IMG/VR virus record: IMGVR_UViG_3300025138_000014
Location: 87,330 to 151,329 of that record
DNA from: a virus
DNA: 64,000 nucleotides
Direction: 5' to 3' (one strand)
Under the pieces are notes generated by a model. It made no database searches and was not told the origin of the DNA. It was given only the letters and a program-made list of their open reading frames with translations. The stretch's first letter is position 1; each line of letters starts with the position of its first letter. Position numbers and translations under genes: made by a program. Positions 1-64,000 of the stretch are shown here, in pieces.

Positions 1-26
1 CATGATGGAAGTGAAAAGAGTACGTA

Positions 27-248
27 ATGGAAGGTGATATCGCAACAATGGGCGCTCTAATTGGCGCTGGACTAGCAACGTTCGGAATGGGTGGCGCCGC
101 CATCGCAGTAGGAATGATTGTTGGTAGTGTACTTAAAGTTATGCCCAAGAAGCCTGACTCTGGTACTATGTTTGTTGGTATTGCTTTTGCAGAAGCATTA
201 GGCATCTTTGCCTTTCTAACAGCATTGTTACTTATGTTCGCAGTCTAA
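27..248 (+). CDS. atpE: F0F1 ATP synthase subunit c (host-derived), altered loop
   Basis: Two hydrophobic helices, GAGLA..GMGGAA..VG, proton-binding Glu in FAEALGIF; N-terminus MEGDI and C-terminus LLLMFAV resemble Rhodobacteraceae AtpE. Confidence 0.92.
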
Positions 249-460
249 TGGCTGAGAATCATTTTAGTGCAGAAGTGGTACAACGCATAGGCTTTTACTC
301 TTTTGCAACAATGTCTTCATTAATAGTAATATGTATTGCCTTTGGGTTTTATGCAGTATTACAAAAATTTAATGAACCAAGTTGGAAAGAGGCATGTATT
401 ACCAATGGCGGAGTTCCCGTCCAGATTGCAAAGTCAACATTCGACTGTAAAGTCATATAA
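248..460 (+). CDS. small single-TM membrane protein, translationally coupled to atpE
   Basis: TAATG overlap with atpE stop; hydrophobic segment; two C-terminal Cys. Confidence 0.65.
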   Translation: MAENHFSAEVVQRIGFYSFATMSSLIVICIAFGFYAVLQKFNEPSWKEACITNGGVPVQIAKSTFDCKVI

Positions 461-464
461 AATA

Positions 465-488
465 AAAAGAGGGCTTCGGCCCTCTTTT
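465..488 (+). terminator. rho-independent terminator, UUCG loop
   Basis: AAAAGAGGGC-TTCG-GCCCTCTTTT. Confidence 0.85.
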
Positions 489-492
489 GCTA

Positions 493-521
493 TTTACAAC
501 ACCGTCATAATAGTTTATAAT
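493..521 (+). promoter_or_regulatory. sigma70-like early promoter for gp43
   Basis: TTTACA-17nt-TATAAT. Confidence 0.8.
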
Positions 522-547
522 GATTATATCATAACGGAGTAATAATA

Positions 548-3043
548 TTGTCTTTTTACACATCAGTTAATCGTTACGGCAACTCTATCTTATATCGTGG
601 ATATAATGACTCTGGAGTTGCTACAGAAACAAAATATAAATTTACCCCTAAACTTTATATTCGATCTCAAGATACAAATACAGAATACAAAGCCCTAGAT
701 GGTACACCTGTAAAAGAAGTCAACTTTCCTAAAATGGCAGAAGCAAAAGAGTTTTGTGAACAGTACAAAGATATTAAAGATTTCAGCGTGTATGGTCAGA
801 CCAATTATATTCAACAGTTTATTACAGATAAGTTTCCCGGCAATATTATATTTAATCCTAAACAAGTTAATGTTGTAAACTTTGACATAGAAGTCGCTTC
901 CGATGAGGGTTTTCCTAGACCAGAAGAAGCATTGTTTCCAGTTATATCTATTGCTCTCAAGTCTAGCAAATCTTCCATATATGAAGTGTGGGGCCTTGGT
1001 GATTACGATCACGAGAAAACAGAATTGAATATGAATGGCGATCTTATTCGTTATAGAAAGTTTGATAGTGAGCAAGCACTTCTTGCCAGCTTCCATAAAT
1101 ATTGGTGTGAGAATAGACCAGATATTGTAACTGGCTGGAACTGTAGATTTTTTGATATACCATATATTATTAATAGATTGTATCGTATTGGTTCTCCAGA
1201 AGCAGTCAAAAGATTGTCTCCCTGGAACTTAGTAAATGAACGCAATACCAAAATCATGGGTAAAGAACAGCAAGGATATGAAATTGTTGGTATTCAACAA
1301 GCAGACTATCTTGAGCTGTTTAAAAAGTTTGGTTACTCTTATGGAACCCAAGAGTCATATGCATTAAATCATGTTGCATTTACTGTTCTTGGCGAGAAGA
1401 AATTATCATATGAAGAACATGGTAGTTTGCATACACTCTATGAAAAAGATCACCAAAAGTTTATTGATTATAACATTAAAGATGTTCAACTTGTTCAACG
1501 CATTGACGATAAGATGGGTCTTATTGAACTGGTACAAACTATGGCTTATCGTGCTGGTGTTAATATATCAGATACATTTGGTACTACGGCGATATGGGAT
1601 TCAATCATATATCGTTCACTAAATAGTCAAAAGATTGTTATCATGCCTATCACAGAAAAACAGAAACTACCTTACCCTGGTGGTTATGTAAAAGATCCAA
1701 AAGTTGGCATGCACGAGTGGGTTGTATCCTTTGACCTTAACTCACTATATCCAAATCTTATTGTACAATATAATATGTCTCCAGAAACAATCGTTGGTGG
1801 TTATCCCCTTGAGAATGGCGTAGAACATTATATGAACTGTGACAAAGTTGTTAGCGAATATGCTGTAGCAGCTAACGGTTCTCAATATAGAAAAGATAAG
1901 CAAGGCATTATCCCTAAAATTATTATTCAGTATTATTCAGAACGTAAAGAAGTCAAGAAGCGCATGTTAAAAGCGCAGAGTGATTATGAGAAGAATAAAA
2001 CCACAGAACTTGAAAGAGAAATCAATACACTTCATAACCAACAGATGGCTATTAAGATTTTGTTAAACAGTCTTTATGGCGCACTCGGTAATCGGTTCTT
2101 TAGATATTTTGATATGAGAATGGCCGAAGGTATTACTCTATCTGGTCAACTTTCTATCCTGTGGGCTGAACGTGCTATCAATGCAGAAATGAATAAAATT
2201 CTAAATACAACGGAGAAAGATTATGTTATTGCTATTGACACTGACTCAGTCTATATTAATTTTGGTCCTCTTATTGCTAAACTGGCGCCAGCGGACCCTG
2301 TTAAAGCACTGGACAAAATATGTAAGGAGCACTTCACTAAAATACTAGCTGACTCTTATGCTAAACTGTTTGATAATATGAATGGTTATGATAATAGAAT
2401 GGTTATGGAGCGTGAAGCAATTGCTGATAAAGCTATCTGGACTGCAAAGAAAAGATATATTTTAAACGTGCATAATAACGAAGGAGTCCAGTACAAAGAA
2501 CCTAAACTCAAGATCATGGGTATTGAAGCTGTTAAATCTTCGACACCTCAGGTTGTTAGAGACAAGTTCAAAGAAATTTTTGATGTTCTAATTAACGGTA
2601 CTGAAGTTACCACTCAGAAATACATAGCAGACTTCAGACGTGAATTCAATTCTCTACCTCCCGAAGCCGTATCATTTCCAAGAGGTGTGACTAATGTTAC
2701 AGATTGGATAGATAGAAAGACCATTTTCAAGAAAGGCTGTCCAATTCATGTTCGTGGTTCTATTCTATACAATAATACGGTCAAAAGTAAAGCAGTGGAC
2801 AAAAGATATGGTTTAATTCAGAATGGTGAGAAGATTAAGTTTGTTTATCTCAAGATGCCAAATCCAATAAAGCAAAATGTTATAGCATTTCCGCAATATC
2901 TGCCTACTGAATTAGCCCTGCATAAATACATTGACTACGATAAAATGTTTGAGAAAACTTTTATTGAACCTATTAAACCTATTCTGGACGCAATCGGATG
3001 GACTGTTGAAGATCAGATGACGCTGGAAGACTTTTTTGGATAA
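548..3043 (+). CDS. 43: family B DNA polymerase, T4 gp43-like
   Basis: Exo DIE, VTGWN..FD, YNIKD; Pol SFDLNSLYP, KILLNSLYG, DTDS; C-terminal clamp tail TLEDFFG; no intein or intron seen. Confidence 0.97.
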   Translation: MSFYTSVNRYGNSILYRGYNDSGVATETKYKFTPKLYIRSQDTNTEYKALDGTPVKEVNFPKMAEAKEFCEQYKDIKDFSVYGQTNYIQQFITDKFPGNIIFNPKQVNVVNFDIEVASDEGFPRPEEALFPVISIALKSSKSSIYEVWGLGDYDHEKTELNMNGDLIRYRKFDSEQALLASFHKYWCENRPDIVTGWNCRFFDIPYIINRLYRIGSPEAVKRLSPWNLVNERNTKIMGKEQQGYEIVGIQQADYLELFKKFGYSYGTQESYALNHVAFTVLGEKKLSYEEHGSLHTLYEKDHQKFIDYNIKDVQLVQRIDDKMGLIELVQTMAYRAGVNISDTFGTTAIWDSIIYRSLNSQKIVIMPITEKQKLPYPGGYVKDPKVGMHEWVVSFDLNSLYPNLIVQYNMSPETIVGGYPLENGVEHYMNCDKVVSEYAVAANGSQYRKDKQGIIPKIIIQYYSERKEVKKRMLKAQSDYEKNKTTELEREINTLHNQQMAIKILLNSLYGALGNRFFRYFDMRMAEGITLSGQLSILWAERAINAEMNKILNTTEKDYVIAIDTDSVYINFGPLIAKLAPADPVKALDKICKEHFTKILADSYAKLFDNMNGYDNRMVMEREAIADKAIWTAKKRYILNVHNNEGVQYKEPKLKIMGIEAVKSSTPQVVRDKFKEIFDVLINGTEVTTQKYIADFRREFNSLPPEAVSFPRGVTNVTDWIDRKTIFKKGCPIHVRGSILYNNTVKSKAVDKRYGLIQNGEKIKFVYLKMPNPIKQNVIAFPQYLPTELALHKYIDYDKMFEKTFIEPIKPILDAIGWTVEDQMTLEDFFG

Positions 3044-3051
3044 GGAAATAA

Positions 3052-3759
3052 ATGAAACATTATATTTTTGATATTGACGGAACTTTAACTCCAAGCCGTG
3101 GCAGAATTGATCCAGAGTTTGAAACATTTTTTAAAAGTTTTATCAATAAGAATAAAGTGTCTTTAGTTACTGGGTCAGATAGACCAAAAACTTTAGAACA
3201 AATTGGTATTGAAATCTCTGATAGTGTTGATACAATGTATCAATGCTCTGGTAATCACATTTGGAAAAAAGGTAAAGAGGTATCAAGAATAGATTGGCGC
3301 TTACCACATAAAGTGGTTCAATGGCTTTTAATAACTCTTGAGAATAGCAGCTATTCAAAAAGAACCGGTGATCATCTTGAAGAAAGAGTTGGTCTTGCCA
3401 ATTTCTCCATAGTGGGAAGAAAAGCAGATGCACGTCAAAGAAAAGCATATGTAAAATATGATACTAACGTGGGGGAACGTAAGCTAATTGCTTACAGATT
3501 TAATGAAAAATTTGGTAAAAAACTTAAAGCACAGGTTGCTGGAGAAACTGGTATAGATATTATCCCACTTGGTTGTGATAAGTCTCAAATATTAAAACAG
3601 ATACCACTTGATGATACAATAATCTTTTTTGGGGATAAGACTGAACTAGGTGGCAATGACTATGAAATTGCACAAGCTGTGGATAAAAGATTAAACGGAC
3701 ACTTCCATACAGTCACTGAATGGAAACATACATATAGTATATTGAAAGAGGAAATATAA
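3052..3759 (+). CDS. HAD IIB phosphatase/phosphomannomutase-like
   Basis: FDIDGTLT, VTGSD, NFSIVGR, FFGDK..GGND, as in eukaryote-type PMM. Confidence 0.8.
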   Translation: MKHYIFDIDGTLTPSRGRIDPEFETFFKSFINKNKVSLVTGSDRPKTLEQIGIEISDSVDTMYQCSGNHIWKKGKEVSRIDWRLPHKVVQWLLITLENSSYSKRTGDHLEERVGLANFSIVGRKADARQRKAYVKYDTNVGERKLIAYRFNEKFGKKLKAQVAGETGIDIIPLGCDKSQILKQIPLDDTIIFFGDKTELGGNDYEIAQAVDKRLNGHFHTVTEWKHTYSILKEEI

Positions 3760-4067
3760 TGAACGAAGTAGCACATTACGAAGAACTTATTGCACAGTGG
3801 CACCATGACCGCAATCTAATTAACGGAAGTACCGATAAAGATCAATATATGAAGTTGATTCAAGAAGCAGGTGAGTTGTCTGATAACATCTGCAAGGGCA
3901 GAGATATTCGTGACGACATTGGTGATATGATGGTAGTATTAATTAATATTGCAGAGCGTAATAAATTAACTCTTGCAGAATGTCTTAAAGTAGCATATGA
4001 TGATATTAAAGACCGAAAGGGTAAAATGATTGACGGAGTATTTGTCAAAGAAAGTGATTTACAATAG
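3759..4067 (+). CDS. mazG: MazG-like nucleotide pyrophosphohydrolase
   Basis: KLIQEAGEL...DDIGDMMVVL...AYDDIKDRKGK. Confidence 0.85.
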   Translation: MNEVAHYEELIAQWHHDRNLINGSTDKDQYMKLIQEAGELSDNICKGRDIRDDIGDMMVVLINIAERNKLTLAECLKVAYDDIKDRKGKMIDGVFVKESDLQ

Positions 4068-4086
4068 TGTTGGATTATGTTATAAT
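4058..4086 (+). promoter_or_regulatory. early promoter
   Basis: TTTACA-17-TATAAT. Confidence 0.8.
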
Positions 4087-4105
4087 AAGACAATAAGGAG
4101 AATAC

Positions 4106-5047
4106 ATGACTGATTACACTCAACCAAAATATCCAATTTATATTATTTCTAAAGGACGTGCAGACTCTAGGTTCACATCTAAAACTTTAGATGAACTTAA
4201 TGTACCATATCGTATTGTTATTGAGCAATCTGAATACAAAGATTATAATAAGAATATTCCAGCAGAGAAAATTTTGGTATTACCTGAAGGGTTTCGTGAA
4301 AATCCAAATTATGCTTTTCCAGATGCAGCTGGTCGGATGGGTGGTTCTATTCCAGCCAGAAACTTTGTATGGGAACACTCCATATCTGAAGGTCACAAGC
4401 GGCATTGGATTATGGATGATAACATTAGGCACTTTTATAGAGTGCATCAAAATCTAAAAACAATTGTTACATCTGGTAATACTATTAGAGCATGTGAAGA
4501 TTTCACAGATCGTTTTAAAGATGTAGCAATGTCTGGTATGAACTATCAGTATTTTGTTCCAGCTTCCCAAGCTAAAAAAGCATACACATTAAACACTAGA
4601 GTGTATTCTTGTATTCTACTCCGCAATGATATTAAACATCGTTGGCGTGGTAGATATAATGAAGATACTGATTTGAGCATAAATATTTTAAAAGACAATC
4701 ATAATACAATTTTATTTAATGCATTTGTTTGTGGAAAAATGACTACTCTTACAATGGGTGGCGGTAATACCGATAATGTTTATATTGATCAAGACAATAG
4801 ACGGACCTTTGCTGAAGCACTAAAAGAACAGCATCCCGATATTGTAGAAATAGTTTATAGGTACCGACGTTGGCACCATCACGTTGATTACTCTGGTTTT
4901 AAAAAGAATAAACTTGAGTTACGTGATGACTATGTTAAGAAAACTGGTATAAATGAATATGGAATGAAGATGGTTAAATTAACCGAAGCACAGCACGAGT
5001 TGCATAAAGCGACCTTCGGCAATACGGAGAATAGATATTATGACTAA
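4106..5047 (+). CDS. GT-A fold glycosyltransferase, TET/JBP-associated (TAGT/GREB1-like) DNA-modifying type
   Basis: YPIYIISKGRA, ARNFVWEHS, WIMDDNI, YSCIL, YNEDTDLS, GGNT. Confidence 0.8.
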   Translation: MTDYTQPKYPIYIISKGRADSRFTSKTLDELNVPYRIVIEQSEYKDYNKNIPAEKILVLPEGFRENPNYAFPDAAGRMGGSIPARNFVWEHSISEGHKRHWIMDDNIRHFYRVHQNLKTIVTSGNTIRACEDFTDRFKDVAMSGMNYQYFVPASQAKKAYTLNTRVYSCILLRNDIKHRWRGRYNEDTDLSINILKDNHNTILFNAFVCGKMTTLTMGGGNTDNVYIDQDNRRTFAEALKEQHPDIVEIVYRYRRWHHHVDYSGFKKNKLELRDDYVKKTGINEYGMKMVKLTEAQHELHKATFGNTENRYYD

Positions 5048-5315
5048 AAAGAGTAAAGCATCAAGCTTGTTTGTACTTGATGGAACCGAGGAAGATTACG
5101 CACAAAACTACTGGGAAGATATGCCAGAGTTTGAGCAGAATGATTTAGATATTTATGGATCAATGAATATTGCTTTTCGTACAGAAGAGGACTTCAGAGC
5201 ATTTGTTCAACTTATTGAACAGCCGAGTGTATCTATTAAATCACGTGGAGTTTACTACCCAGTTAGAGCAAAGAGTGAGAACACATTGCTCCGTTGGATG
5301 CCTGATGAAGAATAA
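5040..5315 (+). CDS. small acidic partner protein of the glycosyltransferase
   Basis: Overlaps GT stop; W-x-x-MPEF-x-Q motif. Confidence 0.65.
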   Translation: MTKKSKASSLFVLDGTEEDYAQNYWEDMPEFEQNDLDIYGSMNIAFRTEEDFRAFVQLIEQPSVSIKSRGVYYPVRAKSENTLLRWMPDEE

Positions 5316-5317
5316 AC

Positions 5318-5346
5318 TTTACAGAAACCTTTAAATGTGATATAAT
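5318..5346 (+). promoter_or_regulatory. early promoter
   Basis: TTTACA-17-TATAAT. Confidence 0.75.
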
Positions 5347-5352
5347 TATATT

Positions 5353-6273
5353 ATGATAGACATTACAATATTTAAAAATCAATTCGACAATAAGACTCAT
5401 CGTAAGATGAGCTTTGCCGATAAAGATCAGTTTCTTGGATTTCTATCACAGTTATCAAAGAAACCCTTGGAGGGTAAAAGAAATGCGCAACTTATTAGTC
5501 CGGCTGTATATGTCGATGGTTCTACTAGAGCCAACAAAAATGTTTCTCATTGGGCAGGTTGGTGTGCTGTTGATGTTGACGATTATGTCTTTGAAGGAAA
5601 ACTGAAGGAAGTTTTAGATGAAAAACTCTCATGGGGGTATATTTGCTACAGTACTGCTAGCAGCACGATTGAACAACCAAAATTTAGATTGGTTTTCCAA
5701 ATCAAAGGAAACGTCCCCGCTGAAAGAATTAGACACTTCTGGTTTGCGCTCAACCAAGAACTTGAAGGAATGGGAGATAAACAGACTAAGGATCTCAGCC
5801 GAATGTACTTCATACCGGCCGAGTACAAAGATGCGAATAATTTCTTTTTCAGTAATCCTGGCGTGTCTATTGATCCCTATGAGTTAATGTCTCGGCATGA
5901 GTATAATGAAAAGAAAAACTCAAATAACTTTTTGGATAGACTACCAGAAAGTTTACAAGAACAAGTAATTGCTTATAGACAAACTCAATTAACTAATACC
6001 GATATCACTTGGACTTCTTATCTTGATTGCCCATTCTGGCCAAAACACTTAGCAACAGAATATATGATGATTGCTGGAGAAGGTTGGTATCGTAAGATGT
6101 ATGCAATTATGGTTAGAGTAGCAGCTACTGCTATCTATAGAGAGTATCCAATTACTGCTGATGAAATTGCTACACTATGTAAACAATTTGATATGGCTAA
6201 CGGTAACTGGTATGAAAACCGACCAATGAGAACTGAAGCAGATCGTGCTTTAGAATATGTACACAGAAATTAA
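5353..6273 (+). CDS. AEP-superfamily primase/polymerase-like protein
   Basis: R..NV, AVDVDD (DxD), YSTASS..PKFRLVF, KDLSRMYF. Confidence 0.65.
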   Translation: MIDITIFKNQFDNKTHRKMSFADKDQFLGFLSQLSKKPLEGKRNAQLISPAVYVDGSTRANKNVSHWAGWCAVDVDDYVFEGKLKEVLDEKLSWGYICYSTASSTIEQPKFRLVFQIKGNVPAERIRHFWFALNQELEGMGDKQTKDLSRMYFIPAEYKDANNFFFSNPGVSIDPYELMSRHEYNEKKNSNNFLDRLPESLQEQVIAYRQTQLTNTDITWTSYLDCPFWPKHLATEYMMIAGEGWYRKMYAIMVRVAATAIYREYPITADEIATLCKQFDMANGNWYENRPMRTEADRALEYVHRN

Positions 6274-6276
6274 TGA

Positions 6277-6305
6277 TTTACAATAACCGAAAAATGTGAT
6301 ATACT
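6277..6305 (+). promoter_or_regulatory. early promoter
   Basis: TTTACA-17-TATACT. Confidence 0.7.
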
Positions 6306-6350
6306 TACAGAATATTATTCACTAAATTTATATTATGGAGATTACAGAAT

Positions 6351-6857
6351 ATGGAGACTATTGCTCAACGTATGCGCAAAGTTGGTACTTACCTCGGATA
6401 CTTTGATATCCAACCCTATGAGAATGTGAATGAAGATAGTCCTAATTTTGGTGTATCTTACGACAGACTTATTTTCCACGCAGTACTTAAACGGCGAGAG
6501 TTTATCGCCTTTGGTGATCTAGTGTATTTTATGTACATTAACAATGATCTAGTCAAAGTCGGTAAAGCCGAAGGTGCTATTGGCTGGGCTGGTAGAATGA
6601 ACACTTACAGAAAAGATCCTGCTGACGATGCTACCAATAAAAAAATTATGGATATTATGAAAGAGGACTATAGTGTTGTAGAACCCATTTATGTGTATGC
6701 TATTTCAGTTCCAAGAGTTTCTTCAGATTACTATTGCAACTTAACAGATTCTGCAGTATGTGTATCAATACCACGTGCAGGTAAAGTTGAGACATATCTC
6801 ACTGAATGTGTAGAGGCTCAAGGTGAACAATTAATCTTTTGCAATCAAAAAACCTAA
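6351..6857 (+). CDS. GIY-YIG endonuclease, T4 endonuclease II (DenA)-like
   Basis: LVYFMYINNDLVKVGKA...RMNTYR resembles DenA VIY.IAINDELVYIGK..RINYYR. Confidence 0.6.
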   Translation: METIAQRMRKVGTYLGYFDIQPYENVNEDSPNFGVSYDRLIFHAVLKRREFIAFGDLVYFMYINNDLVKVGKAEGAIGWAGRMNTYRKDPADDATNKKIMDIMKEDYSVVEPIYVYAISVPRVSSDYYCNLTDSAVCVSIPRAGKVETYLTECVEAQGEQLIFCNQKT

Positions 6858-6897
6858 TCATATATATAATGTATAAACAAAATTTGAAGGATATAAC

Positions 6898-7734
6898 ATG
6901 AAGAACAAAGTTGCCATTCTCGGTCACGGGTATGTAGGTAAAGCAGTAGAGTACGGCTTTTCAAATAAAAAGAATAAAATCCAATTAATTGATCCACATC
7001 TTTATGATAACTGTGTTGAAGATATTGAAGATCCAACTGTATCATTTGTATGTGTACCTACACCGATGAGTAGTGATGGCAATATTGATTCTAGTATCGT
7101 CGAAGAAGTAACCGAACAATTGATGATTCGTACTTCTGGTTTAATTGTTATCAAGTCTACAGTAATACCATCAGTAGTGAAAAGATTAAGCGATAAAAAT
7201 CATAGAGTAATTTATAACCCAGAATTTTTAACTGAAAGAAATGCTCTTATTGATTTTGTTAATCCTCCAATGCACGTATTTGGCGGACACGAAAATGAGA
7301 CAGAGCAGCTACATAAATTCTATACAACTAATAGCCGTTGTAAACCTGCTCCAATTTTTAAGATGAGTGCTGCAGAAGCAGCTTTTGTAAAATACGGAAT
7401 TAATAGTTTCCTTGCAACAAAGGTACTATGGTTCAATCAATATAAGGATATGATAGATGACTTTGGAGCTGATTTTGATAACATTTCTAGCGCTATCGGT
7501 TCTGATCCCAGAATTGGCCAATCTCACACTCAAGTTCCTGGCCCTGACGGTCGTGCTGGGTTTGGCGGCGCTTGTTTCCCCAAGGATACATCAGCTCTTA
7601 TCGGATTTGATCACGGTAATATCCTCAGCGTTCTAAAATTAGTCGTGCAGGAAAACAGTGTTTATCGTAACCAGTATGAGTTAGATAGCCGAGAAAAAGA
7701 ACAGAATGTTGTTTACATTGAGTCAAATGTATAG
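6898..7734 (+). CDS. ugd: UDP-glucose 6-dehydrogenase (short form)
   Basis: GHGYVG, CVPTP, IKST, NPEFL, GFGGACFPKD. Confidence 0.9.
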   Translation: MKNKVAILGHGYVGKAVEYGFSNKKNKIQLIDPHLYDNCVEDIEDPTVSFVCVPTPMSSDGNIDSSIVEEVTEQLMIRTSGLIVIKSTVIPSVVKRLSDKNHRVIYNPEFLTERNALIDFVNPPMHVFGGHENETEQLHKFYTTNSRCKPAPIFKMSAAEAAFVKYGINSFLATKVLWFNQYKDMIDDFGADFDNISSAIGSDPRIGQSHTQVPGPDGRAGFGGACFPKDTSALIGFDHGNILSVLKLVVQENSVYRNQYELDSREKEQNVVYIESNV

Positions 7735-7740
7735 TATAAT
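7712..7740 (+). promoter_or_regulatory. early promoter
   Basis: TTTACA-17-TATAAT. Confidence 0.75.
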
Positions 7741-7763
7741 AGACAGATTATAAGGAAGTTAAA

Positions 7764-8732
7764 ATGAAAAAACATATAATGGTAACAGGTGGTGCAGGCT
7801 TTATTGCTTACCATCTAATACAAAAACTTATTAAAGATGGCTATGAAGTATCTGCATTCGACAACTACAATGATTATTATGATCCAAAGTTGAAACATAA
7901 ACGTGCAGAGGAATTAATGTCTCTTGTTAATGTAGATGTACTTAATTGTGATCTAAAACAAGAAGAGGATCTGACTGATCTAGTTAGTGCTTACAAACCA
8001 GATGCTATTATCCATTTAGCTGCTTATGCTGGCGTAAGACATTCTTTGAGTGAACCACAAACATACATTGATAATAATATTACTGGAACACAAAATCTTA
8101 TTAATGCTTGTGAAAAAGCAGATGTTCAGCATGTAGTGTATGCTTCAACTTCTTGTACTATGGCGGGTAATGAATTACCGTGGAATGAAGATGAGAAAAC
8201 TGGTTATCAATTGAACCCATATGGCTATTCTAAATCAGCTAATGAAAACCAGATGATGTCCAGTAAAATTAAATTTACAACTGGTCTTCGGTTCTTTACT
8301 GTTTACGGACCATGGGGTCGCCCAGATATGGCTCTATTTGACTTTACTAAAGATATTATTGCAGGTACACCAATCAAGCTATTTAACTATGGCGACATGG
8401 TTCGTGATTTTACTTATGTAGATGATATTGTACAAGGCGTTGGCTTAGTTCTAAAAGATAGTTTTGATCGTGATAGTGAAGATACATTCGGCGAGATATA
8501 TAATATTGGTTACGGAGACCAAGTTAAGTTATTTGATTTTGTAACTGAGATTGAAGCTAATCTTGGTCGTGTAGCACAACGCGAGTTAGTTAAAATGCAT
8601 CCAGCCGATACACGTGAAACTTGGTCCGATACAACTAAAATTCGGAAGCTAGGTTACAATCCTACTACATCTATTGAAGATGGAGTGGCTAATTTTATAA
8701 CATGGTATAAAGGATATTATAATGTCAACTGA
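7764..8732 (+). CDS. NAD-dependent epimerase, UDP-glucuronate 4-epimerase-like
   Basis: TGGAGFI, DNYNDYYDPKLK, HLAAYAGVRHS, YGYSK, RFFTVYGPWGRPDMA, RDFTYVDD. Confidence 0.88.
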   Translation: MKKHIMVTGGAGFIAYHLIQKLIKDGYEVSAFDNYNDYYDPKLKHKRAEELMSLVNVDVLNCDLKQEEDLTDLVSAYKPDAIIHLAAYAGVRHSLSEPQTYIDNNITGTQNLINACEKADVQHVVYASTSCTMAGNELPWNEDEKTGYQLNPYGYSKSANENQMMSSKIKFTTGLRFFTVYGPWGRPDMALFDFTKDIIAGTPIKLFNYGDMVRDFTYVDDIVQGVGLVLKDSFDRDSEDTFGEIYNIGYGDQVKLFDFVTEIEANLGRVAQRELVKMHPADTRETWSDTTKIRKLGYNPTTSIEDGVANFITWYKGYYNVN

Positions 8733-8892
8733 TGCAGCAACACAACTTATGACTGAAGCCGCTAAATTTCATGGAATTACATATGCACAACTTCGGCATA
8801 GAATTACATCTGGTGGCGAAAGCCTTATGCAACCATATTATGAAAGCAAAAGCTGGAAAGATTTATATAAAGTAGCAGAACAATGCGAGTAG
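8722..8892 (+). CDS. small hypothetical protein (56 aa, not in ORF track)
   Basis: ATG with AGGA SD, fills gap between epimerase and cytidylyltransferase. Confidence 0.55.
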   Translation: MSTDAATQLMTEAAKFHGITYAQLRHRITSGGESLMQPYYESKSWKDLYKVAEQCE

Positions 8893-9305
8893 GTATTACA
8901 GCCTCAACCTTTGATTTGCTTCATGCTGGTCACGTTGCTATGCTTCGAGAAGCTAAAGAGCAATGTGATCACCTAATCTGTGCACTACAGATTGATCCTA
9001 CAATTGATAGAATAGAAAAGAACAAACCTATTCAAACTGTAGTTGAAAGATATACTCAGCTGGCAGCAGTAAGATATGTAGATGAAGTTATTGTATATTC
9101 TACAGAACAAGACTTACTAGATATTTTACAAATGTATCCAATTAATGTACGGATCTTAGGAGACGAATACAAGCTAAAAGAATTTACAGGAAAAAATGAA
9201 TGCCGTAAACTCGGCATTGAATTACATTTTAATAGCAGAAATCACAGGTTCTCAACATCAGATTTAAGAGAACGTGTCTGCAATGAGAGGAAAAAAACCA
9301 AATGA
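8883..9305 (+). CDS. glycerol-3-phosphate-type cytidylyltransferase
   Basis: FDLLHAGH, ERY.QL.A..YVDE, R.H.FSTS. Confidence 0.88.
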   Translation: MRVGITASTFDLLHAGHVAMLREAKEQCDHLICALQIDPTIDRIEKNKPIQTVVERYTQLAAVRYVDEVIVYSTEQDLLDILQMYPINVRILGDEYKLKEFTGKNECRKLGIELHFNSRNHRFSTSDLRERVCNERKKTK

Positions 9306-10342
9306 GTTCCATTATGGATAAACTCCAGAAGAATACTAAGTTGAAAAATACTGAAATTTTATCTGAGTCAAAATTTTTTAATGAAAAAGATATGACTACA
9401 ACTTCTGTTCCGATGGTCAATGTGGCACTATCAGGATCAATGGACGGTGGATTATCCCCAGGACTAACAGTACTTGCTGGTCCATCTAAACACTTTAAAA
9501 CTTCCTTTGCTTTACTTATGGCAGGTGCTTATCTGGATAAACATCCGAATGCAGTAATGTTGTTTTACGACTCAGAGTTTGGTTCACCACAATCTTACTT
9601 TAAACAATTTGGTATTGATACAAAACGGGTACTTCATACACCAATTACTAATGTAGAAGAACTAAAATTTGACGTAGTAAATCAACTTGAAGGTCTTGAC
9701 CGAAAAGATGAAGTAATTATTGTTATTGACTCAATCGGTAATCTTGCTTCAAAGAAAGAACTTGAAGATGCTCAGAATGAAAAGTCTGTAGCAGATATGT
9801 CTCGTGCTAAACAGCTGAAGTCTTTGTTTAGAATGTGTACTCCATATCTTGCTATGAAAAATATTTCTATGCTAGCAGTCAATCACACTTATCAAGAAAT
9901 CGGTTTATTCCCTAAAGCAATTGTTTCTGGTGGAACTGGTATATATTATTCAGCTGATAATATTTGGATTATCGGTCGCCGCCAGAATAAAAAGGGTATG
10001 GAAGTTACTGGTTATGATTTTGTTATTAATGTTGAGAAGTCTCGGTTTGTTAAAGAGAAATCAAAGATTCCGATTACAGTATCATGGGAAGGCGGAGTAC
10101 AAACTTATTCAGGTTTGTTAGAAGTTGCAATGCAAGGTGAGTATGTAAGGAAACCAGCAAACGGTTGGTATGAACCAATTAACCCAGAAACAGGTGAAGT
10201 GTTGGCTGGCAAGGCTCGTGAAGCACAGACCCTAGAAAAAGAGTTTTGGGATCCAGTATTTGAGCAAACCAACTTTAAAGAATTTATCAAAAAACAGTTT
10301 ACAATTGGCCATAAAGCTGATATAGTATTAGAGGTAGAATAA
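9302..10342 (+). CDS. uvsX: UvsX RecA-like recombinase
   Basis: AGPSKHFKT, YDSEFG, DSIGNLASKKE, DMSRAK. Confidence 0.96.
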   Translation: MSSIMDKLQKNTKLKNTEILSESKFFNEKDMTTTSVPMVNVALSGSMDGGLSPGLTVLAGPSKHFKTSFALLMAGAYLDKHPNAVMLFYDSEFGSPQSYFKQFGIDTKRVLHTPITNVEELKFDVVNQLEGLDRKDEVIIVIDSIGNLASKKELEDAQNEKSVADMSRAKQLKSLFRMCTPYLAMKNISMLAVNHTYQEIGLFPKAIVSGGTGIYYSADNIWIIGRRQNKKGMEVTGYDFVINVEKSRFVKEKSKIPITVSWEGGVQTYSGLLEVAMQGEYVRKPANGWYEPINPETGEVLAGKAREAQTLEKEFWDPVFEQTNFKEFIKKQFTIGHKADIVLEVE

Positions 10343-10695
10343 TGACAGTAGAACATATATTTTATACGGAAGGAGAGGACTATGAATTAGTCCCTCCCGC
10401 CGATCTCAAAGATGATGAAGCGGGTTGGCACCTAAGAATTTTAACGGGAGAATATGTAGAAACAGTATTAACTTTTGGAAATGTATCACTAGATGGTACA
10501 GATCCAGATGAAGATGATCCAAAAATGTCTTTTAACTTTGAAATTGTTACAACACCAGATCCCGACCTAAGTACCGAAGATGAAGATTTTCAACACTATG
10601 CAGGTGATCTGCTGTTGTCTCTTATAGAACGATCAATAAAAGAGCAAACTATGCAAGTTGAAGAGAAAGCAAAACCAGTCTCAAGGCGCTCATGA
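10342..10695 (+). CDS. gp40-like protein (positional assignment)
   Basis: Acidic ~117 aa ORF between uvsX and gp41, as in T4. Confidence 0.5.
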   Translation: MTVEHIFYTEGEDYELVPPADLKDDEAGWHLRILTGEYVETVLTFGNVSLDGTDPDEDDPKMSFNFEIVTTPDPDLSTEDEDFQHYAGDLLLSLIERSIKEQTMQVEEKAKPVSRRS

Positions 10696-12059
10696 ATATA
10701 GAACAAGTAATTTTAAGAAACATCTTGGTAAATGAACCTTTCATGCGTAAGGTCTTACCATTTATTAAATCTGAATATTTTGAAGGAGTTTATAATGGCT
10801 TATTTAAACAAGTTGTAAATTATGTAAATACATATAATAGATTACCTAGCCTTGAATCGTTTAAAGTAGAAATTGATGATGGTAAGTTTTCTGATGAACA
10901 ATACAGACACGCAGTAGAAATTCTACCAGAAATTTTCAAAGATGATAAGATTGATTATGAATGGTTAGTTGATAAGACCGAAAAGTGGTGTCAAGATCGT
11001 GCTGTGTATAATGCTATTATGGAAAGTATATCCATAATTGATGGCAAGCATAAAGAATTGACAAAGCAGGCATTACCAGAATTGCTTAGTGAAGCCTTAT
11101 CAGTTACATTTGATGCAAATATCGGTCACGATTACTTTGATGATATGGTTAATCGTTACGAATCATATCATACCACTGAGTCACGTATGCCGTTTGACCT
11201 AGAGATGTTTAATAAGATTACCGATGGTGGTTTACCAAACAAGACTTTAAATATCTGTCTTGCTGGTACTGGAGTTGGTAAATCTTTGTTTATGTGTCAC
11301 ATGGGTGCGGCTGCTCTAACTCAAGGTAAAAATGTTCTTTATATTACTATGGAGATGTCCGAGGAGAAAATCTCGGAAAGAATAGATGCCAACTTGCTAA
11401 ATATCCCTATAGATCAACTTGATACATTAAGTAAAGATCAGTTTACAGAAAGGGTTAGAAAAGTACAAACATCTACAAATGGTAATCTTATTGTTAAAGA
11501 GTATCCAACAGGACAAGCCCATTCTTCACACTTCCGTGGCCTTTTAAATGAATTAAAACTAAAAAAGAAATTTAAACCAGATATCATTTTCATTGATTAT
11601 CTAAATATCTGTGCTTCATCAAGAATGAAAGGCATGGGAGGATCAATTAATTCGTACACATACATTAAAGCAATTGCTGAAGAATTACGTGGACTTGCAG
11701 TCGAGTTCAACGTACCGATCATCTCTGCAACGCAAACGACTCGTACTGGTTTTGGTAACTCGGATGTTGGGCTTGAAGATACGGCCGAGTCTTTTGGACT
11801 ACCCGCTACGGCAGATTTAATGTTTGCTTTAATTTCAACAGAAGAATTGGAAGCAGCAGGCCAGTTAATGGTTAAACAATTAAAGAATAGATATAATGAT
11901 CCTACTCAGAATAAAAGATTTATCATTGGAGTTGATAGATCAAAGATGAGATTGATGGATATAGATAATCCAACCGAGGGCGTTATGAATGATACGCCAG
12001 CATTTGATAATAGTAAACAGGGTCAGGATCAGAAGAAGTTTAAAGATTTTAAATTTTAG
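10692..12059 (+). CDS. 41: replicative DNA helicase gp41
   Basis: AGTGVGKS, ITMEM, IDYLNI, ATQTTR, QLKNRY. Confidence 0.96.
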   Translation: MNIEQVILRNILVNEPFMRKVLPFIKSEYFEGVYNGLFKQVVNYVNTYNRLPSLESFKVEIDDGKFSDEQYRHAVEILPEIFKDDKIDYEWLVDKTEKWCQDRAVYNAIMESISIIDGKHKELTKQALPELLSEALSVTFDANIGHDYFDDMVNRYESYHTTESRMPFDLEMFNKITDGGLPNKTLNICLAGTGVGKSLFMCHMGAAALTQGKNVLYITMEMSEEKISERIDANLLNIPIDQLDTLSKDQFTERVRKVQTSTNGNLIVKEYPTGQAHSSHFRGLLNELKLKKKFKPDIIFIDYLNICASSRMKGMGGSINSYTYIKAIAEELRGLAVEFNVPIISATQTTRTGFGNSDVGLEDTAESFGLPATADLMFALISTEELEAAGQLMVKQLKNRYNDPTQNKRFIIGVDRSKMRLMDIDNPTEGVMNDTPAFDNSKQGQDQKKFKDFKF

Positions 12060-12067
12060 GAGATTAA

Positions 12068-12250
12068 ATGTTACCTGATGAAATGGAAGCAGAAAAAAAT
12101 AGAAAGATTATATTAGCTCAAGCACAACGAATAGAGATACTAGAAAAAAATGTAGCTGATTTGCAACAACAACTATATGAAGAATATATCCATAATATAA
12201 AAAGGTATAAAAGGGTGAAAGATTATGAGAGCAGGGAAGGTCTGGGGTAG
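12068..12250 (+). CDS. hypothetical coiled-coil protein
   Basis: SD GGAG, ORF in operon. Confidence 0.55.
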   Translation: MLPDEMEAEKNRKIILAQAQRIEILEKNVADLQQQLYEEYIHNIKRYKRVKDYESREGLG

Positions 12251-12563
12251 TACAGAACTTATAGAAGCAAATAATGCTTTGGAGTTTCATAGAATTGAAT
12301 TTGAAACTGGTACGTGTTCTAAACATAAACACGAATTTAAATGGAATGGCTTTTATGTTGAATCTGGTATTATGATGATCAGAGTTTGGCAGAATGATTA
12401 TGATTTAGTTGATGAAACTGTTTTACAAGCAGGGGAATATACTAAAGTCAAACCAGGTGTTTATCACCAATTTGTAGGAATTGAGCCAGGTGTAGCCTTT
12501 GAGTTATATTGGGCAGAATTTAACCATAACGATATTATTAGAGAGACAGTAGGTCACGAATGA
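12225..12563 (+). CDS. cupin-domain protein
   Basis: CSKHKH..KWNGFYVESG, PGVYHQF. Confidence 0.8.
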   Translation: MRAGKVWGSTELIEANNALEFHRIEFETGTCSKHKHEFKWNGFYVESGIMMIRVWQNDYDLVDETVLQAGEYTKVKPGVYHQFVGIEPGVAFELYWAEFNHNDIIRETVGHE

Positions 12564-13228
12564 TTAAAGCAAAGCTAATGGGTTACACTCAAGTACATGA
12601 GTCACCCGCATTAGGTAATATTCAAGAACTTGTAGCATTTTGTGCAAGAGTATCTAATCCCTCAAATCAAATTAATAGTGAGACAAGTGAAAAACTCATT
12701 AAGTATTTGATAAAACATAAACATTGGTCTCCACTTGAAATGGTTTCGGCAACCATGGAAGTTAAGTGTACACGAGATATTGCACGACAGCTTTTACGGC
12801 ATCGGTCATTCTCTTTTCAGGAATTCAGTCAACGCTATGCTGATCCAGCAGATCAAGAGTCGCTATATGTATTGTCAGAAGCTAGGCTTCAAGATACAAA
12901 AAATAGACAAAACAGCATTGATTCAGATGATGAAGACTTGCAAGCCGCATGGAATTTACAACAACAAAATGTAATTGATCAAGCTAAAAAAGCATATGAC
13001 TTTGCAATCTTTAATGGAATTGCCAAGGAGCAAGCACGTAAAGTGTTACCCGAAGGACTTACTATGTCTACATTATATGTAAACGGAACACTTCGTTCTT
13101 GGATACACTATATAGAACTAAGGAGTGCAAACGGTACTCAGAAAGAACATATGGAATTAGCTAGGGCTTGCGGAGAAGCAATAGCAATTATATTTCCACT
13201 AGCAAAAAATTTAACATCAGGAGACTAA
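12560..13228 (+). CDS. thyX: flavin-dependent thymidylate synthase
   Basis: HWSPLE, RQLLRHRSFSFQEFSQRY, AR.VLP, LR..NGTQKEH. Confidence 0.95.
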   Translation: MIKAKLMGYTQVHESPALGNIQELVAFCARVSNPSNQINSETSEKLIKYLIKHKHWSPLEMVSATMEVKCTRDIARQLLRHRSFSFQEFSQRYADPADQESLYVLSEARLQDTKNRQNSIDSDDEDLQAAWNLQQQNVIDQAKKAYDFAIFNGIAKEQARKVLPEGLTMSTLYVNGTLRSWIHYIELRSANGTQKEHMELARACGEAIAIIFPLAKNLTSGD

Positions 13229-13230
13229 AA

Positions 13231-13479
13231 ATGGGAAAAAAACTCTCAACTTATTATTCAGATTCCAGTGAAGATTATTGTGAAGTACATTTTAATTATA
13301 AAGAAGAATTTGCTTATATAAAATATTTCACGGCTGACGGTACAAGATATTTTGAAGAGTTTTTTCCTAATAAGGCTTTGTGTTATGTTGAAGATGCTGC
13401 AGAGAACTGGGCTTTAGGCTATAAAGATTTATCACCTGAGCATCATACACAATATACATTAAAGTTTCCAAATATGTAA
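13231..13479 (+). CDS. hypothetical protein
   Basis: ATG after GGAG SD; EDAAENWALG motif. Confidence 0.7.
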   Translation: MGKKLSTYYSDSSEDYCEVHFNYKEEFAYIKYFTADGTRYFEEFFPNKALCYVEDAAENWALGYKDLSPEHHTQYTLKFPNM

Positions 13480-13487
13480 AATAATGC

Positions 13488-13516
13488 TTTACATATCTTT
13501 CCTAATGTTTTATAAT
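13488..13516 (+). promoter_or_regulatory. early promoter
   Basis: TTTACA-17-TATAAT. Confidence 0.75.
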
Positions 13517-13556
13517 GAGTATACAACAGCAAAAAAGAAAAGATAGAGGCACTATT

Positions 13557-14156
13557 ATGAAACTGAAGTATGTAGCAATAGTATTTACAAACATATGCGT
13601 AGCATCAGGTTTTGGTTACGTTGCGTATGAAGTACATAAGAGAATGAATATTGAAGCAGTTATGGCTACAGAAGCCGTACAAATGAGGGCAGAAGAAATA
13701 GCTGCAGAGATACAATTTGAGCAAGAGCAATTAGCTGATAAAGCAATCCAACTAGAGTGTCTTGCTACAAATATATATTATGAAACAATGGCCAAATCAT
13801 TAGCAGGTGCTATGGCTGTTACAGACGTTGTATTAAATAGAGTAGAACACGAAAAATATCCAAGTACACCTTGCGATGTTGTTCACCAATCATATCTAAA
13901 TGATAAAGGAGAACCTCTATTAAATAAGTGCCAATTCAGTTGGTACTGTGATGGAAAAGCTGATGAACCACAGAATGCAGATTCTTGGTTACTATCTCAA
14001 AACTATGCAAAAATTATAATGGATGGTAAGTGGAGAGGAATTACAGAAGGCGCAACTCACTACCACGCACCTTACGTTAGTCCAAAGTGGGCCAAGTCCT
14101 TTACTGCAATCGGACATATTGGCGAACACTTATTTTTTAGAATGGAAAGTAAATAA
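13557..14156 (+). CDS. SleB/Hydrolase_2-type cell wall hydrolase with N-terminal membrane anchor
   Basis: [34 protein letters not shown]; ATG after GAGG. Confidence 0.88.
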   Translation: MKLKYVAIVFTNICVASGFGYVAYEVHKRMNIEAVMATEAVQMRAEEIAAEIQFEQEQLADKAIQLECLATNIYYETMAKSLAGAMAVTDVVLNRVEHEKYPSTPCDVVHQSYLNDKGEPLLNKCQFSWYCDGKADEPQNADSWLLSQNYAKIIMDGKWRGITEGATHYHAPYVSPKWAKSFTAIGHIGEHLFFRMESK

Positions 14157-14599
14157 TGGCAAACTTAAACAACAATCGCAGCATGAATAAACAATACTGG
14201 GATCCTCAAACTCCACCAACTGAGCGTCTTATTACGCAAGAAGAGATTGATAATAATCTCGGAAGTTTGTTTAATGAACTACATGCAGCAGTGATGCCCA
14301 ACAGCGGTCTCACCGATGCAGGTGATGAAATAGAATATAAATTCAATGAAAGAAATTATATTGATGAATTCCAGCAGTATATAGATAAGACATATGAAGG
14401 ACATTACTCTACAAATAAATTTCAGTCTACTGAAGTCATTATTGACCGAGGTAACGGTACTGGGTTTTGTATGGGTAATGTAGATAAGTATTCTAATCGC
14501 TATGGAAACAAAGGTACTCGTGAAGATGCACGCAAAGACCTGATGAAAATACTACACTATGCATTAATTCAGTTGCACGTTCATGATAATGATCTGTAA
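14156..14599 (+). CDS. DUF3310 (T7 gp1.7/SaV-like) protein
   Basis: HY, GFCMGNVDKY..RYG.K, DLMKILHY. Confidence 0.7.
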   Translation: MANLNNNRSMNKQYWDPQTPPTERLITQEEIDNNLGSLFNELHAAVMPNSGLTDAGDEIEYKFNERNYIDEFQQYIDKTYEGHYSTNKFQSTEVIIDRGNGTGFCMGNVDKYSNRYGNKGTREDARKDLMKILHYALIQLHVHDNDL

Positions 14600-14602
14600 C
14601 TA

Positions 14603-14610
14603 TATAAATA
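14603..14610 (+). promoter_or_regulatory. T4-type late promoter
   Basis: TATAAATA about 30 nt upstream of ORF 14641. Confidence 0.7.
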
Positions 14611-14640
14611 TTAAGTTATAACCAAACAAAGGAAAAACAA

Positions 14641-14988
14641 ATGAAAACTCTTACTCTCGCCACCGTTGCCATGCTATCGGCAACATCACTTTCAGCAGCC
14701 GATCTTGGAGGTGGATTTAGTTTAGGCGGAGAATTGGACGTCAATGCAAATTTGACAGATAATGTTGAGTCATATACACTAAAGCCAATTGCTGGATATA
14801 CAATCGGCGGTATTAATTTTGAAGCCAACACTATTGTTAATCTTGACAAAATTAGTGACTATAAAATCAACCTTGCATATGAAGCTACATATGACGTACA
14901 TTCTTCTTTAGAACTTTATGGCAGGATGAAAACAAATGATAGTTGGAATACAGATGATGTTACTTTCGGGGCTACATTCTCTTTCTAA
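14641..14988 (+). CDS. small outer-membrane beta-barrel/porin-like protein
   Basis: Sec signal (..SLSA|AD), amphipathic strands, C-terminal GATFSF. Confidence 0.65.
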   Translation: MKTLTLATVAMLSATSLSAADLGGGFSLGGELDVNANLTDNVESYTLKPIAGYTIGGINFEANTIVNLDKISDYKINLAYEATYDVHSSLELYGRMKTNDSWNTDDVTFGATFSF

Positions 14989-15006
14989 TAACAAAAATAA
15001 TTACAG

Positions 15007-15031
15007 AAAAGGCACTTTATGTGCCTTTTTT
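15007..15031 (+). terminator. rho-independent terminator
   Basis: AAAAGGCAC-TTTAT-GTGCCTTTTTT. Confidence 0.8.
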
Positions 15032-15033
15032 AC

Positions 15034-15062
15034 TTTACATATACCAGTGTTTGTACTATAAT
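15034..15062 (+). promoter_or_regulatory. early promoter
   Basis: TTTACA-17-TATAAT. Confidence 0.8.
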
Positions 15063-15106
15063 TATTATACAAGCTAAAATAGAGAAATCAAACTGGAGAG
15101 TATATA

Positions 15107-16081
15107 ATGGCACATCAAGTTGAAATGATTAATGGCGTAGCTCAAATGGCCTACGCAGGTGCACTTCCATGGCACGGTCTTGGAGAAGCAGTTAGCAATG
15201 ATTTAACTCCTCATCAAATGATGGAAAAAGCAGGATTGAATTGGGAAGTAAATAAAATCCCAATGAACTTTACCAACTCAGGTGGTAAACTCCAAACGAT
15301 CCCAGAAAAAGCAGCACTGGTTCGTTCTAGTGACTCAAAAGTCCTAGACATTGTAGGAGAAGGCTGGAACCCTATTCAAAACACTACGGCGTTTAACTTC
15401 TTTTATGAGTATGTACTAGCTGGCGATATGGAAATGCATACCGCAGGTAGTCTTAAAGGCGGTAAGCACATCTGGGCTTTAGCTAAAGTTAAAGAAAGTT
15501 TTGATGTATTCGGTGAAGATACAATTGAATCTTTTGTACTTTTCTCAAATCCTCACCAATACGGTAAATCAGCAGACGTTAGGTTTACACCAATCCGAGT
15601 TGTTTGCAATAACACTCTAAGCATGAGCCTTGGACAATCGGCTGATAGATCAGTACGGATCGGTCATGCAACACCGTTTAATCCAGATAGTGTAAAAGAG
15701 ACACTAGGTATTGCTTCTGAGAAATTTGCTAAGTACAAAGAAATGGCTGAATTTCTCGGTTCTAAAAGAGTATCAGCTGAGTCACTTCTCAACTTTTACA
15801 ATACTGTGTATCCACATAGTGCTAAGCCAGTTGTTAATCCAACTGAAGAAAAGCAGCTATCTCGTCCAGCAAAACTTTGCTATGATGCTCTTAATACACA
15901 ACCAGGTGCACACTTTGCCGAAGGTTCATGGTGGCAGGCTTTTAACTCTGTAACATATGTTACAGATCACGTTCAAGGTAATAGTGCAGAGAATAGATTA
16001 CATTCTCAGTGGTTTGGTGGAAATCAAGCACGTAAATTAAAAGCTGCAGAGGTTGCTGTAAAGATGGCAACTGCCGCTTAA
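15107..16081 (+). CDS. DUF932 family protein
   Basis: PWHGLG, AGLNWEV, TAGSL.GG, TPIRVVCNNTL, W.AFNSVT. Confidence 0.88.
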   Translation: MAHQVEMINGVAQMAYAGALPWHGLGEAVSNDLTPHQMMEKAGLNWEVNKIPMNFTNSGGKLQTIPEKAALVRSSDSKVLDIVGEGWNPIQNTTAFNFFYEYVLAGDMEMHTAGSLKGGKHIWALAKVKESFDVFGEDTIESFVLFSNPHQYGKSADVRFTPIRVVCNNTLSMSLGQSADRSVRIGHATPFNPDSVKETLGIASEKFAKYKEMAEFLGSKRVSAESLLNFYNTVYPHSAKPVVNPTEEKQLSRPAKLCYDALNTQPGAHFAEGSWWQAFNSVTYVTDHVQGNSAENRLHSQWFGGNQARKLKAAEVAVKMATAA

Positions 16082-16088
16082 TAAAACA

Positions 16089-16106
16089 GGGGAGCCTCGG
16101 CTCCCC
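16089..16106 (+). terminator. GC hairpin (terminator or processing site)
   Basis: GGGGAGC-CTCG-GCTCCCC, weak U tail. Confidence 0.5.
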
Positions 16107-16127
16107 CATCCTTAAAGGGAATATGTA

Positions 16128-16454
16128 ATGAGTGATTATAACTGTGACAACTGGGTCATTATCAAGATGAAAGGTGATGACCCACATTACCGACTTCTTG
16201 TCGGAACCTCAGGGGGTTACTTAGATGGCGACAGTTGGCGTATGAACAGTGGCATTACAAAGGTAGAAGAGGACGAAGCATTCTACTACTTTTATGGGTC
16301 TAGTGGGTCTCGATATCGTAGTTGTAAAGAGTCGTACACGCTGAGGATGAATAATGCTCATATCTGGGATCAGCTTCAGAAACTTCATGGCGACAAAGTT
16401 GAGATGATGCCAGAAGATACAGACTGGATAAATATGGATTGGATTATCAAATGA
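16128..16454 (+). CDS. hypothetical phage protein
   Basis: SGGYLDGDSWRMNSGI motif, SD present. Confidence 0.75.
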   Translation: MSDYNCDNWVIIKMKGDDPHYRLLVGTSGGYLDGDSWRMNSGITKVEEDEAFYYFYGSSGSRYRSCKESYTLRMNNAHIWDQLQKLHGDKVEMMPEDTDWINMDWIIK

Positions 16455-17245
16455 AATTTATTGCTGCAATGGACCATAGTGGTGGATCAACAGGCGGAGT
16501 ACTTGATCGGTATGAACAAACATATACCGAAGAAACTAAAATGGATTTGATCCATGATATGCGAACACGAATGATTAATGCTCCAAGTTTTAACGGAGAT
16601 AATATTTGGGGAACAATTCTTTATAAAGACACAGTCCTACGTGGAGTGTCTGCTACTCTTTTGGAAAAAGAGATTGTATCATTCCTAAAAGTTGATAGTG
16701 GAGTTATCTTTAGTGGTATGCTCAAACCATTTAATCTTGGCGAAATGATTAATATTGCAAAAGAACATCGTTGTGTCGGTACAAAGATGCGAAGCATTGT
16801 TTATTCCAAAGACGTACTAGAACCAATTGTAAAAGAACAATTTGAACTAGGTCAACAGATTTTTGAAAACGGACTTATTCCTATTATTGAACCAGAAGTT
16901 CCTATAGATCATATGAATAAATCAGAACTTGAGACCATGCTAGACGCTTCATTGAAAGCACATCTTGCTAGATTTAAAGGTCAATGTATTCTAAAATTAA
17001 CTTTACCTGAAATCAATGGTCTTTATAGTGATTACTCTAATCACCCTAAAGTTGTAAAAGTTGTTGCACTTAGCGGTGGTTATAGTACAGAAGTTGCTTG
17101 TAAAAGACTATCAGAACAAAGTGCTATGGGAGCAAGTTTTAGTCGAGCACTTTCCGAAAATCTATATGCTAGTCAACGTGATGTAGATTTTAATTCATCT
17201 CTTGCTTGGAATATTAAAAGAATCAGTGAGGCTTGTTCAGTTTAA
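16451..17245 (+). CDS. class I fructose-bisphosphate aldolase
   Basis: FIAAMDHSGGST, FLKVD.G, GTKMRS, PIIEPEV, LKLTLP, VALSGGYS, ASFSRAL. Confidence 0.92.
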   Translation: MKFIAAMDHSGGSTGGVLDRYEQTYTEETKMDLIHDMRTRMINAPSFNGDNIWGTILYKDTVLRGVSATLLEKEIVSFLKVDSGVIFSGMLKPFNLGEMINIAKEHRCVGTKMRSIVYSKDVLEPIVKEQFELGQQIFENGLIPIIEPEVPIDHMNKSELETMLDASLKAHLARFKGQCILKLTLPEINGLYSDYSNHPKVVKVVALSGGYSTEVACKRLSEQSAMGASFSRALSENLYASQRDVDFNSSLAWNIKRISEACSV

Positions 17246-17577
17246 TGAAATATGTAATTGATATTGACGGTACTATTTGTAATGAAGTATTTAATAATAA
17301 CGGCACAAAGAATTATGCTCTACATGAGCCTGCAATGGATCGCATTGCAAAGGTAAACAAACTATATGATGCAGGGCATACTATTAAATATATGACAGCC
17401 CGAGGCGCAGTTAGTAAAGTTGATTATTATGATCTAACCAAGAAACAACTGGATAGTTGGGGTGCTAAATACCATGAGTTGAGTGTCGGAGAAAAAGAAC
17501 ATTACGATGTTTGGATTGATGACAAAGCATATTGGAGTGAAAACTTTTTTAGAAAATCTGGAGAAAGCTATGAGTAA
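17245..17577 (+). CDS. small HAD phosphatase
   Basis: IDIDGTIC, TARG, WIDDKA. Confidence 0.82.
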   Translation: MKYVIDIDGTICNEVFNNNGTKNYALHEPAMDRIAKVNKLYDAGHTIKYMTARGAVSKVDYYDLTKKQLDSWGAKYHELSVGEKEHYDVWIDDKAYWSENFFRKSGESYE

Positions 17578-17884
17578 ATGGATATATGAATGTTGGAATG
17601 CAGTAATGGATTATGAAAAGAATCCCTTGAGTAATATTCCAGATGTTCAGACACGACATATGATTATGCAAGTTTTAGCTTGGATGTGGTGCATTGCATT
17701 TGGATTTATTGTAAGTAATCTATGGGCTGGTGTAATTAGTATGATGGCTCACATTGTATTAATAGGAGCAATAGCAATTACTGTAGCAACATTTGAAACA
17801 GCAAAATCTAATCCACAATTATTTACAAGAAGAAAACGTGTAGATGGTTATAACGGTAGACAAAATAACGGAGAGCACAACTAG
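17570..17884 (+). CDS. membrane protein
   Basis: NPLSNIPD..RHMIMQVLAWMWC, two TM segments; ATG after GGAG. Confidence 0.7.
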   Translation: MSKWIYECWNAVMDYEKNPLSNIPDVQTRHMIMQVLAWMWCIAFGFIVSNLWAGVISMMAHIVLIGAIAITVATFETAKSNPQLFTRRKRVDGYNGRQNNGEHN

Positions 17885-18118
17885 ATGGATAGAGTACGGG
17901 TTAATTCTAATACTCAGGCATCAAGTTTAATAGAGCCAAAAAGAACTATGGTTGACCCGCCTAACGGATGGAGATACGGGTTCCCTAAAATGCTTCCTCT
18001 AATTCCAAAAGAAGGTAAAGATTTTAAGTTAACAAGGTGGTTAGTATCAGAAGGATATCCACAACATGAGATAACAGACTTAGGTGCTGCATTTCATGTA
18101 AGGGTATGGGAAGTATAA
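17885..18118 (+). CDS. hypothetical protein
   Basis: DPPNGWRYGFPK motif. Confidence 0.7.
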   Translation: MDRVRVNSNTQASSLIEPKRTMVDPPNGWRYGFPKMLPLIPKEGKDFKLTRWLVSEGYPQHEITDLGAAFHVRVWEV

Positions 18119-18120
18119 GG

Positions 18121-18597
18121 ATGAATAGAGAAAAGCAATTATGGAAAAAGGTAAAGAAAATGGATCTAGGAAACCCGATAATCACGACACTAGTTGGACT
18201 GGTTATTTTTTATATTGGACTTAAAACATTCTCGGGTGGTATGAAGTCCATGGGTAATATGGAACATCTAAATTGGTTCTTAGGTAGTCCAATATATATG
18301 TTCTTCGGTGGTATTATTATGACTTTGTTATGGCAATCCTCTTCTTTGTCTACAACGGCTATTATTGCTTTAGTTGCTTCAGGAGCACTCCCGCTTCCAG
18401 CTGCAATTGCATGTGTGCTAGGTGCAAATCTCGGAACTACTGGAACCATATGGTTAGCTGGTTTCTTTGTATCTGATGGAATGCCAAAGGGAGATACATT
18501 AAGAATTGCTATGGCTCATACTGGAATGAACTTACTTATGGCTCTTGCTTTACTACCATTTGTTGGAAGAATAGGTCAATTTTTAATGAAGTTTTAG
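18121..18597 (+). CDS. Na/Pi cotransporter-family protein (single repeat)
   Basis: LLWQSSSLSTTAIIALV, LGANLGTT, AHT..N. Confidence 0.85.
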   Translation: MNREKQLWKKVKKMDLGNPIITTLVGLVIFYIGLKTFSGGMKSMGNMEHLNWFLGSPIYMFFGGIIMTLLWQSSSLSTTAIIALVASGALPLPAAIACVLGANLGTTGTIWLAGFFVSDGMPKGDTLRIAMAHTGMNLLMALALLPFVGRIGQFLMKF

Positions 18598-18619
18598 CAA
18601 TAATAATTCATTTTAGGGG

Positions 18620-18648
18620 TTTACAAGCTTTGAGGGTTGAGTTATAAA
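18620..18648 (+). promoter_or_regulatory. early promoter
   Basis: TTAGGGGTTTACA-17-TATAAA. Confidence 0.75.
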
Positions 18649-18683
18649 AGTATAACGAAACAAACTAGAAAGAGAGCCTCCAA

Positions 18684-19055
18684 ATGACTAAGTTTAACAA
18701 ATCAGATTTTGAATATTACGGTGGATACTTACATTACACAGGCACTTATGATAATGCAGAAGTTTGGCCTGCAATCACTAAAGGCGGTACCAAAGTTCAC
18801 CCATCAAGAGTCGGTAAGCAGAAGCCACTTTTCATTGCTCGGTTTAAGCACAGCGGACCATTTACTAAAGCCAAGTTCCTTGCACAGCTTATCAAAAACT
18901 TCACAGTTGAAGAGTATGTAGAAGCAAGAAACCAAGATGGACTAGATAGTTCTCCACTTCAAATTCTTCGGAATAAAAATGAAGATTGGTACTACAAAGT
19001 ATTGTTTGCCTGGAAGAAGAAAACTGCACCAGGAAGATACTTGCATCTGGACTAA
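18684..19055 (+). CDS. early hypothetical protein
   Basis: Own promoter and terminator. Confidence 0.75.
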   Translation: MTKFNKSDFEYYGGYLHYTGTYDNAEVWPAITKGGTKVHPSRVGKQKPLFIARFKHSGPFTKAKFLAQLIKNFTVEEYVEARNQDGLDSSPLQILRNKNEDWYYKVLFAWKKKTAPGRYLHLD

Positions 19056-19070
19056 ATAAATCCTCCCTAT

Positions 19071-19098
19071 AAAGGAGTCCTTCGGGGCTCCTTTTTTT
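19071..19098 (+). terminator. rho-independent terminator, UUCG loop
   Basis: AAAGGAGTCC-TTCG-GGGCTCC-T7. Confidence 0.88.
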
Positions 19099-19099
19099 G

Positions 19100-19107
19100 T
19101 ATAAATA
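19100..19107 (+). promoter_or_regulatory. T4-type late promoter
   Basis: TATAAATA. Confidence 0.75.
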
Positions 19108-19127
19108 TTATAGATAGGGAGAATTAA

Positions 19128-20009
19128 ATGGCCGAACTAACAGAGACCCAAGAAGGTACACGACAAGCACAAAAAGGTTTTATCTATGAAAGAAATGTCT
19201 TTGATGCTTTGAAGAAACCAGTCTTTAATATTATCCCTGATGGGTTTAGTCCAGCTGGTGCATCATCTAATCAACCAGACTTGAAAATACAAAAGATGAT
19301 GAAAACTAACCCACCAAGAGTAGCAAAAAGTGGAGTTGAATTAAAGATTTCTGCTGCGGCTGCTGGGTCTCTTAAAATAGAATATAATCCAGATGCAAGA
19401 CAGGGTAGCAGATGGGCTGTAGGTAAAGAAGGTGAATTGAGTAAAGAAAAGAAATTCATTCAATCAGTGGCTGCAAGAGAGAAAATTGCACAAAAATTAA
19501 ATGCAAAACCAGAGGACGGCGGTTGGAGAACCAATAAGACACCATTTGCTTATATGGCACGTAAGGACAAAAGATCCGTTCCTCCGATGGAAAGATACGA
19601 GCAAGATATGAAAATGTATAAAAGCATTACAGGTTCTATGGATGCACGATACATTGAAAGATATTACAATTTAAAAGACACTTACTATATAAATATTGGT
19701 ACAAGGGGTTTCTATTTACTTGGAACAAAAAACCCTCTAAACATAAATCGAGCAAGGAGCGCCAAAGGATCTTATGAACCTATTATACCATTTTCTAGTG
19801 TTGCTCAAACATCTTGGAGGGCAAGAGTACAGAAGAAAACAGAGGCAGGTGGATATCAGTTCACGTTAGAATTTGTGTTTACTATACCTGCATATAATCG
19901 GTCTCCTTTAAATATCGGACCGATTAGATCAGATGGCAAGACAGTTGATATTTACAACATAAGGGCGCAAGCGGATAATCTACAGAGTATATTCGGAATG
20001 GGTCGTTAG
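19128..20009 (+). CDS. putative PD-(D/E)XK endonuclease
   Basis: GFIYE...QPDL...VELK. Confidence 0.55.
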   Translation: MAELTETQEGTRQAQKGFIYERNVFDALKKPVFNIIPDGFSPAGASSNQPDLKIQKMMKTNPPRVAKSGVELKISAAAAGSLKIEYNPDARQGSRWAVGKEGELSKEKKFIQSVAAREKIAQKLNAKPEDGGWRTNKTPFAYMARKDKRSVPPMERYEQDMKMYKSITGSMDARYIERYYNLKDTYYINIGTRGFYLLGTKNPLNINRARSAKGSYEPIIPFSSVAQTSWRARVQKKTEAGGYQFTLEFVFTIPAYNRSPLNIGPIRSDGKTVDIYNIRAQADNLQSIFGMGR

Positions 20010-20047
20010 CGATATTTGTTATTAATGTAAAATAATGGAGAATAACA

Positions 20048-20536
20048 ATGATCGACCCACTCACAGCAATAGCTGCTGCATCGGCCGCATATAAAGGACT
20101 TACTAAAATAGTCCAAGCAGGGCAAGAACTTGAAAATTGTACAGACCAATTAGGAAAATGGTTTGGTGCACTTAATGATATTAATAGAGCAGAAGAACAA
20201 AGAAAAAGACCACCATTACACGCTAAGTTAATGGGTTCTGGTTCCATTGAGGAAGAAGCCTTTGCTATAATATCACATAAGAAAAAGATGAAAGAACAAG
20301 AAAAAGAAATTATGTTTATGTTGAATATGAGATTTGGTCCTAATACATGGGACGAAATGATGGAGTTAAGACGAGCAATTAAGAAAGAACGTGAAGATAC
20401 CATATACGCCGCCGAAGAGTTTAAGCATGCAGTTTTAAATGGTGCAATTATGCTTGCATTATCATTTGGTATAATATTTGCGGTATTTGGTGGAGTTTAT
20501 TTAATCGGAACGGTACAAAACCCACCTTGGTGGTAA
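20048..20536 (+). CDS. membrane-anchored hypothetical protein
   Basis: MIDPLTAIAAA N-terminus, C-terminal TM. Confidence 0.75.
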   Translation: MIDPLTAIAAASAAYKGLTKIVQAGQELENCTDQLGKWFGALNDINRAEEQRKRPPLHAKLMGSGSIEEEAFAIISHKKKMKEQEKEIMFMLNMRFGPNTWDEMMELRRAIKKEREDTIYAAEEFKHAVLNGAIMLALSFGIIFAVFGGVYLIGTVQNPPWW

Positions 20537-20604
20537 ATTAACTGTTTACAAGCTATTCATTATATGATATTATAAAGTTATATGATAAATAGGAGAAATA
20601 ATTA

Positions 20605-21828
20605 ATGTTAACCTTTAGTCAACTCAAAGAACAAAAAAACATGCACATGACTCATATAGAGGATAAAGTCCTTTATGGTGGTGTGAAAGGAACAAGACAG
20701 GCTATACTTGCACTTCGAGAGTTGCGAGATATGCTAAAAGGAGAACATGATGGAACAGTTAGTGTTAAATGGGATGGTGCTCCTGCTATTTTTGCTGGCA
20801 TTGATCCGTCTGACGGTAAGTTTTTTGTTGCTAAAAAATCAATATTCAATAAAAATCCTAAAGTCTACAAGTCGGCATCTGATGTCAATTCTGATACTAC
20901 AGGTGATCTTGCTCAAAAGCTGGTGCTTGCTCTAAAGTATCTACCAGAGTTAGGTATCACAGGTGTTATTCAAGGCGACTATTTATTTGAACAATCAGAC
21001 TTAAAGAAAGAAAAAATCAAAGGAGATGACTATGTCACTTTCCACCCTAATACAATTCTATACGCAATCCCAGCCAACTCTCAAGAAGCAAAAGAAGTAC
21101 AATCTGCTAAACTGGGTATTGTCTGGCATACAACATATAATGGCGCAAGTTTTCAAGAGATGAGAGCATCGTACGGCGTGAATGTATCTAAATTTAAAAA
21201 GTCCAAAAACGTGTGGTCACAAGATGCTATGTTAACTGATATGACCAACTATACTATGTCAAAATCAGAAACGGAGACTGTAAATGATCATCTACAAAAA
21301 GCTGGTAAACTTTTTAACCAGATTAATTCAACTACCCTTAAAACTCTTGAAGCTAATCAAGAGTTGGCTAAACTCATTGAAATGTTCAATAATACTTATG
21401 TTCGGAAGGGTGAAATCGTTAGTAGTCCGGCTGCTCATGCTACCAAGCTTGTTACTTGGATATCTGAAAGGTATGCTAAGGAAATAACTAAGTTAAAGAC
21501 CGAGAAGGGAAAAGCAGGTAAACAAGCCAAACTAGATAGTATTCTGAGTTTCTTTTCTGGGTCTAATAAAGTATCATTAATTAAGATGTTTGAATTACAG
21601 CAAACCATTGTTTTGGCTAAACTAAACCTTATAAATATACTTAATAAGCTATCAAAGACAAAAACTTTTGTTAAGACCAAAAACGGATATAAGACGACTG
21701 GTCCAGAAGGTTACGTTGCTATAGATAGACTTGGTGGTGGTGCTGTTAAAATAGTTGATAGGATGGAATTTTCCTACAATAACTTCTCAGCTGATATATT
21801 AAAGGGATGGGATAAACCAGGAAGGTAA
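20605..21828 (+). CDS. ligase-like covalent nucleotidyltransferase-fold protein (DUF6267-like)
   Basis: VKWDGAPA (motif I), QGD, EGYV, VKIVDR; N-terminus MLTFSQLKE. Confidence 0.6.
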   Translation: MLTFSQLKEQKNMHMTHIEDKVLYGGVKGTRQAILALRELRDMLKGEHDGTVSVKWDGAPAIFAGIDPSDGKFFVAKKSIFNKNPKVYKSASDVNSDTTGDLAQKLVLALKYLPELGITGVIQGDYLFEQSDLKKEKIKGDDYVTFHPNTILYAIPANSQEAKEVQSAKLGIVWHTTYNGASFQEMRASYGVNVSKFKKSKNVWSQDAMLTDMTNYTMSKSETETVNDHLQKAGKLFNQINSTTLKTLEANQELAKLIEMFNNTYVRKGEIVSSPAAHATKLVTWISERYAKEITKLKTEKGKAGKQAKLDSILSFFSGSNKVSLIKMFELQQTIVLAKLNLINILNKLSKTKTFVKTKNGYKTTGPEGYVAIDRLGGGAVKIVDRMEFSYNNFSADILKGWDKPGR

Positions 21829-21831
21829 AAG

Positions 21832-22269
21832 ATGACTAAGTCATTAGAAGAAATACGTGAGAACCGTATTGTAGAAGAAAAGTGTGAAGATTGCGGTTGC
21901 GACATGGACAATCCAAAAGACGATTGTGATTGTAGTAACCATACGAATGTGGATGAAGCACTAACTATTTCACAGCGCCGTAATAAGTCAATCAGCATGA
22001 AAAGAAATAAAGCAAAAGTTGCTATTGGTAGAAAACGTGCCGCGAAAAAGATGGCTAGTAGTGCAGTTATTGGCAAGCGTGCTCAAAGACAAGCACGTAA
22101 TCAGATGGCTAAAAAGTTCACTAAAGATGTACCAAAAAGTGATTTAAGTCCAGCGAGAAAAGCTGCAATTGAGAAACGCTTAGATAAGATGAAAGGGCGT
22201 ATTAATAGAATAGCCAAGAAATTGGTTAAAGACGTCCGTAGAAAAGAAATTGAAAGAAAGCGCGGCTAG
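21832..22269 (+). CDS. basic putative internal virion protein
   Basis: MTKSLEEIRE N-terminus, CxxCxC..CDC, Lys/Arg-rich C-half. Confidence 0.65.
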   Translation: MTKSLEEIRENRIVEEKCEDCGCDMDNPKDDCDCSNHTNVDEALTISQRRNKSISMKRNKAKVAIGRKRAAKKMASSAVIGKRAQRQARNQMAKKFTKDVPKSDLSPARKAAIEKRLDKMKGRINRIAKKLVKDVRRKEIERKRG

Positions 22270-22272
22270 ATT

Positions 22273-23217
22273 ATGAAGTATAGTTTTTCCGACTATTTAA
22301 TTGAAGCGGAAGGTGCGGTATATTTTACTTTTGGTAGAATGAACCCACCAACCGAAGGTCATGGTAAGTTACTTGATAAATTATCAAGTTCTGCCAGAAA
22401 TGCTCCTTATATGGTATTCCTATCTCAAACAAATGATAAGAATAAAAACCCACTACAGTATAAAGATAAAATAAAATTTGTTAGAAAAATGTTTCCAAAA
22501 CATGCACGACAAATTATACTTGATACCAAAATTAAAACTCCAATGCATGCCTTAGACCACTTATATAACAAAGGTTATAAAAAAGTTGTTATGATTGCAG
22601 GTAGTGATAGAGTAGTAGAATGGGATCTTCGACTTAATAAATACAACGGAAAAAAGAGACACGAAGGTTTCTATAATTTTGAAGGTGGTATTAAAGTTGT
22701 ATCAGCTGGAATTAGAGACCCAGACTCAAAAGATGTAGAAGGTTATTCTGGTACTAAGCAAAGAGAATCAGCTAAGGCCAATGACTTTCAAACATTCTCA
22801 CTAGCACTTCCAAGAACAATGTCTGATAAAGATGCTAAAACTCTTTTCAATACTGTTCGGACTGGCATGGGTCTCAAAGAAGAAAAAGCATTTAAAAACC
22901 ACGTTGAATTTAACCCTGTTTCAGAAACTCGTGAGGCATATGTCTCTGGAGATTATCTGAAAGAAGGCGATAAAGTGATCGTTAAAGATAGTGAAGAAAT
23001 TTGCAAAGTTACTATGTTAGGTGCAAATTATGTTATAGTAGAATCCAGTTCAGGTAAAAGATCACGTAAGTGGCTTGATGCAGTTGAATTGTTAAAAGAA
23101 AAGAAAAAAGATCAACCTGAAGAAGGAACACCTGCAGCTACAGAAAAAATGAAAAAAGCTGTAGCTGGTCAGAAATCGTTTAAAGCATATATCGGAGCAA
23201 CAAATGAAAAAGTTTAA
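22273..23217 (+). CDS. HIGH-superfamily nucleotidyltransferase (cytidylyl/adenylyltransferase-like)
   Basis: FTFGRMNPPTEGH, NPL, AGSDRV, SAG.RDPD, SGTK.R. Confidence 0.8.
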   Translation: MKYSFSDYLIEAEGAVYFTFGRMNPPTEGHGKLLDKLSSSARNAPYMVFLSQTNDKNKNPLQYKDKIKFVRKMFPKHARQIILDTKIKTPMHALDHLYNKGYKKVVMIAGSDRVVEWDLRLNKYNGKKRHEGFYNFEGGIKVVSAGIRDPDSKDVEGYSGTKQRESAKANDFQTFSLALPRTMSDKDAKTLFNTVRTGMGLKEEKAFKNHVEFNPVSETREAYVSGDYLKEGDKVIVKDSEEICKVTMLGANYVIVESSSGKRSRKWLDAVELLKEKKKDQPEEGTPAATEKMKKAVAGQKSFKAYIGATNEKV

Positions 23218-23368
23218 AAAATTTATGGATGAGGGTGAAAAAGGTGGACTATGGGATAACATTCATAAGAAACGTGCACGTATTAAAAAAGGTTCAGGCG
23301 AAAAGATGCGTAAACCTGGATCAAAAGGCGCCCCAACTAATGCAGATTTAAAAGCTGCACAGAACTAG
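23204..23368 (+). CDS. small basic protein (54 aa, not in ORF track)
   Basis: MKKFKKFMDE..GLWDNIHKKRARIKKGSGEKMRKPGSKGAPT; GGAG SD. Confidence 0.75.
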   Translation: MKKFKKFMDEGEKGGLWDNIHKKRARIKKGSGEKMRKPGSKGAPTNADLKAAQN

Positions 23369-23370
23369 AT

Positions 23371-23643
23371 ATGAAAACCTTTAAATCTATTAGAGAAAAA
23401 GATAAGCATTATCGTTCCACTAAGTCTGGAGCAGGTATGACACAAAAAGGTGTTGATGCTGTAAATAGAAAGACTGGTGGAAACTTACAAACTGCAGTTA
23501 CTGGTAATCCTAAACCAGGATCTAAAGATGCGGGTAGAAGAAAATCATTCTGTGCTAGAATGGGTGGAATGAAAGGTCCTATGAAGGATGATAAAGGCCG
23601 CCCTACAAGAAAAGCTATGTCACTAAAAAGATGGAAATGTTAA
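23371..23643 (+). CDS. small basic protein (DUF6321-like)
   Basis: RRKSFCARM.GM...RWKC. Confidence 0.75.
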   Translation: MKTFKSIREKDKHYRSTKSGAGMTQKGVDAVNRKTGGNLQTAVTGNPKPGSKDAGRRKSFCARMGGMKGPMKDDKGRPTRKAMSLKRWKC

Positions 23644-23647
23644 GACA

Positions 23648-24190
23648 ATGATGAAATTCCAAACATTTAACGAGTCGGCCCTGTCCGCGCTTAGAACAGC
23701 CACTAAAGCACATGCAGGACAAACTAGAAAAAGCGGCGGTGCGTATATTAACCACCCTAAAGAAGTTGCCCGCTTTGTAAAACAATTTAAAAAGTCGAAT
23801 AACTTATCAGCTATGATTCAAGCTGCTTATCTTCACGACACTCTTGAAGATACTGATACGACATATCAAGACTTAGTTAAACAGTTCGGCGCTCTTGTAG
23901 CTGATATGGTCCAAGAATTAACTACCGATAAAGCAGCATCTGATGCAATTGGTAAAGGTGAATACATTGCAAATAAAATGGCTAAAATGTCCAGTTGGGC
24001 ACTAGTTGTTAAGTTAGCAGACAGACTTGCCAATGTGCAAGATATAGATACGAGACCAGCAGACTTTCAAAAGAAGTATGCAGCTCAAACTACATTAGCA
24101 ATTAAAAAATTAAGAAGTGATCGGTACTTGAGTAAAACTCATAACAAGATTATAACTGCAATTGAGAAGAAAATTAAAGAATATGTGTAA
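23648..24190 (+). CDS. HD-domain small alarmone hydrolase (Mesh1/SpoT-HD)
   Basis: AHAGQTRK.GG.YINHP, AAYLHDTLEDT, VQELT, VKLADRLAN. Confidence 0.9.
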   Translation: MMKFQTFNESALSALRTATKAHAGQTRKSGGAYINHPKEVARFVKQFKKSNNLSAMIQAAYLHDTLEDTDTTYQDLVKQFGALVADMVQELTTDKAASDAIGKGEYIANKMAKMSSWALVVKLADRLANVQDIDTRPADFQKKYAAQTTLAIKKLRSDRYLSKTHNKIITAIEKKIKEYV

Positions 24191-24191
24191 G

Positions 24192-24199
24192 TATAAATA
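24192..24199 (+). promoter_or_regulatory. T4-type late promoter
   Basis: TATAAATA. Confidence 0.75.
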
Positions 24200-24218
24200 A
24201 ATTTAATGGGGCACCACT

Positions 24219-24500
24219 ATGGCTGAGGAAAATGACCAGGTTAGATTAGACCGAATAGAACAGAAGTTGGATAAGTTGGCTGAAGCACTAATCACAATTG
24301 CACGTTTTGAAGAAAAAATGGATGCTTATAATGAGTATCGTCTAAACTCGTGGGAACGAATGAATAAGTTTTCAGAAAAATTAGATAACATAGAGAAAAA
24401 AGTTGACGAAAATGCTCACACAGTTACTGTTATTAACAAACTGTTTTGGGTTGCAATAGTTGCGGCGTCTGGCGCCATAGCAGCACAAGTATGGATGTAA
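24219..24500 (+). CDS. coiled-coil protein with C-terminal TM
   Basis: RLDRIEQKLDKL..., hydrophobic C-terminus. Confidence 0.7.
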   Translation: MAEENDQVRLDRIEQKLDKLAEALITIARFEEKMDAYNEYRLNSWERMNKFSEKLDNIEKKVDENAHTVTVINKLFWVAIVAASGAIAAQVWM

Positions 24501-24512
24501 AAGGAAAAAACC

Positions 24513-25925
24513 ATGAAACATAATAACAGTCTGAGTGCCATACTATTGTCACTCAAAGAGAAAAAACTTCACCCTAACCAAAAAGAGTTAGACAAAGATG
24601 GTGATGGTGATATCGACCCTAAAGATTTTGCTATGCTTAGAAAGCAAGCAGGCAAGATCAATAAGAAAAAAGATAAAGAAGAAGTTGAAGAAGCGCAGAT
24701 GGATAAAATGAAAAAGGTTAGCAAAGGGTTTGATGATCGCCGCAGCGCCACGCTCCATAATGATCACCTAGTGGGAAGTAAAAAGGCTTCAGGCAAAAGC
24801 TATGTTGACAAACACTCAGATGGAAAATTTTACGTTGTTGATGTGAAAGAAGAATCAGTCAATGAATTGAGCAAGAAAACTCTTGGTAGTTATGCCAAGA
24901 AAGCTATGACTGATAAAGATACACAAAGTCGCTTTGCCACCGAATATGAAAAGCGTGGAATGGCAGCTAAAAGCACTGCAGTGCAGCACAAGAATTTCAA
25001 AAAAGCAAACCGTGCAGATGATAAGTTTCGTAATCGTACAACTGGTATCAACAAAGCTATTGATAAACTGACTAAAGAAAGCAGCCTAGACGAAATCAGC
25101 AAAACAAAGATGGGTCAATATATCAATCGCGCTCATTCTGATAAAGACACTCAGACTAAACGTGCAGGTATGTTTGATAAAAAAGGCATGGATGCTGATA
25201 AAGACAAAGATATGTACAAGCAATTTGATAACGCTGATAAGGCTCGTAAGAAAGCTGCAAACAGAACGGCTGGTATTGGTAAAGCGGTTAATAAACTGAC
25301 TAAAGAATCCAATATCTCAAATAAGTCGGCTGATAAAAAACCAGAAGAATATACTGATGAAAAAGGTATGAAGCGGACTAGAATGGTTCCTGTAGACAGA
25401 CAAGTTTTAAAAGATGCAATGCCTTCACAAGCTGATGCAATTAAAGCGTTGAATAAAAAGACTGCTGCTCAGAAAGCTAAAAATACAGATAAACTTAAAG
25501 CTGCGGGTAAGATGATGCCTACTAAGGAATCAATAGGTAAAACAGCTGGAGATAGTAGTTATCATAATCTGCAAAAAGCAAAAAGAATGGCTTCTAAAGA
25601 TGGCCACGACTATGATAAGTTACCAGCATATGACCGTACACATGATAAACACAGAGAGTATTACGATAACAAAGCTAAAACAACAAAAGAATCAACTGAC
25701 TGGCCTATCTATAGAAGAATTATGGAAAAAGCTAATCATACATCTGATTCAAAAACATCCGAGCCAATGGATAGTAAACTACAACCATTTGAGAAAAAAA
25801 TGGTAGATGCTCATAAAGTTACTCCTCCAAATGAACTTGTAGATGTAAATAAAGCAATTGAAAAAAATCTAAAGACTTTGTCAACAGCACCTATTAAACA
25901 AGCTGCTAAACCAAACGGTCAATAA
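24513..25925 (+). CDS. Lys-rich repeat-containing putative internal head protein
   Basis: EF-hand-like DKDGDGDIDPKD; two ~76-aa repeats; recurrent TKES. Confidence 0.65.
   Translation: MKHNNSLSAILLSLKEKKLHPNQKELDKDGDGDIDPKDFAMLRKQAGKINKKKDKEEVEEAQMDKMKKVSKGFDDRRSATLHNDHLVGSKKASGKSYVDKHSDGKFYVVDVKEESVNELSKKTLGSYAKKAMTDKDTQSRFATEYEKRGMAAKSTAVQHKNFKKANRADDKFRNRTTGINKAIDKLTKESSLDEISKTKMGQYINRAHSDKDTQTKRAGMFDKKGMDADKDKDMYKQFDNADKARKKAANRTAGIGKAVNKLTKESNISNKSADKKPEEYTDEKGMKRTRMVPVDRQVLKDAMPSQADAIKALNKKTAAQKAKNTDKLKAAGKMMPTKESIGKTAGDSSYHNLQKAKRMASKDGHDYDKLPAYDRTHDKHREYYDNKAKTTKESTDWPIYRRIMEKANHTSDSKTSEPMDSKLQPFEKKMVDAHKVTPPNELVDVNKAIEKNLKTLSTAPIKQAAKPNGQ
24864..25310 (+). repeat. tandem ~76-aa protein repeat (2 copies)
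   Basis: ELSKKTLGSY..DKDTQ..NRTTGINKAIDKLTKES / EISKTKMGQY..DKDTQ..NRTAGIGKAVNKLTKES. Confidence 0.8.
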
Positions 25926-25935
25926 AGGATGGAAA

Positions 25936-26049
25936 ATGATTAACGACACTAGTACTGCTAAAATAGCAGAAGCGTATAGAAAGATGGTAGCAGATCAAAA
26001 CAAGCCTGCTCCAGAGCCAACGCCTGCTCCAATTACAGAGGAAAAATAA
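25936..26049 (+). CDS. 37-aa peptide (not in ORF track)
   Basis: MINDTSTAKIAEAYRKM..; SD upstream; TAATG coupling to next ORF. Confidence 0.5.
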   Translation: MINDTSTAKIAEAYRKMVADQNKPAPEPTPAPITEEK

Positions 26050-26354
26050 TGTTAAAAGCCCCACCATGGTGTGAAAATGCCATTCCAACTCCAGAAGGGT
26101 GGACTGATCCAGATACGGGTGAAGTTTATGTTTCTACAAATTTTACTGCTGAACAAATGAACACATGGGGTAAATCTGCTCCTGCTCCTGCTCCAGAACC
26201 TGTAGTTGAAATGTTAACTGAAGCACCTGCTTCTCAGAGCCTTTCTTCTATGAGTAAACTTGAACTTGAAGCACTGGGACGTCAGCATGGTATTGAATTG
26301 GATCGGAGAAGTTCCAAGCCAGCACTTATAAGTAGATTAAATGAGGTAATTTAA
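26049..26354 (+). CDS. hypothetical protein with C-terminal HeH/Rho-N-like motif
   Basis: MSKLELEALGRQHGIELDRR.SK..LI. Confidence 0.7.
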   Translation: MLKAPPWCENAIPTPEGWTDPDTGEVYVSTNFTAEQMNTWGKSAPAPAPEPVVEMLTEAPASQSLSSMSKLELEALGRQHGIELDRRSSKPALISRLNEVI

Positions 26355-26376
26355 ACTTATAAGTGAAGTAGACATA

Positions 26377-26733
26377 ATGGAATTAAATCAAAGTAATTTT
26401 TATCTGTATGCAGCTAAAAACTATTATAACCCTTTAGGCGTTGATCATGATGAATTTAGTGAAGACTTGAAAAGATTTAAATATGTGAAGCGATTAGTTA
26501 ACAGATATCTGGAAACAGGTGAGTTATCTGATCGCCTCATTTTAAATCATTTAATTGTTATTCATAATGTATTTGGTATAGAAGCCTCAGTTGAAATGAT
26601 GGCATTAAAGTTACAAGGGGATCAATGGCCAGTAATTAAGCCTTTTTTGATTTTTCTTAGGTATATCACCAATGAAGAATTAACAGGTATTGATTTGGAT
26701 AAAAAAGTTGTAGAAAGATTAAGGAAAATTTAG
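26377..26733 (+). CDS. conserved T4-like hypothetical protein
   Basis: YAAKNYYNP, EF.EDLKRFKYVKRL, RLILNH. Confidence 0.8.
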   Translation: MELNQSNFYLYAAKNYYNPLGVDHDEFSEDLKRFKYVKRLVNRYLETGELSDRLILNHLIVIHNVFGIEASVEMMALKLQGDQWPVIKPFLIFLRYITNEELTGIDLDKKVVERLRKI

Positions 26734-27294
26734 ATGGGAATATTAACAAGAGCAGCAGACATTACATATACGCTAAGGTTTTTGCGTCTGTTGACAACAC
26801 CATTTGATAAGACTACAGCATTTGAGTTAGGTATCATTGACGAGAAGGGCAAAAAGATCCGTAAGCCAAAAACAATAGCTGATCTTGCTGCCTATAATGC
26901 ATTTCATAGACTTGTATTTAATATCAAAAAGTTAATTCCTGGTAAGAGATTGGGAAGCTATGTAGCTGCACTCTTTTTACTTAAAGAGAAATATGGTGTT
27001 ACAATTAATAAAAAAATATTAGCTGCATCTGGAATAGATCCACTTGATCTACTATCAGAACAGACAGAATGGTTTTTATTAGAGAATAAGCAACTATCGC
27101 CTGGTGTGTATAGAATACATAATGAAAAAGTTTTAAATAATGATTGCGAAGATTTGGTAATGATGAGGGATAAAGTTAGGATTCCAGAAGATTGTTTTCC
27201 AGTTGGAGATATTTACGGTCTTGATGTATATGAAGCAATTCACTTTAGAAGCAATAAAAAAATATTCATTACAGCTGGAGAATTATTAAGATGA
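26734..27294 (+). CDS. conserved T4-like hypothetical protein
   Basis: RLLTTPF..T.AF.LGIIDEKGK, FHRLVFNIKK, AALFLLKE. Confidence 0.8.
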   Translation: MGILTRAADITYTLRFLRLLTTPFDKTTAFELGIIDEKGKKIRKPKTIADLAAYNAFHRLVFNIKKLIPGKRLGSYVAALFLLKEKYGVTINKKILAASGIDPLDLLSEQTEWFLLENKQLSPGVYRIHNEKVLNNDCEDLVMMRDKVRIPEDCFPVGDIYGLDVYEAIHFRSNKKIFITAGELLR

Positions 27295-27464
27295 AGAAAA
27301 AGAAAGTTGAAGAAGATGCCCCAACTAATGCAGTTGCTCATGGCAAGGTTCCTATGGGTCCGTTTGGTAAGAGACCTGACGTTGTCGACGTCACAGACAA
27401 AAGAAGAAAAAAAGATAAACCGCCAGTAGTCCTAAAACGGTTCAGAGCATATATTAATACATGA
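27291..27464 (+). CDS. small hypothetical protein (57 aa, not in ORF track)
   Basis: EEDAPTN motif; ATGA overlaps on both sides. Confidence 0.6.
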   Translation: MKKKKVEEDAPTNAVAHGKVPMGPFGKRPDVVDVTDKRRKKDKPPVVLKRFRAYINT

Positions 27465-27838
27465 TTAGAATTTATATAGCCATAGCAATATTTACTCTTG
27501 TTGGAGGCGCCTCTTATGGTGCTTATGTAACATGGAATAAAATGCAAGCTAAAATAGAATACCAAGCAGAAATGATAGCAACACAAAAAGTTGCTCTTGC
27601 TTCATCAGCAAAAACTATTACTGATCTAAAAAATAACGCACAAGAACAAGAACAAGCAAATCGTGACTTAGCTATTAATTTACAAAAAGCTGAAGCAAGC
27701 ACTGATGATTTAAGACAGAAATTGTCTGATCATGATTTGACTAGATTAACATTAAAGAAACCGGGTTTAATTGAAAGGCGAGTCAATGGTGCTACGCAAT
27801 CTGTGTTTAGCGAGCTTGAGTCTATTACTGCTAAGTAA
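27461..27838 (+). CDS. inner-membrane spanin (Rz-like)
   Basis: N-terminal TM plus coiled coil, KPGLIERRVN, overlaps a lipoprotein gene. Confidence 0.75.
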   Translation: MIRIYIAIAIFTLVGGASYGAYVTWNKMQAKIEYQAEMIATQKVALASSAKTITDLKNNAQEQEQANRDLAINLQKAEASTDDLRQKLSDHDLTRLTLKKPGLIERRVNGATQSVFSELESITAK

Positions 27839-28160
27839 TTGTACGGTCCCTGAGCCTGAAATAATAACGAATATAGAATACATTGAAAAGAGTATTCCCA
27901 TTCAAGCTAGGCCAAAAGCTGTTAACATGGCTGGAGTTGAATGGTATGTTATTACTGCAGACAACTTAGATGAAGTTATTGAGAAAATTGAATCTGATAA
28001 CGGCCAACTTGCTGTAATGGCTACCTCTGTTAGAGGTTATGAAAATCTTGCCCTTAATGTATCGGAACTCAAAAGATATATACTCCAACAACAGGAGATT
28101 ATAGTATATTACGAAAAACAGGCTGCGTCAAAAGATACCGAAGAAAAACTTTTAAAATAG
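27786..28160 (+). CDS. outer-membrane spanin (Rz1-like lipoprotein)
   Basis: Lipobox LLLSNC; YENLALN...YY. Confidence 0.75.
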   Translation: MVLRNLCLASLSLLLLSNCTVPEPEIITNIEYIEKSIPIQARPKAVNMAGVEWYVITADNLDEVIEKIESDNGQLAVMATSVRGYENLALNVSELKRYILQQQEIIVYYEKQAASKDTEEKLLK

Positions 28161-28172
28161 CGTTTTAAGCTA

Positions 28173-28201
28173 TTTACAAGATCACTGTTTTAATATATAA
28201 T
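28173..28201 (+). promoter_or_regulatory. early promoter for nrdBA
   Basis: TTTACA-17-TATAAT. Confidence 0.75.
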
Positions 28202-28267
28202 ACTACCAATCAAGATAATTTAAATACAAATTGCAAAGTCCGTTTGCGATATAAGGATGTTTTACAT

Positions 28268-29239
28268 ATGCTATTCGAAGAACAAATTTCAAGAAAACCA
28301 GATTTATACCCATGGACTAAACAGTTCATTGAAGCTATATGGAAAGGGTTTTGGACACCAGAAGAATTTAATTTCCGTTCGGACTATTCCCAATTTAAAA
28401 CAGATTTAAGTTCAGAAGAACGAGAGATTGTAGTTAAGACAATGTCTGCTATCGGACAAATAGAAATTGCTGTTAAATCTTTTTGGGCCGATGTCGGTAA
28501 TCATTTACCTCATCCATCTATTAAAGATTTAGGGTATGCTATGGCCAACTCAGAAGTTATCCATAATATGGCATATGAGAAAATTCTCGACGTGTTGCAT
28601 TTGACTCACGTCTTTGAAGAAAACTTAAATGTTGATGTGATTAAAGGACGTGTAGATTATCTGCGCAAGTATAACAAGAAAGTGTATGCTGACGACAAGA
28701 AGCAATACATCTATTCTATTATGTTGTTTACTTTGTTTGTAGAAAATGTTAGTCTGTTTTCACAGTTCTATATTATTATGCATATGAATAGAAATAAGGC
28801 AGTGATGAAAGATTGTGCTCAGCAAGTACAATATACACGTAATGAAGAAATGCTACACGCTCAAGTCGGCATTAAGTTAATTAATACTTTACGTGAAGAA
28901 TATCCAGATTTATTCGATGATGAGTTAGAAGCACGTGTACGTGAAGAATGCATTGATGCTCTTAAAGCAGAGAGTAAAGTGATTGATTGGATTATGAGTG
29001 GATACCAAACAGACGGTCTATCTGCTCCTATTCTTAAATCATTCATTGCAAAAAGAATGGCAGAATCTTTAGATCAGATTGGATTTGATAGTAGTGAAAT
29101 TAAGTATGACCCAGATCTGTTACATGAGACACTCTGGTTTGATGAAGAATTGCTAGGCGCTAATATGACCGACTTCTTTCAAAAGCGCCCGGTAGAATAT
29201 GCTAAAGGTAAAGGCATTAGCGCTGATGATTTATTTTAA
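28268..29239 (+). CDS. nrdB: ribonucleotide reductase beta subunit (class Id-like)
   Basis: QIEIAVK, EVIHNMAY, ENVSLFSQF, EEMLH, DFFQKRPVEY. Confidence 0.93.
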   Translation: MLFEEQISRKPDLYPWTKQFIEAIWKGFWTPEEFNFRSDYSQFKTDLSSEEREIVVKTMSAIGQIEIAVKSFWADVGNHLPHPSIKDLGYAMANSEVIHNMAYEKILDVLHLTHVFEENLNVDVIKGRVDYLRKYNKKVYADDKKQYIYSIMLFTLFVENVSLFSQFYIIMHMNRNKAVMKDCAQQVQYTRNEEMLHAQVGIKLINTLREEYPDLFDDELEARVREECIDALKAESKVIDWIMSGYQTDGLSAPILKSFIAKRMAESLDQIGFDSSEIKYDPDLLHETLWFDEELLGANMTDFFQKRPVEYAKGKGISADDLF

Positions 29240-29250
29240 AGGATTATATA

Positions 29251-30891
29251 ATGACATTTAAATGGGCTAACGATGACTCAAGAACATTTCTGAGTAGAGG
29301 TTATATTGATGGAAATATGACCGTTGAGGAGAGGGTAAGAACAATTGCCCAAACCGCTGAATCAATCCTTGAAATAGAAGGCTTTGGTGACAAATTCTAT
29401 GACTATATGAGCAAAGGTTATTATTCTCTTTCCTCTCCAGTATGGTCAAACTTCGGTACAAAGAAGGGTTTACCTATCTCTTGTAACGGAGTCAAGATTG
29501 AAGATAATATGGAATCAATTCTGCTTAAAGTAGCAGAAGTTGGAATGCAAACTAAAATGGGTGCTGGAACATCTGGTTACTTTGGTGCTTTGCGTTCCCG
29601 TGGAGAAGCTATTAAATCGGGTGGCACAGCGGATGGACCAGTTCACTTTATGAACTTAACTGAAACTACAGTAGATGTAGTTGCTCAGGGTAATGTACGA
29701 AGAGGTTCCTTTGCTGGTTATCTTGATATTGAATCTCCCGACATTTATGAGTTTCTTGACTGTCGTGAAGAAGGTTCTTCTATTATCAATATGAGTTTAG
29801 GTGTTTGTATCGGCGATGATTGGATGAACTCCATGATACACGGCGATCAAGAAAAGAGAACACTATGGGCAAGAGTATTGCGCAAGAGACGTGAGAGTGG
29901 TTACCCATATCTATTCTTTAAAGATACTGTAAACAATAATAAACCACAAGTCCTTAAAGATCAAGAGATTCCTATTTGGGCATCTAATCTATGTTCTGAG
30001 ATTTGTTTACCGTCAAGTCAAGAATGGTCTTTTGTTTGTAATCTGGCATCTATGAATTGTGCTACATTTGATGAATGGTCTGAAACTGATGCAGTGGAAG
30101 TAATGACTTACTTCCTTGATGCCGTAATGGAAGAGTATATCGAAAAGACAGCCAATATTCCGTTTATGAAATCAGCTCACGACTTTGCTGAAAATTGGCG
30201 TGCACTTGGTCTAGGACAACTCGGATGGCATTCTTATCTACAAGCAAATAACATTGCATTTGAATCATTTGATGCTCATATGAAAGCTGTTGAGATTAGT
30301 AGATTTATTGATGAAAGATCACTTATTGCTTCTCAAGAACTAGCTATTGAATATGGTGAGCCAGCTGGTATGTTAGGATATGGAGAACGTAATTTAACAA
30401 GAACAGCTGTTGCTCCAACTACAAGTTCATCATTTATTCTTGGACAAGTTTCTCCATCCATTGAACCACTAGCATCTAATTACTTTACAAAAGATTTGGC
30501 TAAAGGAAAGTTTACTTATCGTAACCCATATTTGGCCAAAGTATTCGAGAAATATGGTAAGGGAGAAGAAACTTGGATGGACGTGTTAAAGCACGGCGGA
30601 TCAGTACAACACTTAGACTTCTTGAGTGATCACGAAAGGAATATGTTTAAAACTTTCTCAGAAATATCACCGTTAATTATTGTACAACAAGCTGCTGCAA
30701 GACAGAAATATATTGATCAAGCACAATCTCTTAATATTATGATTGGACCAGATGTACCAGCTAAAGATGTTAATGCTCTATTAATAGAAGGTTGGAAACT
30801 AGGAGTCAAGACATTCTATTATCAACGCAGTTCTAATCCTGCTCAAGAATTAGTTAGGGATATTATGAACTGTGCGAGTTGTGAAGCATAA
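29251..30891 (+). CDS. nrdA: ribonucleotide reductase alpha subunit, no ATP-cone
   Basis: GLPISC, SNLCSEI, APTTSSS, KTFYY, C-terminal CASCEA. Confidence 0.95.
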   Translation: MTFKWANDDSRTFLSRGYIDGNMTVEERVRTIAQTAESILEIEGFGDKFYDYMSKGYYSLSSPVWSNFGTKKGLPISCNGVKIEDNMESILLKVAEVGMQTKMGAGTSGYFGALRSRGEAIKSGGTADGPVHFMNLTETTVDVVAQGNVRRGSFAGYLDIESPDIYEFLDCREEGSSIINMSLGVCIGDDWMNSMIHGDQEKRTLWARVLRKRRESGYPYLFFKDTVNNNKPQVLKDQEIPIWASNLCSEICLPSSQEWSFVCNLASMNCATFDEWSETDAVEVMTYFLDAVMEEYIEKTANIPFMKSAHDFAENWRALGLGQLGWHSYLQANNIAFESFDAHMKAVEISRFIDERSLIASQELAIEYGEPAGMLGYGERNLTRTAVAPTTSSSFILGQVSPSIEPLASNYFTKDLAKGKFTYRNPYLAKVFEKYGKGEETWMDVLKHGGSVQHLDFLSDHERNMFKTFSEISPLIIVQQAAARQKYIDQAQSLNIMIGPDVPAKDVNALLIEGWKLGVKTFYYQRSSNPAQELVRDIMNCASCEA

Positions 30892-31561
30892 TGGCTCGGC
30901 ATAGTCAAGCGTATGTCCGTGAGAAAATGGCAGAACTCATGAAACCCATTGATCGTCAGATTATGATGACTGATGATCAAGAAGAAATACTTATGTTTGC
31001 TTGCACTATGTTACAACGTGTGAGAACGATACTAGATAGTCAGATAGGACCAACTGGTAGAAAACAAATCTTTCAAGATGCTATCGACCGTGATGATTAA
31101 TACACACGGTTTTGAAGTAGTATGTGACGAAACAAACAATACACCAGCAAGTATTGATGCTAATGAATTTTATATTGATGTTGTGGACAAGGTTTATTTA
31201 GATATTAAGCCTCGTCCACAGCAATCTGAGGTTGTTAGGTCACTCAAAAATCAAGCGGGTGAAGAATGGAAGTCCAGATGCACTGAGCATTATGCTTGGA
31301 AAGCTGCCGAATATATTGAATTTCTTGAAAGTACAATAAGAAAGTATCAGATCAGTAATGACCCGTTTACAAAACTTTAAGGCTTGGTTCAAACATTTAA
31401 AACAAGAAGGTATCAAAATGTACGGTGAAGATCAAAGCGATCTTGGTTGGTATGGAAAATATAACAATATGAATTGTTGTATATGGGCTTTCCATAATTC
31501 TGGCACTCACTTTACTAACGGTACATATTTTAAAAAAGGAAAAAGAATTGAGCAAAAATAA
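30891..31561 (+). CDS. three small hypothetical ORFs (30891-31100, ~31091-31380, 31358-31561)
   Basis: Tightly packed, overlapping start/stop codons. Confidence 0.6.
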
Positions 31562-31700
31562 AATACATCACTTGGTCTGTCCGGTATGTGAATATGAATG
31601 TTATATAGAACCTATTAATGATAAAGATCCGCCTGAACATTGTCCTATGTGTTCTGCTGTAGTTTCAATGGAATCAGATGACGAAGATGATTGGGAATAA
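31548..31700 (+). CDS. small zinc-ribbon protein (TTG start, not in ORF track)
   Basis: CPVC...CPMC, acidic tail. Confidence 0.65.
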   Translation: MSKNKIHHLVCPVCEYECYIEPINDKDPPEHCPMCSAVVSMESDDEDDWE

Positions 31701-31717
31701 CCAATATAGATAATTAC

Positions 31718-32146
31718 ATGTGGATTTATAATGAAAAAGAATTTAAGCCTACACAAGACGATTTACAGTCTTGGGTAGGTTTTGTGTATCTGATTACTGA
31801 TACCGCTAACAGTAAAAAGTATATTGGTAAAAAACTATTTTGGTCTACAAGGAGACTAAAACCATTAAAGGGAAAGACACGAAAACGGGTTCAAGTTAAA
31901 GAATCAGATTGGACGACATATCATGGCTCAAGCGAAGAAGTGAAAGCATTAGTTGAAAACTCTGATCCTTCAAGATGGAAACGTGAAATAATTAGACTTT
32001 GTAAAGCAAAAGGGGAGATGAGTTACTATGAAACAAAAGAACAATTTGATAGACACGTGCTATTTTCTGATGAATATTACAATGAATTTATCGGTTGTAA
32101 AATTCACTCGCGCCATGTAAAGGGTAAGTGTGATGATCCAATATGA
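31718..32146 (+). CDS. GIY-YIG (Seg-like) endonuclease
   Basis: GFVYLIT...KYIGKK, Y.GSS, REI, YYN. Confidence 0.85.
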   Translation: MWIYNEKEFKPTQDDLQSWVGFVYLITDTANSKKYIGKKLFWSTRRLKPLKGKTRKRVQVKESDWTTYHGSSEEVKALVENSDPSRWKREIIRLCKAKGEMSYYETKEQFDRHVLFSDEYYNEFIGCKIHSRHVKGKCDDPI

Positions 32147-32414
32147 CTGTGAAATACAAGATATGGGCCCAGAAGAAATAAAAGAAGCCAATCGTTTAAT
32201 GTGGCTTGTCAAAGGACAACTTTGTCCGATAGAGTACAGTAAAAAAGATATTCACGGTGTATTTCGAGGGTATTTTAAAAGGCTTTGGTGTAACAATGAA
32301 AGAAGTGAATATGCCGAAGATGGATTTGAAGAGGCTTGGAACCAAAGGCAATGGTACCTGGCAGAAAAAGAACAAGAAGAAATAGATACAATATGTATTA
32401 GATCAATGGATTAA
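32130..32414 (+). CDS. hypothetical protein
   Basis: ORF in operon. Confidence 0.6.
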   Translation: MMIQYDCEIQDMGPEEIKEANRLMWLVKGQLCPIEYSKKDIHGVFRGYFKRLWCNNERSEYAEDGFEEAWNQRQWYLAEKEQEEIDTICIRSMD

Positions 32415-32437
32415 ATAAAAAAAAGCGATATTAGGTG

Positions 32438-32466
32438 TTTACATATACTTTTTTATGTAGTATAAA
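32438..32466 (+). promoter_or_regulatory. early promoter
   Basis: TTAGGTGTTTACA-17-TATAAA. Confidence 0.75.
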
Positions 32467-32501
32467 AGTTATAGCAAAACAACTTAAAGAGAGACAAGAA
32501 A

Positions 32502-32933
32502 ATGTTTGACCTAATCTCAGATCTCCACAAAGAAGTTTACGGATTCCGCCCTACTCAAGATTGGTGGGTGGATTGGAATAACTCTTCAGATTCCCAGAAA
32601 GAAAAAATCTGGGATGAGTATAATCGTGTTAATGAGTTACAGATAGTAGAAGCGACTCAACGTGAAGAAAAAAACTTGCAAGATTTTAAATCTAATATTG
32701 CAAAGATGATGTTTGATCATAACTTGACTAAATTAGATGCCGTCCGCTGGTGGATTGAAGCCGAAGGTTTAAATGAGACTGATCTTATGTATGGATCAAG
32801 CTACATTAACTACAGCCACAATCTGCCATATCAGAATGATATGAATGAGATTATAGACGAAGCTTGTTCAGATCGAGTGCGTGAAATTTATGCCGCTGAA
32901 GAAGCAGAATATTCAGCTTTACAATACTCTTAA
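32502..32933 (+). CDS. early hypothetical protein
   Basis: SDLHKEVYGFRP motif. Confidence 0.75.
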   Translation: MFDLISDLHKEVYGFRPTQDWWVDWNNSSDSQKEKIWDEYNRVNELQIVEATQREEKNLQDFKSNIAKMMFDHNLTKLDAVRWWIEAEGLNETDLMYGSSYINYSHNLPYQNDMNEIIDEACSDRVREIYAAEEAEYSALQYS

Positions 32934-33118
32934 ATTGTGTTATAATAAGATTATAGGAGATACACAATGGAATGGACTATAAAAGCATACCACTGGAAAG
33001 ATGGATCCAATCACATGGTTCAGTGGGCTAGTGGATTAAGTCACTCTCATGCAGCAAAGATGTTTAAACAACTGCATGATCGGAAAGAATTTGCAATGAT
33101 AACTATGAAAGAAAATAA

Positions 33119-33970
33119 ATGATTTTACTTGATTTTTCAGGCGTGTCTATTGCGCCTATTGCTATGGGAGCTGCTCAGGTTGACGAGCATCTAATTCGTC
33201 ATATGGTTCTAAATAGTATTCGTATGTATAAGCAAAAGTTTAAAGAATACGGAGATATGGTTATTGTATGCGATGCTGGTGGTAACTGGCGCAAAGATGA
33301 ATACCCAGAATATAAAGGCAATCGTAAAAACTCCAGACAGGAGTCAAATATTGACTGGGATGAGGCTTTCCGTATTCTTAATATGGTAAGAGATGAGATT
33401 ACCGAGAACCTTCCATATAAAGTAATCCATCAATGGGGCTGTGAAGCAGATGACTCAATTGCCGAGATTGTTAAATGGACTCAAGAGTTTGGTAACTATG
33501 AAGAAGTTATGATTGTATCAGCTGACCGTGACTTTAAACAGTTACAGAAGTTTGATAATGTGAAGCAGTATTCTAATATTACTAAAAAGTTTGTTAAAGA
33601 ACCAAATCCACGTCTGTTCTTACAAGAACATATCTTGACTGGCTGCAGTGGTGATGGTGTACCAAATGTTTTATCTGATGATGATACACTAATTAATCCA
33701 GATAAGCGTCAACCACCATTAACTAAAAAGAAGAAAGAAGCATTACTTGAAGATCCTCGGGCTCTTGGCGATACTGTATATAGAAATTGGTGCCGAAACA
33801 AGAAGATGATTGACTTGACAGAAGAGTCACAGTGCCCAGAAGTAGTAAAAACAGAAATTATAAATACTTTTGAATCACAAGACAACATGTCTAAAAAGAG
33901 TAAGGTTTTACCATACTTGATTCAAAAAAGATGTAGATTATTAATTGAATGTGTAGAGGAATTTTTTTAA
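33119..33970 (+). CDS. rnh: T4-type RNase H / 5'-3' exonuclease
   Basis: LLDF, WRK..YPEYK.NR, EADD, SADRDF.QL, GDGVPN. Confidence 0.93.
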   Translation: MILLDFSGVSIAPIAMGAAQVDEHLIRHMVLNSIRMYKQKFKEYGDMVIVCDAGGNWRKDEYPEYKGNRKNSRQESNIDWDEAFRILNMVRDEITENLPYKVIHQWGCEADDSIAEIVKWTQEFGNYEEVMIVSADRDFKQLQKFDNVKQYSNITKKFVKEPNPRLFLQEHILTGCSGDGVPNVLSDDDTLINPDKRQPPLTKKKKEALLEDPRALGDTVYRNWCRNKKMIDLTEESQCPEVVKTEIINTFESQDNMSKKSKVLPYLIQKRCRLLIECVEEFF

Positions 33971-34422
33971 TGAAATTGGTTCATGAAGTGTTAGAGCTGT
34001 TACAAAAACAGCAAACAAAAGTAGAAAAAGTTAATGTGCTAAAGTCCAATGAGACTTGGGCACTAAAAGATATATTAAGAGGATCTATTGACAGTACAGT
34101 AGAGTGGGCGTTGCCAGCAGGCTCTCCACCCTATGTCGCAAATAGACCAGAGTCCACCCCATCAAACTTACTCAAGCAGAATGTAAAATTTAAATATTTT
34201 GTAAAGGGTGGACAATACGTGAATATGAAACAGGTAAAGCGTGAGAAACTCTTTATTGAAGTGCTTGAGTCAATTCACCCTAAAGATGCAGAATTAGTTG
34301 TAAACATGGTTTCTAAGCCTGAAGCTAAAGGCGGATGGTATGATCTAGGTTCATGCAAGATTACAAGACCTATGATTAATGAAGCCTTTCCTGACTTGCT
34401 GCAAGATAATAATAAGGAATGA
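33970..34422 (+). CDS. conserved T4-like hypothetical (DUF6433-like)
   Basis: W.LP.G.PPY, KREKLFI..LESIHP.DA. Confidence 0.75.
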   Translation: MKLVHEVLELLQKQQTKVEKVNVLKSNETWALKDILRGSIDSTVEWALPAGSPPYVANRPESTPSNLLKQNVKFKYFVKGGQYVNMKQVKREKLFIEVLESIHPKDAELVVNMVSKPEAKGGWYDLGSCKITRPMINEAFPDLLQDNNKE

Positions 34423-34428
34423 CAAATA

Positions 34429-34603
34429 CATGGTATCAGCTCAAATTGAACGATTGAAAAAAGATTCAAGGGAACTAAGTCAGTATTCAAGAAAATTAGA
34501 AAAAAAAGGAAGACATGATTTGAAACACAAAATAGACGTTAAACAAGACTACCTAGATCAAGTCATTGCTGATATCGAGGAACAAAAAAATACTTTTAAT
34601 TAG
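34429..34603 (+). CDS. small hypothetical protein
   Basis: MVSAQIERLKKDSREL. Confidence 0.55.
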
Positions 34604-34665
34604 GGGTTTACAATTAACATTATAGCTGATATAGTTAGTATAACAAAACAGCAACAGGTGAAAAC

Positions 34666-35229
34666 ATGAATATATTTGTATTAGATAATAACCCTATAAA
34701 AGCAGCACAACTGCAGTGCGATAAGCACGTAGTAAAAATGATCGTGGAGAGTGCACAGATGCTCTCCACGGCTCATCGTATGCTAGATGGTATAGAAACC
34801 AAAAAGCTGTCTAAATCAGGCAAACGTATGGTAAAATATTGGACTATGGAAGACGAGCTGAAAGAAAATACTTTGTATAAAGCAGTTCACTTTGCTCATC
34901 CTTGTACTGTATGGTCTATGGAATCAGTCCAAAATTATATCTGGCACTACGATCACTTCGATGCTCTTTGTATCGAGTACACATATCGCTACAGAAAAGT
35001 TCACGCAACTCAAACCAAGCTTGCAGATATGTTATCTATTCCCCCACGTAATTTGCCATCGGTAGGTCTTACTCCATTCCGTTTAGCTATGCAACACCAA
35101 CCACAGTGTATCAACGAGGCTGATCCAGTACAGTCTTACAAAGATTATTATCAGACTAAGCAAGAGAATTTCAAAATGGCTTGGACTGGTCGTAATATCC
35201 CGGAGTGGTTTAATGTGGCTGCAGCCTAA
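34666..35229 (+). CDS. pyrimidine-dimer glycosylase (Pyr_excise)-related protein
   Basis: MNIFVLD, DKHVVKMIVESAQMLST, HPCT.W, EYTYRY.K.H; promoter at 34607-34635. Confidence 0.75.
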   Translation: MNIFVLDNNPIKAAQLQCDKHVVKMIVESAQMLSTAHRMLDGIETKKLSKSGKRMVKYWTMEDELKENTLYKAVHFAHPCTVWSMESVQNYIWHYDHFDALCIEYTYRYRKVHATQTKLADMLSIPPRNLPSVGLTPFRLAMQHQPQCINEADPVQSYKDYYQTKQENFKMAWTGRNIPEWFNVAAA

Positions 35230-35666
35230 TTATACAACTATAGATGAAATCAAAATCGGTAAGATAGTGGGTACAAATGGTCCACTGCCTTATCCAAAGA
35301 AACTTGGTACTCATTTAAGGCTCGTGGAAACGGAGACAGGGATGAGATATATACAACTATATTCAACCCTTTCAAAGCAGTGGAATATAATGTACAGATA
35401 TGAAATAGAAGCATCTTGGAAACAATGGAAAAAACATGCCAACATACACGATTAGAAATGAGAAAACAGGTATTGAAGAAACAGTAATTTGTTCTTGGAA
35501 AGATTTACAAGCAATAACTAATTCAGAACATATAACTCATGTCTTGAAACCACTACAAATAATTTCTAGCACAGGAAGCCTTGGATCAAAACGACCTGAT
35601 GGATTTACTGATGTTCTTAAAGAAATGAAGAAAAAAGCCGGCCGGGGAAACACTATAAAGATTTGA
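35213..35666 (+). CDS. two small ORFs (35213-35455; 35436-35666 FmdB-like MPTY start)
   Basis: MPTYT N-terminus upstream of phoH. Confidence 0.6.
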
Positions 35667-35674
35667 GAAGTATT

Positions 35675-36367
35675 ATGAGCAGAAAAACTACTAAGTCAAT
35701 GACTATTCGTCTTGATGATCTACCTTCTTTCGAACCAAAAACAGAGAATCAAAGCATTGCATGTGATTCTTGGGATGAAAATGATAATCTAATACTAGCT
35801 GGATCAGCTGGTACTGGTAAAACATATCTCGCTATGTCTTTAGGACTTGAAGAGGTATTAGATAAAGAAACTCCATATAAAAATTTAACAATCGTGAGAT
35901 CAATTGTTCCGACACGAGACATTGGTTTTTTACCTGGTAACGAAGAAGAAAAGAAAGATGCTTACACAGCACCATATCGTGGAATCCTAACAGAAATTTT
36001 AGGTGATAAGGACGCTTGGAGTAAACTTAATCAAACTGGTTCTATATCATTTGAATCAACATCGTTTATTCGTGGTATTACATTTACCGACTCAATTATC
36101 ATTGTAGATGAAATGCAGAATTTAACATTTCATGAACTTGACTCAGTGATAACACGTCTAGGTGATAATTGCAGAATTATTTTCTGCGGTGATTATCAGC
36201 AATCAGATTTTCGCTTTAAAGACGAGAAGGAGGGTTTAGTACCGTTTATAAACATTTTAGAGCAACTGAAACACTTCACACTAATTAGTTTTGGTTGGGA
36301 AGATATTGTGCGGTCGGGAATCGTGCGAGATTATATCATGACAAAGGAGATGATGGGAATAGTCTGA
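35675..36367 (+). CDS. phoH: PhoH-family ATPase
   Basis: GSAGTGKT, IGFLPG, RGITF, DEMQN, GD..QSD, DIVRS. Confidence 0.95.
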   Translation: MSRKTTKSMTIRLDDLPSFEPKTENQSIACDSWDENDNLILAGSAGTGKTYLAMSLGLEEVLDKETPYKNLTIVRSIVPTRDIGFLPGNEEEKKDAYTAPYRGILTEILGDKDAWSKLNQTGSISFESTSFIRGITFTDSIIIVDEMQNLTFHELDSVITRLGDNCRIIFCGDYQQSDFRFKDEKEGLVPFINILEQLKHFTLISFGWEDIVRSGIVRDYIMTKEMMGIV

Positions 36368-36487
36368 TGTCCAAATTTACTAGATTCGATCCAAGAAACA
36401 AAAAGAAAAACAGAAACAAGTACAATTCAATAGAAAAACATTTTCCTAAAATAAAAGACAAACAAGTTGTACTTAGAAAGTTAAATT

Positions 36488-37159
36488 ATGAAATTCTTAC
36501 ACCAGAAAATACCGTTGGGGTATCTGGACCTGACGGCGGAGACCCTTCCAAAGGGTAGAACATATACCGATCCAGATGGTAACAAATATCCGAGTATTAC
36601 TACAGTCCTTGGTATTCTTTCACGTGACTCCATCGCAGCATGGAAAAAACGTGTTGGAGAAGAGGAAGCAAATAAGATTTCTTATAAAGCATCTAGTCGT
36701 GGTACCGCTGTTCACGACATTGTAGAGAAATATTTGAACAACGAGGATACAGGTAAAACCATGCCGCATATCCAAGCCAGCTTATCTAATTTAAAACCCA
36801 TTTTAAATAGAATTGATGTTATATATGGTCAAGAAGTACCGCTATATTCTAAGCATCTTGGAGTTGCTGGTAGAGTTGACTGTGTCGGTAAATTTGATGG
36901 TGTTCCATCCATAATTGATTTTAAAACATCCAAAAGAGTAAAGAAGCGAGAATGGTGTAAAGGTTACTTTATGCAAGAAGCAGCTTATGCTATCATGTGG
37001 GAAGAAAGAACTGGAATGCCTATTCCAAATCTGGTTACCATAATGGATGTAGATAATGAGGATCCATTAGTCTTTATAGAGCATAGAGATCAGTGGGTAC
37101 CAAAGTTATTTGAAACAATTGAATTATATCGTGAAGATATGAGAAAAAGACCACTTTAG
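36488..37159 (+). CDS. PD-(D/E)XK exonuclease (Cas4/RecB-like)
   Basis: YPSITTVL, RGT.VH, AGRVD, IDFKTS, Q..AY. Confidence 0.88.
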   Translation: MKFLHQKIPLGYLDLTAETLPKGRTYTDPDGNKYPSITTVLGILSRDSIAAWKKRVGEEEANKISYKASSRGTAVHDIVEKYLNNEDTGKTMPHIQASLSNLKPILNRIDVIYGQEVPLYSKHLGVAGRVDCVGKFDGVPSIIDFKTSKRVKKREWCKGYFMQEAAYAIMWEERTGMPIPNLVTIMDVDNEDPLVFIEHRDQWVPKLFETIELYREDMRKRPL

Positions 37160-37215
37160 TTGTTTACAAGCCTTTCATAGTATAGTATAGTTAATTATCA
37201 ACAGAGAGAGAAAGT

Positions 37216-37589
37216 ATGACTATGAATGAAATACAAGATGAAGTCAACCGTATCTATGCTTTACCTACGCCCGGTTCACTGCAAGGTATTATTGAGAAAG
37301 AGTTTTATGACTGGGCTGTAGATGCAGGTGTGTGGGTTCCAAGCGGACCATCACATAATGAAATTATGAAACAATTTGTACAACATAAAGGATGGAACTA
37401 ATGACACCTAAAATTAACCCATTATGGATTGTGTTCACAGTATTTTTTGGTGGACTTGGTATTTGGCTTATTGCGCTAGACTCGCTCGCAGGTTACTTAA
37501 TGTGCTTTGGTGTATTAGGTTGGTTGTTCATAGCAAATAATACAGATCAATTGTTTATTGAAGACGATGATGAAGAGGAAGATTATTAA
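37216..37589 (+). CDS. two small hypothetical ORFs (37216-37401; 37392-37589 membrane)
   Basis: Downstream of promoter 37163-37191. Confidence 0.6.
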
Positions 37590-37591
37590 TT

Positions 37592-38188
37592 ATGTATGAC
37601 TTGGAAAAAGTAATCTTAACAGATTGCGATGGCGTATTCCTTAATTGGGAGTACGCTTTTATCACCTGGATGAATCAACACGGTTATGAGGAAGTTCAAA
37701 CTATTGGTACAGCACAATATGATGTATCAAAGAGGTTCGGTATATCTCGTGAAAAAGGTAAAGAGTTGGTAAAATTCTTTAATGAATCGGCTGCAATTGG
37801 TTTTCTCCCTCCGTTACGTGATGCAATGTATTATGTAGATTTGCTTCATAGAAAGCATGGCTACCAATTTCATATGATCACATCACTGTCTCTTGATAAG
37901 AATGCGCACCAACTCCGTATAAATAACATTAAGAAGTTATTTGGAGAAACTGCATTTTCTGAATATATCTTCTTGGATACAGGCGAAGATAAGGATCGTA
38001 TTCTAAGTCAGTATGAAGGCACTAATTATCTTTGGATTGAAGATAAGGTTGAGAATGCAGTCTGTGGTGCAAAGTTCGGACTTGAGTCAGTCCTTATGGA
38101 ACACGGACACAATATGAACAATACCGAATTCCCATTAATGGTTAACTGGAAAGAATTATATGAATATATCACTGGCATCTCTGCTTAA
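37592..38188 (+). CDS. HAD 5'-nucleotidase-like (T4 30.2-like)
   Basis: LTDCDGV, ITSL, WIEDK..N. Confidence 0.8.
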   Translation: MYDLEKVILTDCDGVFLNWEYAFITWMNQHGYEEVQTIGTAQYDVSKRFGISREKGKELVKFFNESAAIGFLPPLRDAMYYVDLLHRKHGYQFHMITSLSLDKNAHQLRINNIKKLFGETAFSEYIFLDTGEDKDRILSQYEGTNYLWIEDKVENAVCGAKFGLESVLMEHGHNMNNTEFPLMVNWKELYEYITGISA

Positions 38189-38367
38189 TCTACGAACTCA
38201 ATGGGAGCATGAAGTAGAAAATTTTAAATTTCCCGATGAAGAAAATTATAATGGTACTCTAAATAATTTGGCTTGGTTTCTAAAATATGGATATAAATCT
38301 AATAGTTTAAGACCCGGCTTTGATAATGCGATATACTTATCGGAACAAATCATAAAGGAGTGCCGAC

Positions 38368-38745
38368 ATGGCAACAAAAAGCCTAGAAAAAGGGTCACAG
38401 TGGGAACATCTTGACGTAGATGGTGACGGAATAGTTAGTGATGAGGAGATAGCAATGGAACGACAGATGATCGAACTAGCTGATCTAAAGTCAGACATGG
38501 AGAATGAAGATAAGAAACAAGACGCACAACGGAATATGGCATGGTTTGCTTTATTCGGTATGCTATTATATCCATTCTCAGTTGTCTTGGCAGTACTGTT
38601 AAATCTAACACAAGCAGCAGAAATTCTTGGAGATATGGCTGCAGTTTACTTTGTATCAGTGGCTGCTATTGTAGCTGCATTCTATGCAAAAGAAGGTTTA
38701 ACTCAAAAGAAAAAAGCAAAGCCACCAGCCAACGATAGTAGATAA
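38368..38745 (+). CDS. two-TM membrane protein with EF-hand-like loop
   Basis: DVDGDGIVSDEE; two TM helices; basic C-tail. Confidence 0.7.
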   Translation: MATKSLEKGSQWEHLDVDGDGIVSDEEIAMERQMIELADLKSDMENEDKKQDAQRNMAWFALFGMLLYPFSVVLAVLLNLTQAAEILGDMAAVYFVSVAAIVAAFYAKEGLTQKKKAKPPANDSR

Positions 38746-38759
38746 AATGGAATTTTATA

Positions 38760-39548
38760 ATGAAGAGATTAATATATCAGGTTTATGTAGGTAAACGATC
38801 TAAACTATATGATCACTGTGTAAAGTCAGTACAAGATTATTGTGACAAATATGGAATTGATTATCATATACAAACTCAACCAAAGCTGAGAATCACGCCT
38901 GATGTTTTCTCTACAAATCGTAGCCCGGAGTCCTATGGACGTCTGGGCTACTTGCCTATTTATGAGAAAGAAAATGCTTTTGAATACTTAGATAAGTATG
39001 ATCAAGTTGCTATTATTGATTCAGATGTTTATATTAGACCAGACGCACCTAATGTATTTGATACAATAAATAAAGATGTTGATTTTGCAGGTGTTCTTGA
39101 AAAAGAAATGCCTTGTACTGACGAATACTTTCGTAAAATTATGAATTATTCAAGAATGCAATACTCACAACCAAAGGCTCTGCATAACTTATTTGACTGG
39201 GGTAAAAATGGGTGTGCTGATTTCTACAATATGGGTATTATGATATTGAACAAATCTATCACTAGGTTTATTTTTCCAGATAGCCCATTATCATTTATTA
39301 GACGACCACAGTTTAAACCTTTTGTAGATGGTCTTGGAGCATGGAAGTGGTCTACAGATCAGACATTACTAAATTTCTGGGTAAAGAAAACCGATATGAA
39401 AGTTCAAAACTTATCTTATGAATGGAATGGTTTATATTCTGCAATACCAAAAGATAAGATTAAACAAGCACATTTTGTACACTTTTTCTTAAAAGATAAA
39501 TTACCAGAACGTGGCGAGAATGTTCCGGAGTTAATGAAGAATGTCTAA
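38760..39548 (+). CDS. GT-A glycosyltransferase (GT8/GT34-like)
   Basis: IIDSDV, YNMG, DQTLLN, WN, HFF. Confidence 0.8.
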   Translation: MKRLIYQVYVGKRSKLYDHCVKSVQDYCDKYGIDYHIQTQPKLRITPDVFSTNRSPESYGRLGYLPIYEKENAFEYLDKYDQVAIIDSDVYIRPDAPNVFDTINKDVDFAGVLEKEMPCTDEYFRKIMNYSRMQYSQPKALHNLFDWGKNGCADFYNMGIMILNKSITRFIFPDSPLSFIRRPQFKPFVDGLGAWKWSTDQTLLNFWVKKTDMKVQNLSYEWNGLYSAIPKDKIKQAHFVHFFLKDKLPERGENVPELMKNV

Positions 39549-40218
39549 AAATATTATCCTACAACACTTTGATGGTGAGTTAAGAGAACTCGACAAACTA
39601 TCAATGGAAAATATTAAAGCATATGCAGATAGTGTTGGTGCAGATTACCAGTTGGTTACAGGAAAGCCGTTTAGAGAACATCTAACGTCTCCGTGCCAAA
39701 AAGTATTTATGATAGATGAGAAATGGGACGAATACGACCAGGTTTTAATGTTAGACATTGATATGTTTGCAACTAAAAAGTGTCCAGATATATTTACAAC
39801 TGAAAAGGGTATTGGTCTTTATAATCCTATACAACAAGGTTTGCATAGAAAGATTGTAAATCAATACGGAATGCAATCATCTAGAATGTCTCCATATTGG
39901 GGCGGCGCAATCTATAAAATACATAAACATATGAGACAAAGTTTGCGTAAATGTTTAGGTGGAAACGAACAATGGATGAATGTATATAATCAGCCCTATC
40001 ATTTTGAAGATGAAGGAATATTTCATACTCTTGCTATGAGAGCAGGCATTGGTTATATTTCTTCATTGAATATGGATCCACGTTGGTGTTATGATAACTA
40101 TCTGCCCGAACCAGAGAATGCATATATGATACACATTAGAACTAAAATTACACCAAATGGACCGAAACAAGAAAAGATTAAAAATTACCAAGAAATGGTT
40201 AAAAGAGGTATATTATGA
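39541..40218 (+). CDS. GT-A glycosyltransferase
   Basis: YADSVGADY, LDIDMF, DEG, H near C-terminus. Confidence 0.72.
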   Translation: MSKNIILQHFDGELRELDKLSMENIKAYADSVGADYQLVTGKPFREHLTSPCQKVFMIDEKWDEYDQVLMLDIDMFATKKCPDIFTTEKGIGLYNPIQQGLHRKIVNQYGMQSSRMSPYWGGAIYKIHKHMRQSLRKCLGGNEQWMNVYNQPYHFEDEGIFHTLAMRAGIGYISSLNMDPRWCYDNYLPEPENAYMIHIRTKITPNGPKQEKIKNYQEMVKRGIL

Positions 40219-41015
40219 AAAATCTAATCTATCAAGTTTGGGCTGGTGAATTAAGACCAGGCTGTAAGCACTCATCTAAACTTATGAAAGCCTATGCTGA
40301 TAGAATTGGTGCAGACTACAGACTAGACATTGATCCAAACATTGCTTCGGCAGTATGTGATGTGCCAATGTATTTTGAATGGTTGAATCCTATGCTTGAT
40401 GATTCTTTTTTAGAGTATGATAATGTTCTAGTTGTGGACTTAGATATATTTCCAACTACTAACTGTAGAAATATATTTGAAGAGGCTTACTTAGACGTTG
40501 GTATTTGCACTGAACCATTTCAAGGTAAATATAGAGCATCTACAATTATTGGTGGCCATATAGGAATAGTTAACGAAGAAAAGTGGTTTACATCTGTCCA
40601 AAAACAGTATAAAATAAATCTACCGAGAGATGCCGATGGTTATCTTAAAGTGTATAATGCTGGAATGGTTTTATTCTCTAACAAAGGTCTACAGAAATGT
40701 AGAGAAAAGTTTGAAACTTTCCAGAAATATATTAACTATATGAGAACGCAAAAACTAGGAAGATTTTATACTGTAGACCAAAATTACTTTCATGTAATGA
40801 TGTGTCAACATTTAGATTATACCGAGATGAGCAACGAATGGAATTGCTATATACACTACACAAGAGGTCCTCTTGGACTAACACAGCCTATTCATGATGG
40901 TAGAGGACCAGACCCGCAGTTTGTACACATACAACTATCGGGAGCAGACTTTTTTAATAATACAAAACTTGATCTAATTACAAACCAAAAACAGGAGAAT
41001 TGGGGGTTAGAGTGA
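40215..41015 (+). CDS. GT-A glycosyltransferase (GT8-like)
   Basis: YADRIGADY, VDLDIF, NAGMVL, DQNY, WN, FVH. Confidence 0.78.
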   Translation: MKNLIYQVWAGELRPGCKHSSKLMKAYADRIGADYRLDIDPNIASAVCDVPMYFEWLNPMLDDSFLEYDNVLVVDLDIFPTTNCRNIFEEAYLDVGICTEPFQGKYRASTIIGGHIGIVNEEKWFTSVQKQYKINLPRDADGYLKVYNAGMVLFSNKGLQKCREKFETFQKYINYMRTQKLGRFYTVDQNYFHVMMCQHLDYTEMSNEWNCYIHYTRGPLGLTQPIHDGRGPDPQFVHIQLSGADFFNNTKLDLITNQKQENWGLE

Positions 41016-41740
41016 CACTTTGGCATGATTTTAGAAAAAGAATACATAGTGAATGGAATGGAACTTCAGACTGGTTAAGATGCAGAACTATACAACGATG
41101 TTTGCATCCGGCTCAAATAGTATTAGCTAAAAACCTGTGGGATGAACTTCTGGACACTGAATTGCACGCTGATCATGATTATGGTAATCCAGTCAGACTT
41201 ATAGCAGGCAATAGTTCTGTTAATTTACAACACCACTATTATATAAAGATGATAAAGAAACATATCGGTTCTATTAGTTTTAGCCATATATTGGAAGTTG
41301 GTGGCGGTTATGGTAATCAGTATAGAGTTTTTAAAAAAATGGGATTTCTCGGGCAATGGGAAATAGCAGATTTTCCAGAGTTACTTGAGATACAAAAAGA
41401 TTTTATAGATAGGGTTTGTGAAAATCCTGTTGTAATATATAGTACACTAAATCATTGCTGGAAAGATAGACCAAAGCAATTATTACTTGGAACATTTAGT
41501 CTAAATGAAATGCCATTATGTGATAGAGAAATTTTTGAAAAAAACCTTACAAAATACTCACATATTTTTATAGCACATAACCATGAATTTGATGGTATAG
41601 ATAACTATGAGTATTTTAAAAAATTAAAAGATAGACATTGCTTAGAATATAATATAAAACACTTTAAAGATCCTTTGTACAAATCAGCATGGTTTTGGAT
41701 AGCCAGTAGGGAAGCAAATGAAAATCGAGTTACACAGTAA
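41000..41740 (+). CDS. putative sugar O-methyltransferase
   Basis: ILEVGGGYG, D.PE..IQ, FSLNEM. Confidence 0.75.
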   Translation: MGVRVTLWHDFRKRIHSEWNGTSDWLRCRTIQRCLHPAQIVLAKNLWDELLDTELHADHDYGNPVRLIAGNSSVNLQHHYYIKMIKKHIGSISFSHILEVGGGYGNQYRVFKKMGFLGQWEIADFPELLEIQKDFIDRVCENPVVIYSTLNHCWKDRPKQLLLGTFSLNEMPLCDREIFEKNLTKYSHIFIAHNHEFDGIDNYEYFKKLKDRHCLEYNIKHFKDPLYKSAWFWIASREANENRVTQ

Positions 41741-41864
41741 TGAAGACCCCACAAGAAAAGAACTGACTAAAATGTTTAGGGATATGAAATTAGAATATCA
41801 TGTAACCAGCGAAGTCGACGGACTTTTAAACGTACATTTTATAGTTAAGCCAGAAAGCAAATAA

Positions 41865-42437
41865 ATGATTAATGTGAATTTGAGCCACGTGAAAAACGTA
41901 GCAGAGTTTTATAAAGATATAAGAGCGGGACAAGAAGCAGAACACGGAAAAGATTATTGTGCACAACATGATGCAATTAAAAAATATTTTAACCTTGGTT
42001 ATGGCTGTACTTCTTATAAAGAATTAGGAGTACATCAAGGTGGTACCGCAGCAAATGCTATGTTGATGGGTGCAAAATATATTGAACTTGTAGATATTAG
42101 TATGGTCAAATATAATAAATATCTGAGACCACTAGCTGCTAAGCATTGTAAAGATAATGATATTGATCTCGTAATTAGAGAGGCTGACTCAACTGGTCTT
42201 GGTTCTATTGGAAAAGCAGTAGATATGATGTTAATTGATTCAGTACACAAATGGTTTCATACCGAAAAAGAATTAACCCTTCACGCCAATAATGTAAAAA
42301 AATATATTGTGTTTCACGATACTGCAACTTGTCACGATATTGCTAATGGAGTTGAACATTGGTGTGAGACTAAGCCGTGGAAGATTATTGAAATCGGAAA
42401 AGCAAACGTAGGCTATACAGTAATAGAAAGAATTTAA
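41865..42437 (+). CDS. class I SAM methyltransferase (Methyltransf_24-like)
   Basis: ELGVHQG, LIDSVH, VFHDT. Confidence 0.75.
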   Translation: MINVNLSHVKNVAEFYKDIRAGQEAEHGKDYCAQHDAIKKYFNLGYGCTSYKELGVHQGGTAANAMLMGAKYIELVDISMVKYNKYLRPLAAKHCKDNDIDLVIREADSTGLGSIGKAVDMMLIDSVHKWFHTEKELTLHANNVKKYIVFHDTATCHDIANGVEHWCETKPWKIIEIGKANVGYTVIERI

Positions 42438-42664
42438 TGTTTACTGTAGAACACGAATTTGACTACACTAGCGTTACTATTTTGGATAATGCAGCTCAAG
42501 CTGACGATGTGGAACTAATCTTTGATGATGAATATGTTTATATAAGACAGTATGACAATGAAGATGATTTCAACATTGTCGTGATAACAAATTCTATGTT
42601 TGAAGAAATGATTGCATCTTATTGTAGCCCTGAGGGTTCTTTCATGACAAGGGATAAATCATGA
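42437..42664 (+). CDS. small acidic hypothetical protein
   Basis: MFTVEHEFD; TAATG coupling. Confidence 0.65.
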   Translation: MFTVEHEFDYTSVTILDNAAQADDVELIFDDEYVYIRQYDNEDDFNIVVITNSMFEEMIASYCSPEGSFMTRDKS

Positions 42665-43353
42665 CTGCTCATATTATAACAATCAAAGATCATCCTATAT
42701 CAGAAAATGCCGCCCATGAGTGTATAAAGTCCTCTTGGAGTAGAAATAATGAATTTAAATGTAAATCGTTTAAGGCAACTACACCTGTAGAAGCAGAACA
42801 AGAGTTAGTAGATTTCAAACTTAAATGGAATTACCCGTGGGAAGGATCAATAATAGACCTTTCAACTGGACTCACAAAGTCTGCATATAAAACTAGAAAT
42901 CAACTTGCTCGTGTAGCATGTTCATTGAGTCATTTTAAACTATGGGTTAAATGTTTTGAAATAAGAGAACCAATTATAGTATGTGAGCATGATGCTATTT
43001 GGACCAATAAACTTCCATTACAAAAACTATTAGAGAATAGGTTCCATATTATCGGAATCAATAACCCTCTCGGCGCAACACGTAGGTCGAGACAATACCA
43101 CGATACAATCCAGTCATCATTAGCAGAAGTACAAGAAGTGCCATGGATAGATGAAAAGAATATCCCTCAGGGGTTAGCTGGTAATTCAGCATATATCCTA
43201 AAGCCAGAAGGTGCTGAAGCATTAATATCGGCCGCGTATAGATATGGGTTGTGGCCCAATGATGCACTGATGTGTAAACAGTTAATAAGAAACTTAGGCG
43301 TGACACGCACGTTTTACACAGGACTACAGAAAACCCTATCAACAACAACTTAA
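42661..43353 (+). CDS. GT25-like glycosyltransferase
   Basis: ACSLSHFKLW, EHDA, GNSAY...GA..L, PND. Confidence 0.8.
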   Translation: MTAHIITIKDHPISENAAHECIKSSWSRNNEFKCKSFKATTPVEAEQELVDFKLKWNYPWEGSIIDLSTGLTKSAYKTRNQLARVACSLSHFKLWVKCFEIREPIIVCEHDAIWTNKLPLQKLLENRFHIIGINNPLGATRRSRQYHDTIQSSLAEVQEVPWIDEKNIPQGLAGNSAYILKPEGAEALISAAYRYGLWPNDALMCKQLIRNLGVTRTFYTGLQKTLSTTT

Positions 43354-43375
43354 TAGAAAGAGAACACATAGGAAA

Positions 43376-44434
43376 ATGATTAAAGTTTTAACAATCGTAG
43401 CAGCAGCAATGTTAGCGACAAGCGCATGGGCTGGGGATAAAGTTAAAGTAGGTTTCATTTACGTTGGACCAACTGGAGATCATGGTTGGACTTATCGTCA
43501 TGATATCGGCCGTCAAGATGTAGAAGAACATTTTGGAGATAAAGTAGAAACTTTTTATGTTGAAAGTGTTGCAGAAGGGCCAGACGCAGAAAGAGTGATT
43601 CGTGGTATGGTTCTACAAGGCGCTGATATTATCTTTACAACTTCTTTTGGCTATATGGATGCAACAGCAAAAATGGCTAGAGAATATCCACATGTAAAAT
43701 TTGAACATGCAACTGGATATAAACAATCCGAGAATATGTCTAGTTATGCACTTCGTTTGTATCAAGCACGTCACGTTCAAGGAGTTATTGCAGGTCTTAT
43801 GACTAAATCAGATAAGATTTGTTATATCGGTGCATATCCAATCCCAGAAGTTATCCGTCATATCAACACATATTTTATGGGCGCTCGAAGTGTAAATCCT
43901 GATGTTGATATGGATGTTATTTGGGTAAACACTTGGTATAATCCTGGAAAAGAATCAGATGCAGCTAAAGTTCTAATGTCACAAGGTTGTGATATGGTTG
44001 CACAACATACTGATTCACCTGCTCCTATTCAAGCGGCTGAACAACAAGGTAGATTTGGTTTTGGCCAAGCATCGGATCAAATTAGATTTGCGCCAAAATC
44101 ACAGCTAACTGCAACTATTGATAATTGGTCTCCATACTATATTCGTAAAGTTGGAGCAGTTATTGATGGAACTTGGGAAAGTGAAAACTATTTCGGTGGA
44201 GTAGCAGGAGGTGGTGTTGTTATGGCTCCATTTACAAATATGCCGTTTGCTGTTCGTGCTAAAGCTGCTAATCTTTTACAACGGATTAGTGACGGAGAGT
44301 ATTTTGCCTTTACTGGACCCATTAAAGATCAAGCAGGTGAAATTCGTATCCCAGAAGGTCATATTGCTACAGATATGGAACTAAATACTATGGATTATTA
44401 TGTCGAAGGTATTACGGCAAAGTTTCCTCTATAA
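43376..44434 (+). CDS. BMP-family ABC transporter substrate-binding protein
   Basis: Signal peptide; GFIYVGP.GD.GW, FTTSFGY, PIPEV, WY.P..E, QHTDSP. Confidence 0.92.
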   Translation: MIKVLTIVAAAMLATSAWAGDKVKVGFIYVGPTGDHGWTYRHDIGRQDVEEHFGDKVETFYVESVAEGPDAERVIRGMVLQGADIIFTTSFGYMDATAKMAREYPHVKFEHATGYKQSENMSSYALRLYQARHVQGVIAGLMTKSDKICYIGAYPIPEVIRHINTYFMGARSVNPDVDMDVIWVNTWYNPGKESDAAKVLMSQGCDMVAQHTDSPAPIQAAEQQGRFGFGQASDQIRFAPKSQLTATIDNWSPYYIRKVGAVIDGTWESENYFGGVAGGGVVMAPFTNMPFAVRAKAANLLQRISDGEYFAFTGPIKDQAGEIRIPEGHIATDMELNTMDYYVEGITAKFPL

Positions 44435-44441
44435 AAATATT

Positions 44442-44467
44442 AGGGGGCAGTTAGCTGCCTCCTTTTT
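44442..44467 (+). terminator. rho-independent terminator
   Basis: AGGGGGCAG-TTAG-CTGCCTCC-TTTTT. Confidence 0.8.
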
Positions 44468-44492
44468 ACAACATAATGAAAAGAAAATATCT

Positions 44493-45338
44493 ATGATTGA
44501 TAAAATTTATATACCAACTGCCTGTAGAGTTGATAAGCAAATAACATATAATAACTTGCCAAAAGAGTTGCAAGATAAAGTTGTGTTTGTTGTACAAGAG
44601 TGGGAAAGAGATCAGTATACACTTGATGCCGAGTACCTGGTACTTCCACCAGAGATTACACTTACTTCTAAAAATGCTTTGTCACGTACTCGTAAGATTA
44701 TCTATGAGACTGCTAAAGATACCCGTTATGCAATGCTAGATGATGATATGCATTTCCAACGTAGGAATTCAAAGTATTGGAACGGTGTTTCTAATATGGA
44801 GAAATCATGCCAGAAATGTACTGATGATGATATTATTGAAATGTTTGAATTATTTGATAGTTGGTTAGATCAAGGTTTTACTTTTTGTGGTCCAGCTCAA
44901 AAGAATAATCCACCCACAGGAAATTTATACCAAGATAATTGTTCTATGTCTGGCTTCTATGTATTTAATGGATATGATTGGAAAGACATAATTGATGATC
45001 TAAAGGTAGATCAAGTAAGAGTTGCAGAGGATGTTCTACTTATCATAGGACTATTAAACCGTGGGTATTCTAATCGTACAAGCCAAGAGTTTATTCAAAG
45101 CAATCAAAGTTATGCTTCTAAGTCGGAGAAATCAGTCCTTTGGGATGAAACCGAAGTTGCTGAAGTCAATGAGAATCATATTTTTATTAATAGTATGTAC
45201 CCAAAATATTTTAAAATTTTACGTGATGAAAACGGTGATAGGATACCAGGCGGCTTCAGAGACGTTGGTAAAACTAAAATTAGCTGGAGTCAAGCCTATA
45301 AGGACTCCCAACTCAATTCTTTATCGGAGTTCTTTTAA
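44493..45338 (+). CDS. second TAGT-like glycosyltransferase with clamp-type C-terminal tail
   Basis: IYIPT..R, R..I, MLDDDM, AED, ISW..AY; ends NSLSEFF. Confidence 0.72.
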   Translation: MIDKIYIPTACRVDKQITYNNLPKELQDKVVFVVQEWERDQYTLDAEYLVLPPEITLTSKNALSRTRKIIYETAKDTRYAMLDDDMHFQRRNSKYWNGVSNMEKSCQKCTDDDIIEMFELFDSWLDQGFTFCGPAQKNNPPTGNLYQDNCSMSGFYVFNGYDWKDIIDDLKVDQVRVAEDVLLIIGLLNRGYSNRTSQEFIQSNQSYASKSEKSVLWDETEVAEVNENHIFINSMYPKYFKILRDENGDRIPGGFRDVGKTKISWSQAYKDSQLNSLSEFF

Positions 45339-45754
45339 TTACACATTTATTTCAAAAGATTAATTTTATTAGTCACGCAGGTCTTCCTATGACATGGAAA
45401 ATTGAGTGCGATGCTATTTCACCAGATGAGTGGAAATGCCTTGCCATGATGATTAGAGAAAATGAACCACAAAATTGGCAGAAAGCTGTTGGCATTCCAC
45501 GTGGAGGATGTCCACTTGGAGAAGCATTAGATGAATATAGTACAGGTGTTTCAACGGATCCTGTTCTAATAGCCGATGATGTTTACACAACAGGAATGAG
45601 TCAAAAAGTATTTAAAGAGGAGCATTATAAAGATATAGCCACTATACAATGGGTAGTGTTTTCTCGTGAACCAACAGTCGGTAAAGTTAAAGCACTCTTT
45701 ACAATGCCTAATAGGTCTAAACATAAATCTCTTATCCCAGCAATATATGAATAA
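45338..45754 (+). CDS. type I phosphoribosyltransferase (probable ATT start at 45338; first ATG 45389)
   Basis: FISHAGLPMTWKIECDA, GIPRGG, LIADDVYTTG PRPP loop. Confidence 0.8.
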   Translation: MTHLFQKINFISHAGLPMTWKIECDAISPDEWKCLAMMIRENEPQNWQKAVGIPRGGCPLGEALDEYSTGVSTDPVLIADDVYTTGMSQKVFKEEHYKDIATIQWVVFSREPTVGKVKALFTMPNRSKHKSLIPAIYE

Positions 45755-45780
45755 CTATCTAAAGTATAGTTAGGCGATTG

Positions 45781-45788
45781 TATAAATA
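45781..45788 (+). promoter_or_regulatory. T4-type late promoter
   Basis: TATAAATA upstream of ORF 45814. Confidence 0.78.
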
Positions 45789-45813
45789 CTACTGACCTAA
45801 GGGAGCCAGTTTT

Positions 45814-46374
45814 ATGCACAAGCTATTGATATTGATATTATTTTTATTACCAACATTTGCTATGTCACAAACAGTTGTAAACACAACAACTGACAGTAAC
45901 AGCGAAGTAGATTCGAAGGGAAGAACAATTGTTATTTCACCTCCGCCCTCAGCTATATCTCCGGGCGTTAGTGGTAATAGCCAAGACTTATGTACAGTTG
46001 GTATATCCGGTGCTGTACAAACCCAAATTTTAGGTATCTCCACTGGTGAGACCATAAGAGATGCTAATTGTGAAAGACTAAAAATATCCAAAACATTATA
46101 TGATTTCGGTATGAAAGTTGCCGCGGTATCAGTATTGTGTCAAGATAGACGAGTACATGATGCTATGGGAATGGCTGGGACTCCATGCCCTTTCAACGGA
46201 AAGATCGGAGAGGACGCTGCTGCCAGCTGGAAACTACCATCTGGTAAGAAGAAAGTTCCTCCACATTTAGTATTGGAGACAAAGAAAGATGTTCAAAAGA
46301 GACAGTGGGAACAGAATAAATCTGTTATCGGCGGTGCTCTGTTGTTTATTATTATGCTTGCCGCAGGCGGCTAA
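45814..46374 (+). CDS. exported Cys-containing protein with C-terminal TM
   Basis: Signal peptide; PPPSAISP, four Cys, AGTPCP; hydrophobic C-terminus. Confidence 0.8.
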   Translation: MHKLLILILFLLPTFAMSQTVVNTTTDSNSEVDSKGRTIVISPPPSAISPGVSGNSQDLCTVGISGAVQTQILGISTGETIRDANCERLKISKTLYDFGMKVAAVSVLCQDRRVHDAMGMAGTPCPFNGKIGEDAAASWKLPSGKKKVPPHLVLETKKDVQKRQWEQNKSVIGGALLFIIMLAAGG

Positions 46375-48493
46375 TAGCCAAACAACTACTAACCCGGACG
46401 ATGGACCCGATGTATCTTTAGAAACAGACGGTATTATAACAAATGGTCTGTGTAATGCTGCTTCCAATTCTCACGTTAATATTCTAACAGGTGACAACCA
46501 TAATTGGGGTTCAGGTGATGTATTACAGTTTGGAGCATGTAATGATACTTTTGCTATAGCAATAGGAATCAATGCCGCATTAGCAGAAGCTGGTAGCGGT
46601 ATTTCTTTGGATAAAGTACACTATAAATGGCAATGGATCAACGGCTGTTTTAATGTAACAAAGCCTGATGGTACTACTATCTATTGTGACGCAGATATTG
46701 AAAATAGATTAGATGAAAATTTTAAACCGACGGGTGAATTTGCTGATCAGTTTGACGATTTAAAAGTTGTAGTGACTATTACTGATTCTAGTGGTGATCT
46801 AGTTGAAACTAGGACTTATGACTATGATACATGGTTTCACTGGCACGAAGAAAATGCTCACAGTGATAACGAAGTACAAGAAGGCAACTCTATCTGGCAA
46901 GTAACCGAAGATGTTATAGAATTATTTAATCACTCAACTGGTTCTGGTACAATTTATTCTCCTGAACAACTCGGCAATTTAACCTTTGTAGTTACTTCTT
47001 CCGATAACGGAAACTGGGATGGATATTATGGACCAGTTGTGAAAGGCGGAGATGCTTGGTTTACCTATAGAGCAAATCCTTGTGAACTGGATACTTTATT
47101 TAATCCATCATGCCCTGGTTATGCAGAAGCGTATGCAACTTACCTTTATAATACAAGTTGTACAGCTAGTCCATTATATGATATTGGCTGCCCTGGTTAT
47201 GCGTTAGCATTTTATAATCAACAGTGTCAAATTGATGCAACATATGATGCTGGTTGTCCTGGTTATGAAAATGCTTATCTATATAAACAATGTAAACTCG
47301 ACGTATTCTATAGCCCGTCATGTGATGGATATGATGCAGCTTATCTATCTCAGCAATGTGCAATAGATGATCTTTATGATAAAGAGTGCCCAAATTATGC
47401 GTCTGCTTACTTAGATCAACAGTGTACTTATGATTCGTTATATGATATTCAATGCCCAATGTATCAAGTTGCTTTATTTAATCAACAGTGTGAGTTAGAT
47501 CCTCAATCAGATATTAGTTGCCCTGACTACAAAACTATAACAGATGCGCCAGATATAGCAGATCCAGTTGCAGATTTAATTAAACCACCAGCAGTTACAG
47601 TAGAAATCATACCAGATATGATGCCTGAAATGGTAGAGGTGCCCATAATAAATATACCATTGCCGCCAGTAATTCCCTTAATGGAAAGGCCTGTAATGGA
47701 ACCAGAAATCACTATGGAATCTCTTGATATAGAGATTGCACAGATGGAGATAGAGTTAAATGAAACCAGACCTGAGGAGCCAATTAAAGAAGTCGATCCC
47801 GGACCAGAGCCAGACACCACAGATACCAGCGGAGAAGGAGATTCTGGATCCGAGCCAGGGCCAGAGCCGGAGCCGGACACAACCGAGTCGGAAGAGAACA
47901 ACGGATCTGAACCAGAGCCTGATGGAGAAAGTGAAGAACCACCCGTTGATGAACCGAGCGAGTCCGAGGATAATGATGGAGAAGAAAAAGACGCTGGGGA
48001 AGATACTAGCACTGAAGGAGACGATGAGACGGATGAGAAAGAAAAACCAGTAGAGGATGAAAAAGATGATGAAACAGATGAAAAAGAAACAGATGACAAA
48101 GATAAAGAAAGTGAAGACGAGGGAGAGGTTAAATCTACAACTGAGACTGATGACAAGCCAGTTAAGAAAGAAAAACCGAAGCCTGAGCCTACTGAGAAAG
48201 AAAAGAAAAACTCAAGAACTAAAAAGATCAAACAACTTATTGCAAGTAAGATAGCAACACTTAAAGCTGAAATTGGAGATGCTAAAACAATTGAAGAGCA
48301 AATGGCTAAACAGTCACAGCTAGTTGCTCTGATAGCATTTGTACCGAATTTTGATTACACCGAAATGGAAGTCCCTAAAACTTTTATGTATCCACCTAAA
48401 CCTACTATAGACCATCAATTTTCTCGGTTCTTCTTAAATGACCCGACCTTTGGTGTTATGGAAGATTTACAGTACCCGAGTCTGAGACAATGA
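46289..48493 (+). CDS. large exported protein: beta-rich domain, Cys repeats, Pro/acidic linker
   Basis: Signal-like LLSAVLCCLLLCLPQAANS; seven C-x9-C-[PD]-x-Y repeats; long E/D/P tract. Confidence 0.82.
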   Translation: MFKRDSGNRINLLSAVLCCLLLCLPQAANSQTTTNPDDGPDVSLETDGIITNGLCNAASNSHVNILTGDNHNWGSGDVLQFGACNDTFAIAIGINAALAEAGSGISLDKVHYKWQWINGCFNVTKPDGTTIYCDADIENRLDENFKPTGEFADQFDDLKVVVTITDSSGDLVETRTYDYDTWFHWHEENAHSDNEVQEGNSIWQVTEDVIELFNHSTGSGTIYSPEQLGNLTFVVTSSDNGNWDGYYGPVVKGGDAWFTYRANPCELDTLFNPSCPGYAEAYATYLYNTSCTASPLYDIGCPGYALAFYNQQCQIDATYDAGCPGYENAYLYKQCKLDVFYSPSCDGYDAAYLSQQCAIDDLYDKECPNYASAYLDQQCTYDSLYDIQCPMYQVALFNQQCELDPQSDISCPDYKTITDAPDIADPVADLIKPPAVTVEIIPDMMPEMVEVPIINIPLPPVIPLMERPVMEPEITMESLDIEIAQMEIELNETRPEEPIKEVDPGPEPDTTDTSGEGDSGSEPGPEPEPDTTESEENNGSEPEPDGESEEPPVDEPSESEDNDGEEKDAGEDTSTEGDDETDEKEKPVEDEKDDETDEKETDDKDKESEDEGEVKSTTETDDKPVKKEKPKPEPTEKEKKNSRTKKIKQLIASKIATLKAEIGDAKTIEEQMAKQSQLVALIAFVPNFDYTEMEVPKTFMYPPKPTIDHQFSRFFLNDPTFGVMEDLQYPSLRQ
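47081..47530 (+). repeat. 7 tandem ~22-aa Cys repeats
   Basis: e.g. CTASPLYDIGCPGYALAFYNQQ, CQIDATYDAGCPGYENAYLYKQ, CAIDDLYDKECPNYASAYLDQQ. Confidence 0.9.
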
Positions 48494-48807
48494 TATTTGG
48501 AATAGTATTAACTTTGCACATGGGTATGGAGGGAAATTATAATCAGTTCCATCCAATAGTTAGCCAGAAGTTTAATCATGGAACTGTTGGCGTCTTTTTA
48601 AATAGTATGGATGATGTAAGTGTATTTGCTTCAAGACAACTTGAGTGGAAACAAATAGAACTAGAATATGGATTGGTATCGGGTTATGATGATATAGCGC
48701 CTGTAGTACCATTTGGTAGATTAAAATATAAAGATTACTTTTTAGCACCAGGTATCGAGAATGGTGGACTAAAAGGTTTTGTAATCGGAAAACAATTTAA
48801 CTTTTAG
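48490..48807 (+). CDS. small putative outer-membrane beta protein
   Basis: GVFLNS, GLVSGY, alternating strands, terminal KQFNF. Confidence 0.55.
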   Translation: MIFGIVLTLHMGMEGNYNQFHPIVSQKFNHGTVGVFLNSMDDVSVFASRQLEWKQIELEYGLVSGYDDIAPVVPFGRLKYKDYFLAPGIENGGLKGFVIGKQFNF

Positions 48808-48816
48808 GATAATAAA

Positions 48817-49404
48817 ATGGCAGAGATAGAATACGGAGGCATAAAACTAGGTGGCTCAAAACTTTTACTGGTTATTCCTTTACTTGGAACAATCGGTGGC
48901 GCATTATGGGGAGGCTTTGAATTTTACAAAGACTATGTAGATATGAAAGAGCAAATACAAAGTTATACTGCTCCTGACTTATCTGGTTTTGATAAGAAAC
49001 TAGCATTACTTGAAGAGGAAATGGTTACAACTAGAATAGTAGTGCAGGCTTTTAAAGATGAAATTATTATTATTCGTGATAGCATTATAGACACTCAAGA
49101 TAACTTCAGAGACACTAAACACGACTTGCGTGGAGAAATAGTCCGTACTGAAAAACTACTTGAAAAAGTGGAAACAGATATTAATGAAGTTGAAGATGAA
49201 GTAAGGGTAATGATTGATGAGGGAGAAGTGGAACAAGATAAATTAAAAGTTGATGTGCGCGTGATGATTGAAGATGCTAATAACAGATTTAATGATAAAG
49301 TAACAGGTCTTGAAGGTTATGTAAAACGTGAATTACAGTCACTTGATGATGAACTAAATAGTTTGATAACAAAAGCACTGGATAATCCATTAGCTAATAG
49401 GTAG
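48817..49404 (+). CDS. single-TM coiled-coil protein
   Basis: LLLVIPLLGTIGGALWGGF then long heptad region, ends ALDNPLAN. Confidence 0.8.
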   Translation: MAEIEYGGIKLGGSKLLLVIPLLGTIGGALWGGFEFYKDYVDMKEQIQSYTAPDLSGFDKKLALLEEEMVTTRIVVQAFKDEIIIIRDSIIDTQDNFRDTKHDLRGEIVRTEKLLEKVETDINEVEDEVRVMIDEGEVEQDKLKVDVRVMIEDANNRFNDKVTGLEGYVKRELQSLDDELNSLITKALDNPLANR

Positions 49405-49407
49405 CTG

Positions 49408-49436
49408 TTTACATCTGGGTTGTTATGTGATATAAT
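49408..49436 (+). promoter_or_regulatory. early promoter
   Basis: TTTACA-17-TATAAT. Confidence 0.75.
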
Positions 49437-49459
49437 TAAGATTGATTGAAAGGAATATT

Positions 49460-50110
49460 ATGAAAGCATATGTGATTACAATATTGGACAACCCAGATTC
49501 AGTTAAGGCATCTGAAGGATGTATCGAATCATTTAAAAGAAATAACCCTGGTCTTGAGATAGCTCAATGGGAAGCTAAAACTCCCGACAAAGATGACATC
49601 TATGAGATTGCTAGGGCTCAGAGTATTCCAGTATCAAAATTTGAAGAAGTGTATTCTCGGTTTGACCGTTGTCTTGCTGCTTTCCTATCTCATTATTCTA
49701 TATGGGACTTTGTAGCAAATCATACAAAAGAAAATACTTTAATATTTGAGCATGATGCTTATGTTACAAATAAGATTCCTCGGATTCATTTTAATAGCAT
49801 TATTAATTTAGGTAAGCCATCGTACGGTAAGTTTAACACTCCTGGTATGGGAGTTGGTCCGATGTTTTCTAAAAGATATTTACCAGGTGCACATGCTTAT
49901 GCTATATCTCCAAAGGGTGCTAAAAACTTAGTGAAGCTGGCTAAAACAGAAGCTGGTCCAACCGATATTTTTATCAACAATATTAGATTTCCTTCACTAC
50001 AAGAATACTATCCATGGCCAGTTGAGTGTCGTGATACATTTACTACAATACAACAAGAGGCTGGGTGTTTAGCTAAACATAACTATGGAGATGACTATGG
50101 AATCATCTAA
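49460..50110 (+). CDS. GT25-like glycosyltransferase
   Basis: AAFLSHYSIW, FEHDA, GAHAYAISP.GA..L, PTD. Confidence 0.8.
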   Translation: MKAYVITILDNPDSVKASEGCIESFKRNNPGLEIAQWEAKTPDKDDIYEIARAQSIPVSKFEEVYSRFDRCLAAFLSHYSIWDFVANHTKENTLIFEHDAYVTNKIPRIHFNSIINLGKPSYGKFNTPGMGVGPMFSKRYLPGAHAYAISPKGAKNLVKLAKTEAGPTDIFINNIRFPSLQEYYPWPVECRDTFTTIQQEAGCLAKHNYGDDYGII

Positions 50111-50696
50111 ATTATTTATCACAGGGTGTGATAAGAAAACACGATGGATGCTACCGTGGTTTGAAAGCAACTTCTATAAACATAATCCAGATGCTAAACT
50201 GCACGTCTTTGACTTTGATAAGGGCAATGGTTGGTTTCAGAAGCCTAGTGTAATGATACAGGCATCTCGTTGGTCTAAAGGCGTGTGTTGGTTAGATACT
50301 GACTGTGAAGTCCGGGGCAATTTAGACCCTCTTTGGAATCATGTTGTAGTAAACAAGATTAGCATGGCTATAGATAAACCATGGTCTAAAAGAAGGCCAG
50401 ATAGAGGTAACTGGTATAATTCTGGAGTTGTAGCTTTTGGTGGAATTCCACCTGTTCTTTCCGAATGGGCTAGATATATCAAAGAAGGTCTTACAAATGA
50501 AGTTGGCGATCAAGAGGTTTTAAACTGGATGCTTGGTGGTGATGCATTAAGAGAAATGACTCATATCCATAGGCTACCTCATAAGTTTAATACACTAAGA
50601 ATTGACCTAATAGATAATACTGAACCAAAGAATATACAAGTTATGCACTGGACTGGTCACAAAGGTAAAATGGAAATAATGGAACAAATGAAATGA
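50097..50696 (+). CDS. GT-A nucleotide-diphospho-sugar transferase
   Basis: WFQKP, WLDTDC, NSGVV, DQEVLN, HWTG. Confidence 0.78.
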   Translation: MESSKLFITGCDKKTRWMLPWFESNFYKHNPDAKLHVFDFDKGNGWFQKPSVMIQASRWSKGVCWLDTDCEVRGNLDPLWNHVVVNKISMAIDKPWSKRRPDRGNWYNSGVVAFGGIPPVLSEWARYIKEGLTNEVGDQEVLNWMLGGDALREMTHIHRLPHKFNTLRIDLIDNTEPKNIQVMHWTGHKGKMEIMEQMK

Positions 50697-50884
50697 TGAC
50701 AATAGAGGATCTTTCAACGGTCTTGGCAGATCGGGAAAAGAATTGGCACACCGTATTAAATGAGAATACTATAATTATCCCAGACGATTGTATGAATCAA
50801 ATGGGCTGGGATTTTGGAGATGAACTTATTGCTTCGGTGAATGACGGTTGTCTGCATTTAACAAAAAAAGTAAAAGGTAAATAG
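50693..50884 (+). CDS. AbrB-like small protein
   Basis: IIIPDD...GW..GDEL. Confidence 0.55.
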   Translation: MMTIEDLSTVLADREKNWHTVLNENTIIIPDDCMNQMGWDFGDELIASVNDGCLHLTKKVKGK

Positions 50885-50887
50885 ATA

Positions 50888-51484
50888 ATGGTCGATCGTG
50901 TGAATGTTATTGGTAATGGTAAATCTGCTATGATGTTTGACCAGGACAACCCTGGCTTGAATATAGTATGTAATCTACCGCCCATACAAATGAAGAAAGT
51001 ATATGCATCTGTTATGGTTGACTTTAAGATGATGAGAGCAATCGCAGAAGGTAGTGTACAGGTACCATTTATGTGGGTTCTTGGAGCAAGACCAAAGCTA
51101 TTTACTGAACAACAAAGTGGGTTCTTTATTCAATATGCAAAACAAATTAGAGAATTTCATCTTGACTTACCTAAGTATGTAGCAAACTACACTGATTTTA
51201 ATTGTGGCCATATGGCTACACATTATGGACTTAAAAAGTTTGCGCCAGAAGAAATGCACTTATATGGATTTAATTCTATGTTTGACTTTGATCTAACCTC
51301 AAGCACAGATATGTTTCTTGAGTCGGATCGTGGAGCCGTAAATAACACACGGCTTACTAACAACTGGCGTAATATCTGGCCACAGTTGTTTTCTGAGTTT
51401 CCCGATACACTATTTCATCTATATCATAAACATAAGAACATCAAGTTCAATCTCCCAGATAATGTGGTAATTATCACTAAATAA
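50888..51484 (+). CDS. Rossmann-like sugar-transferase-related protein
   Basis: VIGNGKS, CN, D..M, NCG..A, LYGF. Confidence 0.5.
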   Translation: MVDRVNVIGNGKSAMMFDQDNPGLNIVCNLPPIQMKKVYASVMVDFKMMRAIAEGSVQVPFMWVLGARPKLFTEQQSGFFIQYAKQIREFHLDLPKYVANYTDFNCGHMATHYGLKKFAPEEMHLYGFNSMFDFDLTSSTDMFLESDRGAVNNTRLTNNWRNIWPQLFSEFPDTLFHLYHKHKNIKFNLPDNVVIITK

Positions 51485-51643
51485 CACTTTACACCTCTAT
51501 AGTTTTATATTATAATAAATAAACTATAAGGGAGACTATTATGCCTTACGATAAGCCTATGGGTTATGATGATCCGTGTGACGATTGGTCCAAAGTGGCC
51601 TCCGAAGTTGTAGAGTATTTGAAAAAGAAAATGAGAGACAGTG

Positions 51644-52006
51644 ATGAACTTAGACAACGTGACGCAAGAGATATTAAGTAAAAACAAAAATATGTATGTG
51701 CCATACTATCTTATGGCTGCTTATGCTTACTATGAAGAGGATAATCCAATTCTCTCAGATCATCTATTTGATAGTATGGCAAAATCTATGCTGTACTATT
51801 GGGATGATATAGAACACCATCATAAACATTTATTAAATAAAGATGACCTCAACGCAGGGTCTTATCTTGGTACATATCCAGAACGTGTCAAAGGCGGCTT
51901 AGAAGCCCTCAGGAGCAAATACTATGACAAACCCCAAAGAAAAGTCAAAGCCAAAAAAGTCAAGTCAGTCCCAGCCGAAGCCAGTCTTGAAAACTTCTTC
52001 GGATAA
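51644..52006 (+). CDS. stand-alone NAD+-ligase subdomain Ia-like protein
   Basis: YAYYEEDNPILSDHLFD resembles LigA Y.YY..D.P.ISD.EYD; ends ASLENFFG. Confidence 0.65.
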   Translation: MNLDNVTQEILSKNKNMYVPYYLMAAYAYYEEDNPILSDHLFDSMAKSMLYYWDDIEHHHKHLLNKDDLNAGSYLGTYPERVKGGLEALRSKYYDKPQRKVKAKKVKSVPAEASLENFFG

Positions 52007-52141
52007 ACGAGAGGGTTATTATGACTATATGTTAAGACGCATTAGTGAAGAAAATATTAAAAAAAAGTAACATTAGGTGTTTACATACCCTGACAGTTTA
52101 GATATAGTAATTATAGAAACTTTAAACAGGAGACCTTCTAA

Positions 52142-52392
52142 TGGCATATTGGACTCACGCAGAAAATCAAGTCGGTGTATTTACCGAGTGCGAAACTGGT
52201 AACCACTTCGAGTTTAGCCCGAACAACGACGGCAATTTCTTCGGTAATGACTTTGCTCATATCGTATGGGTTCTCAACGGTTACCGATATGCCAACGTAA
52301 AGAAAACAGTTCTTGAAATCTGCATCGACGAAGATGAGGATGGTCCAGTTGTACAAAAGTGGCATATAAGGAATAAAAGAGATTATAAATGA
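52142..52392 (+). CDS. early hypothetical protein
   Basis: Promoter 52080-52108, GGAG SD; RYANVKKTV..I.IDED. Confidence 0.7.
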
Positions 52393-53591
52393 ATATTAGT
52401 ATTACCACCCATCCCACAGGCAGAAGTCCAGAAAACAAATGGTTCTTTGGAGAACGGACTTCAGCTTTGGACCTTACTCGTCCAAAGTATAATAAGATAG
52501 GCAGAGAACAAGACTTTCAATGGTTCTATGCGCAAATGCAAGATGTAGATTACGAACATAATCTTGTGTTCTATACTTGTGGGAAGTGTTTTAGAGTAGA
52601 AACAACTGACGTCAGGCATGCACAGTTCGTGCGCAATATGTTTACTGTAGTTGATAATCCACATGATCATTGTGCTGACTGGGTGATATTTCATAGCCCT
52701 ACATCATCGACAGAGCCTAAGATATATGTACACTTAGATGATCACGTAATGCTTATTGCAGGTACAACATTCCTAGGCGAGATTAAAAAGGGCGTGTTTG
52801 GTATTCTAAGTTTTGAACTACCTACACTAGACGCACTGCCTATGCACTGTAGTGCATTTACATATCAACATAATGGCGGCCCTAAAACCAATCTAATGTT
52901 TGGACTTAGCGGCACAGGCAAGACTACACTAAGTAGTGATCCAGAGTATAGGCTTATCAGCGATGATGAAGTTGCTTGGACGTCGGATAGTGTACAGATG
53001 ATTGAAACGGGATGTTATGCAAAGAGTGAAGGACTTAGTGTAGAGACACATCCTACTATTTTTAATGCGGTTGAGTTGGCCAGAAGCCAAGATAGATTAG
53101 TTGAAGAGAATCCTGGTGCTTCTAATGCTAGATTAAGTTATCCACTGAGTACAGTTGAAAATGCATATGATTATGATGATAACCTAAGACACCCTCATAA
53201 CATTTTCTTTCTCACGATGGACGCTAAAGGTTTATTTCCACCAGTGAGTAAAATTACTGGAGAAACCATAAAGCGGTTCTTTGAAACGGGCTACACTAGC
53301 CAGATGCCGGGTACTGAAGCAGGTGATAATCAGATTAAACCACTGTTCAGTCCATGCTATGGCTCTCCATTTATGCCTCTTGACATAAGTGTTTATAGTG
53401 ATATGCTTATGGAGATGATTAGAATACATAAAGTAAATGTTTACTTAATAAACACAGGTATGGATAGTGATGGAGTGCGTTATTCACTAGACTTTACCAG
53501 GGAATGTGTTAAACTAGCAATACAGAAAGGCGCACCTGATAATAGTGATGTCTGCTTAAACATATTAGAGGAACTGATCAATGGATCTTAA
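52389..53591 (+). CDS. pckA: phosphoenolpyruvate carboxykinase (ATP), compact form
   Basis: TGRSP, GEIKKG, PMHCSA, FGLSGTGKTTLS, DDE, GCYAK, GYTS, FSPCYG.PF, YLINTG. Confidence 0.93.
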   Translation: MNISITTHPTGRSPENKWFFGERTSALDLTRPKYNKIGREQDFQWFYAQMQDVDYEHNLVFYTCGKCFRVETTDVRHAQFVRNMFTVVDNPHDHCADWVIFHSPTSSTEPKIYVHLDDHVMLIAGTTFLGEIKKGVFGILSFELPTLDALPMHCSAFTYQHNGGPKTNLMFGLSGTGKTTLSSDPEYRLISDDEVAWTSDSVQMIETGCYAKSEGLSVETHPTIFNAVELARSQDRLVEENPGASNARLSYPLSTVENAYDYDDNLRHPHNIFFLTMDAKGLFPPVSKITGETIKRFFETGYTSQMPGTEAGDNQIKPLFSPCYGSPFMPLDISVYSDMLMEMIRIHKVNVYLINTGMDSDGVRYSLDFTRECVKLAIQKGAPDNSDVCLNILEELINGS

Positions 53592-55134
53592 TATCGCACT
53601 TGGAAACCTAGTAGAAATTGTAGTTTTAATTACTGTCTTTGGAATATTCGGCATAGTATTTGCGGAAATGATGTCACTAGCAGATAAATCAACTAGGTAT
53701 GAATATGAAGATGAAGATGATGATCTGTTTGAAGACGACGAGTTTACCGAAATGGATCAAGAAGATGAAGATGAATTAAAAATGCATTTTAATTGAAATT
53801 AGGGGTTTACATACTATATTGGACAAGTTATAGTAAATATAGAAACAGAAACTAGGAGAAATAAGATGCATAAGAAAAATGATTATAAGTTTGAAACTCT
53901 TTGCGCCGCAACAAAGTTTGCAGATGCAGAAAAAGTATCATATGATCCTTCATGCGATGTTTATGTAACCGGTCCGTTTTTAGTAGATGAAGCAAGAACC
54001 TTTAAAGATATGGACTGGGTAGTACCTGCAGATCCATACTGGCAAGTAGGTGTGGAGATTTATCGGTAATGTATAAGATAACATCACATCTATTCACCCA
54101 AGCGTTGCAGGCCCAACAGGCTAAACTGTATGGGCGCAATACTGAAGCTGAACAAAAGGCTATGCCTACACGACCCGCAAGACCCGGTATCGATCTTAAA
54201 CTATCCAAAGAAGCAAAAAGATTGATAAAAATGCAAAAAAGTGGCGATTAACTCTTTACAGTACTATTTGTCTATGATATAAAAGATATAACAGAAGCAA
54301 AGAAGAAAGAGAGAATAAAATGAAAACTAAACTTCCCTCATCAGTAACCGGTATCGGTACTTGGAATGATTATGTAAATAATGCCTCTTCAAATGTTTCA
54401 GCCCGCTTTCAGTTTGAGCGTGTTAAGCAAGCAGGTGAGTGGTCTTATGATACTCCAATTTGGGATATTAAGTATACAGAAGATGGGTATCATTATCACG
54501 ATGTAGGTTGTGTCACAGCCTTTCCCGGAGACGGTGTTCAAGCTACCATTTGGAATAATGATACAATATCAGGTTCTGATCCATTCGAAGTATTTGAGAA
54601 AGCAGTCTCAGTTGCAAAGGATGACTTTGATCTTGAAGCATGGTATCATCGTCATGATACAGAAGAGGTATTTGCATAATGGAAGTTCAAGAAGTATTCG
54701 TGATGTTCCGTGGTCCAATGACTGAAGATTGCTATAGAATGTGCGATGTGCGTAGTATGCATCTGGAGAAAACTGAAGATGGAATTATGCGACCACACGC
54801 AATAGTTAAGAGTCCATTCGGGACAGCTAAAATACACGGTGAAACATACAATGCCAAGTTTATAAATGAACAATGGTTTGTTTATTTGGATTAAAAAAAG
54901 ACTGTACAAACGTATCTAAATGTGTTACTATGTAAATAAGAGTTAAAAGGAATAACAATGAGCCAACCAGACGTAAGATTTACACACAATCAGACACTTA
55001 CTTTGATTGAATGTGAATGTGAAAAAGCATATCAGCATGGACTTCATAAAGTCTGGCTGAAACCTAATGATGATTACGATGGTATGCAGATTGTTGATTA
55101 TGGCGGACCAAGGTTGGGTCTTAAAGAGGAGTAA
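53581..55134 (+). CDS. run of small hypothetical ORFs (53581-53796, 53866-54069, 54069-54251, 54320-54679, 54679-54894, 54958-55134)
   Basis: SDs and promoters at 53806, 54255, 54903. Confidence 0.6.
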
Positions 55135-55215
55135 ACTGCAAGTTACACCTCACGTGGTTGCAGCCACGTCTGATAAGATTAGGGTTCAATTCCCTATCCG
55201 TTCCACCAGAATTTA

Positions 55216-55292
55216 GGTTCCTTAGCTCAGCAGGATAGAGCAAGTGCCTTCTAAGCACTAGGTCAGAGGTTCGAATCCTCTAGGGACTACCA
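55216..55292 (+). tRNA. tRNA-Arg(TCT)
   Basis: GGTTCCT/AGGGACT acceptor, AGTGC-CTTCTAA-GCACT anticodon arm, GGTTCGAATCC, encoded CCA. Confidence 0.95.
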
Positions 55293-55328
55293 AAATTACC
55301 ACTACGATAACTTTAACCCTACAAACAA

Positions 55329-55541
55329 ATGGAGATTATAATGGGTTTAGAATTTGCAATCGTACTAATTAGCGGACTGTTTCTTGAAGACAACCGTGAC
55401 TTCTTTGAAGCTAGTGAGAAGAATACTGGCGAATGGGAATATGTAGGAGCACAAGCACCTCCTGCTAATATGGTCTCAATCACTTCAGTTAACCCTGACA
55501 CTGGCAAAGAATATGTTTACTTTGTCCGTAAGTCGAATTAA
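55329..55541 (+). CDS. small hypothetical protein
   Basis: GGAG SD (likely ATG 55341), N-terminal hydrophobic stretch. Confidence 0.6.
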   Translation: MEIIMGLEFAIVLISGLFLEDNRDFFEASEKNTGEWEYVGAQAPPANMVSITSVNPDTGKEYVYFVRKSN

Positions 55542-55546
55542 TAGGA

Positions 55547-55700
55547 ATTCCCTTTCGAAGAAAGGGATGTAATCTTATCTTCCGATTGTACACGGTTTAG
55601 ATAAGTGGGTATATCATCTGGTACCGACGGAAACCCAGGCGCTTCTATTGGCGGTATAATAGATAAGGGGAGGGGCGAGCTGCAGCAAACCCCTCCCACG
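55547..55700 (+). ncRNA. putative structured ncRNA, family unknown
   Basis: GC-rich intergenic stretch with five successive hairpins. Confidence 0.45.
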
Positions 55701-55716
55701 ACTATATCATTACTTG

Positions 55717-55724
55717 TATAAATA
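55717..55724 (+). promoter_or_regulatory. T4-type late promoter
   Basis: TATAAATA. Confidence 0.72.
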
Positions 55725-55741
55725 ACAGAAAGGAGATAACA

Positions 55742-55948
55742 ATGGTTCATGCTTTTCTGTTAATGCTTTGGCTAGATGATGAGTTAGTTTCCAATAATAT
55801 GTATTTCTTTGATGTTAAACGGTGCAATTATTTTGCTAAAGAATTAGAAAACCAATATGGTAATAGTAAGAAATATAATCAACATAATACGGTTATATAT
55901 TGCTTACCAAAACTGGTTAACTCTAAAGAGGTTACGATTTATCCATGA
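55742..55948 (+). CDS. small hypothetical protein
   Basis: AGGAG SD; C..FA, YCLP. Confidence 0.65.
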   Translation: MVHAFLLMLWLDDELVSNNMYFFDVKRCNYFAKELENQYGNSKKYNQHNTVIYCLPKLVNSKEVTIYP

Positions 55949-56235
55949 AACTACCACTAACTGTTACAGATGACGCCAGAGAATATTTGGCAAGCGTAGG
56001 CAAACCTAATGTGTCACTAGCTGTAAAAGGCGGTGGCTGTGCTGGTTTTCAATACGAATGGGGTGTAACAGATAAAGACCCCACAGTTGATAATTTATGG
56101 CTTGATCCAATGGCCGAGATGTTTGTCTTTGGTTGTACAGTAGATTATGTAAAGGAACTAGGTGGTTCCTATCTAAAAGTAATCAATCCAAACTCAACAG
56201 CAAACTGTGGCTGTGGAGAAAGTTTTGGAGTTTAA
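55945..56235 (+). CDS. HesB/IscA Fe-S cluster assembly protein
   Basis: GGGCAGFQY, VDY, NPN, CGCGESF. Confidence 0.93.
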   Translation: MKLPLTVTDDAREYLASVGKPNVSLAVKGGGCAGFQYEWGVTDKDPTVDNLWLDPMAEMFVFGCTVDYVKELGGSYLKVINPNSTANCGCGESFGV

Positions 56236-56247
56236 AGGGAGATTAAC

Positions 56248-56460
56248 ATGGCTTGGGTAAACATTACTAATAATACTGGATACCAATACAATAACGCACC
56301 AACAGAACCAGGAGCCACTACGGCTGCTCATAAACTTTGGTCACTAGGAACATCTGGTATCCGTACAAACGGTAGTAGTAAGGTTTATACAAACGTGCGT
56401 AAAGCTGGGACAACAAAAGATATTGGTGAAATGAGCAAAACCTTTTGGGATAACGGCTAA
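56248..56460 (+). CDS. small hypothetical protein
   Basis: GGAG SD. Confidence 0.6.
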   Translation: MAWVNITNNTGYQYNNAPTEPGATTAAHKLWSLGTSGIRTNGSSKVYTNVRKAGTTKDIGEMSKTFWDNG

Positions 56461-56464
56461 ATAA

Positions 56465-56764
56465 GACTGTAACGTTGAAGCGATTTGACGACTGAACTGG
56501 ACCTGGGGGCGGTACCCAGCAGCTCCACCATAAGGGCACCAAGATCAGCTTGGTACTCGATGCATAGAGAACGCCTCCACTGGTGTCCTTTTGATGGGGC
56601 TGAAATAGGATCGACAGGCAGGATAGATGAGTGGAGTTACCCCGATGTAAGCTGGGTGAACGCGAACAAAACTACAAGTGCAAACACTAACAGTGCACCT
56701 TCTGATTACGCCCTAGCGGCCTAATTAAGGGGGTTGGTGACTTACCTAGCAACAGAAAAGTCAC
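56465..56764 (+). ncRNA. ssrA: permuted (two-piece) tmRNA, alphaproteobacterial type; tag ANTNSAPSDYALAA
   Basis: 3' acceptor GACCTGGGGGCGGTACCCAGCAGCTCCACCA ends 56530; hairpin spacer 56531-56595; GGGGCTGAAATAGGATCGAC starts 56596; tag codons 56680-56724; outer boundaries approximate. Confidence 0.92.
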
Positions 56765-56783
56765 GCTAATAACGGAGATAAAG

Positions 56784-57188
56784 ATGCTATCATTTAAGAA
56801 CTATCTGGCTGAAGATACAAGCTGTGATCTAATAGGTCTACAGAAGATTAAGGCTTTTGAGAAGTTTGTCGATAAGATGTTTAAGAGGTATGATATTGAC
56901 TTCAACTTCACGAGACATTTTGGAGACCGTATGAGTGATAAGAGGAACACACCTTGTATCACCATGAAAGAGTTAGCCAATTTTATCCAAAAGATATATA
57001 AGAATGCAGGCAAATCACTCAAAGCTGAGAAGGGTGCCGAAGCAGTTATTAAAGATATGCAGTCAGACTTAAACATACCTATTGCGGTTAAATACGATCA
57101 ACGTAAAGATGAGTTTGATGTAGTAATGAAAACAATAATGCGTAAGAAGAATTTTAAAACCCCTAACAAATTAATTACTTACAAATAA
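56784..57188 (+). CDS. putative internal virion protein
   Basis: N-terminus MLSFKNYLAE; HFGDRM, KTIMRK. Confidence 0.65.
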   Translation: MLSFKNYLAEDTSCDLIGLQKIKAFEKFVDKMFKRYDIDFNFTRHFGDRMSDKRNTPCITMKELANFIQKIYKNAGKSLKAEKGAEAVIKDMQSDLNIPIAVKYDQRKDEFDVVMKTIMRKKNFKTPNKLITYK

Positions 57189-57199
57189 AGGAGCCCAAT

Positions 57200-57652
57200 A
57201 TGGGATTTAAACTATCAAGCAGATCATTAGGCAAACTTGAAGGAGTTAATGACCAGATGATTGCTGTAGTGCATGGTGCAATTAAAGCAACAAAGATTGA
57301 TTTTGGTGTGACATATGGTATGCGTACAGTGGAAGAGCAAGAGAAGTTAGTAGCAGCTGGTCGTAGTCAGACCATGAAATCAAAGCACCTTACTGGGCAT
57401 GCGGTTGATCTTATGGCTTATGTAGATGGTAAAGGCTGTTGGGAATTAAACGTGTATGATGATTTAGCTGATGCTATGGCTGAATCTGCACGAGCAGAAG
57501 GTGTTGCCGTTAAGTGGGGAGCAGCTTGGAGTGAGGGTGATATTAGAGATTATTCTGGTACTGCCGAAGATGCCATGATGGCTTATATTGATTTGAGAAG
57601 GAGTCAAGGACGGAGACCATTCATTGATGGGCCGCACTTTGAACTAATGTAA
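57200..57652 (+). CDS. M15-family peptidoglycan peptidase (endolysin)
   Basis: LEGV, G.RT.EEQ, SKHLTGHAVD, WG..W, DGPHFEL. Confidence 0.92.
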   Translation: MGFKLSSRSLGKLEGVNDQMIAVVHGAIKATKIDFGVTYGMRTVEEQEKLVAAGRSQTMKSKHLTGHAVDLMAYVDGKGCWELNVYDDLADAMAESARAEGVAVKWGAAWSEGDIRDYSGTAEDAMMAYIDLRRSQGRRPFIDGPHFELM

Positions 57653-57653
57653 T

Positions 57654-59030
57654 ATGTATCAGAAGTTATTTTATGAGATTTTGAGAGAACTTGGTTATGA
57701 TAGGGAAGAGGAGTTAATAGATCCTCCTCCCACATTGAAACATCCAATGGAGGTAGCGGAGGGTAATTACTCTGCTACCTTTTTACAATTTGTCTCCAGT
57801 TATCCTAACAAAGATAGTTACTGTTATACTGCTTTTGTAGATGATTTGCAGATAAACGGATTAAATAAGCAACAGCTGAAGTATAATTTATCTGAGTTAT
57901 GTAAGGATATTAAGTTTGAAGAGCCGTCTCGTGTACATGAGTTAGGGTTTCAATTCAGGTCTGAGATACATCAGTCAGAGATTCCTAAGCGTGTCCGTTA
58001 TAAGATGTTAATGCAGTTCTTTAGGAGGGGTAAGGCTGACGTGGCTAATTCCACTTGGGGTACTGAGCGTGGTGAAGATGGTGATACTATTATAGTGTAT
58101 CCATATGGTGATAAGGACTATAAAACGTGGTTACGCAAGACTATTGCTCTTGGTACCAAACAACGGCAGAGTATGGCTAAGCAATGGGGATTTGGTTCTC
58201 TATCCGAAGAAGGCAATATGTATGCTACATTTAGGGAAGGAAAACTACACCCATGGAAAAGGTAATACAATTTCCGATCACATCTGAACTTGATAAGCAG
58301 TTTATTGAGTTAGAAAAGCAACAGCAACTCATTAAGGAGCAGTCTGCCCTTATAAACAAAAAGGATATAAACAAATGAGTGATATGTTTGACTTTGGTTT
58401 TACTGCAGTGAATGAACAAGAGTTAGATGTAGCCAAAACTGCCACTCAAGCCTTGTCAGCCACTACATCAACACAAAAGAGACTTGATGATCTATATAAT
58501 GCTATAATGCCTCTTCTGAATAATCTCAAAGCTAATCCCGAAAAAGAATACATTCTATGGCCAGATAGACTGAGTAAGGTAGAATCATTTGAAACTTTGC
58601 TTCAGAACATATATAAGGATCCAAACAAATGAAAACACTTGCACTTACTATAGCACTCGCAGCATGTTCACCAGTAGCAGCACAAAATATACCAACATCA
58701 CCTAAAAATCTTGATATAACAGCACCATGTAATACCATGGCATATGTCTTTGATCTAATGAATAAACATGACGAAGAACCATTCTTTACTGGTACAGGAA
58801 CAGTACAAGGTTCCCAACACAATGGACACTTAAATCAACTGTACCCCGGTGGTCTACAAGTATGGGCTAATCTTGACAAACAAACATACTCTATTACTAT
58901 TATGTTTCCCGATGGTATGATCTGTCTACTCACTTCTGGACAAAACTTTCAAACATATTCAGGAGAACATCCTAATGATCTATACAAGAAAGAAGTAGAG
59001 AAACAGAAGAACAAGAAAGATAAACAATAA
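57654..59030 (+). CDS. hypothetical ORFs (57654-58265, 58375-58632, 58629-59030 with signal peptide)
   Basis: Intact ORFs; 58375 has FDFGFTAV and YILWP motifs. Confidence 0.65.
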
Positions 59031-59266
59031 CCTAACACAAAATCGCATAAACCGCATAGGTACAGTAGGAACCTCAAGGGTTCTTTACCGGGCAGAAGAT
59101 TCATATAAGAGATATATATGGGCTTCCGCCCTTTCTTCGTTTTTGAGCAAGGGTACACGGTTAATGACGTATTTAGTTCACGAGTAGAATAAAACAAAAA
59201 GTGCGTAGATCACGGGAGGACTAAGTAGCCTCTCTGAAATTAATTTAAATAAAATGCATTTAGTGC

Positions 59267-62200
59267 TTTACAATGCCGAGCTGATGTGATATGAATAGTA
59301 CAACGAAACATGAGGTATCACAATGAAGATTATCAAGCAAGGCTCCTACACAGCAAAGATCAGCCACGACAATTATGTAATGATTATTGCCGATGATGGA
59401 AGCACGAACGGCCGAGTGTGCAACTATCCAGCAGCCCGTTACTATGCAAATCCTAAGACAGCTGAAAGAGGCGCTATAAAATTATTGAAATTAGTTGCAT
59501 AAAGTTGCAATTAGTTCTTTACATACCTATGCAGATATGGTATAAAAGTATAACAGAAACAAAGAAAAGAAAGTCCTTAACATGAACATTCAAACAGCAT
59601 TTGACAAAGCCTTCTTAAAAGCAGTAAAGAATGATGAGAATGTCGATAGCGGCATGGAAGATTATATGAACTGGGATTTCGTTGAAGCAGACATGTGGAT
59701 GGATATGCAGAAGATGGGTTTTAAAGCCGAAGACATTTCAGCCCAGTTCATTGCATTTGAAGATACAATCGATGAGTGGCTGGAAGAAAAATAATTCATT
59801 TTAGGGGTTTACAAGTACACTGGATTGTGGTATAATAAACTAAGGTTTTTCGGAGGGGAGAGTAGTATGAATATGGTAGAGTCAGAAGTCCGTAAGCGGA
59901 TGGGTAAAAAGAGATGTTCTATTATAGAGGATTATGATTACTATTCAGACTGCTTTGATCTTCTCATGGTAGAGGGCTGGATCGACTCCTACGGTTGTAC
60001 AACAGTCATATTAGAATGGGATGGTGAAGAAACCAAATGGGATATGCTTAATGAATTAAAGAGGCGTATTGATGACTTTGAATATGATATGGAAGCATGG
60101 AAAAAAGAAGGAAACATACCTAGTGGAAGTTAAATTAAAATCACGGAGCAGAGAGATTGTACAGAAGATTTTGGACATCTCTCTGAAAGGCATTATGATT
60201 GTAGTATCACTTGCTATGGTCATTGCGTTAGCTAACCAAGTATATTTAATGTATATTGGTGATCCAGAAGCAAAAGCATTTGTTACTACAGTAGGCGTAG
60301 CAGGTGGCGCAGTATTCATTATAGGGTATTGCTTTATTAAACTTATTGATTGGATATATGAATTATGACTGAAGACCAAAAGGCTCTGCGATACCGAATG
60401 ATTAAGAGTATCGCAGAAAGAAATAAAAAAATGAAAGAGGTTAAGAGGCGTTCAAAGAATGTAATAAAGAACATACCTAAACCTAAAAAGAAAAAAGATG
60501 AGTATGCTCAGTTTTATTCTAACGACAATGTAAATCATTGGACTGATGCGAGTAAGTATGCTAAGCAGTACTATGGAGAAACACTCCATGAAACAACCAA
60601 ATGGGATAATGAGTGGGATTAAAGTATGCAGGTGATTCAACGAGGGGCGGCTAGTTCTAAAATAAAAAGAAAGAAAACTCCGGGGCTAGATAAGAAACGT
60701 GCTGAACACGAGCGTTATCTGAAGAGCCTTGGTGTTGGAAAGACTAAGCCAAATGCTCACTTGGAGATCCCCTGCTATACCGAAAAGGCTGCACCAGTTA
60801 TCTCTACAGAAAGTATATGTGGTCACGGGGCTGCTAAGGAGAGAAAGATATATACTGGTAATGAGATTGCTGGTATCGTTGTTACTCACAAGAGTAATCT
60901 GATGCCTATACGTAAAGATAACAAGCAGGCTGCCATTGATGCAGCTAATATGAGGCGATAATGCTTAGAAAGATATTAGGATACTTTGCAATATTAGTTG
61001 CATTAATTTGGGTTTTTGAAGTATTAGGGGTTTACATCTCCTGAGGGATTAGTTATAACTAATTAACAGAAGCAAAGAGAGAGAACCAAATGATTAACTT
61101 TATCACAGCAAGCGACAGCCAAGTAGTTCTAATGAGCAACGACACAGTAGTTGTTAGATCAGCCGATGCAGAAGTATTAGCAGCAGCAATCACAGGCTAC
61201 GGTATGAGCGAAGACACTTTCTGTTCTTCTTCCATGGACTTTGCAGATGAAGAAGGATTTGAGACTGCCGGTGCAGCTTATGCAATCCTTGATGATGCAC
61301 AATATCTTGCACTTAACGCATAAGGGAAATACATTATGTTAGATTGTGAAAGCCAGACTTGGGAAAACACCATGACAGAACGTAAAGAGTTTGTTGCAGA
61401 GATGATTCGTGTACGGGGAGAACAGTATGCACTAGGTTATCTTGAGTCAATGTTTGTATATACTAATGAATATGGGACTGCTGTTCCATTAACTGATGAT
61501 CAACGTAGCAACTTAAATCTTTGGAAGGATACAGTATAATGCGTGTCGAGGTATATTATAATCTTCATAAGAAAACTTTTTCTGTTCGTCATAAGGGCAA
61601 AGTAATAGAGCATACTGATCGTATCGTTCTACAAGATGTCACATTTGCTGTACAGCCCGCAGGTCGTGCTAAAGTTGTAAGAGAAGGCAAAAAGAATGTA
61701 CACGCTTTTGTTCGTGGTACTATAGGTGAAAGACCAGTTGATTGGAACACGATATGTGACTGGGCCTTTGTAGAATATAACCCATATTACAATTCAAGCT
61801 TTGTGGACGATGAAACAAAGGAACCAGTACACTCTGCCAAAGTTGTAAAGTTGTTAAAGCCCGAATCTGCTGCTCCACAAATAACTGCATTTTATTGAAA
61901 TTAGGTGTTTACATATGCCTCGGTATGGGTTATTCTAATTATAGAAACAGGAGATAGCAAATGTCTACAGAACTTAGAAATGTACCAGACTGTGTAGCAC
62001 AGAATGAATTGAATCAGACTAGGTTCTGGGGTGGCAAAGACAGAATGACTTGCATACAGGTCACACAAGTGAAGCCAAAGAGTGAACGCACTACAAGCGG
62101 TTCAACAGACTTCTTCAACCACTTGTCATTGACACGTCACCAGGCACGTATGTTAGCAACAGAGTTGATGTTGTTTGCAGAAGAACGTGAAGTAGAAGAA

Positions 62201-63633
62201 TATGATCCTAGCTAAAATTAGGTGTTTACATCTACCTTGATATAGGTTATTCTAAGTACAGAAACAGGAGATAGCAAATGACTAAGCAACAACTAATCAA
62301 AGAAGCACTGAGACTGAAAAAGATCATCCAAGATCCTAAAGAAGCACACTCTGATTTAGATTGGTATAAGCATTTGTTTGTAACTGTTGTTAACCGTATC
62401 GAAAATAAGGAGTACACAGTATGAAAAAGAATTATCGTAAAGCATTCGACTCACTACGCAAAATCGGTGCACCTGTACTAGAAGGTGGTGATAACGGCGA
62501 GGATACATTCCGTATTAGTGCAGAAGATAATAATCATACTACATGGGCTGACTATTATATAGAACATGATAATAACGGTATGTTCTTGTTCGGTGTAAAC
62601 AATCAAATCACTCAAGTGCTAGATGAGAATGGTCTCTATGCAGAGTGGATCAACCCCGGCGTTCTAGCCGTATGTGAGGTGTAATATGCAGATAAAAGGT
62701 GCAACAACAATTCTAAATAAGCGTGCAGAGTTTTTTGGTAAAACACTGAGCGAATTAATTGATATGTACGATAATGGTTTTGACGACAATCATAATGTGC
62801 TTGTAGCATATGAAGTTTATAAAATGTCTCAAGGCTTTTACTGGAAAGGTACCGAGGGCGACACTTGGATACTGAGACAAGAGAGGAATATTAATGCGTA
62901 AAAAAATTCATAAAGATTTCCGTGTAGTGGAAGAAAGAACTGGTCTTGATACAATCTATCGTATTAAGATTGGTCCCAATGGCAACACTACCACTATAGC
63001 TCAGAATAGAGATTATGATACTGCAGTTACTATGTGTGAAAATCTAAATAAAGATCGATGGTTCTTGGACCGTGGAAAAACCAGAGCAGATGTACTTGCT
63101 CGTCATAGCAAAATGGAGAATGTGTAATGAACTTGTCAAATGGAACACGATCAGAAATGATTAATGAACTAAAGAAAAGCACTTGTCGTGTTATCTTTAC
63201 AAAAGTCAATGGTGATGAACGTAATATGGTTTGCACTCTTGATGAGAGTATTATCCCTGCTCCAGTAGTAGCAGCTGAAAATCGTGGCACAATGATTAAA
63301 GAAATTCAGAGTCGCACGGTAAATGAAGATGTTATTCCTGTATGGGATATTACTGCAGAGGGATGGCGCTCTTTTAGAGTTGATTCTGTACTGTCTTTTG
63401 TATGTGAGGGTACTGTAGCATAAATGTACATTGACCCGAATGTAATACATCTAATGTTTGGTGTTGTCTGCTTTGGCTGTGGAGTCATGGCAGGCTACCA
63501 TTTCTTTCGTCGAAATAATGATATAATTATCGGTGATACTATAGACTTTCTCATAGAAGGTAAGTATATTAAACATAGAATAAATGAAGATGGCGAAGTA
63601 GAAATCATCCCACTTAAAGGAGACAAGAAATGA
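59267..63633 (+). CDS. early region of small hypothetical ORFs (59323-59502, 59582-59794, ~59867-60133, ~60126-60368, 60365-60622, 60626-60961, 61090-61323, 61336-61539, 61539-61898, 61961-62215, 62278-62424, 62421-62684, ~62686-62901, 62894-63127, 63424-63633)
   Basis: Dense + strand ORFs fed by promoters at 59267, 59518, 59808, 61031, 61908, 62225. Confidence 0.6.
61901..62280 (+). repeat. duplicated promoter-RBS cassette
   Basis: TTAGGTGTTTACAT..GGTTATTCTAA..AGAAACAGGAGATAGCAAATG at 61901-61963 and 62218-62280. Confidence 0.85.
63127..63423 (+). CDS. WYL-like/SH3-fold protein
   Basis: V.FTKVNG..R.M.CTL, VWD....WRSFR.D. Confidence 0.8.
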   Translation: MNLSNGTRSEMINELKKSTCRVIFTKVNGDERNMVCTLDESIIPAPVVAAENRGTMIKEIQSRTVNEDVIPVWDITAEGWRSFRVDSVLSFVCEGTVA

Positions 63634-64000
63634 GCAATGAATTAATTATTTTATTTGTAGCAATTCCTGTAGTTGTTGCTGTAGTGGCAATGTGTATTGA
63701 CGTGGGGGATAGATAAGTGTTTGAACTGGCTATAATAATATTCGCAGTTTTTCTTCTTGTCTTATGTCTCACAGTACCAATCTTGGGACTTGCATGGATG
63801 TTCTTTGATATGTTTAAAAATCGTAATAAACTATGAGCGAACAAACAAACTATTGCACAACCAAAGGTTTAGGTTGGGCTTTCTTAATCCTTGTTATTGG
63901 TATGGTAGGTTTGCCTATACTTGGATCAGCGATTGCTTATCCAGACAACTGCAAACAGACTATTCTTATTCCTTGTTTAGGATTAGAGAAATGAGTATGT

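Follow-up and report, generated by a model that had tools for sequence, protein, structure and literature searches.

A split TAGT-family glycosyltransferase and a putative uronate-sugar gene set in the gp43–uvsX interval of a marine T4-like phage

The genes considered here lie within a 64,000-nucleotide stretch of viral DNA that was analysed as a whole (hereafter, the window). All features given below are on the + strand. The genes listed in a preliminary description were all recovered where it had placed them, packed closely between gp43 (family-B DNA polymerase, 548..3043; PF00136, PF03104, phrog_262) and the gene for the UvsX recombinase (9302..10342), downstream of which lie a gp40-like ORF and the gp41 helicase (phrog_97, E 7e-87; phrog_19, E 1.5e-125). 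Gene content was almost exactly as claimed, with two corrections, to a nuclease and a dehydrogenase. The source contig is circular (its first and last 51 nt are identical at 50 of 51 positions), and the genome is therefore complete; this contig and its closest near-complete relative, G004, each bridge the other's ends. The source phage belongs to a marine T4-like (Kyanoviridae-related) clade in which the gp43–uvsX slot is hypervariable, and we take the interval to be the T4 slot between gene 43 and uvsX (gene 42/beta-gt). The early-promoter-like sequence TTTACA-N17-TATAAT is matched exactly at 11 places in the window, every one of them on the + strand (0.06 expected by chance), among them sites upstream of gp43 (493..521) and ahead of the TAGT (4058..4086), AEP (5318-5346) and SDR (7712-7740) genes described below; we counted these four in favour of an early-expressed cassette.

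The ORF at 4106..5047 is, as had been proposed, a clear member of the TAGT family of GT-A glycosyltransferases (PF20691, 146 bits, E 1.9e-42, full model, profile positions 1-205; phrog_842). It would form the catalytic subunit, with an invariant DDN (DxD) motif at D104-D105 in a basic protein (pI 8.95), and its closest homologues among isolates come from Aeromonas phages 65 and Aeh1, Vibrio phage Kuja and Tenacibaculum phage PTm1. Where family members have been characterised (the T2/T6 enzyme), they work on DNA (PMC13216743). The coupled small partner noted beforehand is also real: a 91-aa protein (5040..5315, hereafter the adaptor), whose gene shares 8 nt with the end of the TAGT gene, is found alongside the TAGT in 21 of 21 loci. 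In Aeromonas phage 65 and PTm1 the TAGT carries an adaptor-like domain fused at its N-terminus, and the adaptor aligns with the N-terminus of the phage 65 protein (hhalign 97.6%) and with the C-terminus of a ParB-domain protein (98.9%). Among the 120 longer matches listed, adaptor-domain proteins with any precomputed Pfam domain mostly carry a TAGT or a ParB nucleotide-binding domain, and the adaptor domain is C-terminal in both ParB-bearing proteins checked (n=2); phage DNA-modifying enzymes are known to have ParB-like partners (PMC13229309).

Copies of the TAGT are 55-80% and those of the adaptor 31-70% identical to the window's own, with many invariant residues, including the adaptor's free N-terminal LFxLxG motif. 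A model of the complex scored 0.80 (best control 0.07) on a scale where the calibration mark was reached by 58 of 80 solved complexes and 2 of 110 mismatched pairs, and where halves of a split gene, as these two are, tend to pass. At least 68% of contacts were common to the runs, with a partner pLDDT of at least 67, and the modelled interface involves the adaptor's invariant motifs. The modelling supports a transferase that is a heterodimer of a TAGT GT-A enzyme and the 91-aa adaptor; we know of no comparable complex that has been solved.

Around this pair lie genes that appear suited to sugar supply. The expected phosphomannomutase-like protein is encoded at 3052..3759, a eukaryotic-type HAD-IIB enzyme (sugar-6-P to sugar-1-P; PF03332, 97 bits) whose top PDB matches are phosphomannomutases (E 4e-27) and whose gene in relatives sits either in the gp43–uvsX slot or downstream of gp41. 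The supposed UDP-glucose dehydrogenase (6898..7734) does belong to the Ugd family of NDP-sugar 6-dehydrogenases (PF03721, PF00984; TIGR03026 147 bits, under the cut-off of 189.8) and keeps the GxGxxG motif and its catalytic residues (the motif, C226, K175, N180 and D230 are invariant across 19 homologues), but at 278 aa it is short, the C-terminal UDP-binding domain (PF03720) being absent from the protein and from the whole genome. Because this domain is missing, the substrate is uncertain; UDP-GlcA is a putative product. This length recurs in at least 95 viral relatives (45-71% identical), all with the catalytic residues kept. The assignment of an SDR (7764..8732) to the UDP-glucuronate 4-epimerase type stood up well: it groups with BcUGAepi and MoeE5 (5u4q 264 bits, BcUGAepi 6zl6 153 bits, MoeE5 117 bits, all outscoring GalE) and keeps the equivalent of the carboxylate-binding Arg185, T126/S127 and Y149/K153. 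The last gene, likewise a cytidylyltransferase as described, encodes a small nucleotidyltransferase of that fold (HldE domain II/TagD/ECT-like, 8883..9305; PF01467, 54.8 bits; PDB matches 3elb and 1coz; TIGR02199 76.8 bits and TIGR01518 63.4 bits, each under its own cut-off). Nucleotidyltransferases of the TagD/HldE-II type are not known to produce UDP-hexoses, and we counted this against a uronate donor.

Three further genes share the interval. The MazG-like nucleoside triphosphate pyrophosphohydrolase (3759..4067), also anticipated, matches phrog_715 (E 2e-37) and phrog_1992 strongly and Pfam MazG slightly below threshold (19.6 bits, cut-off 22), and is 86-89% identical in relatives. The AEP-like protein (5353..6273) has the primase fold claimed for it (AlphaFold pLDDT 86; top Foldseek matches 3h20 and 6zp9, the RepB' primase and the S-2L PrimPol), with an invariant DxD at D74/D76 and conservation in 46 loci and phage C48C1, but it is probably a replication gene outside the sugar pathway. 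An ORF is present where a DenA-like nuclease had been reported (168 aa, 6351..6857, in 8 related loci only), but Pfam and NCBIfam searches gave no match, and a marginal phrog_1111 hit (E ~1e-3) with a GIY-YIG-like motif seen by eye suggests at most an accessory, possibly GIY-YIG-type nuclease.

The earlier remark that no base hydroxymethylase or dioxygenase was visible extends to the complete circular genome: searches of it returned no PF00303 (thymidylate synthase/hydroxymethylase/5hoC synthase), PF12851 (TET/JBP) or PF00145 (C5-methyltransferase) member and no alpha-GT. None of the known enzymes making hydroxymethyl- or hydroxy-pyrimidines is encoded, which we counted against a DNA substrate. 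A flavin-dependent thymidylate synthase, ThyX (12560..13228; PF02511 150.7 bits, phrog_85), is ordinary dTMP supply.

A second, divergent TAGT-family glycosyltransferase lies at 44400..45338 (PF20691 37.4 bits, cut-off 27.5; phrog_842 E 9e-17). Its C-terminus, SLSEFF, resembles that of gp43, TLEDFFG, which reads as a T4-type clamp-binding tail, and its homologues keep related tails (NTLF, SLENHFK, TLDEFLK). The T4 alpha-GT binds the gp45 clamp (PMC13216743), and this likeness was counted in favour of DNA as the substrate. Other glycosyltransferases in the genome, two GT25 and one GT8-like, could use up the sugars and were counted on the opposite side.

Relatives place these genes in varied company. 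Sister phages hold, in the same slot, CTase – gp42-type dCMP hydroxymethylase – dCMP deaminase – alpha-GT – SDR – Ugd – uvsX (CTase, the cytidylyltransferase-like gene), the hydroxymethylase being 54% identical to a Klebsiella T4-like gp42 and the alpha-GT (PF11440, E 1e-54) 33% identical to T2 a-gt; the proposed correspondence with the T4 gene 42/beta-gt slot is thereby strengthened. Synteny of Ugd, epimerase and TAGT is seen in a distant, 100%-complete phage (G003), where TAGT–adaptor–Ugd–CTase–SDR form one abutting five-gene block beside ribonucleotide reductase (thymidylate-synthase and TET families were not found there either), but the Ugd–SDR(–CTase) core is kept in 74 of 80 loci (Ugd–SDR–CTase in about 70), many of which lack a DNA glycosyltransferase, against 21 for the TAGT; that the core is far commoner than any DNA transferase counted against the DNA reading. 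G004 has PMM–MazG–AEP–KdsA–KdsB–membrane protein–Ugd–SDR–CTase, and TAGT, alpha-GT, thymidylate-synthase homologue and TET are all absent from it. The combination is seen independently in Vibrio phage Kuja (Ackermannviridae), where two fused TAGTs accompany Ugd and an epimerase. Phage Ugd is mostly missing from the isolates whose TAGTs are closest (Aeromonas, Tenacibaculum and several Vibrio phages), and in Vibrio phage 1.076.O the TAGT gene sits among virion genes, with neither a thymidylate-synthase homologue nor TET in its partial genome; we counted these patterns against uronate on DNA.

Acidic DNA sugars, which the preliminary description did not know from T-even phages, have precedents, and glycosylation of DNA by phage enzymes with uronic acid, Kdo or heptose is already published. 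Phage glycosyltransferase/epimerase pairs place hexuronic acid on 5hmC and other clusters place Kdo or heptose (bioRxiv 10.1101/2023.12.21.572611). The 'subclass II' metavirome clusters of that study, like the present one, join a GT-A DNA-type transferase to a nucleotide-sugar epimerase, and one such pair installs a hexuronic acid; other phage clusters install Kdo or heptose by way of a HAD/kinase enzyme and a cytidylyltransferase, and such clusters often adjoin DNA polymerase, clamp or ParB genes. They differ from ours in obtaining their acceptor through an adjoining C5-methyltransferase with 5mYOX/TET or a thymidylate-synthase homologue, neither being present in the complete genome here, which instead encodes a domain-truncated Ugd for the uronate and a transferase split into catalytic subunit and adaptor. 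In Bacillus phage SP-15, whose DNA carries phosphoglucuronate (phosphoglucuronolactone and glucose on 5-dihydroxypentyluracil), the gene set resembles ours, with phage Ugd, phosphomannomutase, nucleotidyltransferase and glycosyltransferases that are there associated with a DNA-borne uronic acid (PMC5977210), and its Ugd is a weak homologue of ours; SP-15 is, however, an unrelated Bacillus myovirus that starts from hydroxymethyl-dUMP via a thymidylate-synthase homologue and uses teichoic-acid-type transferases.

The T-even system (gp42, gp56, alpha-gt, beta-gt, with the T2/T6 beta-glucosyl-HMC-alpha-glucosyltransferase as founding TAGT) shares its transferase family with this locus, which also has a MazG-fold pyrophosphatase and, in sister phages, gp42 and alpha-GT in the same slot; yet gp42, alpha-GT and beta-GT are all absent from the source genome, the acceptor of the T2/T6 TAGT, a glucosyl-hmC that receives a second glucose, cannot be made, and a uronic acid, not glucose, is the probable donor. 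The arabinosyl-5-hydroxycytosine clusters of RB69, DLP3 and relatives offer another case of a T4-like phage that encodes an NDP-sugar pathway (isomerase, kinase/nucleotidyltransferase, HAD phosphatase) beside DNA glycosyltransferases (PMC13326640), but their transferases are of the GT-B type and they use UDP-arabinofuranose, together with a thymidylate-synthase-type 5-hydroxy-dCMP synthase that is absent here. Solitary TAGT homologues of undefined function occur in 288 of 753 phage genomes (PMC13216743), like this one without alpha-GT or beta-GT; our phage differs from these in that its N-terminal domain is encoded apart, the slot also holds a putative dedicated uronate pathway, and a further TAGT paralogue has a clamp-tail-like C-terminus.

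We tentatively read the interval, at somewhat less than even confidence, as an early-expressed cassette whose TAGT and adaptor decorate the phage's DNA with a uronic acid that the phage itself makes. The hypermodification first proposed is partly supported: it gains from the TAGT, its partner, the epimerase type, the slot and the G003 block, and loses by the lack of an acceptor-making enzyme, of an intact Ugd and of a core specific to the TAGT. We infer a DNA acceptor, a UDP-GlcA/GalA donor and the following order of steps: the PMM-like mutase would yield a sugar-1-P, the small nucleotidyltransferase may convert this to an NDP-sugar, the short dehydrogenase would oxidise C6, the SDR would turn GlcA into GalA, and the TAGT with its adaptor would, as the most likely use, transfer the uronic acid to phage DNA during or just after replication, where it could shield against host nucleases.

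The strongest competitor, which we think rather unlikely though it carries real weight, treats the mutase, short Ugd, epimerase and nucleotidyltransferase as a sugar-nucleotide module for non-DNA glycans, on the host envelope (LPS-core-like GalA, heptose, Kdo) or virion proteins, served by the transferases encoded at 38.7-51.5 kb (GT25, GT8-like and others), with TAGT and adaptor an unrelated cassette in the same slot. The many relatives that have the core and no DNA glycosyltransferase in the slot fit this, as do the KdsA, KdsB and polytopic membrane protein of G004, which has most of the source phage's glycosyltransferase island (genes at 38760, 39541, 40215, 42661, 49442 and 50085), the separate promoter of TAGT–adaptor, and a heptose-1-P adenylyltransferase domain as the nucleotidyltransferase's top family match. 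An LPS-like sugar set is nevertheless no argument for LPS, since Kdo, heptose and uronic acids are all known on phage-modified DNA. Moreover, G003 and C48C1 carry Ugd–SDR and no gene of the island; TAGT–adaptor is the sole transferase adjacent in the G003 block; gp42 and alpha-GT directly abut SDR–Ugd in sister phages; and C48C1 pairs Ugd–SDR with a cluster that runs TET/JBP – unknown ORF – UDP-galactopyranose mutase.

The TAGT and adaptor might instead glycosylate DNA with a host donor such as UDP-glucose, that of the characterised T2/T6 enzyme, giving a non-acidic sugar while the uronate module serves another use, for example by feeding the second TAGT. The scarcity of phage Ugd beside the closest TAGTs favours such a scheme, and the AEP and 168-aa genes separate TAGT–adaptor, with its own promoter, from Ugd; the contiguity in G003, the gene set of Kuja and the HexA-installing pair among published epimerase-dependent DNA glycosyltransferases (bioRxiv 10.1101/2023.12.21.572611) make it improbable. 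That the cluster is a decaying remnant, its Ugd truncated, its hydroxymethylase lost and its genes no longer cooperating, would account for the missing Ugd domain and acceptor-making enzyme; already disfavoured, it deserves almost no credence, given that the short Ugd belongs to a stable family, that TAGT and adaptor are rich in invariant residues across diverged copies, and that the reading frames are all open and translationally coupled. A 56-aa ORF between the SDR and nucleotidyltransferase genes (8722..8892), without a match in the family search, has copies 51-56% identical at the same position in four related loci.

The window is the final 64 kb of a 151,329-bp IMG/VR virus contig, and between its genes for gp43 (548-3043) and uvsX (9302-10342), a slot occupied in T4 by gene 42 and beta-gt, lie eleven tightly spaced plus-strand ORFs, with stop-start overlaps between several of them. 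They encode a phosphomannomutase (PMM)-type HAD enzyme (3052-3759; PF03332, with PDB phosphomannomutases matched at E 4e-27), MazG (3759-4067; strong PHROG matches), a TAGT-family glycosyltransferase (4106-5047; PF20691, E 1.9e-42), a 91-aa protein without annotation (5040-5315), an AEP-like protein (5353-6273), a 168-aa protein (6351-6857), a 278-aa Ugd-family dehydrogenase (6898-7734), an extended SDR (7764-8732; PF01370) and, after a conserved 56-aa ORF, a cytidylyltransferase-fold enzyme (8883-9305; PF01467). Family searches confirmed nearly all of the gene labels that the preliminary description had assigned here; its interpretation, a polymerase-linked DNA hypermodification pathway possibly using uronic-acid sugars, stands in part only. 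Compared with isolate phages at the nucleotide level, the region gave no match, relatives being recognizable from protein sequences only. Exact copies of TTTACA-N17-TATAAT occur 11 times in the window, all on the plus strand (493, 4058, 5318, 7712, 13488, 15034, 28173, 32918, 49408, 51488 and 59808), against 0.06 expected, and look like the early sigma-70-type promoter set of the phage; four sit directly upstream of gp43, the TAGT, the AEP gene and the SDR, which suggests that the block is a set of early transcription units.

The TAGT matches PF20691 over its entire length (profile positions 1-205 of 205; 146 bits, cut-off 27.5) as well as phrog_842 (E 1.7e-41), and has the GT-A DxD motif (HWIMDDN), whose D104 and D105 do not vary across 11 homologues. 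The family is that of the T2/T6 beta-glucosyl-HMC-alpha-glucosyltransferase, and solitary members, to which no function is assigned, are present in 288 of 753 phage genomes (PMC13216743). The 91-aa ORF, hereafter the adaptor, occurs together with the TAGT in 21 of 21 related loci. Its profile resembles the N-terminal ~110 residues of the Aeromonas phage 65 TAGT protein (hhalign 97.6%, E 4e-12) and the N-terminus of the Tenacibaculum phage PTm1 TAGT protein (93.8%). A database search listed 120 longer proteins bearing the adaptor domain, and most of those listed with a precomputed Pfam domain carry either a TAGT or a ParB nucleotide-binding domain; the adaptor domain is C-terminal in both ParB-bearing proteins checked (n = 2), one of which is a GT(DXD)-ParB-adaptor protein. 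Experiment has established ParB-like proteins as partners of phage DNA-modifying dioxygenases (PMC13229309).

A model of the TAGT-adaptor complex scored 0.80 against 0.07 for the best control, with at least 68% of contacts common to runs and a partner pLDDT of at least 67. In calibration the mark was reached by 58 of 80 solved complexes and by 2 of 110 mismatched pairs, and the halves of split genes tend to pass this test; the model thus supports, rather than shows, binding of the adaptor by the TAGT. The modeled interface is built from the adaptor's invariant W-x2-MP-x-F-x-Q and LLRW motifs, while its invariant N-terminal LFxLxG segment lies outside the interface and is absent from the fused forms; modeled alone, the adaptor is poor (pLDDT 54.5). 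From profiles and model together, the transferase is predicted to be a two-gene enzyme composed of TAGT and adaptor, and the split domain, found also in fusion with ParB, provides a concrete handle on how such transferases are recruited.

Among the sugar enzymes, the SDR (PF01370, 171 bits) has a catalytic Tyr-x3-Lys that aligns with Y149 and K153 of BcUGAepi, an epimerase whose residue roles, including the binding of the GalA carboxylate by Arg185, have been described (PMC12338863). The Arg of its GPWGRPDMA segment aligns with Arg185, and its S-T-S-C with S125-T126-S127-S128, the one change being Ser to Cys. Its top PDB match, at 264 bits, is 5u4q, an entry titled as a dTDP-glucose dehydratase, followed by BcUGAepi (6zl6, 153) and MoeE5 (117), with 106 for the best GalE and 70 for UXS; it reaches no equivalog cut-off in NCBIfam. 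The original label of UDP-glucuronate 4-epimerase-like holds, given the scores above GalE, the Arg185 equivalent and the retention of T126/S127 and of the Tyr/Lys pair.

The neighboring dehydrogenase had been called a UDP-glucose dehydrogenase: Ugd-family membership and the catalytic residues bear this out, but the UDP-binding C-terminal domain is absent. The N-terminal Rossmann domain matches PF03721 (67.5 bits) at profile positions 73-182 only, with G9/G11/G14 of its GxGxxG (ILGHGYVG) invariant; the central domain matches PF00984 (58 bits; GFGGACFPKD), and 19 homologues all keep C226, K175, N180 and D230. The protein ends ~50 residues past the catalytic Cys, before the UDP-sugar-binding domain, for which (PF03720) the whole genome gave no match at E <= 1, and it scores 147 against TIGR03026, below the cut-off of 189.8. 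Decay as the origin of this truncation was ruled out by at least 95 viral relatives, 45-71% identical and of equal length. Because the UDP-binding domain is missing, we regard the protein as a short Ugd-family dehydrogenase whose substrate is inferred rather than established; a remote option is that it oxidizes a sugar already on the DNA rather than a nucleotide sugar. Campylobacter phage CP220 encodes a 256-aa Ugd-family protein (L124, 14033-14803) near a QueE-like radical SAM gene and a few kb from a cytidylyltransferase-domain protein, so the domain-truncated form extends beyond marine phages. The nucleotidyltransferase (PF01467, 54.8 bits, cut-off 21), resembles HldE domain II, TagD and ECT, and remains below every equivalog cut-off (rfaE_dom_II, 76.8 against 181.5; TagD, 63.4 against 165.4).

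The AEP-like protein was considered as a pathway member and dropped, as it has a primase fold and is conserved independently of the transferases. Its AlphaFold model (pLDDT 86) has RepB' primase and S-2L PrimPol as top Foldseek matches (3h20, E 1.8e-5; 6zp9, E 2.8e-4), and D74 and D76 of its DxD are invariant; no motif-II His is among the invariant alignment columns, and its family profile found no match in the PDB by sequence, the fold search alone giving matches. The 168-aa ORF has a marginal nuclease match only (phrog_1111, E 9.6e-4; GIY-YIG resemblance by eye) and none in Pfam and NCBIfam searches. Outside the interval, a 112-aa cupin (12225-12563, before ThyX; Cupin_2, PHROG label "cysteine dioxygenase") is a possible member of the sugar pathway, because in loci of the type found in the closest near-complete relative (G004) its homologue lies within the sugar cluster, between a membrane protein and Ugd. 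At 20605-23217, a phrog_455 protein (407 aa), a 145-aa ORF and a "cytidyltransferase" (phrog_3041/phrog_395, 314 aa) follow one another; our guess is that the first and last form an NAD-salvage-like pair.

Using the short Ugd as a probe, we fetched 80 viral loci, in most of which Ugd and SDR adjoin uvsX. The SDR is present in 74, the nucleotidyltransferase in 55 and the AEP gene in 46, and TAGT plus adaptor in only 21. The T-even combination of gp42 with alpha-/beta-glucosyltransferase, which this genome lacks, appears in sister loci L039, L042-L047, L052 and L069, where the order is nucleotidyltransferase, dCMP hydroxymethylase, dCMP deaminase, alpha-GT, SDR, Ugd, uvsX; the hydroxymethylase shares 54% identity with gp42 from T4-like phages of Klebsiella, and the alpha-GT matches PF11440 (E 1e-54) with 33% identity to T2 a-gt. 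GT-B enzymes are added in L015 and L018, and the G004-type slot, which has no transferase, holds KdsA and KdsB together with a membrane protein. In a distant complete phage (G003, 100% complete), TAGT, adaptor, Ugd, nucleotidyltransferase and SDR form one abutting block beside ribonucleotide reductase, and Vibrio phage Kuja, of another family, has two fused TAGTs with a full-length Ugd and an epimerase. In C48C1, an isolate-level phage and the closest complete relative, the order is gp43, Dam methylase, AEP, SDR, Ugd, uvsX, and a TET/JBP protein (472 aa), a 344-aa ORF and a UDP-galactopyranose mutase lie elsewhere (L092, OQ984149, 49583-53030) as an apparent cluster for base-J-like or galactofuranosyl modification of DNA. 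Taken together, these comparisons identify the slot as the predicted DNA-modification locus of the clade, with a uronate core that repeatedly accompanies DNA-type transferases and is also found apart from them.

Several details of these loci deserve mention. The KdsA-like and KdsB-like genes lie between AEP and Ugd in L028 (5096-7464, equivalent to ~77.2-79.6 kb of G004), L008 and L026, in an insert that also holds a weakly PHO4-like polytopic membrane protein, these sister phages having no glycosyltransferase in the slot; the 330-aa ORF that replaces the TAGT in G004-type loci, examined as a possible transferase, proved to be a polytopic membrane protein in which no glycosyltransferase could be recognized. 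The three C48C1 genes are all annotated as hypothetical, the methyltransferase next to its gp43 is of Dam type and not C5 type, and a literature search on C48C1 found nothing relevant.

The question of the acceptor depends on how much of the genome is in hand. The first 51 nt of the contig equal the last 51 at 50 of 51 positions, and this genome (G000) and the 91%-complete G004 each extend past the ends of the other; whatever the 71% estimate, the genome can thus be taken as complete in effect, and the record labeled "linear, 71% complete" is most likely a complete circular assembly of ~151.3 kb. The idea that acceptor enzymes reside in the 29% that CheckV counts as absent was rejected on these grounds. 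The circular genome lacks PF00303 (the thymidylate-synthase family of dCMP/dUMP hydroxymethylases and 5hoC synthases), PF12851 (TET/JBP), PF00145 (C5-methyltransferase) and alpha-GT, and has ThyX, so that the earlier statement that no base hydroxymethylase or dioxygenase is visible extends from the window to the whole genome. The thymidylate-synthase and TET families are likewise absent from G003 (PF00303, PF12851) and from the partial genome of Vibrio phage 1.076.O, which has a fused TAGT; phage 65 has just a single thymidylate synthase, which scores high and looks ordinary. The C48C1 TET/JBP protein and its two neighbors gave chance-level tblastn matches only in this genome, and Pfam scans of genes specific to the phage or shared with G003 only returned nothing base-modifying (IMPDH/GMP reductase, PEPCK, an HD domain, a Na/Pi cotransporter fragment and several unknowns).

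A second, divergent TAGT lies at 44400-45338 (PF20691, 37 bits; phrog_842, E 9e-17) and ends in SLSEFF (45318-45338). Similar C-terminal tails close gp43 (TLEDFFG, 3020-3043) and a 121-aa phrog_19233 protein (51641-52006; SLENFFG, 51983-52006), with a weaker version, VEEFF, in the 5'-3' exonuclease (33950-33970); similar endings recur in homologues of the second TAGT (NTLF, SLENHFK, TLDEFLK). The common form, [ST]-L-x-[DEN]-F-F-(G), may be a sliding-clamp-binding motif marking replisome clients. In T4-type phages the C-terminal tail of the polymerase binds the gp45 clamp. The T4 alpha-GT also binds gp45 (PMC13216743). Docking on the clamp may extend to the second TAGT and perhaps to the N-terminal peptide of the adaptor. 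This gene belongs to a glycosyltransferase island (38760-51484) with a GT8-like gene (38760), two GT25 genes (42661, 49442), a 734-aa ORF without family match and, directly upstream of the TAGT, a Bmp/PnrA-type nucleoside-binding lipoprotein (43376-44434). G004 has roughly half of the island, G003 and C48C1 none of it; by tblastn, most of a set of genes outside the window, around the tail-fibre genes at ~29-60 kb of the contig, are shared with G004 and not with G003 or C48C1.

How, then, should the block be read? We favor, at somewhat under even odds, glycosylation of DNA with a phage-made uronic acid by the TAGT-adaptor heterodimer, on an acceptor outside the known pathways; having no known acceptor-making enzyme, the DNA reading requires such an acceptor, and this more than anything else holds our confidence below one half. 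DNA as the TAGT acceptor is favored, indirectly, by the recurrent adaptor-ParB fusions and by the clamp-tail-like motif on the paralogue. A stronger version, with both TAGTs anchored at the replisome and acting on a novel type of acceptor (a canonical base, or a precursor supplied by an unrecognized enzyme), is a long shot. That the sugar module serves non-DNA glycans we consider less likely than the favored reading. Genes for Kdo, heptose and GalA were rejected as decisive for LPS remodeling, because each of these sugar types is known from phage DNA.

Less probable again is DNA glycosylated with a non-acidic, host-supplied donor. Decay of the cluster, which might be read from the shortened Ugd were its relatives not of equal length, is very improbable. 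In E. coli tests, phage glycosyltransferases add hexuronic acid, Kdo and heptose to 5hmC, and some phage DNA glycosyltransferases depend strictly on a partner epimerase (bioRxiv 10.1101/2023.12.21.572611); SP-15 DNA carries phosphoglucuronolactone, with a cluster that includes Ugd, PMM and a nucleotidyltransferase (PMC5977210), and RB69-type phages encode a UDP-arabinose pathway of their own (PMC13326640). As a kind of modification, then, an acidic sugar on DNA has precedents. What is new is the conserved domain-truncated Ugd core, the swapping of cassettes where T4 has gene 42, the split adaptor that ParB proteins share, and a complete genome that has two TAGTs and lacks any known acceptor pathway.

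By decorating their DNA with sugars, phages can evade restriction enzymes and CRISPR, and such DNA affects sequencing, cloning and phage engineering. In this clade, whose members are abundant marine T4-like phages, a uronate-making core is kept beside the replication genes and transferase cassettes are exchanged (TAGT plus adaptor, gp42 plus alpha-GT, a GT-B enzyme, or Kdo genes), which makes the clade a natural experiment in the evolution of DNA glycan diversity. Approximately 65% of ~25,000 glycosyltransferase-containing contigs have no neighboring base-modifying enzyme (bioRxiv 10.1101/2023.12.21.572611). A complete genome in which DNA-type transferases and a dedicated donor pathway are found with no known acceptor-making enzyme implies either new acceptor chemistry or that the solitary-TAGT group, which is large, has no role on DNA.

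The genome also carries auxiliary metabolic genes: an ATP-dependent PEP carboxykinase (52389-53591; PF01293, E 3e-89), an HD_4 domain protein (23648-24190) and a Na/Pi-cotransporter fragment (18106-18597). Just upstream of the window, in the replication region, lies an IMP dehydrogenase/GMP reductase-family gene (L126, G000:C1:84221-85324; PF00478, E 1e-68), absent from G003, G004 and C48C1.

Follow-up and report, generated by a model that had tools for sequence, protein, structure and literature searches.

A cluster of enzymes and small basic proteins with N-termini resembling the T4 capsid-targeting sequence in a marine T4-like phage

A gene cluster with a shared N-terminal tag

The window analyzed here, a stretch of 64,000 nucleotides, comes from an uncultured marine T4-like myophage related to Kyanoviridae. 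On its plus strand, six consecutive open reading frames (ORFs) between positions 20605 and 24190 encode a DUF6267 protein (ORF 20605), a basic Cys-rich protein (ORF 21832), a PPAT/NMNAT-like adenylyltransferase (ORF 22273), two small basic proteins (ORFs 23204 and 23371) and a predicted small alarmone hydrolase (ORF 23648). The initial annotation had quoted the N-termini of these six ORFs and of the unlinked ORF 56784, and all seven are present at the given coordinates, identical in every letter. Its claim that all six consecutive ORFs carry a capsid-targeting-type tag held for ORFs 20605, 22273, 23204, 23371 and 23648 and failed for ORF 21832, whose N-terminus is a weak and degenerate match.

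The tag follows the consensus M-x-x-F-K-x-[F/Y]-[I/L]-x-E in ORFs 20605, 22273, 23204, 23371, 23648 and 56784. All six have Phe at residue 4 (residue 5 in ORF 22273) and Phe, Tyr, Ile or Leu at residue 7 as targeting residues, which ORF 21832 lacks. The tags end in L-K-E, L-I-E, I-R-E, L-A-E and, in two others, M-D-E and F-N-E, so that a hydrophobic residue stands two positions before the final Glu, as in the gp21 site L/I-x-E; three stop one residue early, at Glu9 instead of Glu10, and at the P3 position two carry F or M in place of L/I. The Glu is invariant across orthologues, and both AlphaFold2 models show the tags as disordered.

The core motif F-[KSQRTN]-x-[FYIL]-x(0-2)-E, which leaves out the Met, was defined post hoc; with F at residues 3 to 6 it is found 7 times among the 216 predicted proteins, where its frequency in the rest of the proteome predicts 0.5 (P ~1e-6). 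A looser regular expression shows modest enrichment (9 matches versus ~3 expected, P = 0.004), and its matches at genome positions 32570 and 38153 are false positives. A position matrix trained on relatives' N-termini only set ORFs 56784, 23204, 23371, 22273, 20605 and 23648 and the ORF at genome position 71447 apart from the rest, with scores of 9.5 to 17.8. The highest score in the genome (17.8) belongs to ORF 56784. A 645-aa protein scoring 9.2 belongs to a conserved 2OG-Fe(II) oxygenase family, and its match is probably due to chance, because its N-terminus is part of the oxygenase-family domain. Five of the seven tagged genes fall inside six consecutive genes (simulated P ~5e-6).

Predicted enzymes of the cluster

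ORF 20605 (20605..21828, + strand; 407 aa) carries its tag at residues 1 to 9, ending L-K-E, and matches Pfam DUF6267 (E = 1.4e-101), a family that our literature search found mentioned in no paper. It had been called a ligase-like K-x-D-G nucleotidyltransferase, in agreement with an invariant K-x-D-G and an RNA-ligase-type fold in its AlphaFold2 model (pLDDT 94; residues 1 to 8 disordered). Across 73 diverse DUF6267 homologues (35 to 56% identity), K55-x-D57-G58, G124-D125, E368-G369 and K382 are invariant and F146 is nearly so; candidate motifs III, IIIa, IV and V, assigned by eye (G124-D125, F146-x-P-N149, E368-G369 and K382...R386), are conserved in ligase order. Foldseek returned only weak rows for the model, and VIA-align was needed to reveal the ligase fold: all of its non-helical structural matches were adenylyltransferase domains of ATP-dependent RNA or DNA ligases (Z 6.0 to 8.4 over 160 to 207 residues), among them Naegleria RNA ligase (Z 8.0 to 8.4 over 182 residues) and T4 Rnl2 (Z 7.2 to 7.3 over 168 residues). 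As these Z values are middling, common ancestry of DUF6267 and the ligases is likely, not proven. The ligase profiles PF01068 (E limit 0.001) and PF09414 (even at E = 10) found no match in the genome, and DUF6267, searched by sequence against solved structures singly or as a 73-sequence profile, gave nothing meaningful and no ligase. In the model, DUF6267 has an RNA-ligase-type fold, and we predict it to be a nucleotidyltransferase of the ligase superfamily with an inserted helical domain. Its fold aligns with those of ATP-dependent RNA ligases (T4 Rnl2, Naegleria gruberi and the fungal Trl1 ligase domain) over 168 to 207 residues at Z 7.1 to 8.4, but it has a helical insert of ~130 residues between candidate motifs IIIa and IV and lacks both an OB domain and an Rnl2-type C-terminal domain.

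ORF 22273 (22273..23217, + strand), tagged at residues 1 to 11 ending L-I-E, encodes the cyanophage core 'cytidylyltransferase' (T4-GC190), a PPAT/NMNAT-like adenylyltransferase with a C-terminal SH3-like barrel. Consistent with its earlier assignment as a HIGH-type nucleotidyltransferase, PF01467 scores above its cut-off (24.6 bits versus 21), the T-x-G-H and S-G-T-K-Q-R motifs vary little or not at all (T27-x-G29-H30, S159, K162 and R164 are the same in every orthologue), and Foldseek places PPAT/CoaD and NMNAT at the top (E = 2e-5 to 5e-4, probability 1.0). Because Foldseek ranks PPAT/CoaD and NMNAT (NadM, NadD) equally, the substrate is not narrowed beyond PPAT/NMNAT. The protein also matches phrog_395 and phrog_3041 (E ~1e-57), and within the tag, all 31 orthologues keep F5 and E11. 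It is orthologous to the T4-GC190 proteins of T4-like cyanophages (34 to 41% identity) and has the same gene neighborhood, but basic modules that are fused to the enzyme in relatives are here tagged separately downstream.

ORF 23648 (23648..24190, + strand; 180 aa) encodes a predicted MESH1-like small alarmone hydrolase with a RelA/SpoT HD domain, and its tag (residues 1 to 9) merges into the start of the domain. The HD hydrolase call of the initial annotation agrees with a match to PF13328 (HD_4) above the cut-off (61 bits versus 27.2) and with human MESH1/HDDC3 (E = 6e-17), against which the catalytic H-P, H-D, E-D and D...N motifs align. Like MESH1 (human and Drosophila) and bacterial small alarmone hydrolases, the protein is a single HD_4 domain of ~180 aa with these motifs; unlike them, it adds a capsid-targeting-type propeptide and sits in what we interpret as an internal-protein operon. 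In a large phage clade, tag and linker precede the HD domain, whereas more distant homologues begin at the domain itself.

Small basic proteins and candidate promoters

ORF 23204 (23204..23368, + strand) encodes a tagged basic protein of 54 aa (tag at residues 1 to 10, score 14.9) with a G-L-W-x-N-I-H-x-K-R module (phrog_16028, E = 7e-20), which orthologous phages have fused to the C-terminus of their cytidylyltransferase. A match of this module in podovirus P-GSP1 is uninformative. ORF 23371 (23371..23643, + strand; 90 aa) is a tagged basic DUF6321 protein (PF19846, E = 1.2e-19) with its tag at residues 1 to 9, ending I-R-E (score 14.2). ORF 21832 (21832..22269, + strand; 145 aa) contains a module of phrog_23027 (E = 5e-11); its tag score of 1.5, together with Asn in place of Glu10 in a 98% identical relative, makes it unconvincing as a tagged protein, and relatives of its family begin F-K-D-[FLM]-x-x-V-D-Y instead. 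The C-terminal module of phrog_23027 (E = 1.7e-36) recurs in ORF 56784 (56784..57188, + strand; 134 aa), whose tag at residues 1 to 10 is the closest to T4 in the genome, with F4, Y7, L8 and E10 at capsid-targeting positions. Peripheral to the cluster, ORF 24513 (24513..25925, + strand) encodes a Lys-rich protein of 470 aa with internal repeats. The copy in the window lacks the canonical tag with which relatives of its family begin, and it shares a single-linkage cluster of shuffled basic modules with ORFs 22273, 23204, 23371 and 56784; it may be a further internal protein.

Consensus matches upstream of ORF 20605 (20545..20591, + strand) suggest candidate promoters for the operon: a sigma-70-like element at 20545-20573 (TTTACA, a 17-nt spacer and TG-TATTAT) and a late-promoter-like element, GATAAATA, at 20584-20591. 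T4-type late-promoter motifs show no enrichment within the window. The sigma-70-like site suggests early expression, and for this to be compatible with packaging the genes would have to be expressed late as well.

The tag matches the T4 capsid-targeting sequence and is portable

A consensus of 217 unique N-termini (F4, F/Y7, I/L8 and E10) agrees with T4 IPI (MKTFKEF...) and with IPII and IPIII (both MKTYQEFIAE) at the functional positions, residues 4 and 7 serving targeting and residues 8 and 10 processing in T4 (review, PMC9026906). The proposed likeness to T4-type capsid targeting thus extends residue by residue to all four of these positions. The genome also encodes the T4 head set of portal, gp67-like protein, gp21-type prohead protease (phrog_207, E = 4.8e-77), gp22 scaffolding core (phrog_237, E = 1e-72, with portal and gp23 adjacent) and gp23, and a tagged 74-aa ORF occupies the gp68 slot, outside the window.

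The tag is specific to certain families, being present on 91% of DUF6267 orthologues of the clade and on 0% of many neighboring families. Among diverse DUF6267 proteins, 46 of 113 are tagged, and most of the others begin at the conserved domain, with a few having near-variants. The same HD or DUF6267 domain can therefore occur with or without a tag, which behaves in these comparisons as a portable N-terminal extension. In ten other tagged families from relatives, a Pfam search found no domain.

One alternative is that the N-terminus has nothing to do with the capsid and serves as a signal for translation initiation or in the mRNA, as a degron or as a chaperone handle, or is a short amphipathic helix kept by chance in a recombining cluster. 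Neighboring genes could share their starts by recombination, a tag-like stretch lies at the end of ORF 22273 just before the tag of the next gene, and the loose pattern is modestly enriched. However, synonymous codons vary widely at conserved tag residues (six Leu codons at one position, for example), indicating that selection acts on protein rather than nucleotides, and the tag is not confined to the cluster: the unlinked ORF 56784 and the ORF at genome 71447 carry it, as do unrelated families of distant phages. Together with the position-by-position match to the experimentally defined T4 sequence, and the ability of the tag to predict virion detection in cyanophage S-CREM2 (below), these observations leave a role unrelated to the capsid highly improbable.

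Tagged proteins of relatives are found in virions

NMNAT-like enzymes had previously been suspected in print to reside in cyanophage virions. The tagged cytidylyltransferase was detected by mass spectrometry (MS) in the published virion proteomes of S-SM1, S-SCSM1 (ORF91, NMNAT) and S-CREM2, the three phages whose N-termini we compared; an NMNAT-like 'cytidylyltransferase' is also virion-associated in S-CBWM1. In S-SM1, the tagged gp190 and gp192 gave peptide counts of 25 and 7, and an untagged DUF6267 protein (T4-GC71) is not in the virion protein table. In S-CREM2, gp154, gp6 (SAM hydrolase), gp14 (kinase) and gp136 have the top four tag scores of 234 predicted ORFs, and MS detected all four, the base rate being 21% (Fisher P = 0.009 for the three scoring at least 12), while TerS and CP12, weak matches to the regular expression, were not detected. 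Some virion proteins were detected that have no tag. The proteomes are of CsCl-purified virions, in which abundant contaminants are possible, as their authors themselves caution. The proteome papers mention no N-terminal signal and leave virion association unexplained or ascribe it to possible contamination, and our literature search found no capsid-targeting sequence linked to cyanophage virion enzymes. Because labelled enzymes of relatives are found in purified particles, the phage studied here probably delivers ready-made enzymes to its host along with the DNA; packaging of its tagged proteins is supported by the virion proteomes of these relatives, whose orthologues are tagged.

The tagged proteins could instead function only in the prohead core, whether as components of the core or of assembly or by acting on packaged DNA, and perhaps be degraded like gp22, gp67 and gp68, so that no kit is injected. 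A tagged ORF exactly in the slot of the gp68 core protein would fit such a role, as would several small, basic products suited to DNA condensation. Yet tagged enzymes are present in mature virions of three cyanophages, the peptide counts of the S-SM1 cytidylyltransferase resemble those of structural proteins, an alarmone hydrolase and a nucleotidyltransferase have no obvious substrate inside a capsid, and the T4 proteins bearing such a tag are ejected. We therefore consider a function confined to the prohead quite unlikely.

It is also unlikely, if slightly less so, that the enzymes are ordinary auxiliary gene products of nucleotide, NAD and alarmone metabolism that work mainly in the cytoplasm, with an inconsequential minor fraction packaged. 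DUF6267 does appear to be useful without packaging, since cyanophage clusters A and B keep it untagged and outside the virion list, and a sigma-70-like early promoter candidate lies upstream of the cluster. Against this, strong purifying selection maintains the tag, which is retained on 91% of the clade's orthologues and was gained before several unrelated enzymes; this argues that packaging itself is selected.

A model for virion delivery

Taken together, these data favor a model, to which we assign a probability of roughly 0.78, in which 20605-24190, perhaps extending to 25925, and ORF 56784 form an internal-protein locus whose tagged products are loaded into the head, cut and delivered with the DNA. 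The 9- to 11-residue propeptide on each product would be the equivalent of the T4 capsid-targeting sequence and would bind the prohead's scaffolding core during assembly, as in T4, to bring about head loading. A gp21-type prohead protease would then cleave after the Glu, and the mature proteins would remain alongside the packaged DNA and be carried into the host together with it. The cargo would comprise the RNA-ligase-fold nucleotidyltransferase (DUF6267), the PPAT/NMNAT-like adenylyltransferase, a predicted MESH1-like (p)ppGpp/(p)ppApp hydrolase and the small basic proteins.

We infer that such cargo might act early in counter-defense. More tentatively, and with rather less chance of being right than wrong, abundant marine T4-like phages may use the portable T4-type tag to deliver a pre-made counter-defense enzyme kit at DNA entry: the alarmone hydrolase to counter shutdown by toxSAS/CapRel-type systems or the stringent response, the NMNAT-like enzyme to counter NAD depletion, and the RNA-ligase-fold enzyme to counter anticodon nucleases or other nucleases that act on RNA. 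If so, the tag alone would predict injected effectors directly from metagenomes.

Delivery by tag offers a mechanism for the repeated, unexplained presence of NMNAT-like enzymes, a kinase and a SAM hydrolase in cyanophage virion proteomes, and would extend the T4 capsid-targeting system to ecologically dominant marine T4-like phages. It also allows virion-delivered proteins of uncultured phages to be predicted from sequence by a simple rule, and on this view the small alarmone hydrolase and the ligase-fold enzyme should be delivered at time zero.

Comparison with known systems

The propeptides of SPN3US and phiKZ-like phages are, to our knowledge, longer and without a ten-residue T4-type targeting motif. 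Two papers on these phages (PMC5694885, PMC7411985) describe a T4-related prohead protease that cuts many head-internal proteins after Glu, and the delivery of such proteins to the host.

The phage studied here is a marine relative of Kyanoviridae, whereas T4 belongs to Straboviridae, and the mature parts of its tagged proteins have no recognizable relationship to IPI, IPII or IPIII. In contrast to T4, its cargo includes metabolic and nucleic-acid enzymes of 180 to 407 aa, and several of its tags end at Glu9. What the two share is a ten-residue N-terminal extension, here a predicted propeptide and in T4 the propeptide that gp21 removes from IPI, IPII, IPIII and Alt. In it, residue 4 is aromatic, residue 7 aromatic or hydrophobic, residue 8 Ile or Leu and residue 10 Glu, and ORF 23371 begins with the same MKTFK as T4 IPI. 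The head module (gp20, gp67, the gp68 slot, gp21, gp22 and gp23) is the same in both, and in both the cargo is small, basic, diverse and shuffled.

Results

The T4 head module is encoded 5' of the window, in a genome whose closest public relative is Kyanoviridae phage C48C1 (61% identity between DUF6267 proteins), with T4-like cyanophages, Methylophilales phage Melnitz and pelagiphages as remoter relatives. Its gene order is that of T4: portal, gp67-like prohead protein, a 74-aa open reading frame (ORF), the gp21 head-maturation protease (phrog_207, E 4.8e-77), gp22 scaffold and gp23 capsid protein. The window itself (bases 87330-151329 of the 151-kb phage genome) has a G+C content of ~36% and carries almost every gene on the same strand.

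The seven N-termini quoted in the initial annotation, from six consecutive ORFs (20605 to 24190) and ORF 56784, were all confirmed as read. A position matrix trained only on the N-termini of relatives set seven proteins of this genome apart from the remainder (scores 9.5-17.8). Tags on all six consecutive ORFs had been claimed; this holds for ORFs 20605, 22273, 23204, 23371 and 23648, but not for ORF 21832, which is unconvincing as a tagged member in this genome because it scores only 1.5. Its family usually starts F-K-D-[FLM]-x-x-V-D-Y, and position 10 is Asn in a relative 98% identical to it. The seventh strong tag begins the 74-aa ORF (genome 71447-71671; 9448-9672 of stretch L003), which is flanked by the gp67-like gene and gp21, where T4 has its core protein gp68. 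This ORF lies 15.9 kb 5' of the window and matched no PHROG family. Five of the seven tagged genes fall inside six consecutive genes (P ~5e-6), and the core motif without Met, drawn up post hoc with the data already seen, occurs at 7 N-termini versus 0.5 expected (P ~1e-6).

The consensus M-x-x-F-K-x-[F/Y]-[I/L]-x-E came from a logo built on the 217 unique tagged N-termini of this genome and 80 related metagenomic loci. In the T4 record, IPII and IPIII begin MKTYQEFIAE and IPI begins MKTFKEF. Within the T4 capsid-targeting sequence (CTS), targeting resides in residues 4 and 7 and gp21 processing in residues 8 and 10 (PMC9026906); precisely these four positions are conserved in the marine consensus, bearing out the likeness originally noted.

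Of DUF6267 orthologues, 91% bear the tag, as do 67-100% of members of several small ORFan families, while many neighbouring families lack it; the tag is family-specific. In a set of 113 diverse full-length DUF6267 proteins, the tag occurs in 46; the majority of the remainder start right at the conserved K-N-x-H-x-x-H-x-E-D opening of the domain, with near-variants in a few. HD hydrolases follow the same pattern of presence and absence, and the tag is an add-on in front of a conserved domain. At conserved tag residues, synonymous codon choice varies widely (one invariant Leu, for instance, is encoded by six different codons), so selection acts on the peptide rather than on DNA or RNA. In both AlphaFold2 models, the tag is disordered ahead of a confident domain.

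As an independent test, published virion proteomes were drawn on for three cultured T4-like cyanophages, S-SM1, S-SCSM1 and S-CREM2. In S-SM1, the virion cytidylyltransferase gp190 (25 peptide counts; PMC3037559, text and Table S8) has a canonical tag, and the tagged gp192 was also detected; the DUF6267 protein (T4-GC71, gp189) lacks a tag and is missing from the virion table (PMC3037559). The NMNAT-like virion protein ORF91 of S-SCSM1 (PMC9602691) likewise begins with a tag. In S-CREM2, the tag starts three of the six "non-structural" virion proteins that puzzled the authors (PMC10665884, Table 3), namely SAM hydrolase gp6, kinase gp14 and cytidylyltransferase gp154, as well as the hypothetical protein gp136, also detected by mass spectrometry (MS). 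Weaker versions start gp13 and gp15, and undetected neighbours have none. A matrix derived from the window's clade was applied to all 234 predicted S-CREM2 ORFs, and the four that ranked highest were all MS-detected, versus a base rate of 21%; for ORFs scoring at least 12 (n=3), Fisher P = 0.009. The three papers allow for contamination by abundant proteins (PMC3037559, PMC9602691, PMC10665884), and none mentions an N-terminal signal.

Start-codon miscalls may often lose tags. In the virion-detected S-CREM2 gp12, annotated as "Cas9-like" (7704-10313, minus strand, of the S-CREM2 stretch L087), residues 17-25 read L-R-F-A-S-F-M-A-E and resemble a tag; the protein's true start may lie downstream of the annotated one. 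In C48C1 (OQ984149; L001:7631-7687), the cytidyltransferase is annotated from M-N-P-P-T at 63514; as the tblastn match begins before this, at 63457, the deposited annotation probably drops the tag.

ORF 20605 belongs to DUF6267 (E 1e-101). The inserted helical domain's matches aside, all structural matches to its model (pLDDT 94) are ATP-dependent ligase adenylyltransferase domains, among them Naegleria RNA ligase (Z 8.0-8.4, 182 residues), T4 Rnl2 (Z 7.2-7.3, 168 residues), Trl1, archaeal Rnl3 and DNA ligase I (Z ~6). K55-x-D57-G58 is invariant; conservation extends to candidate motifs III, IIIa, IV and V, which follow in order, in line with the K-x-D-G ligase-like nucleotidyltransferase first proposed. 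Since every sequence profile tried missed this kinship, we call it only a ligase-fold protein, a putative enzyme. No other ligase-fold protein was seen in the 151-kb record (CheckV completeness 71%), nor was a PF01068 DNA ligase found there.

DUF6267 and cytidylyltransferase genes adjoin throughout Kyanoviridae and are fused in some (phrog_455). The window's cytidylyltransferase, ORF 22273 (cyanophage core T4-GC190), matches PF01467 above cut-off, keeps T-x-G-H and S-G-T-K-Q-R motifs invariant or almost so, and has a fold nearest PPAT and NMNAT with a C-terminal SH3-like barrel, as expected of the HIGH nucleotidyltransferase it was taken for. The (p)ppGpp-type HD hydrolase assignment of ORF 23648 is likewise supported: it resembles MESH1 (E 6e-17), has its catalytic motifs intact and is a predicted small alarmone hydrolase.

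The other products, 23204, 23371 (DUF6321), 21832 and 56784, are small basic modules, fused in other phages with cytidylyltransferase or with one another. Relatives carry the 23204 module as an in-frame fusion with cytidylyltransferase; in the window, the cytidylyltransferase end (K-S-F-K-A-Y-I, 23173-23233) resembles a second tag without Glu, directly before the overlapping start of ORF 23204. Tag-coding DNA may be a joint for splitting or shuffling modules. ORFs 21832-22269 and 56784-57188, 35 kb apart, match separate parts of the 602-position phrog_23027, and so are modules of one longer protein in other phages. A 470-aa Lys-rich protein (24513-25925) with two ~75-residue internal repeats has relatives with canonical tags and is itself untagged.

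ORFs 20605 to 24190 are separated by 2-4 bases or overlap slightly, and so look like a single operon, with a candidate sigma-70-like promoter and near-late motif (consensus matches) 5' of ORF 20605. An exact TATAAATA at 24192 precedes a gene (24219-24500) conserved beside the cargo genes, whose 93-aa product has a coiled coil and C-terminal hydrophobic helix and is weakly holin-like (phrog_689, E 5e-4).

Discussion

Collectively, these data establish that unrelated proteins bear T4-type tags, that the genome encodes the protease and scaffold, which families the enzymes belong to, and that tagged orthologues have been detected in virions. By analogy with T4, the tag would bind the scaffolding core, gp21 would cleave after Glu, and the mature proteins would leave the head together with the DNA. 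More speculatively, delivery at time zero could let the hydrolase clear (p)ppGpp or (p)ppApp and the adenylyltransferase restore NAD or another adenylylated cofactor; nucleic acid could be resealed by the ligase-fold enzyme and accompanied or, in the case of DNA, shielded by the basic proteins.

The T4 CTS and internal proteins were already known, as were virion-associated NMNAT-like proteins in cyanophages; in the literature searched, no paper joins the two. What appears new is the tag as an explanation of the proteome results, its breadth among marine T4-like phages, and a cargo that includes a small alarmone hydrolase and a tagged ligase-fold enzyme.
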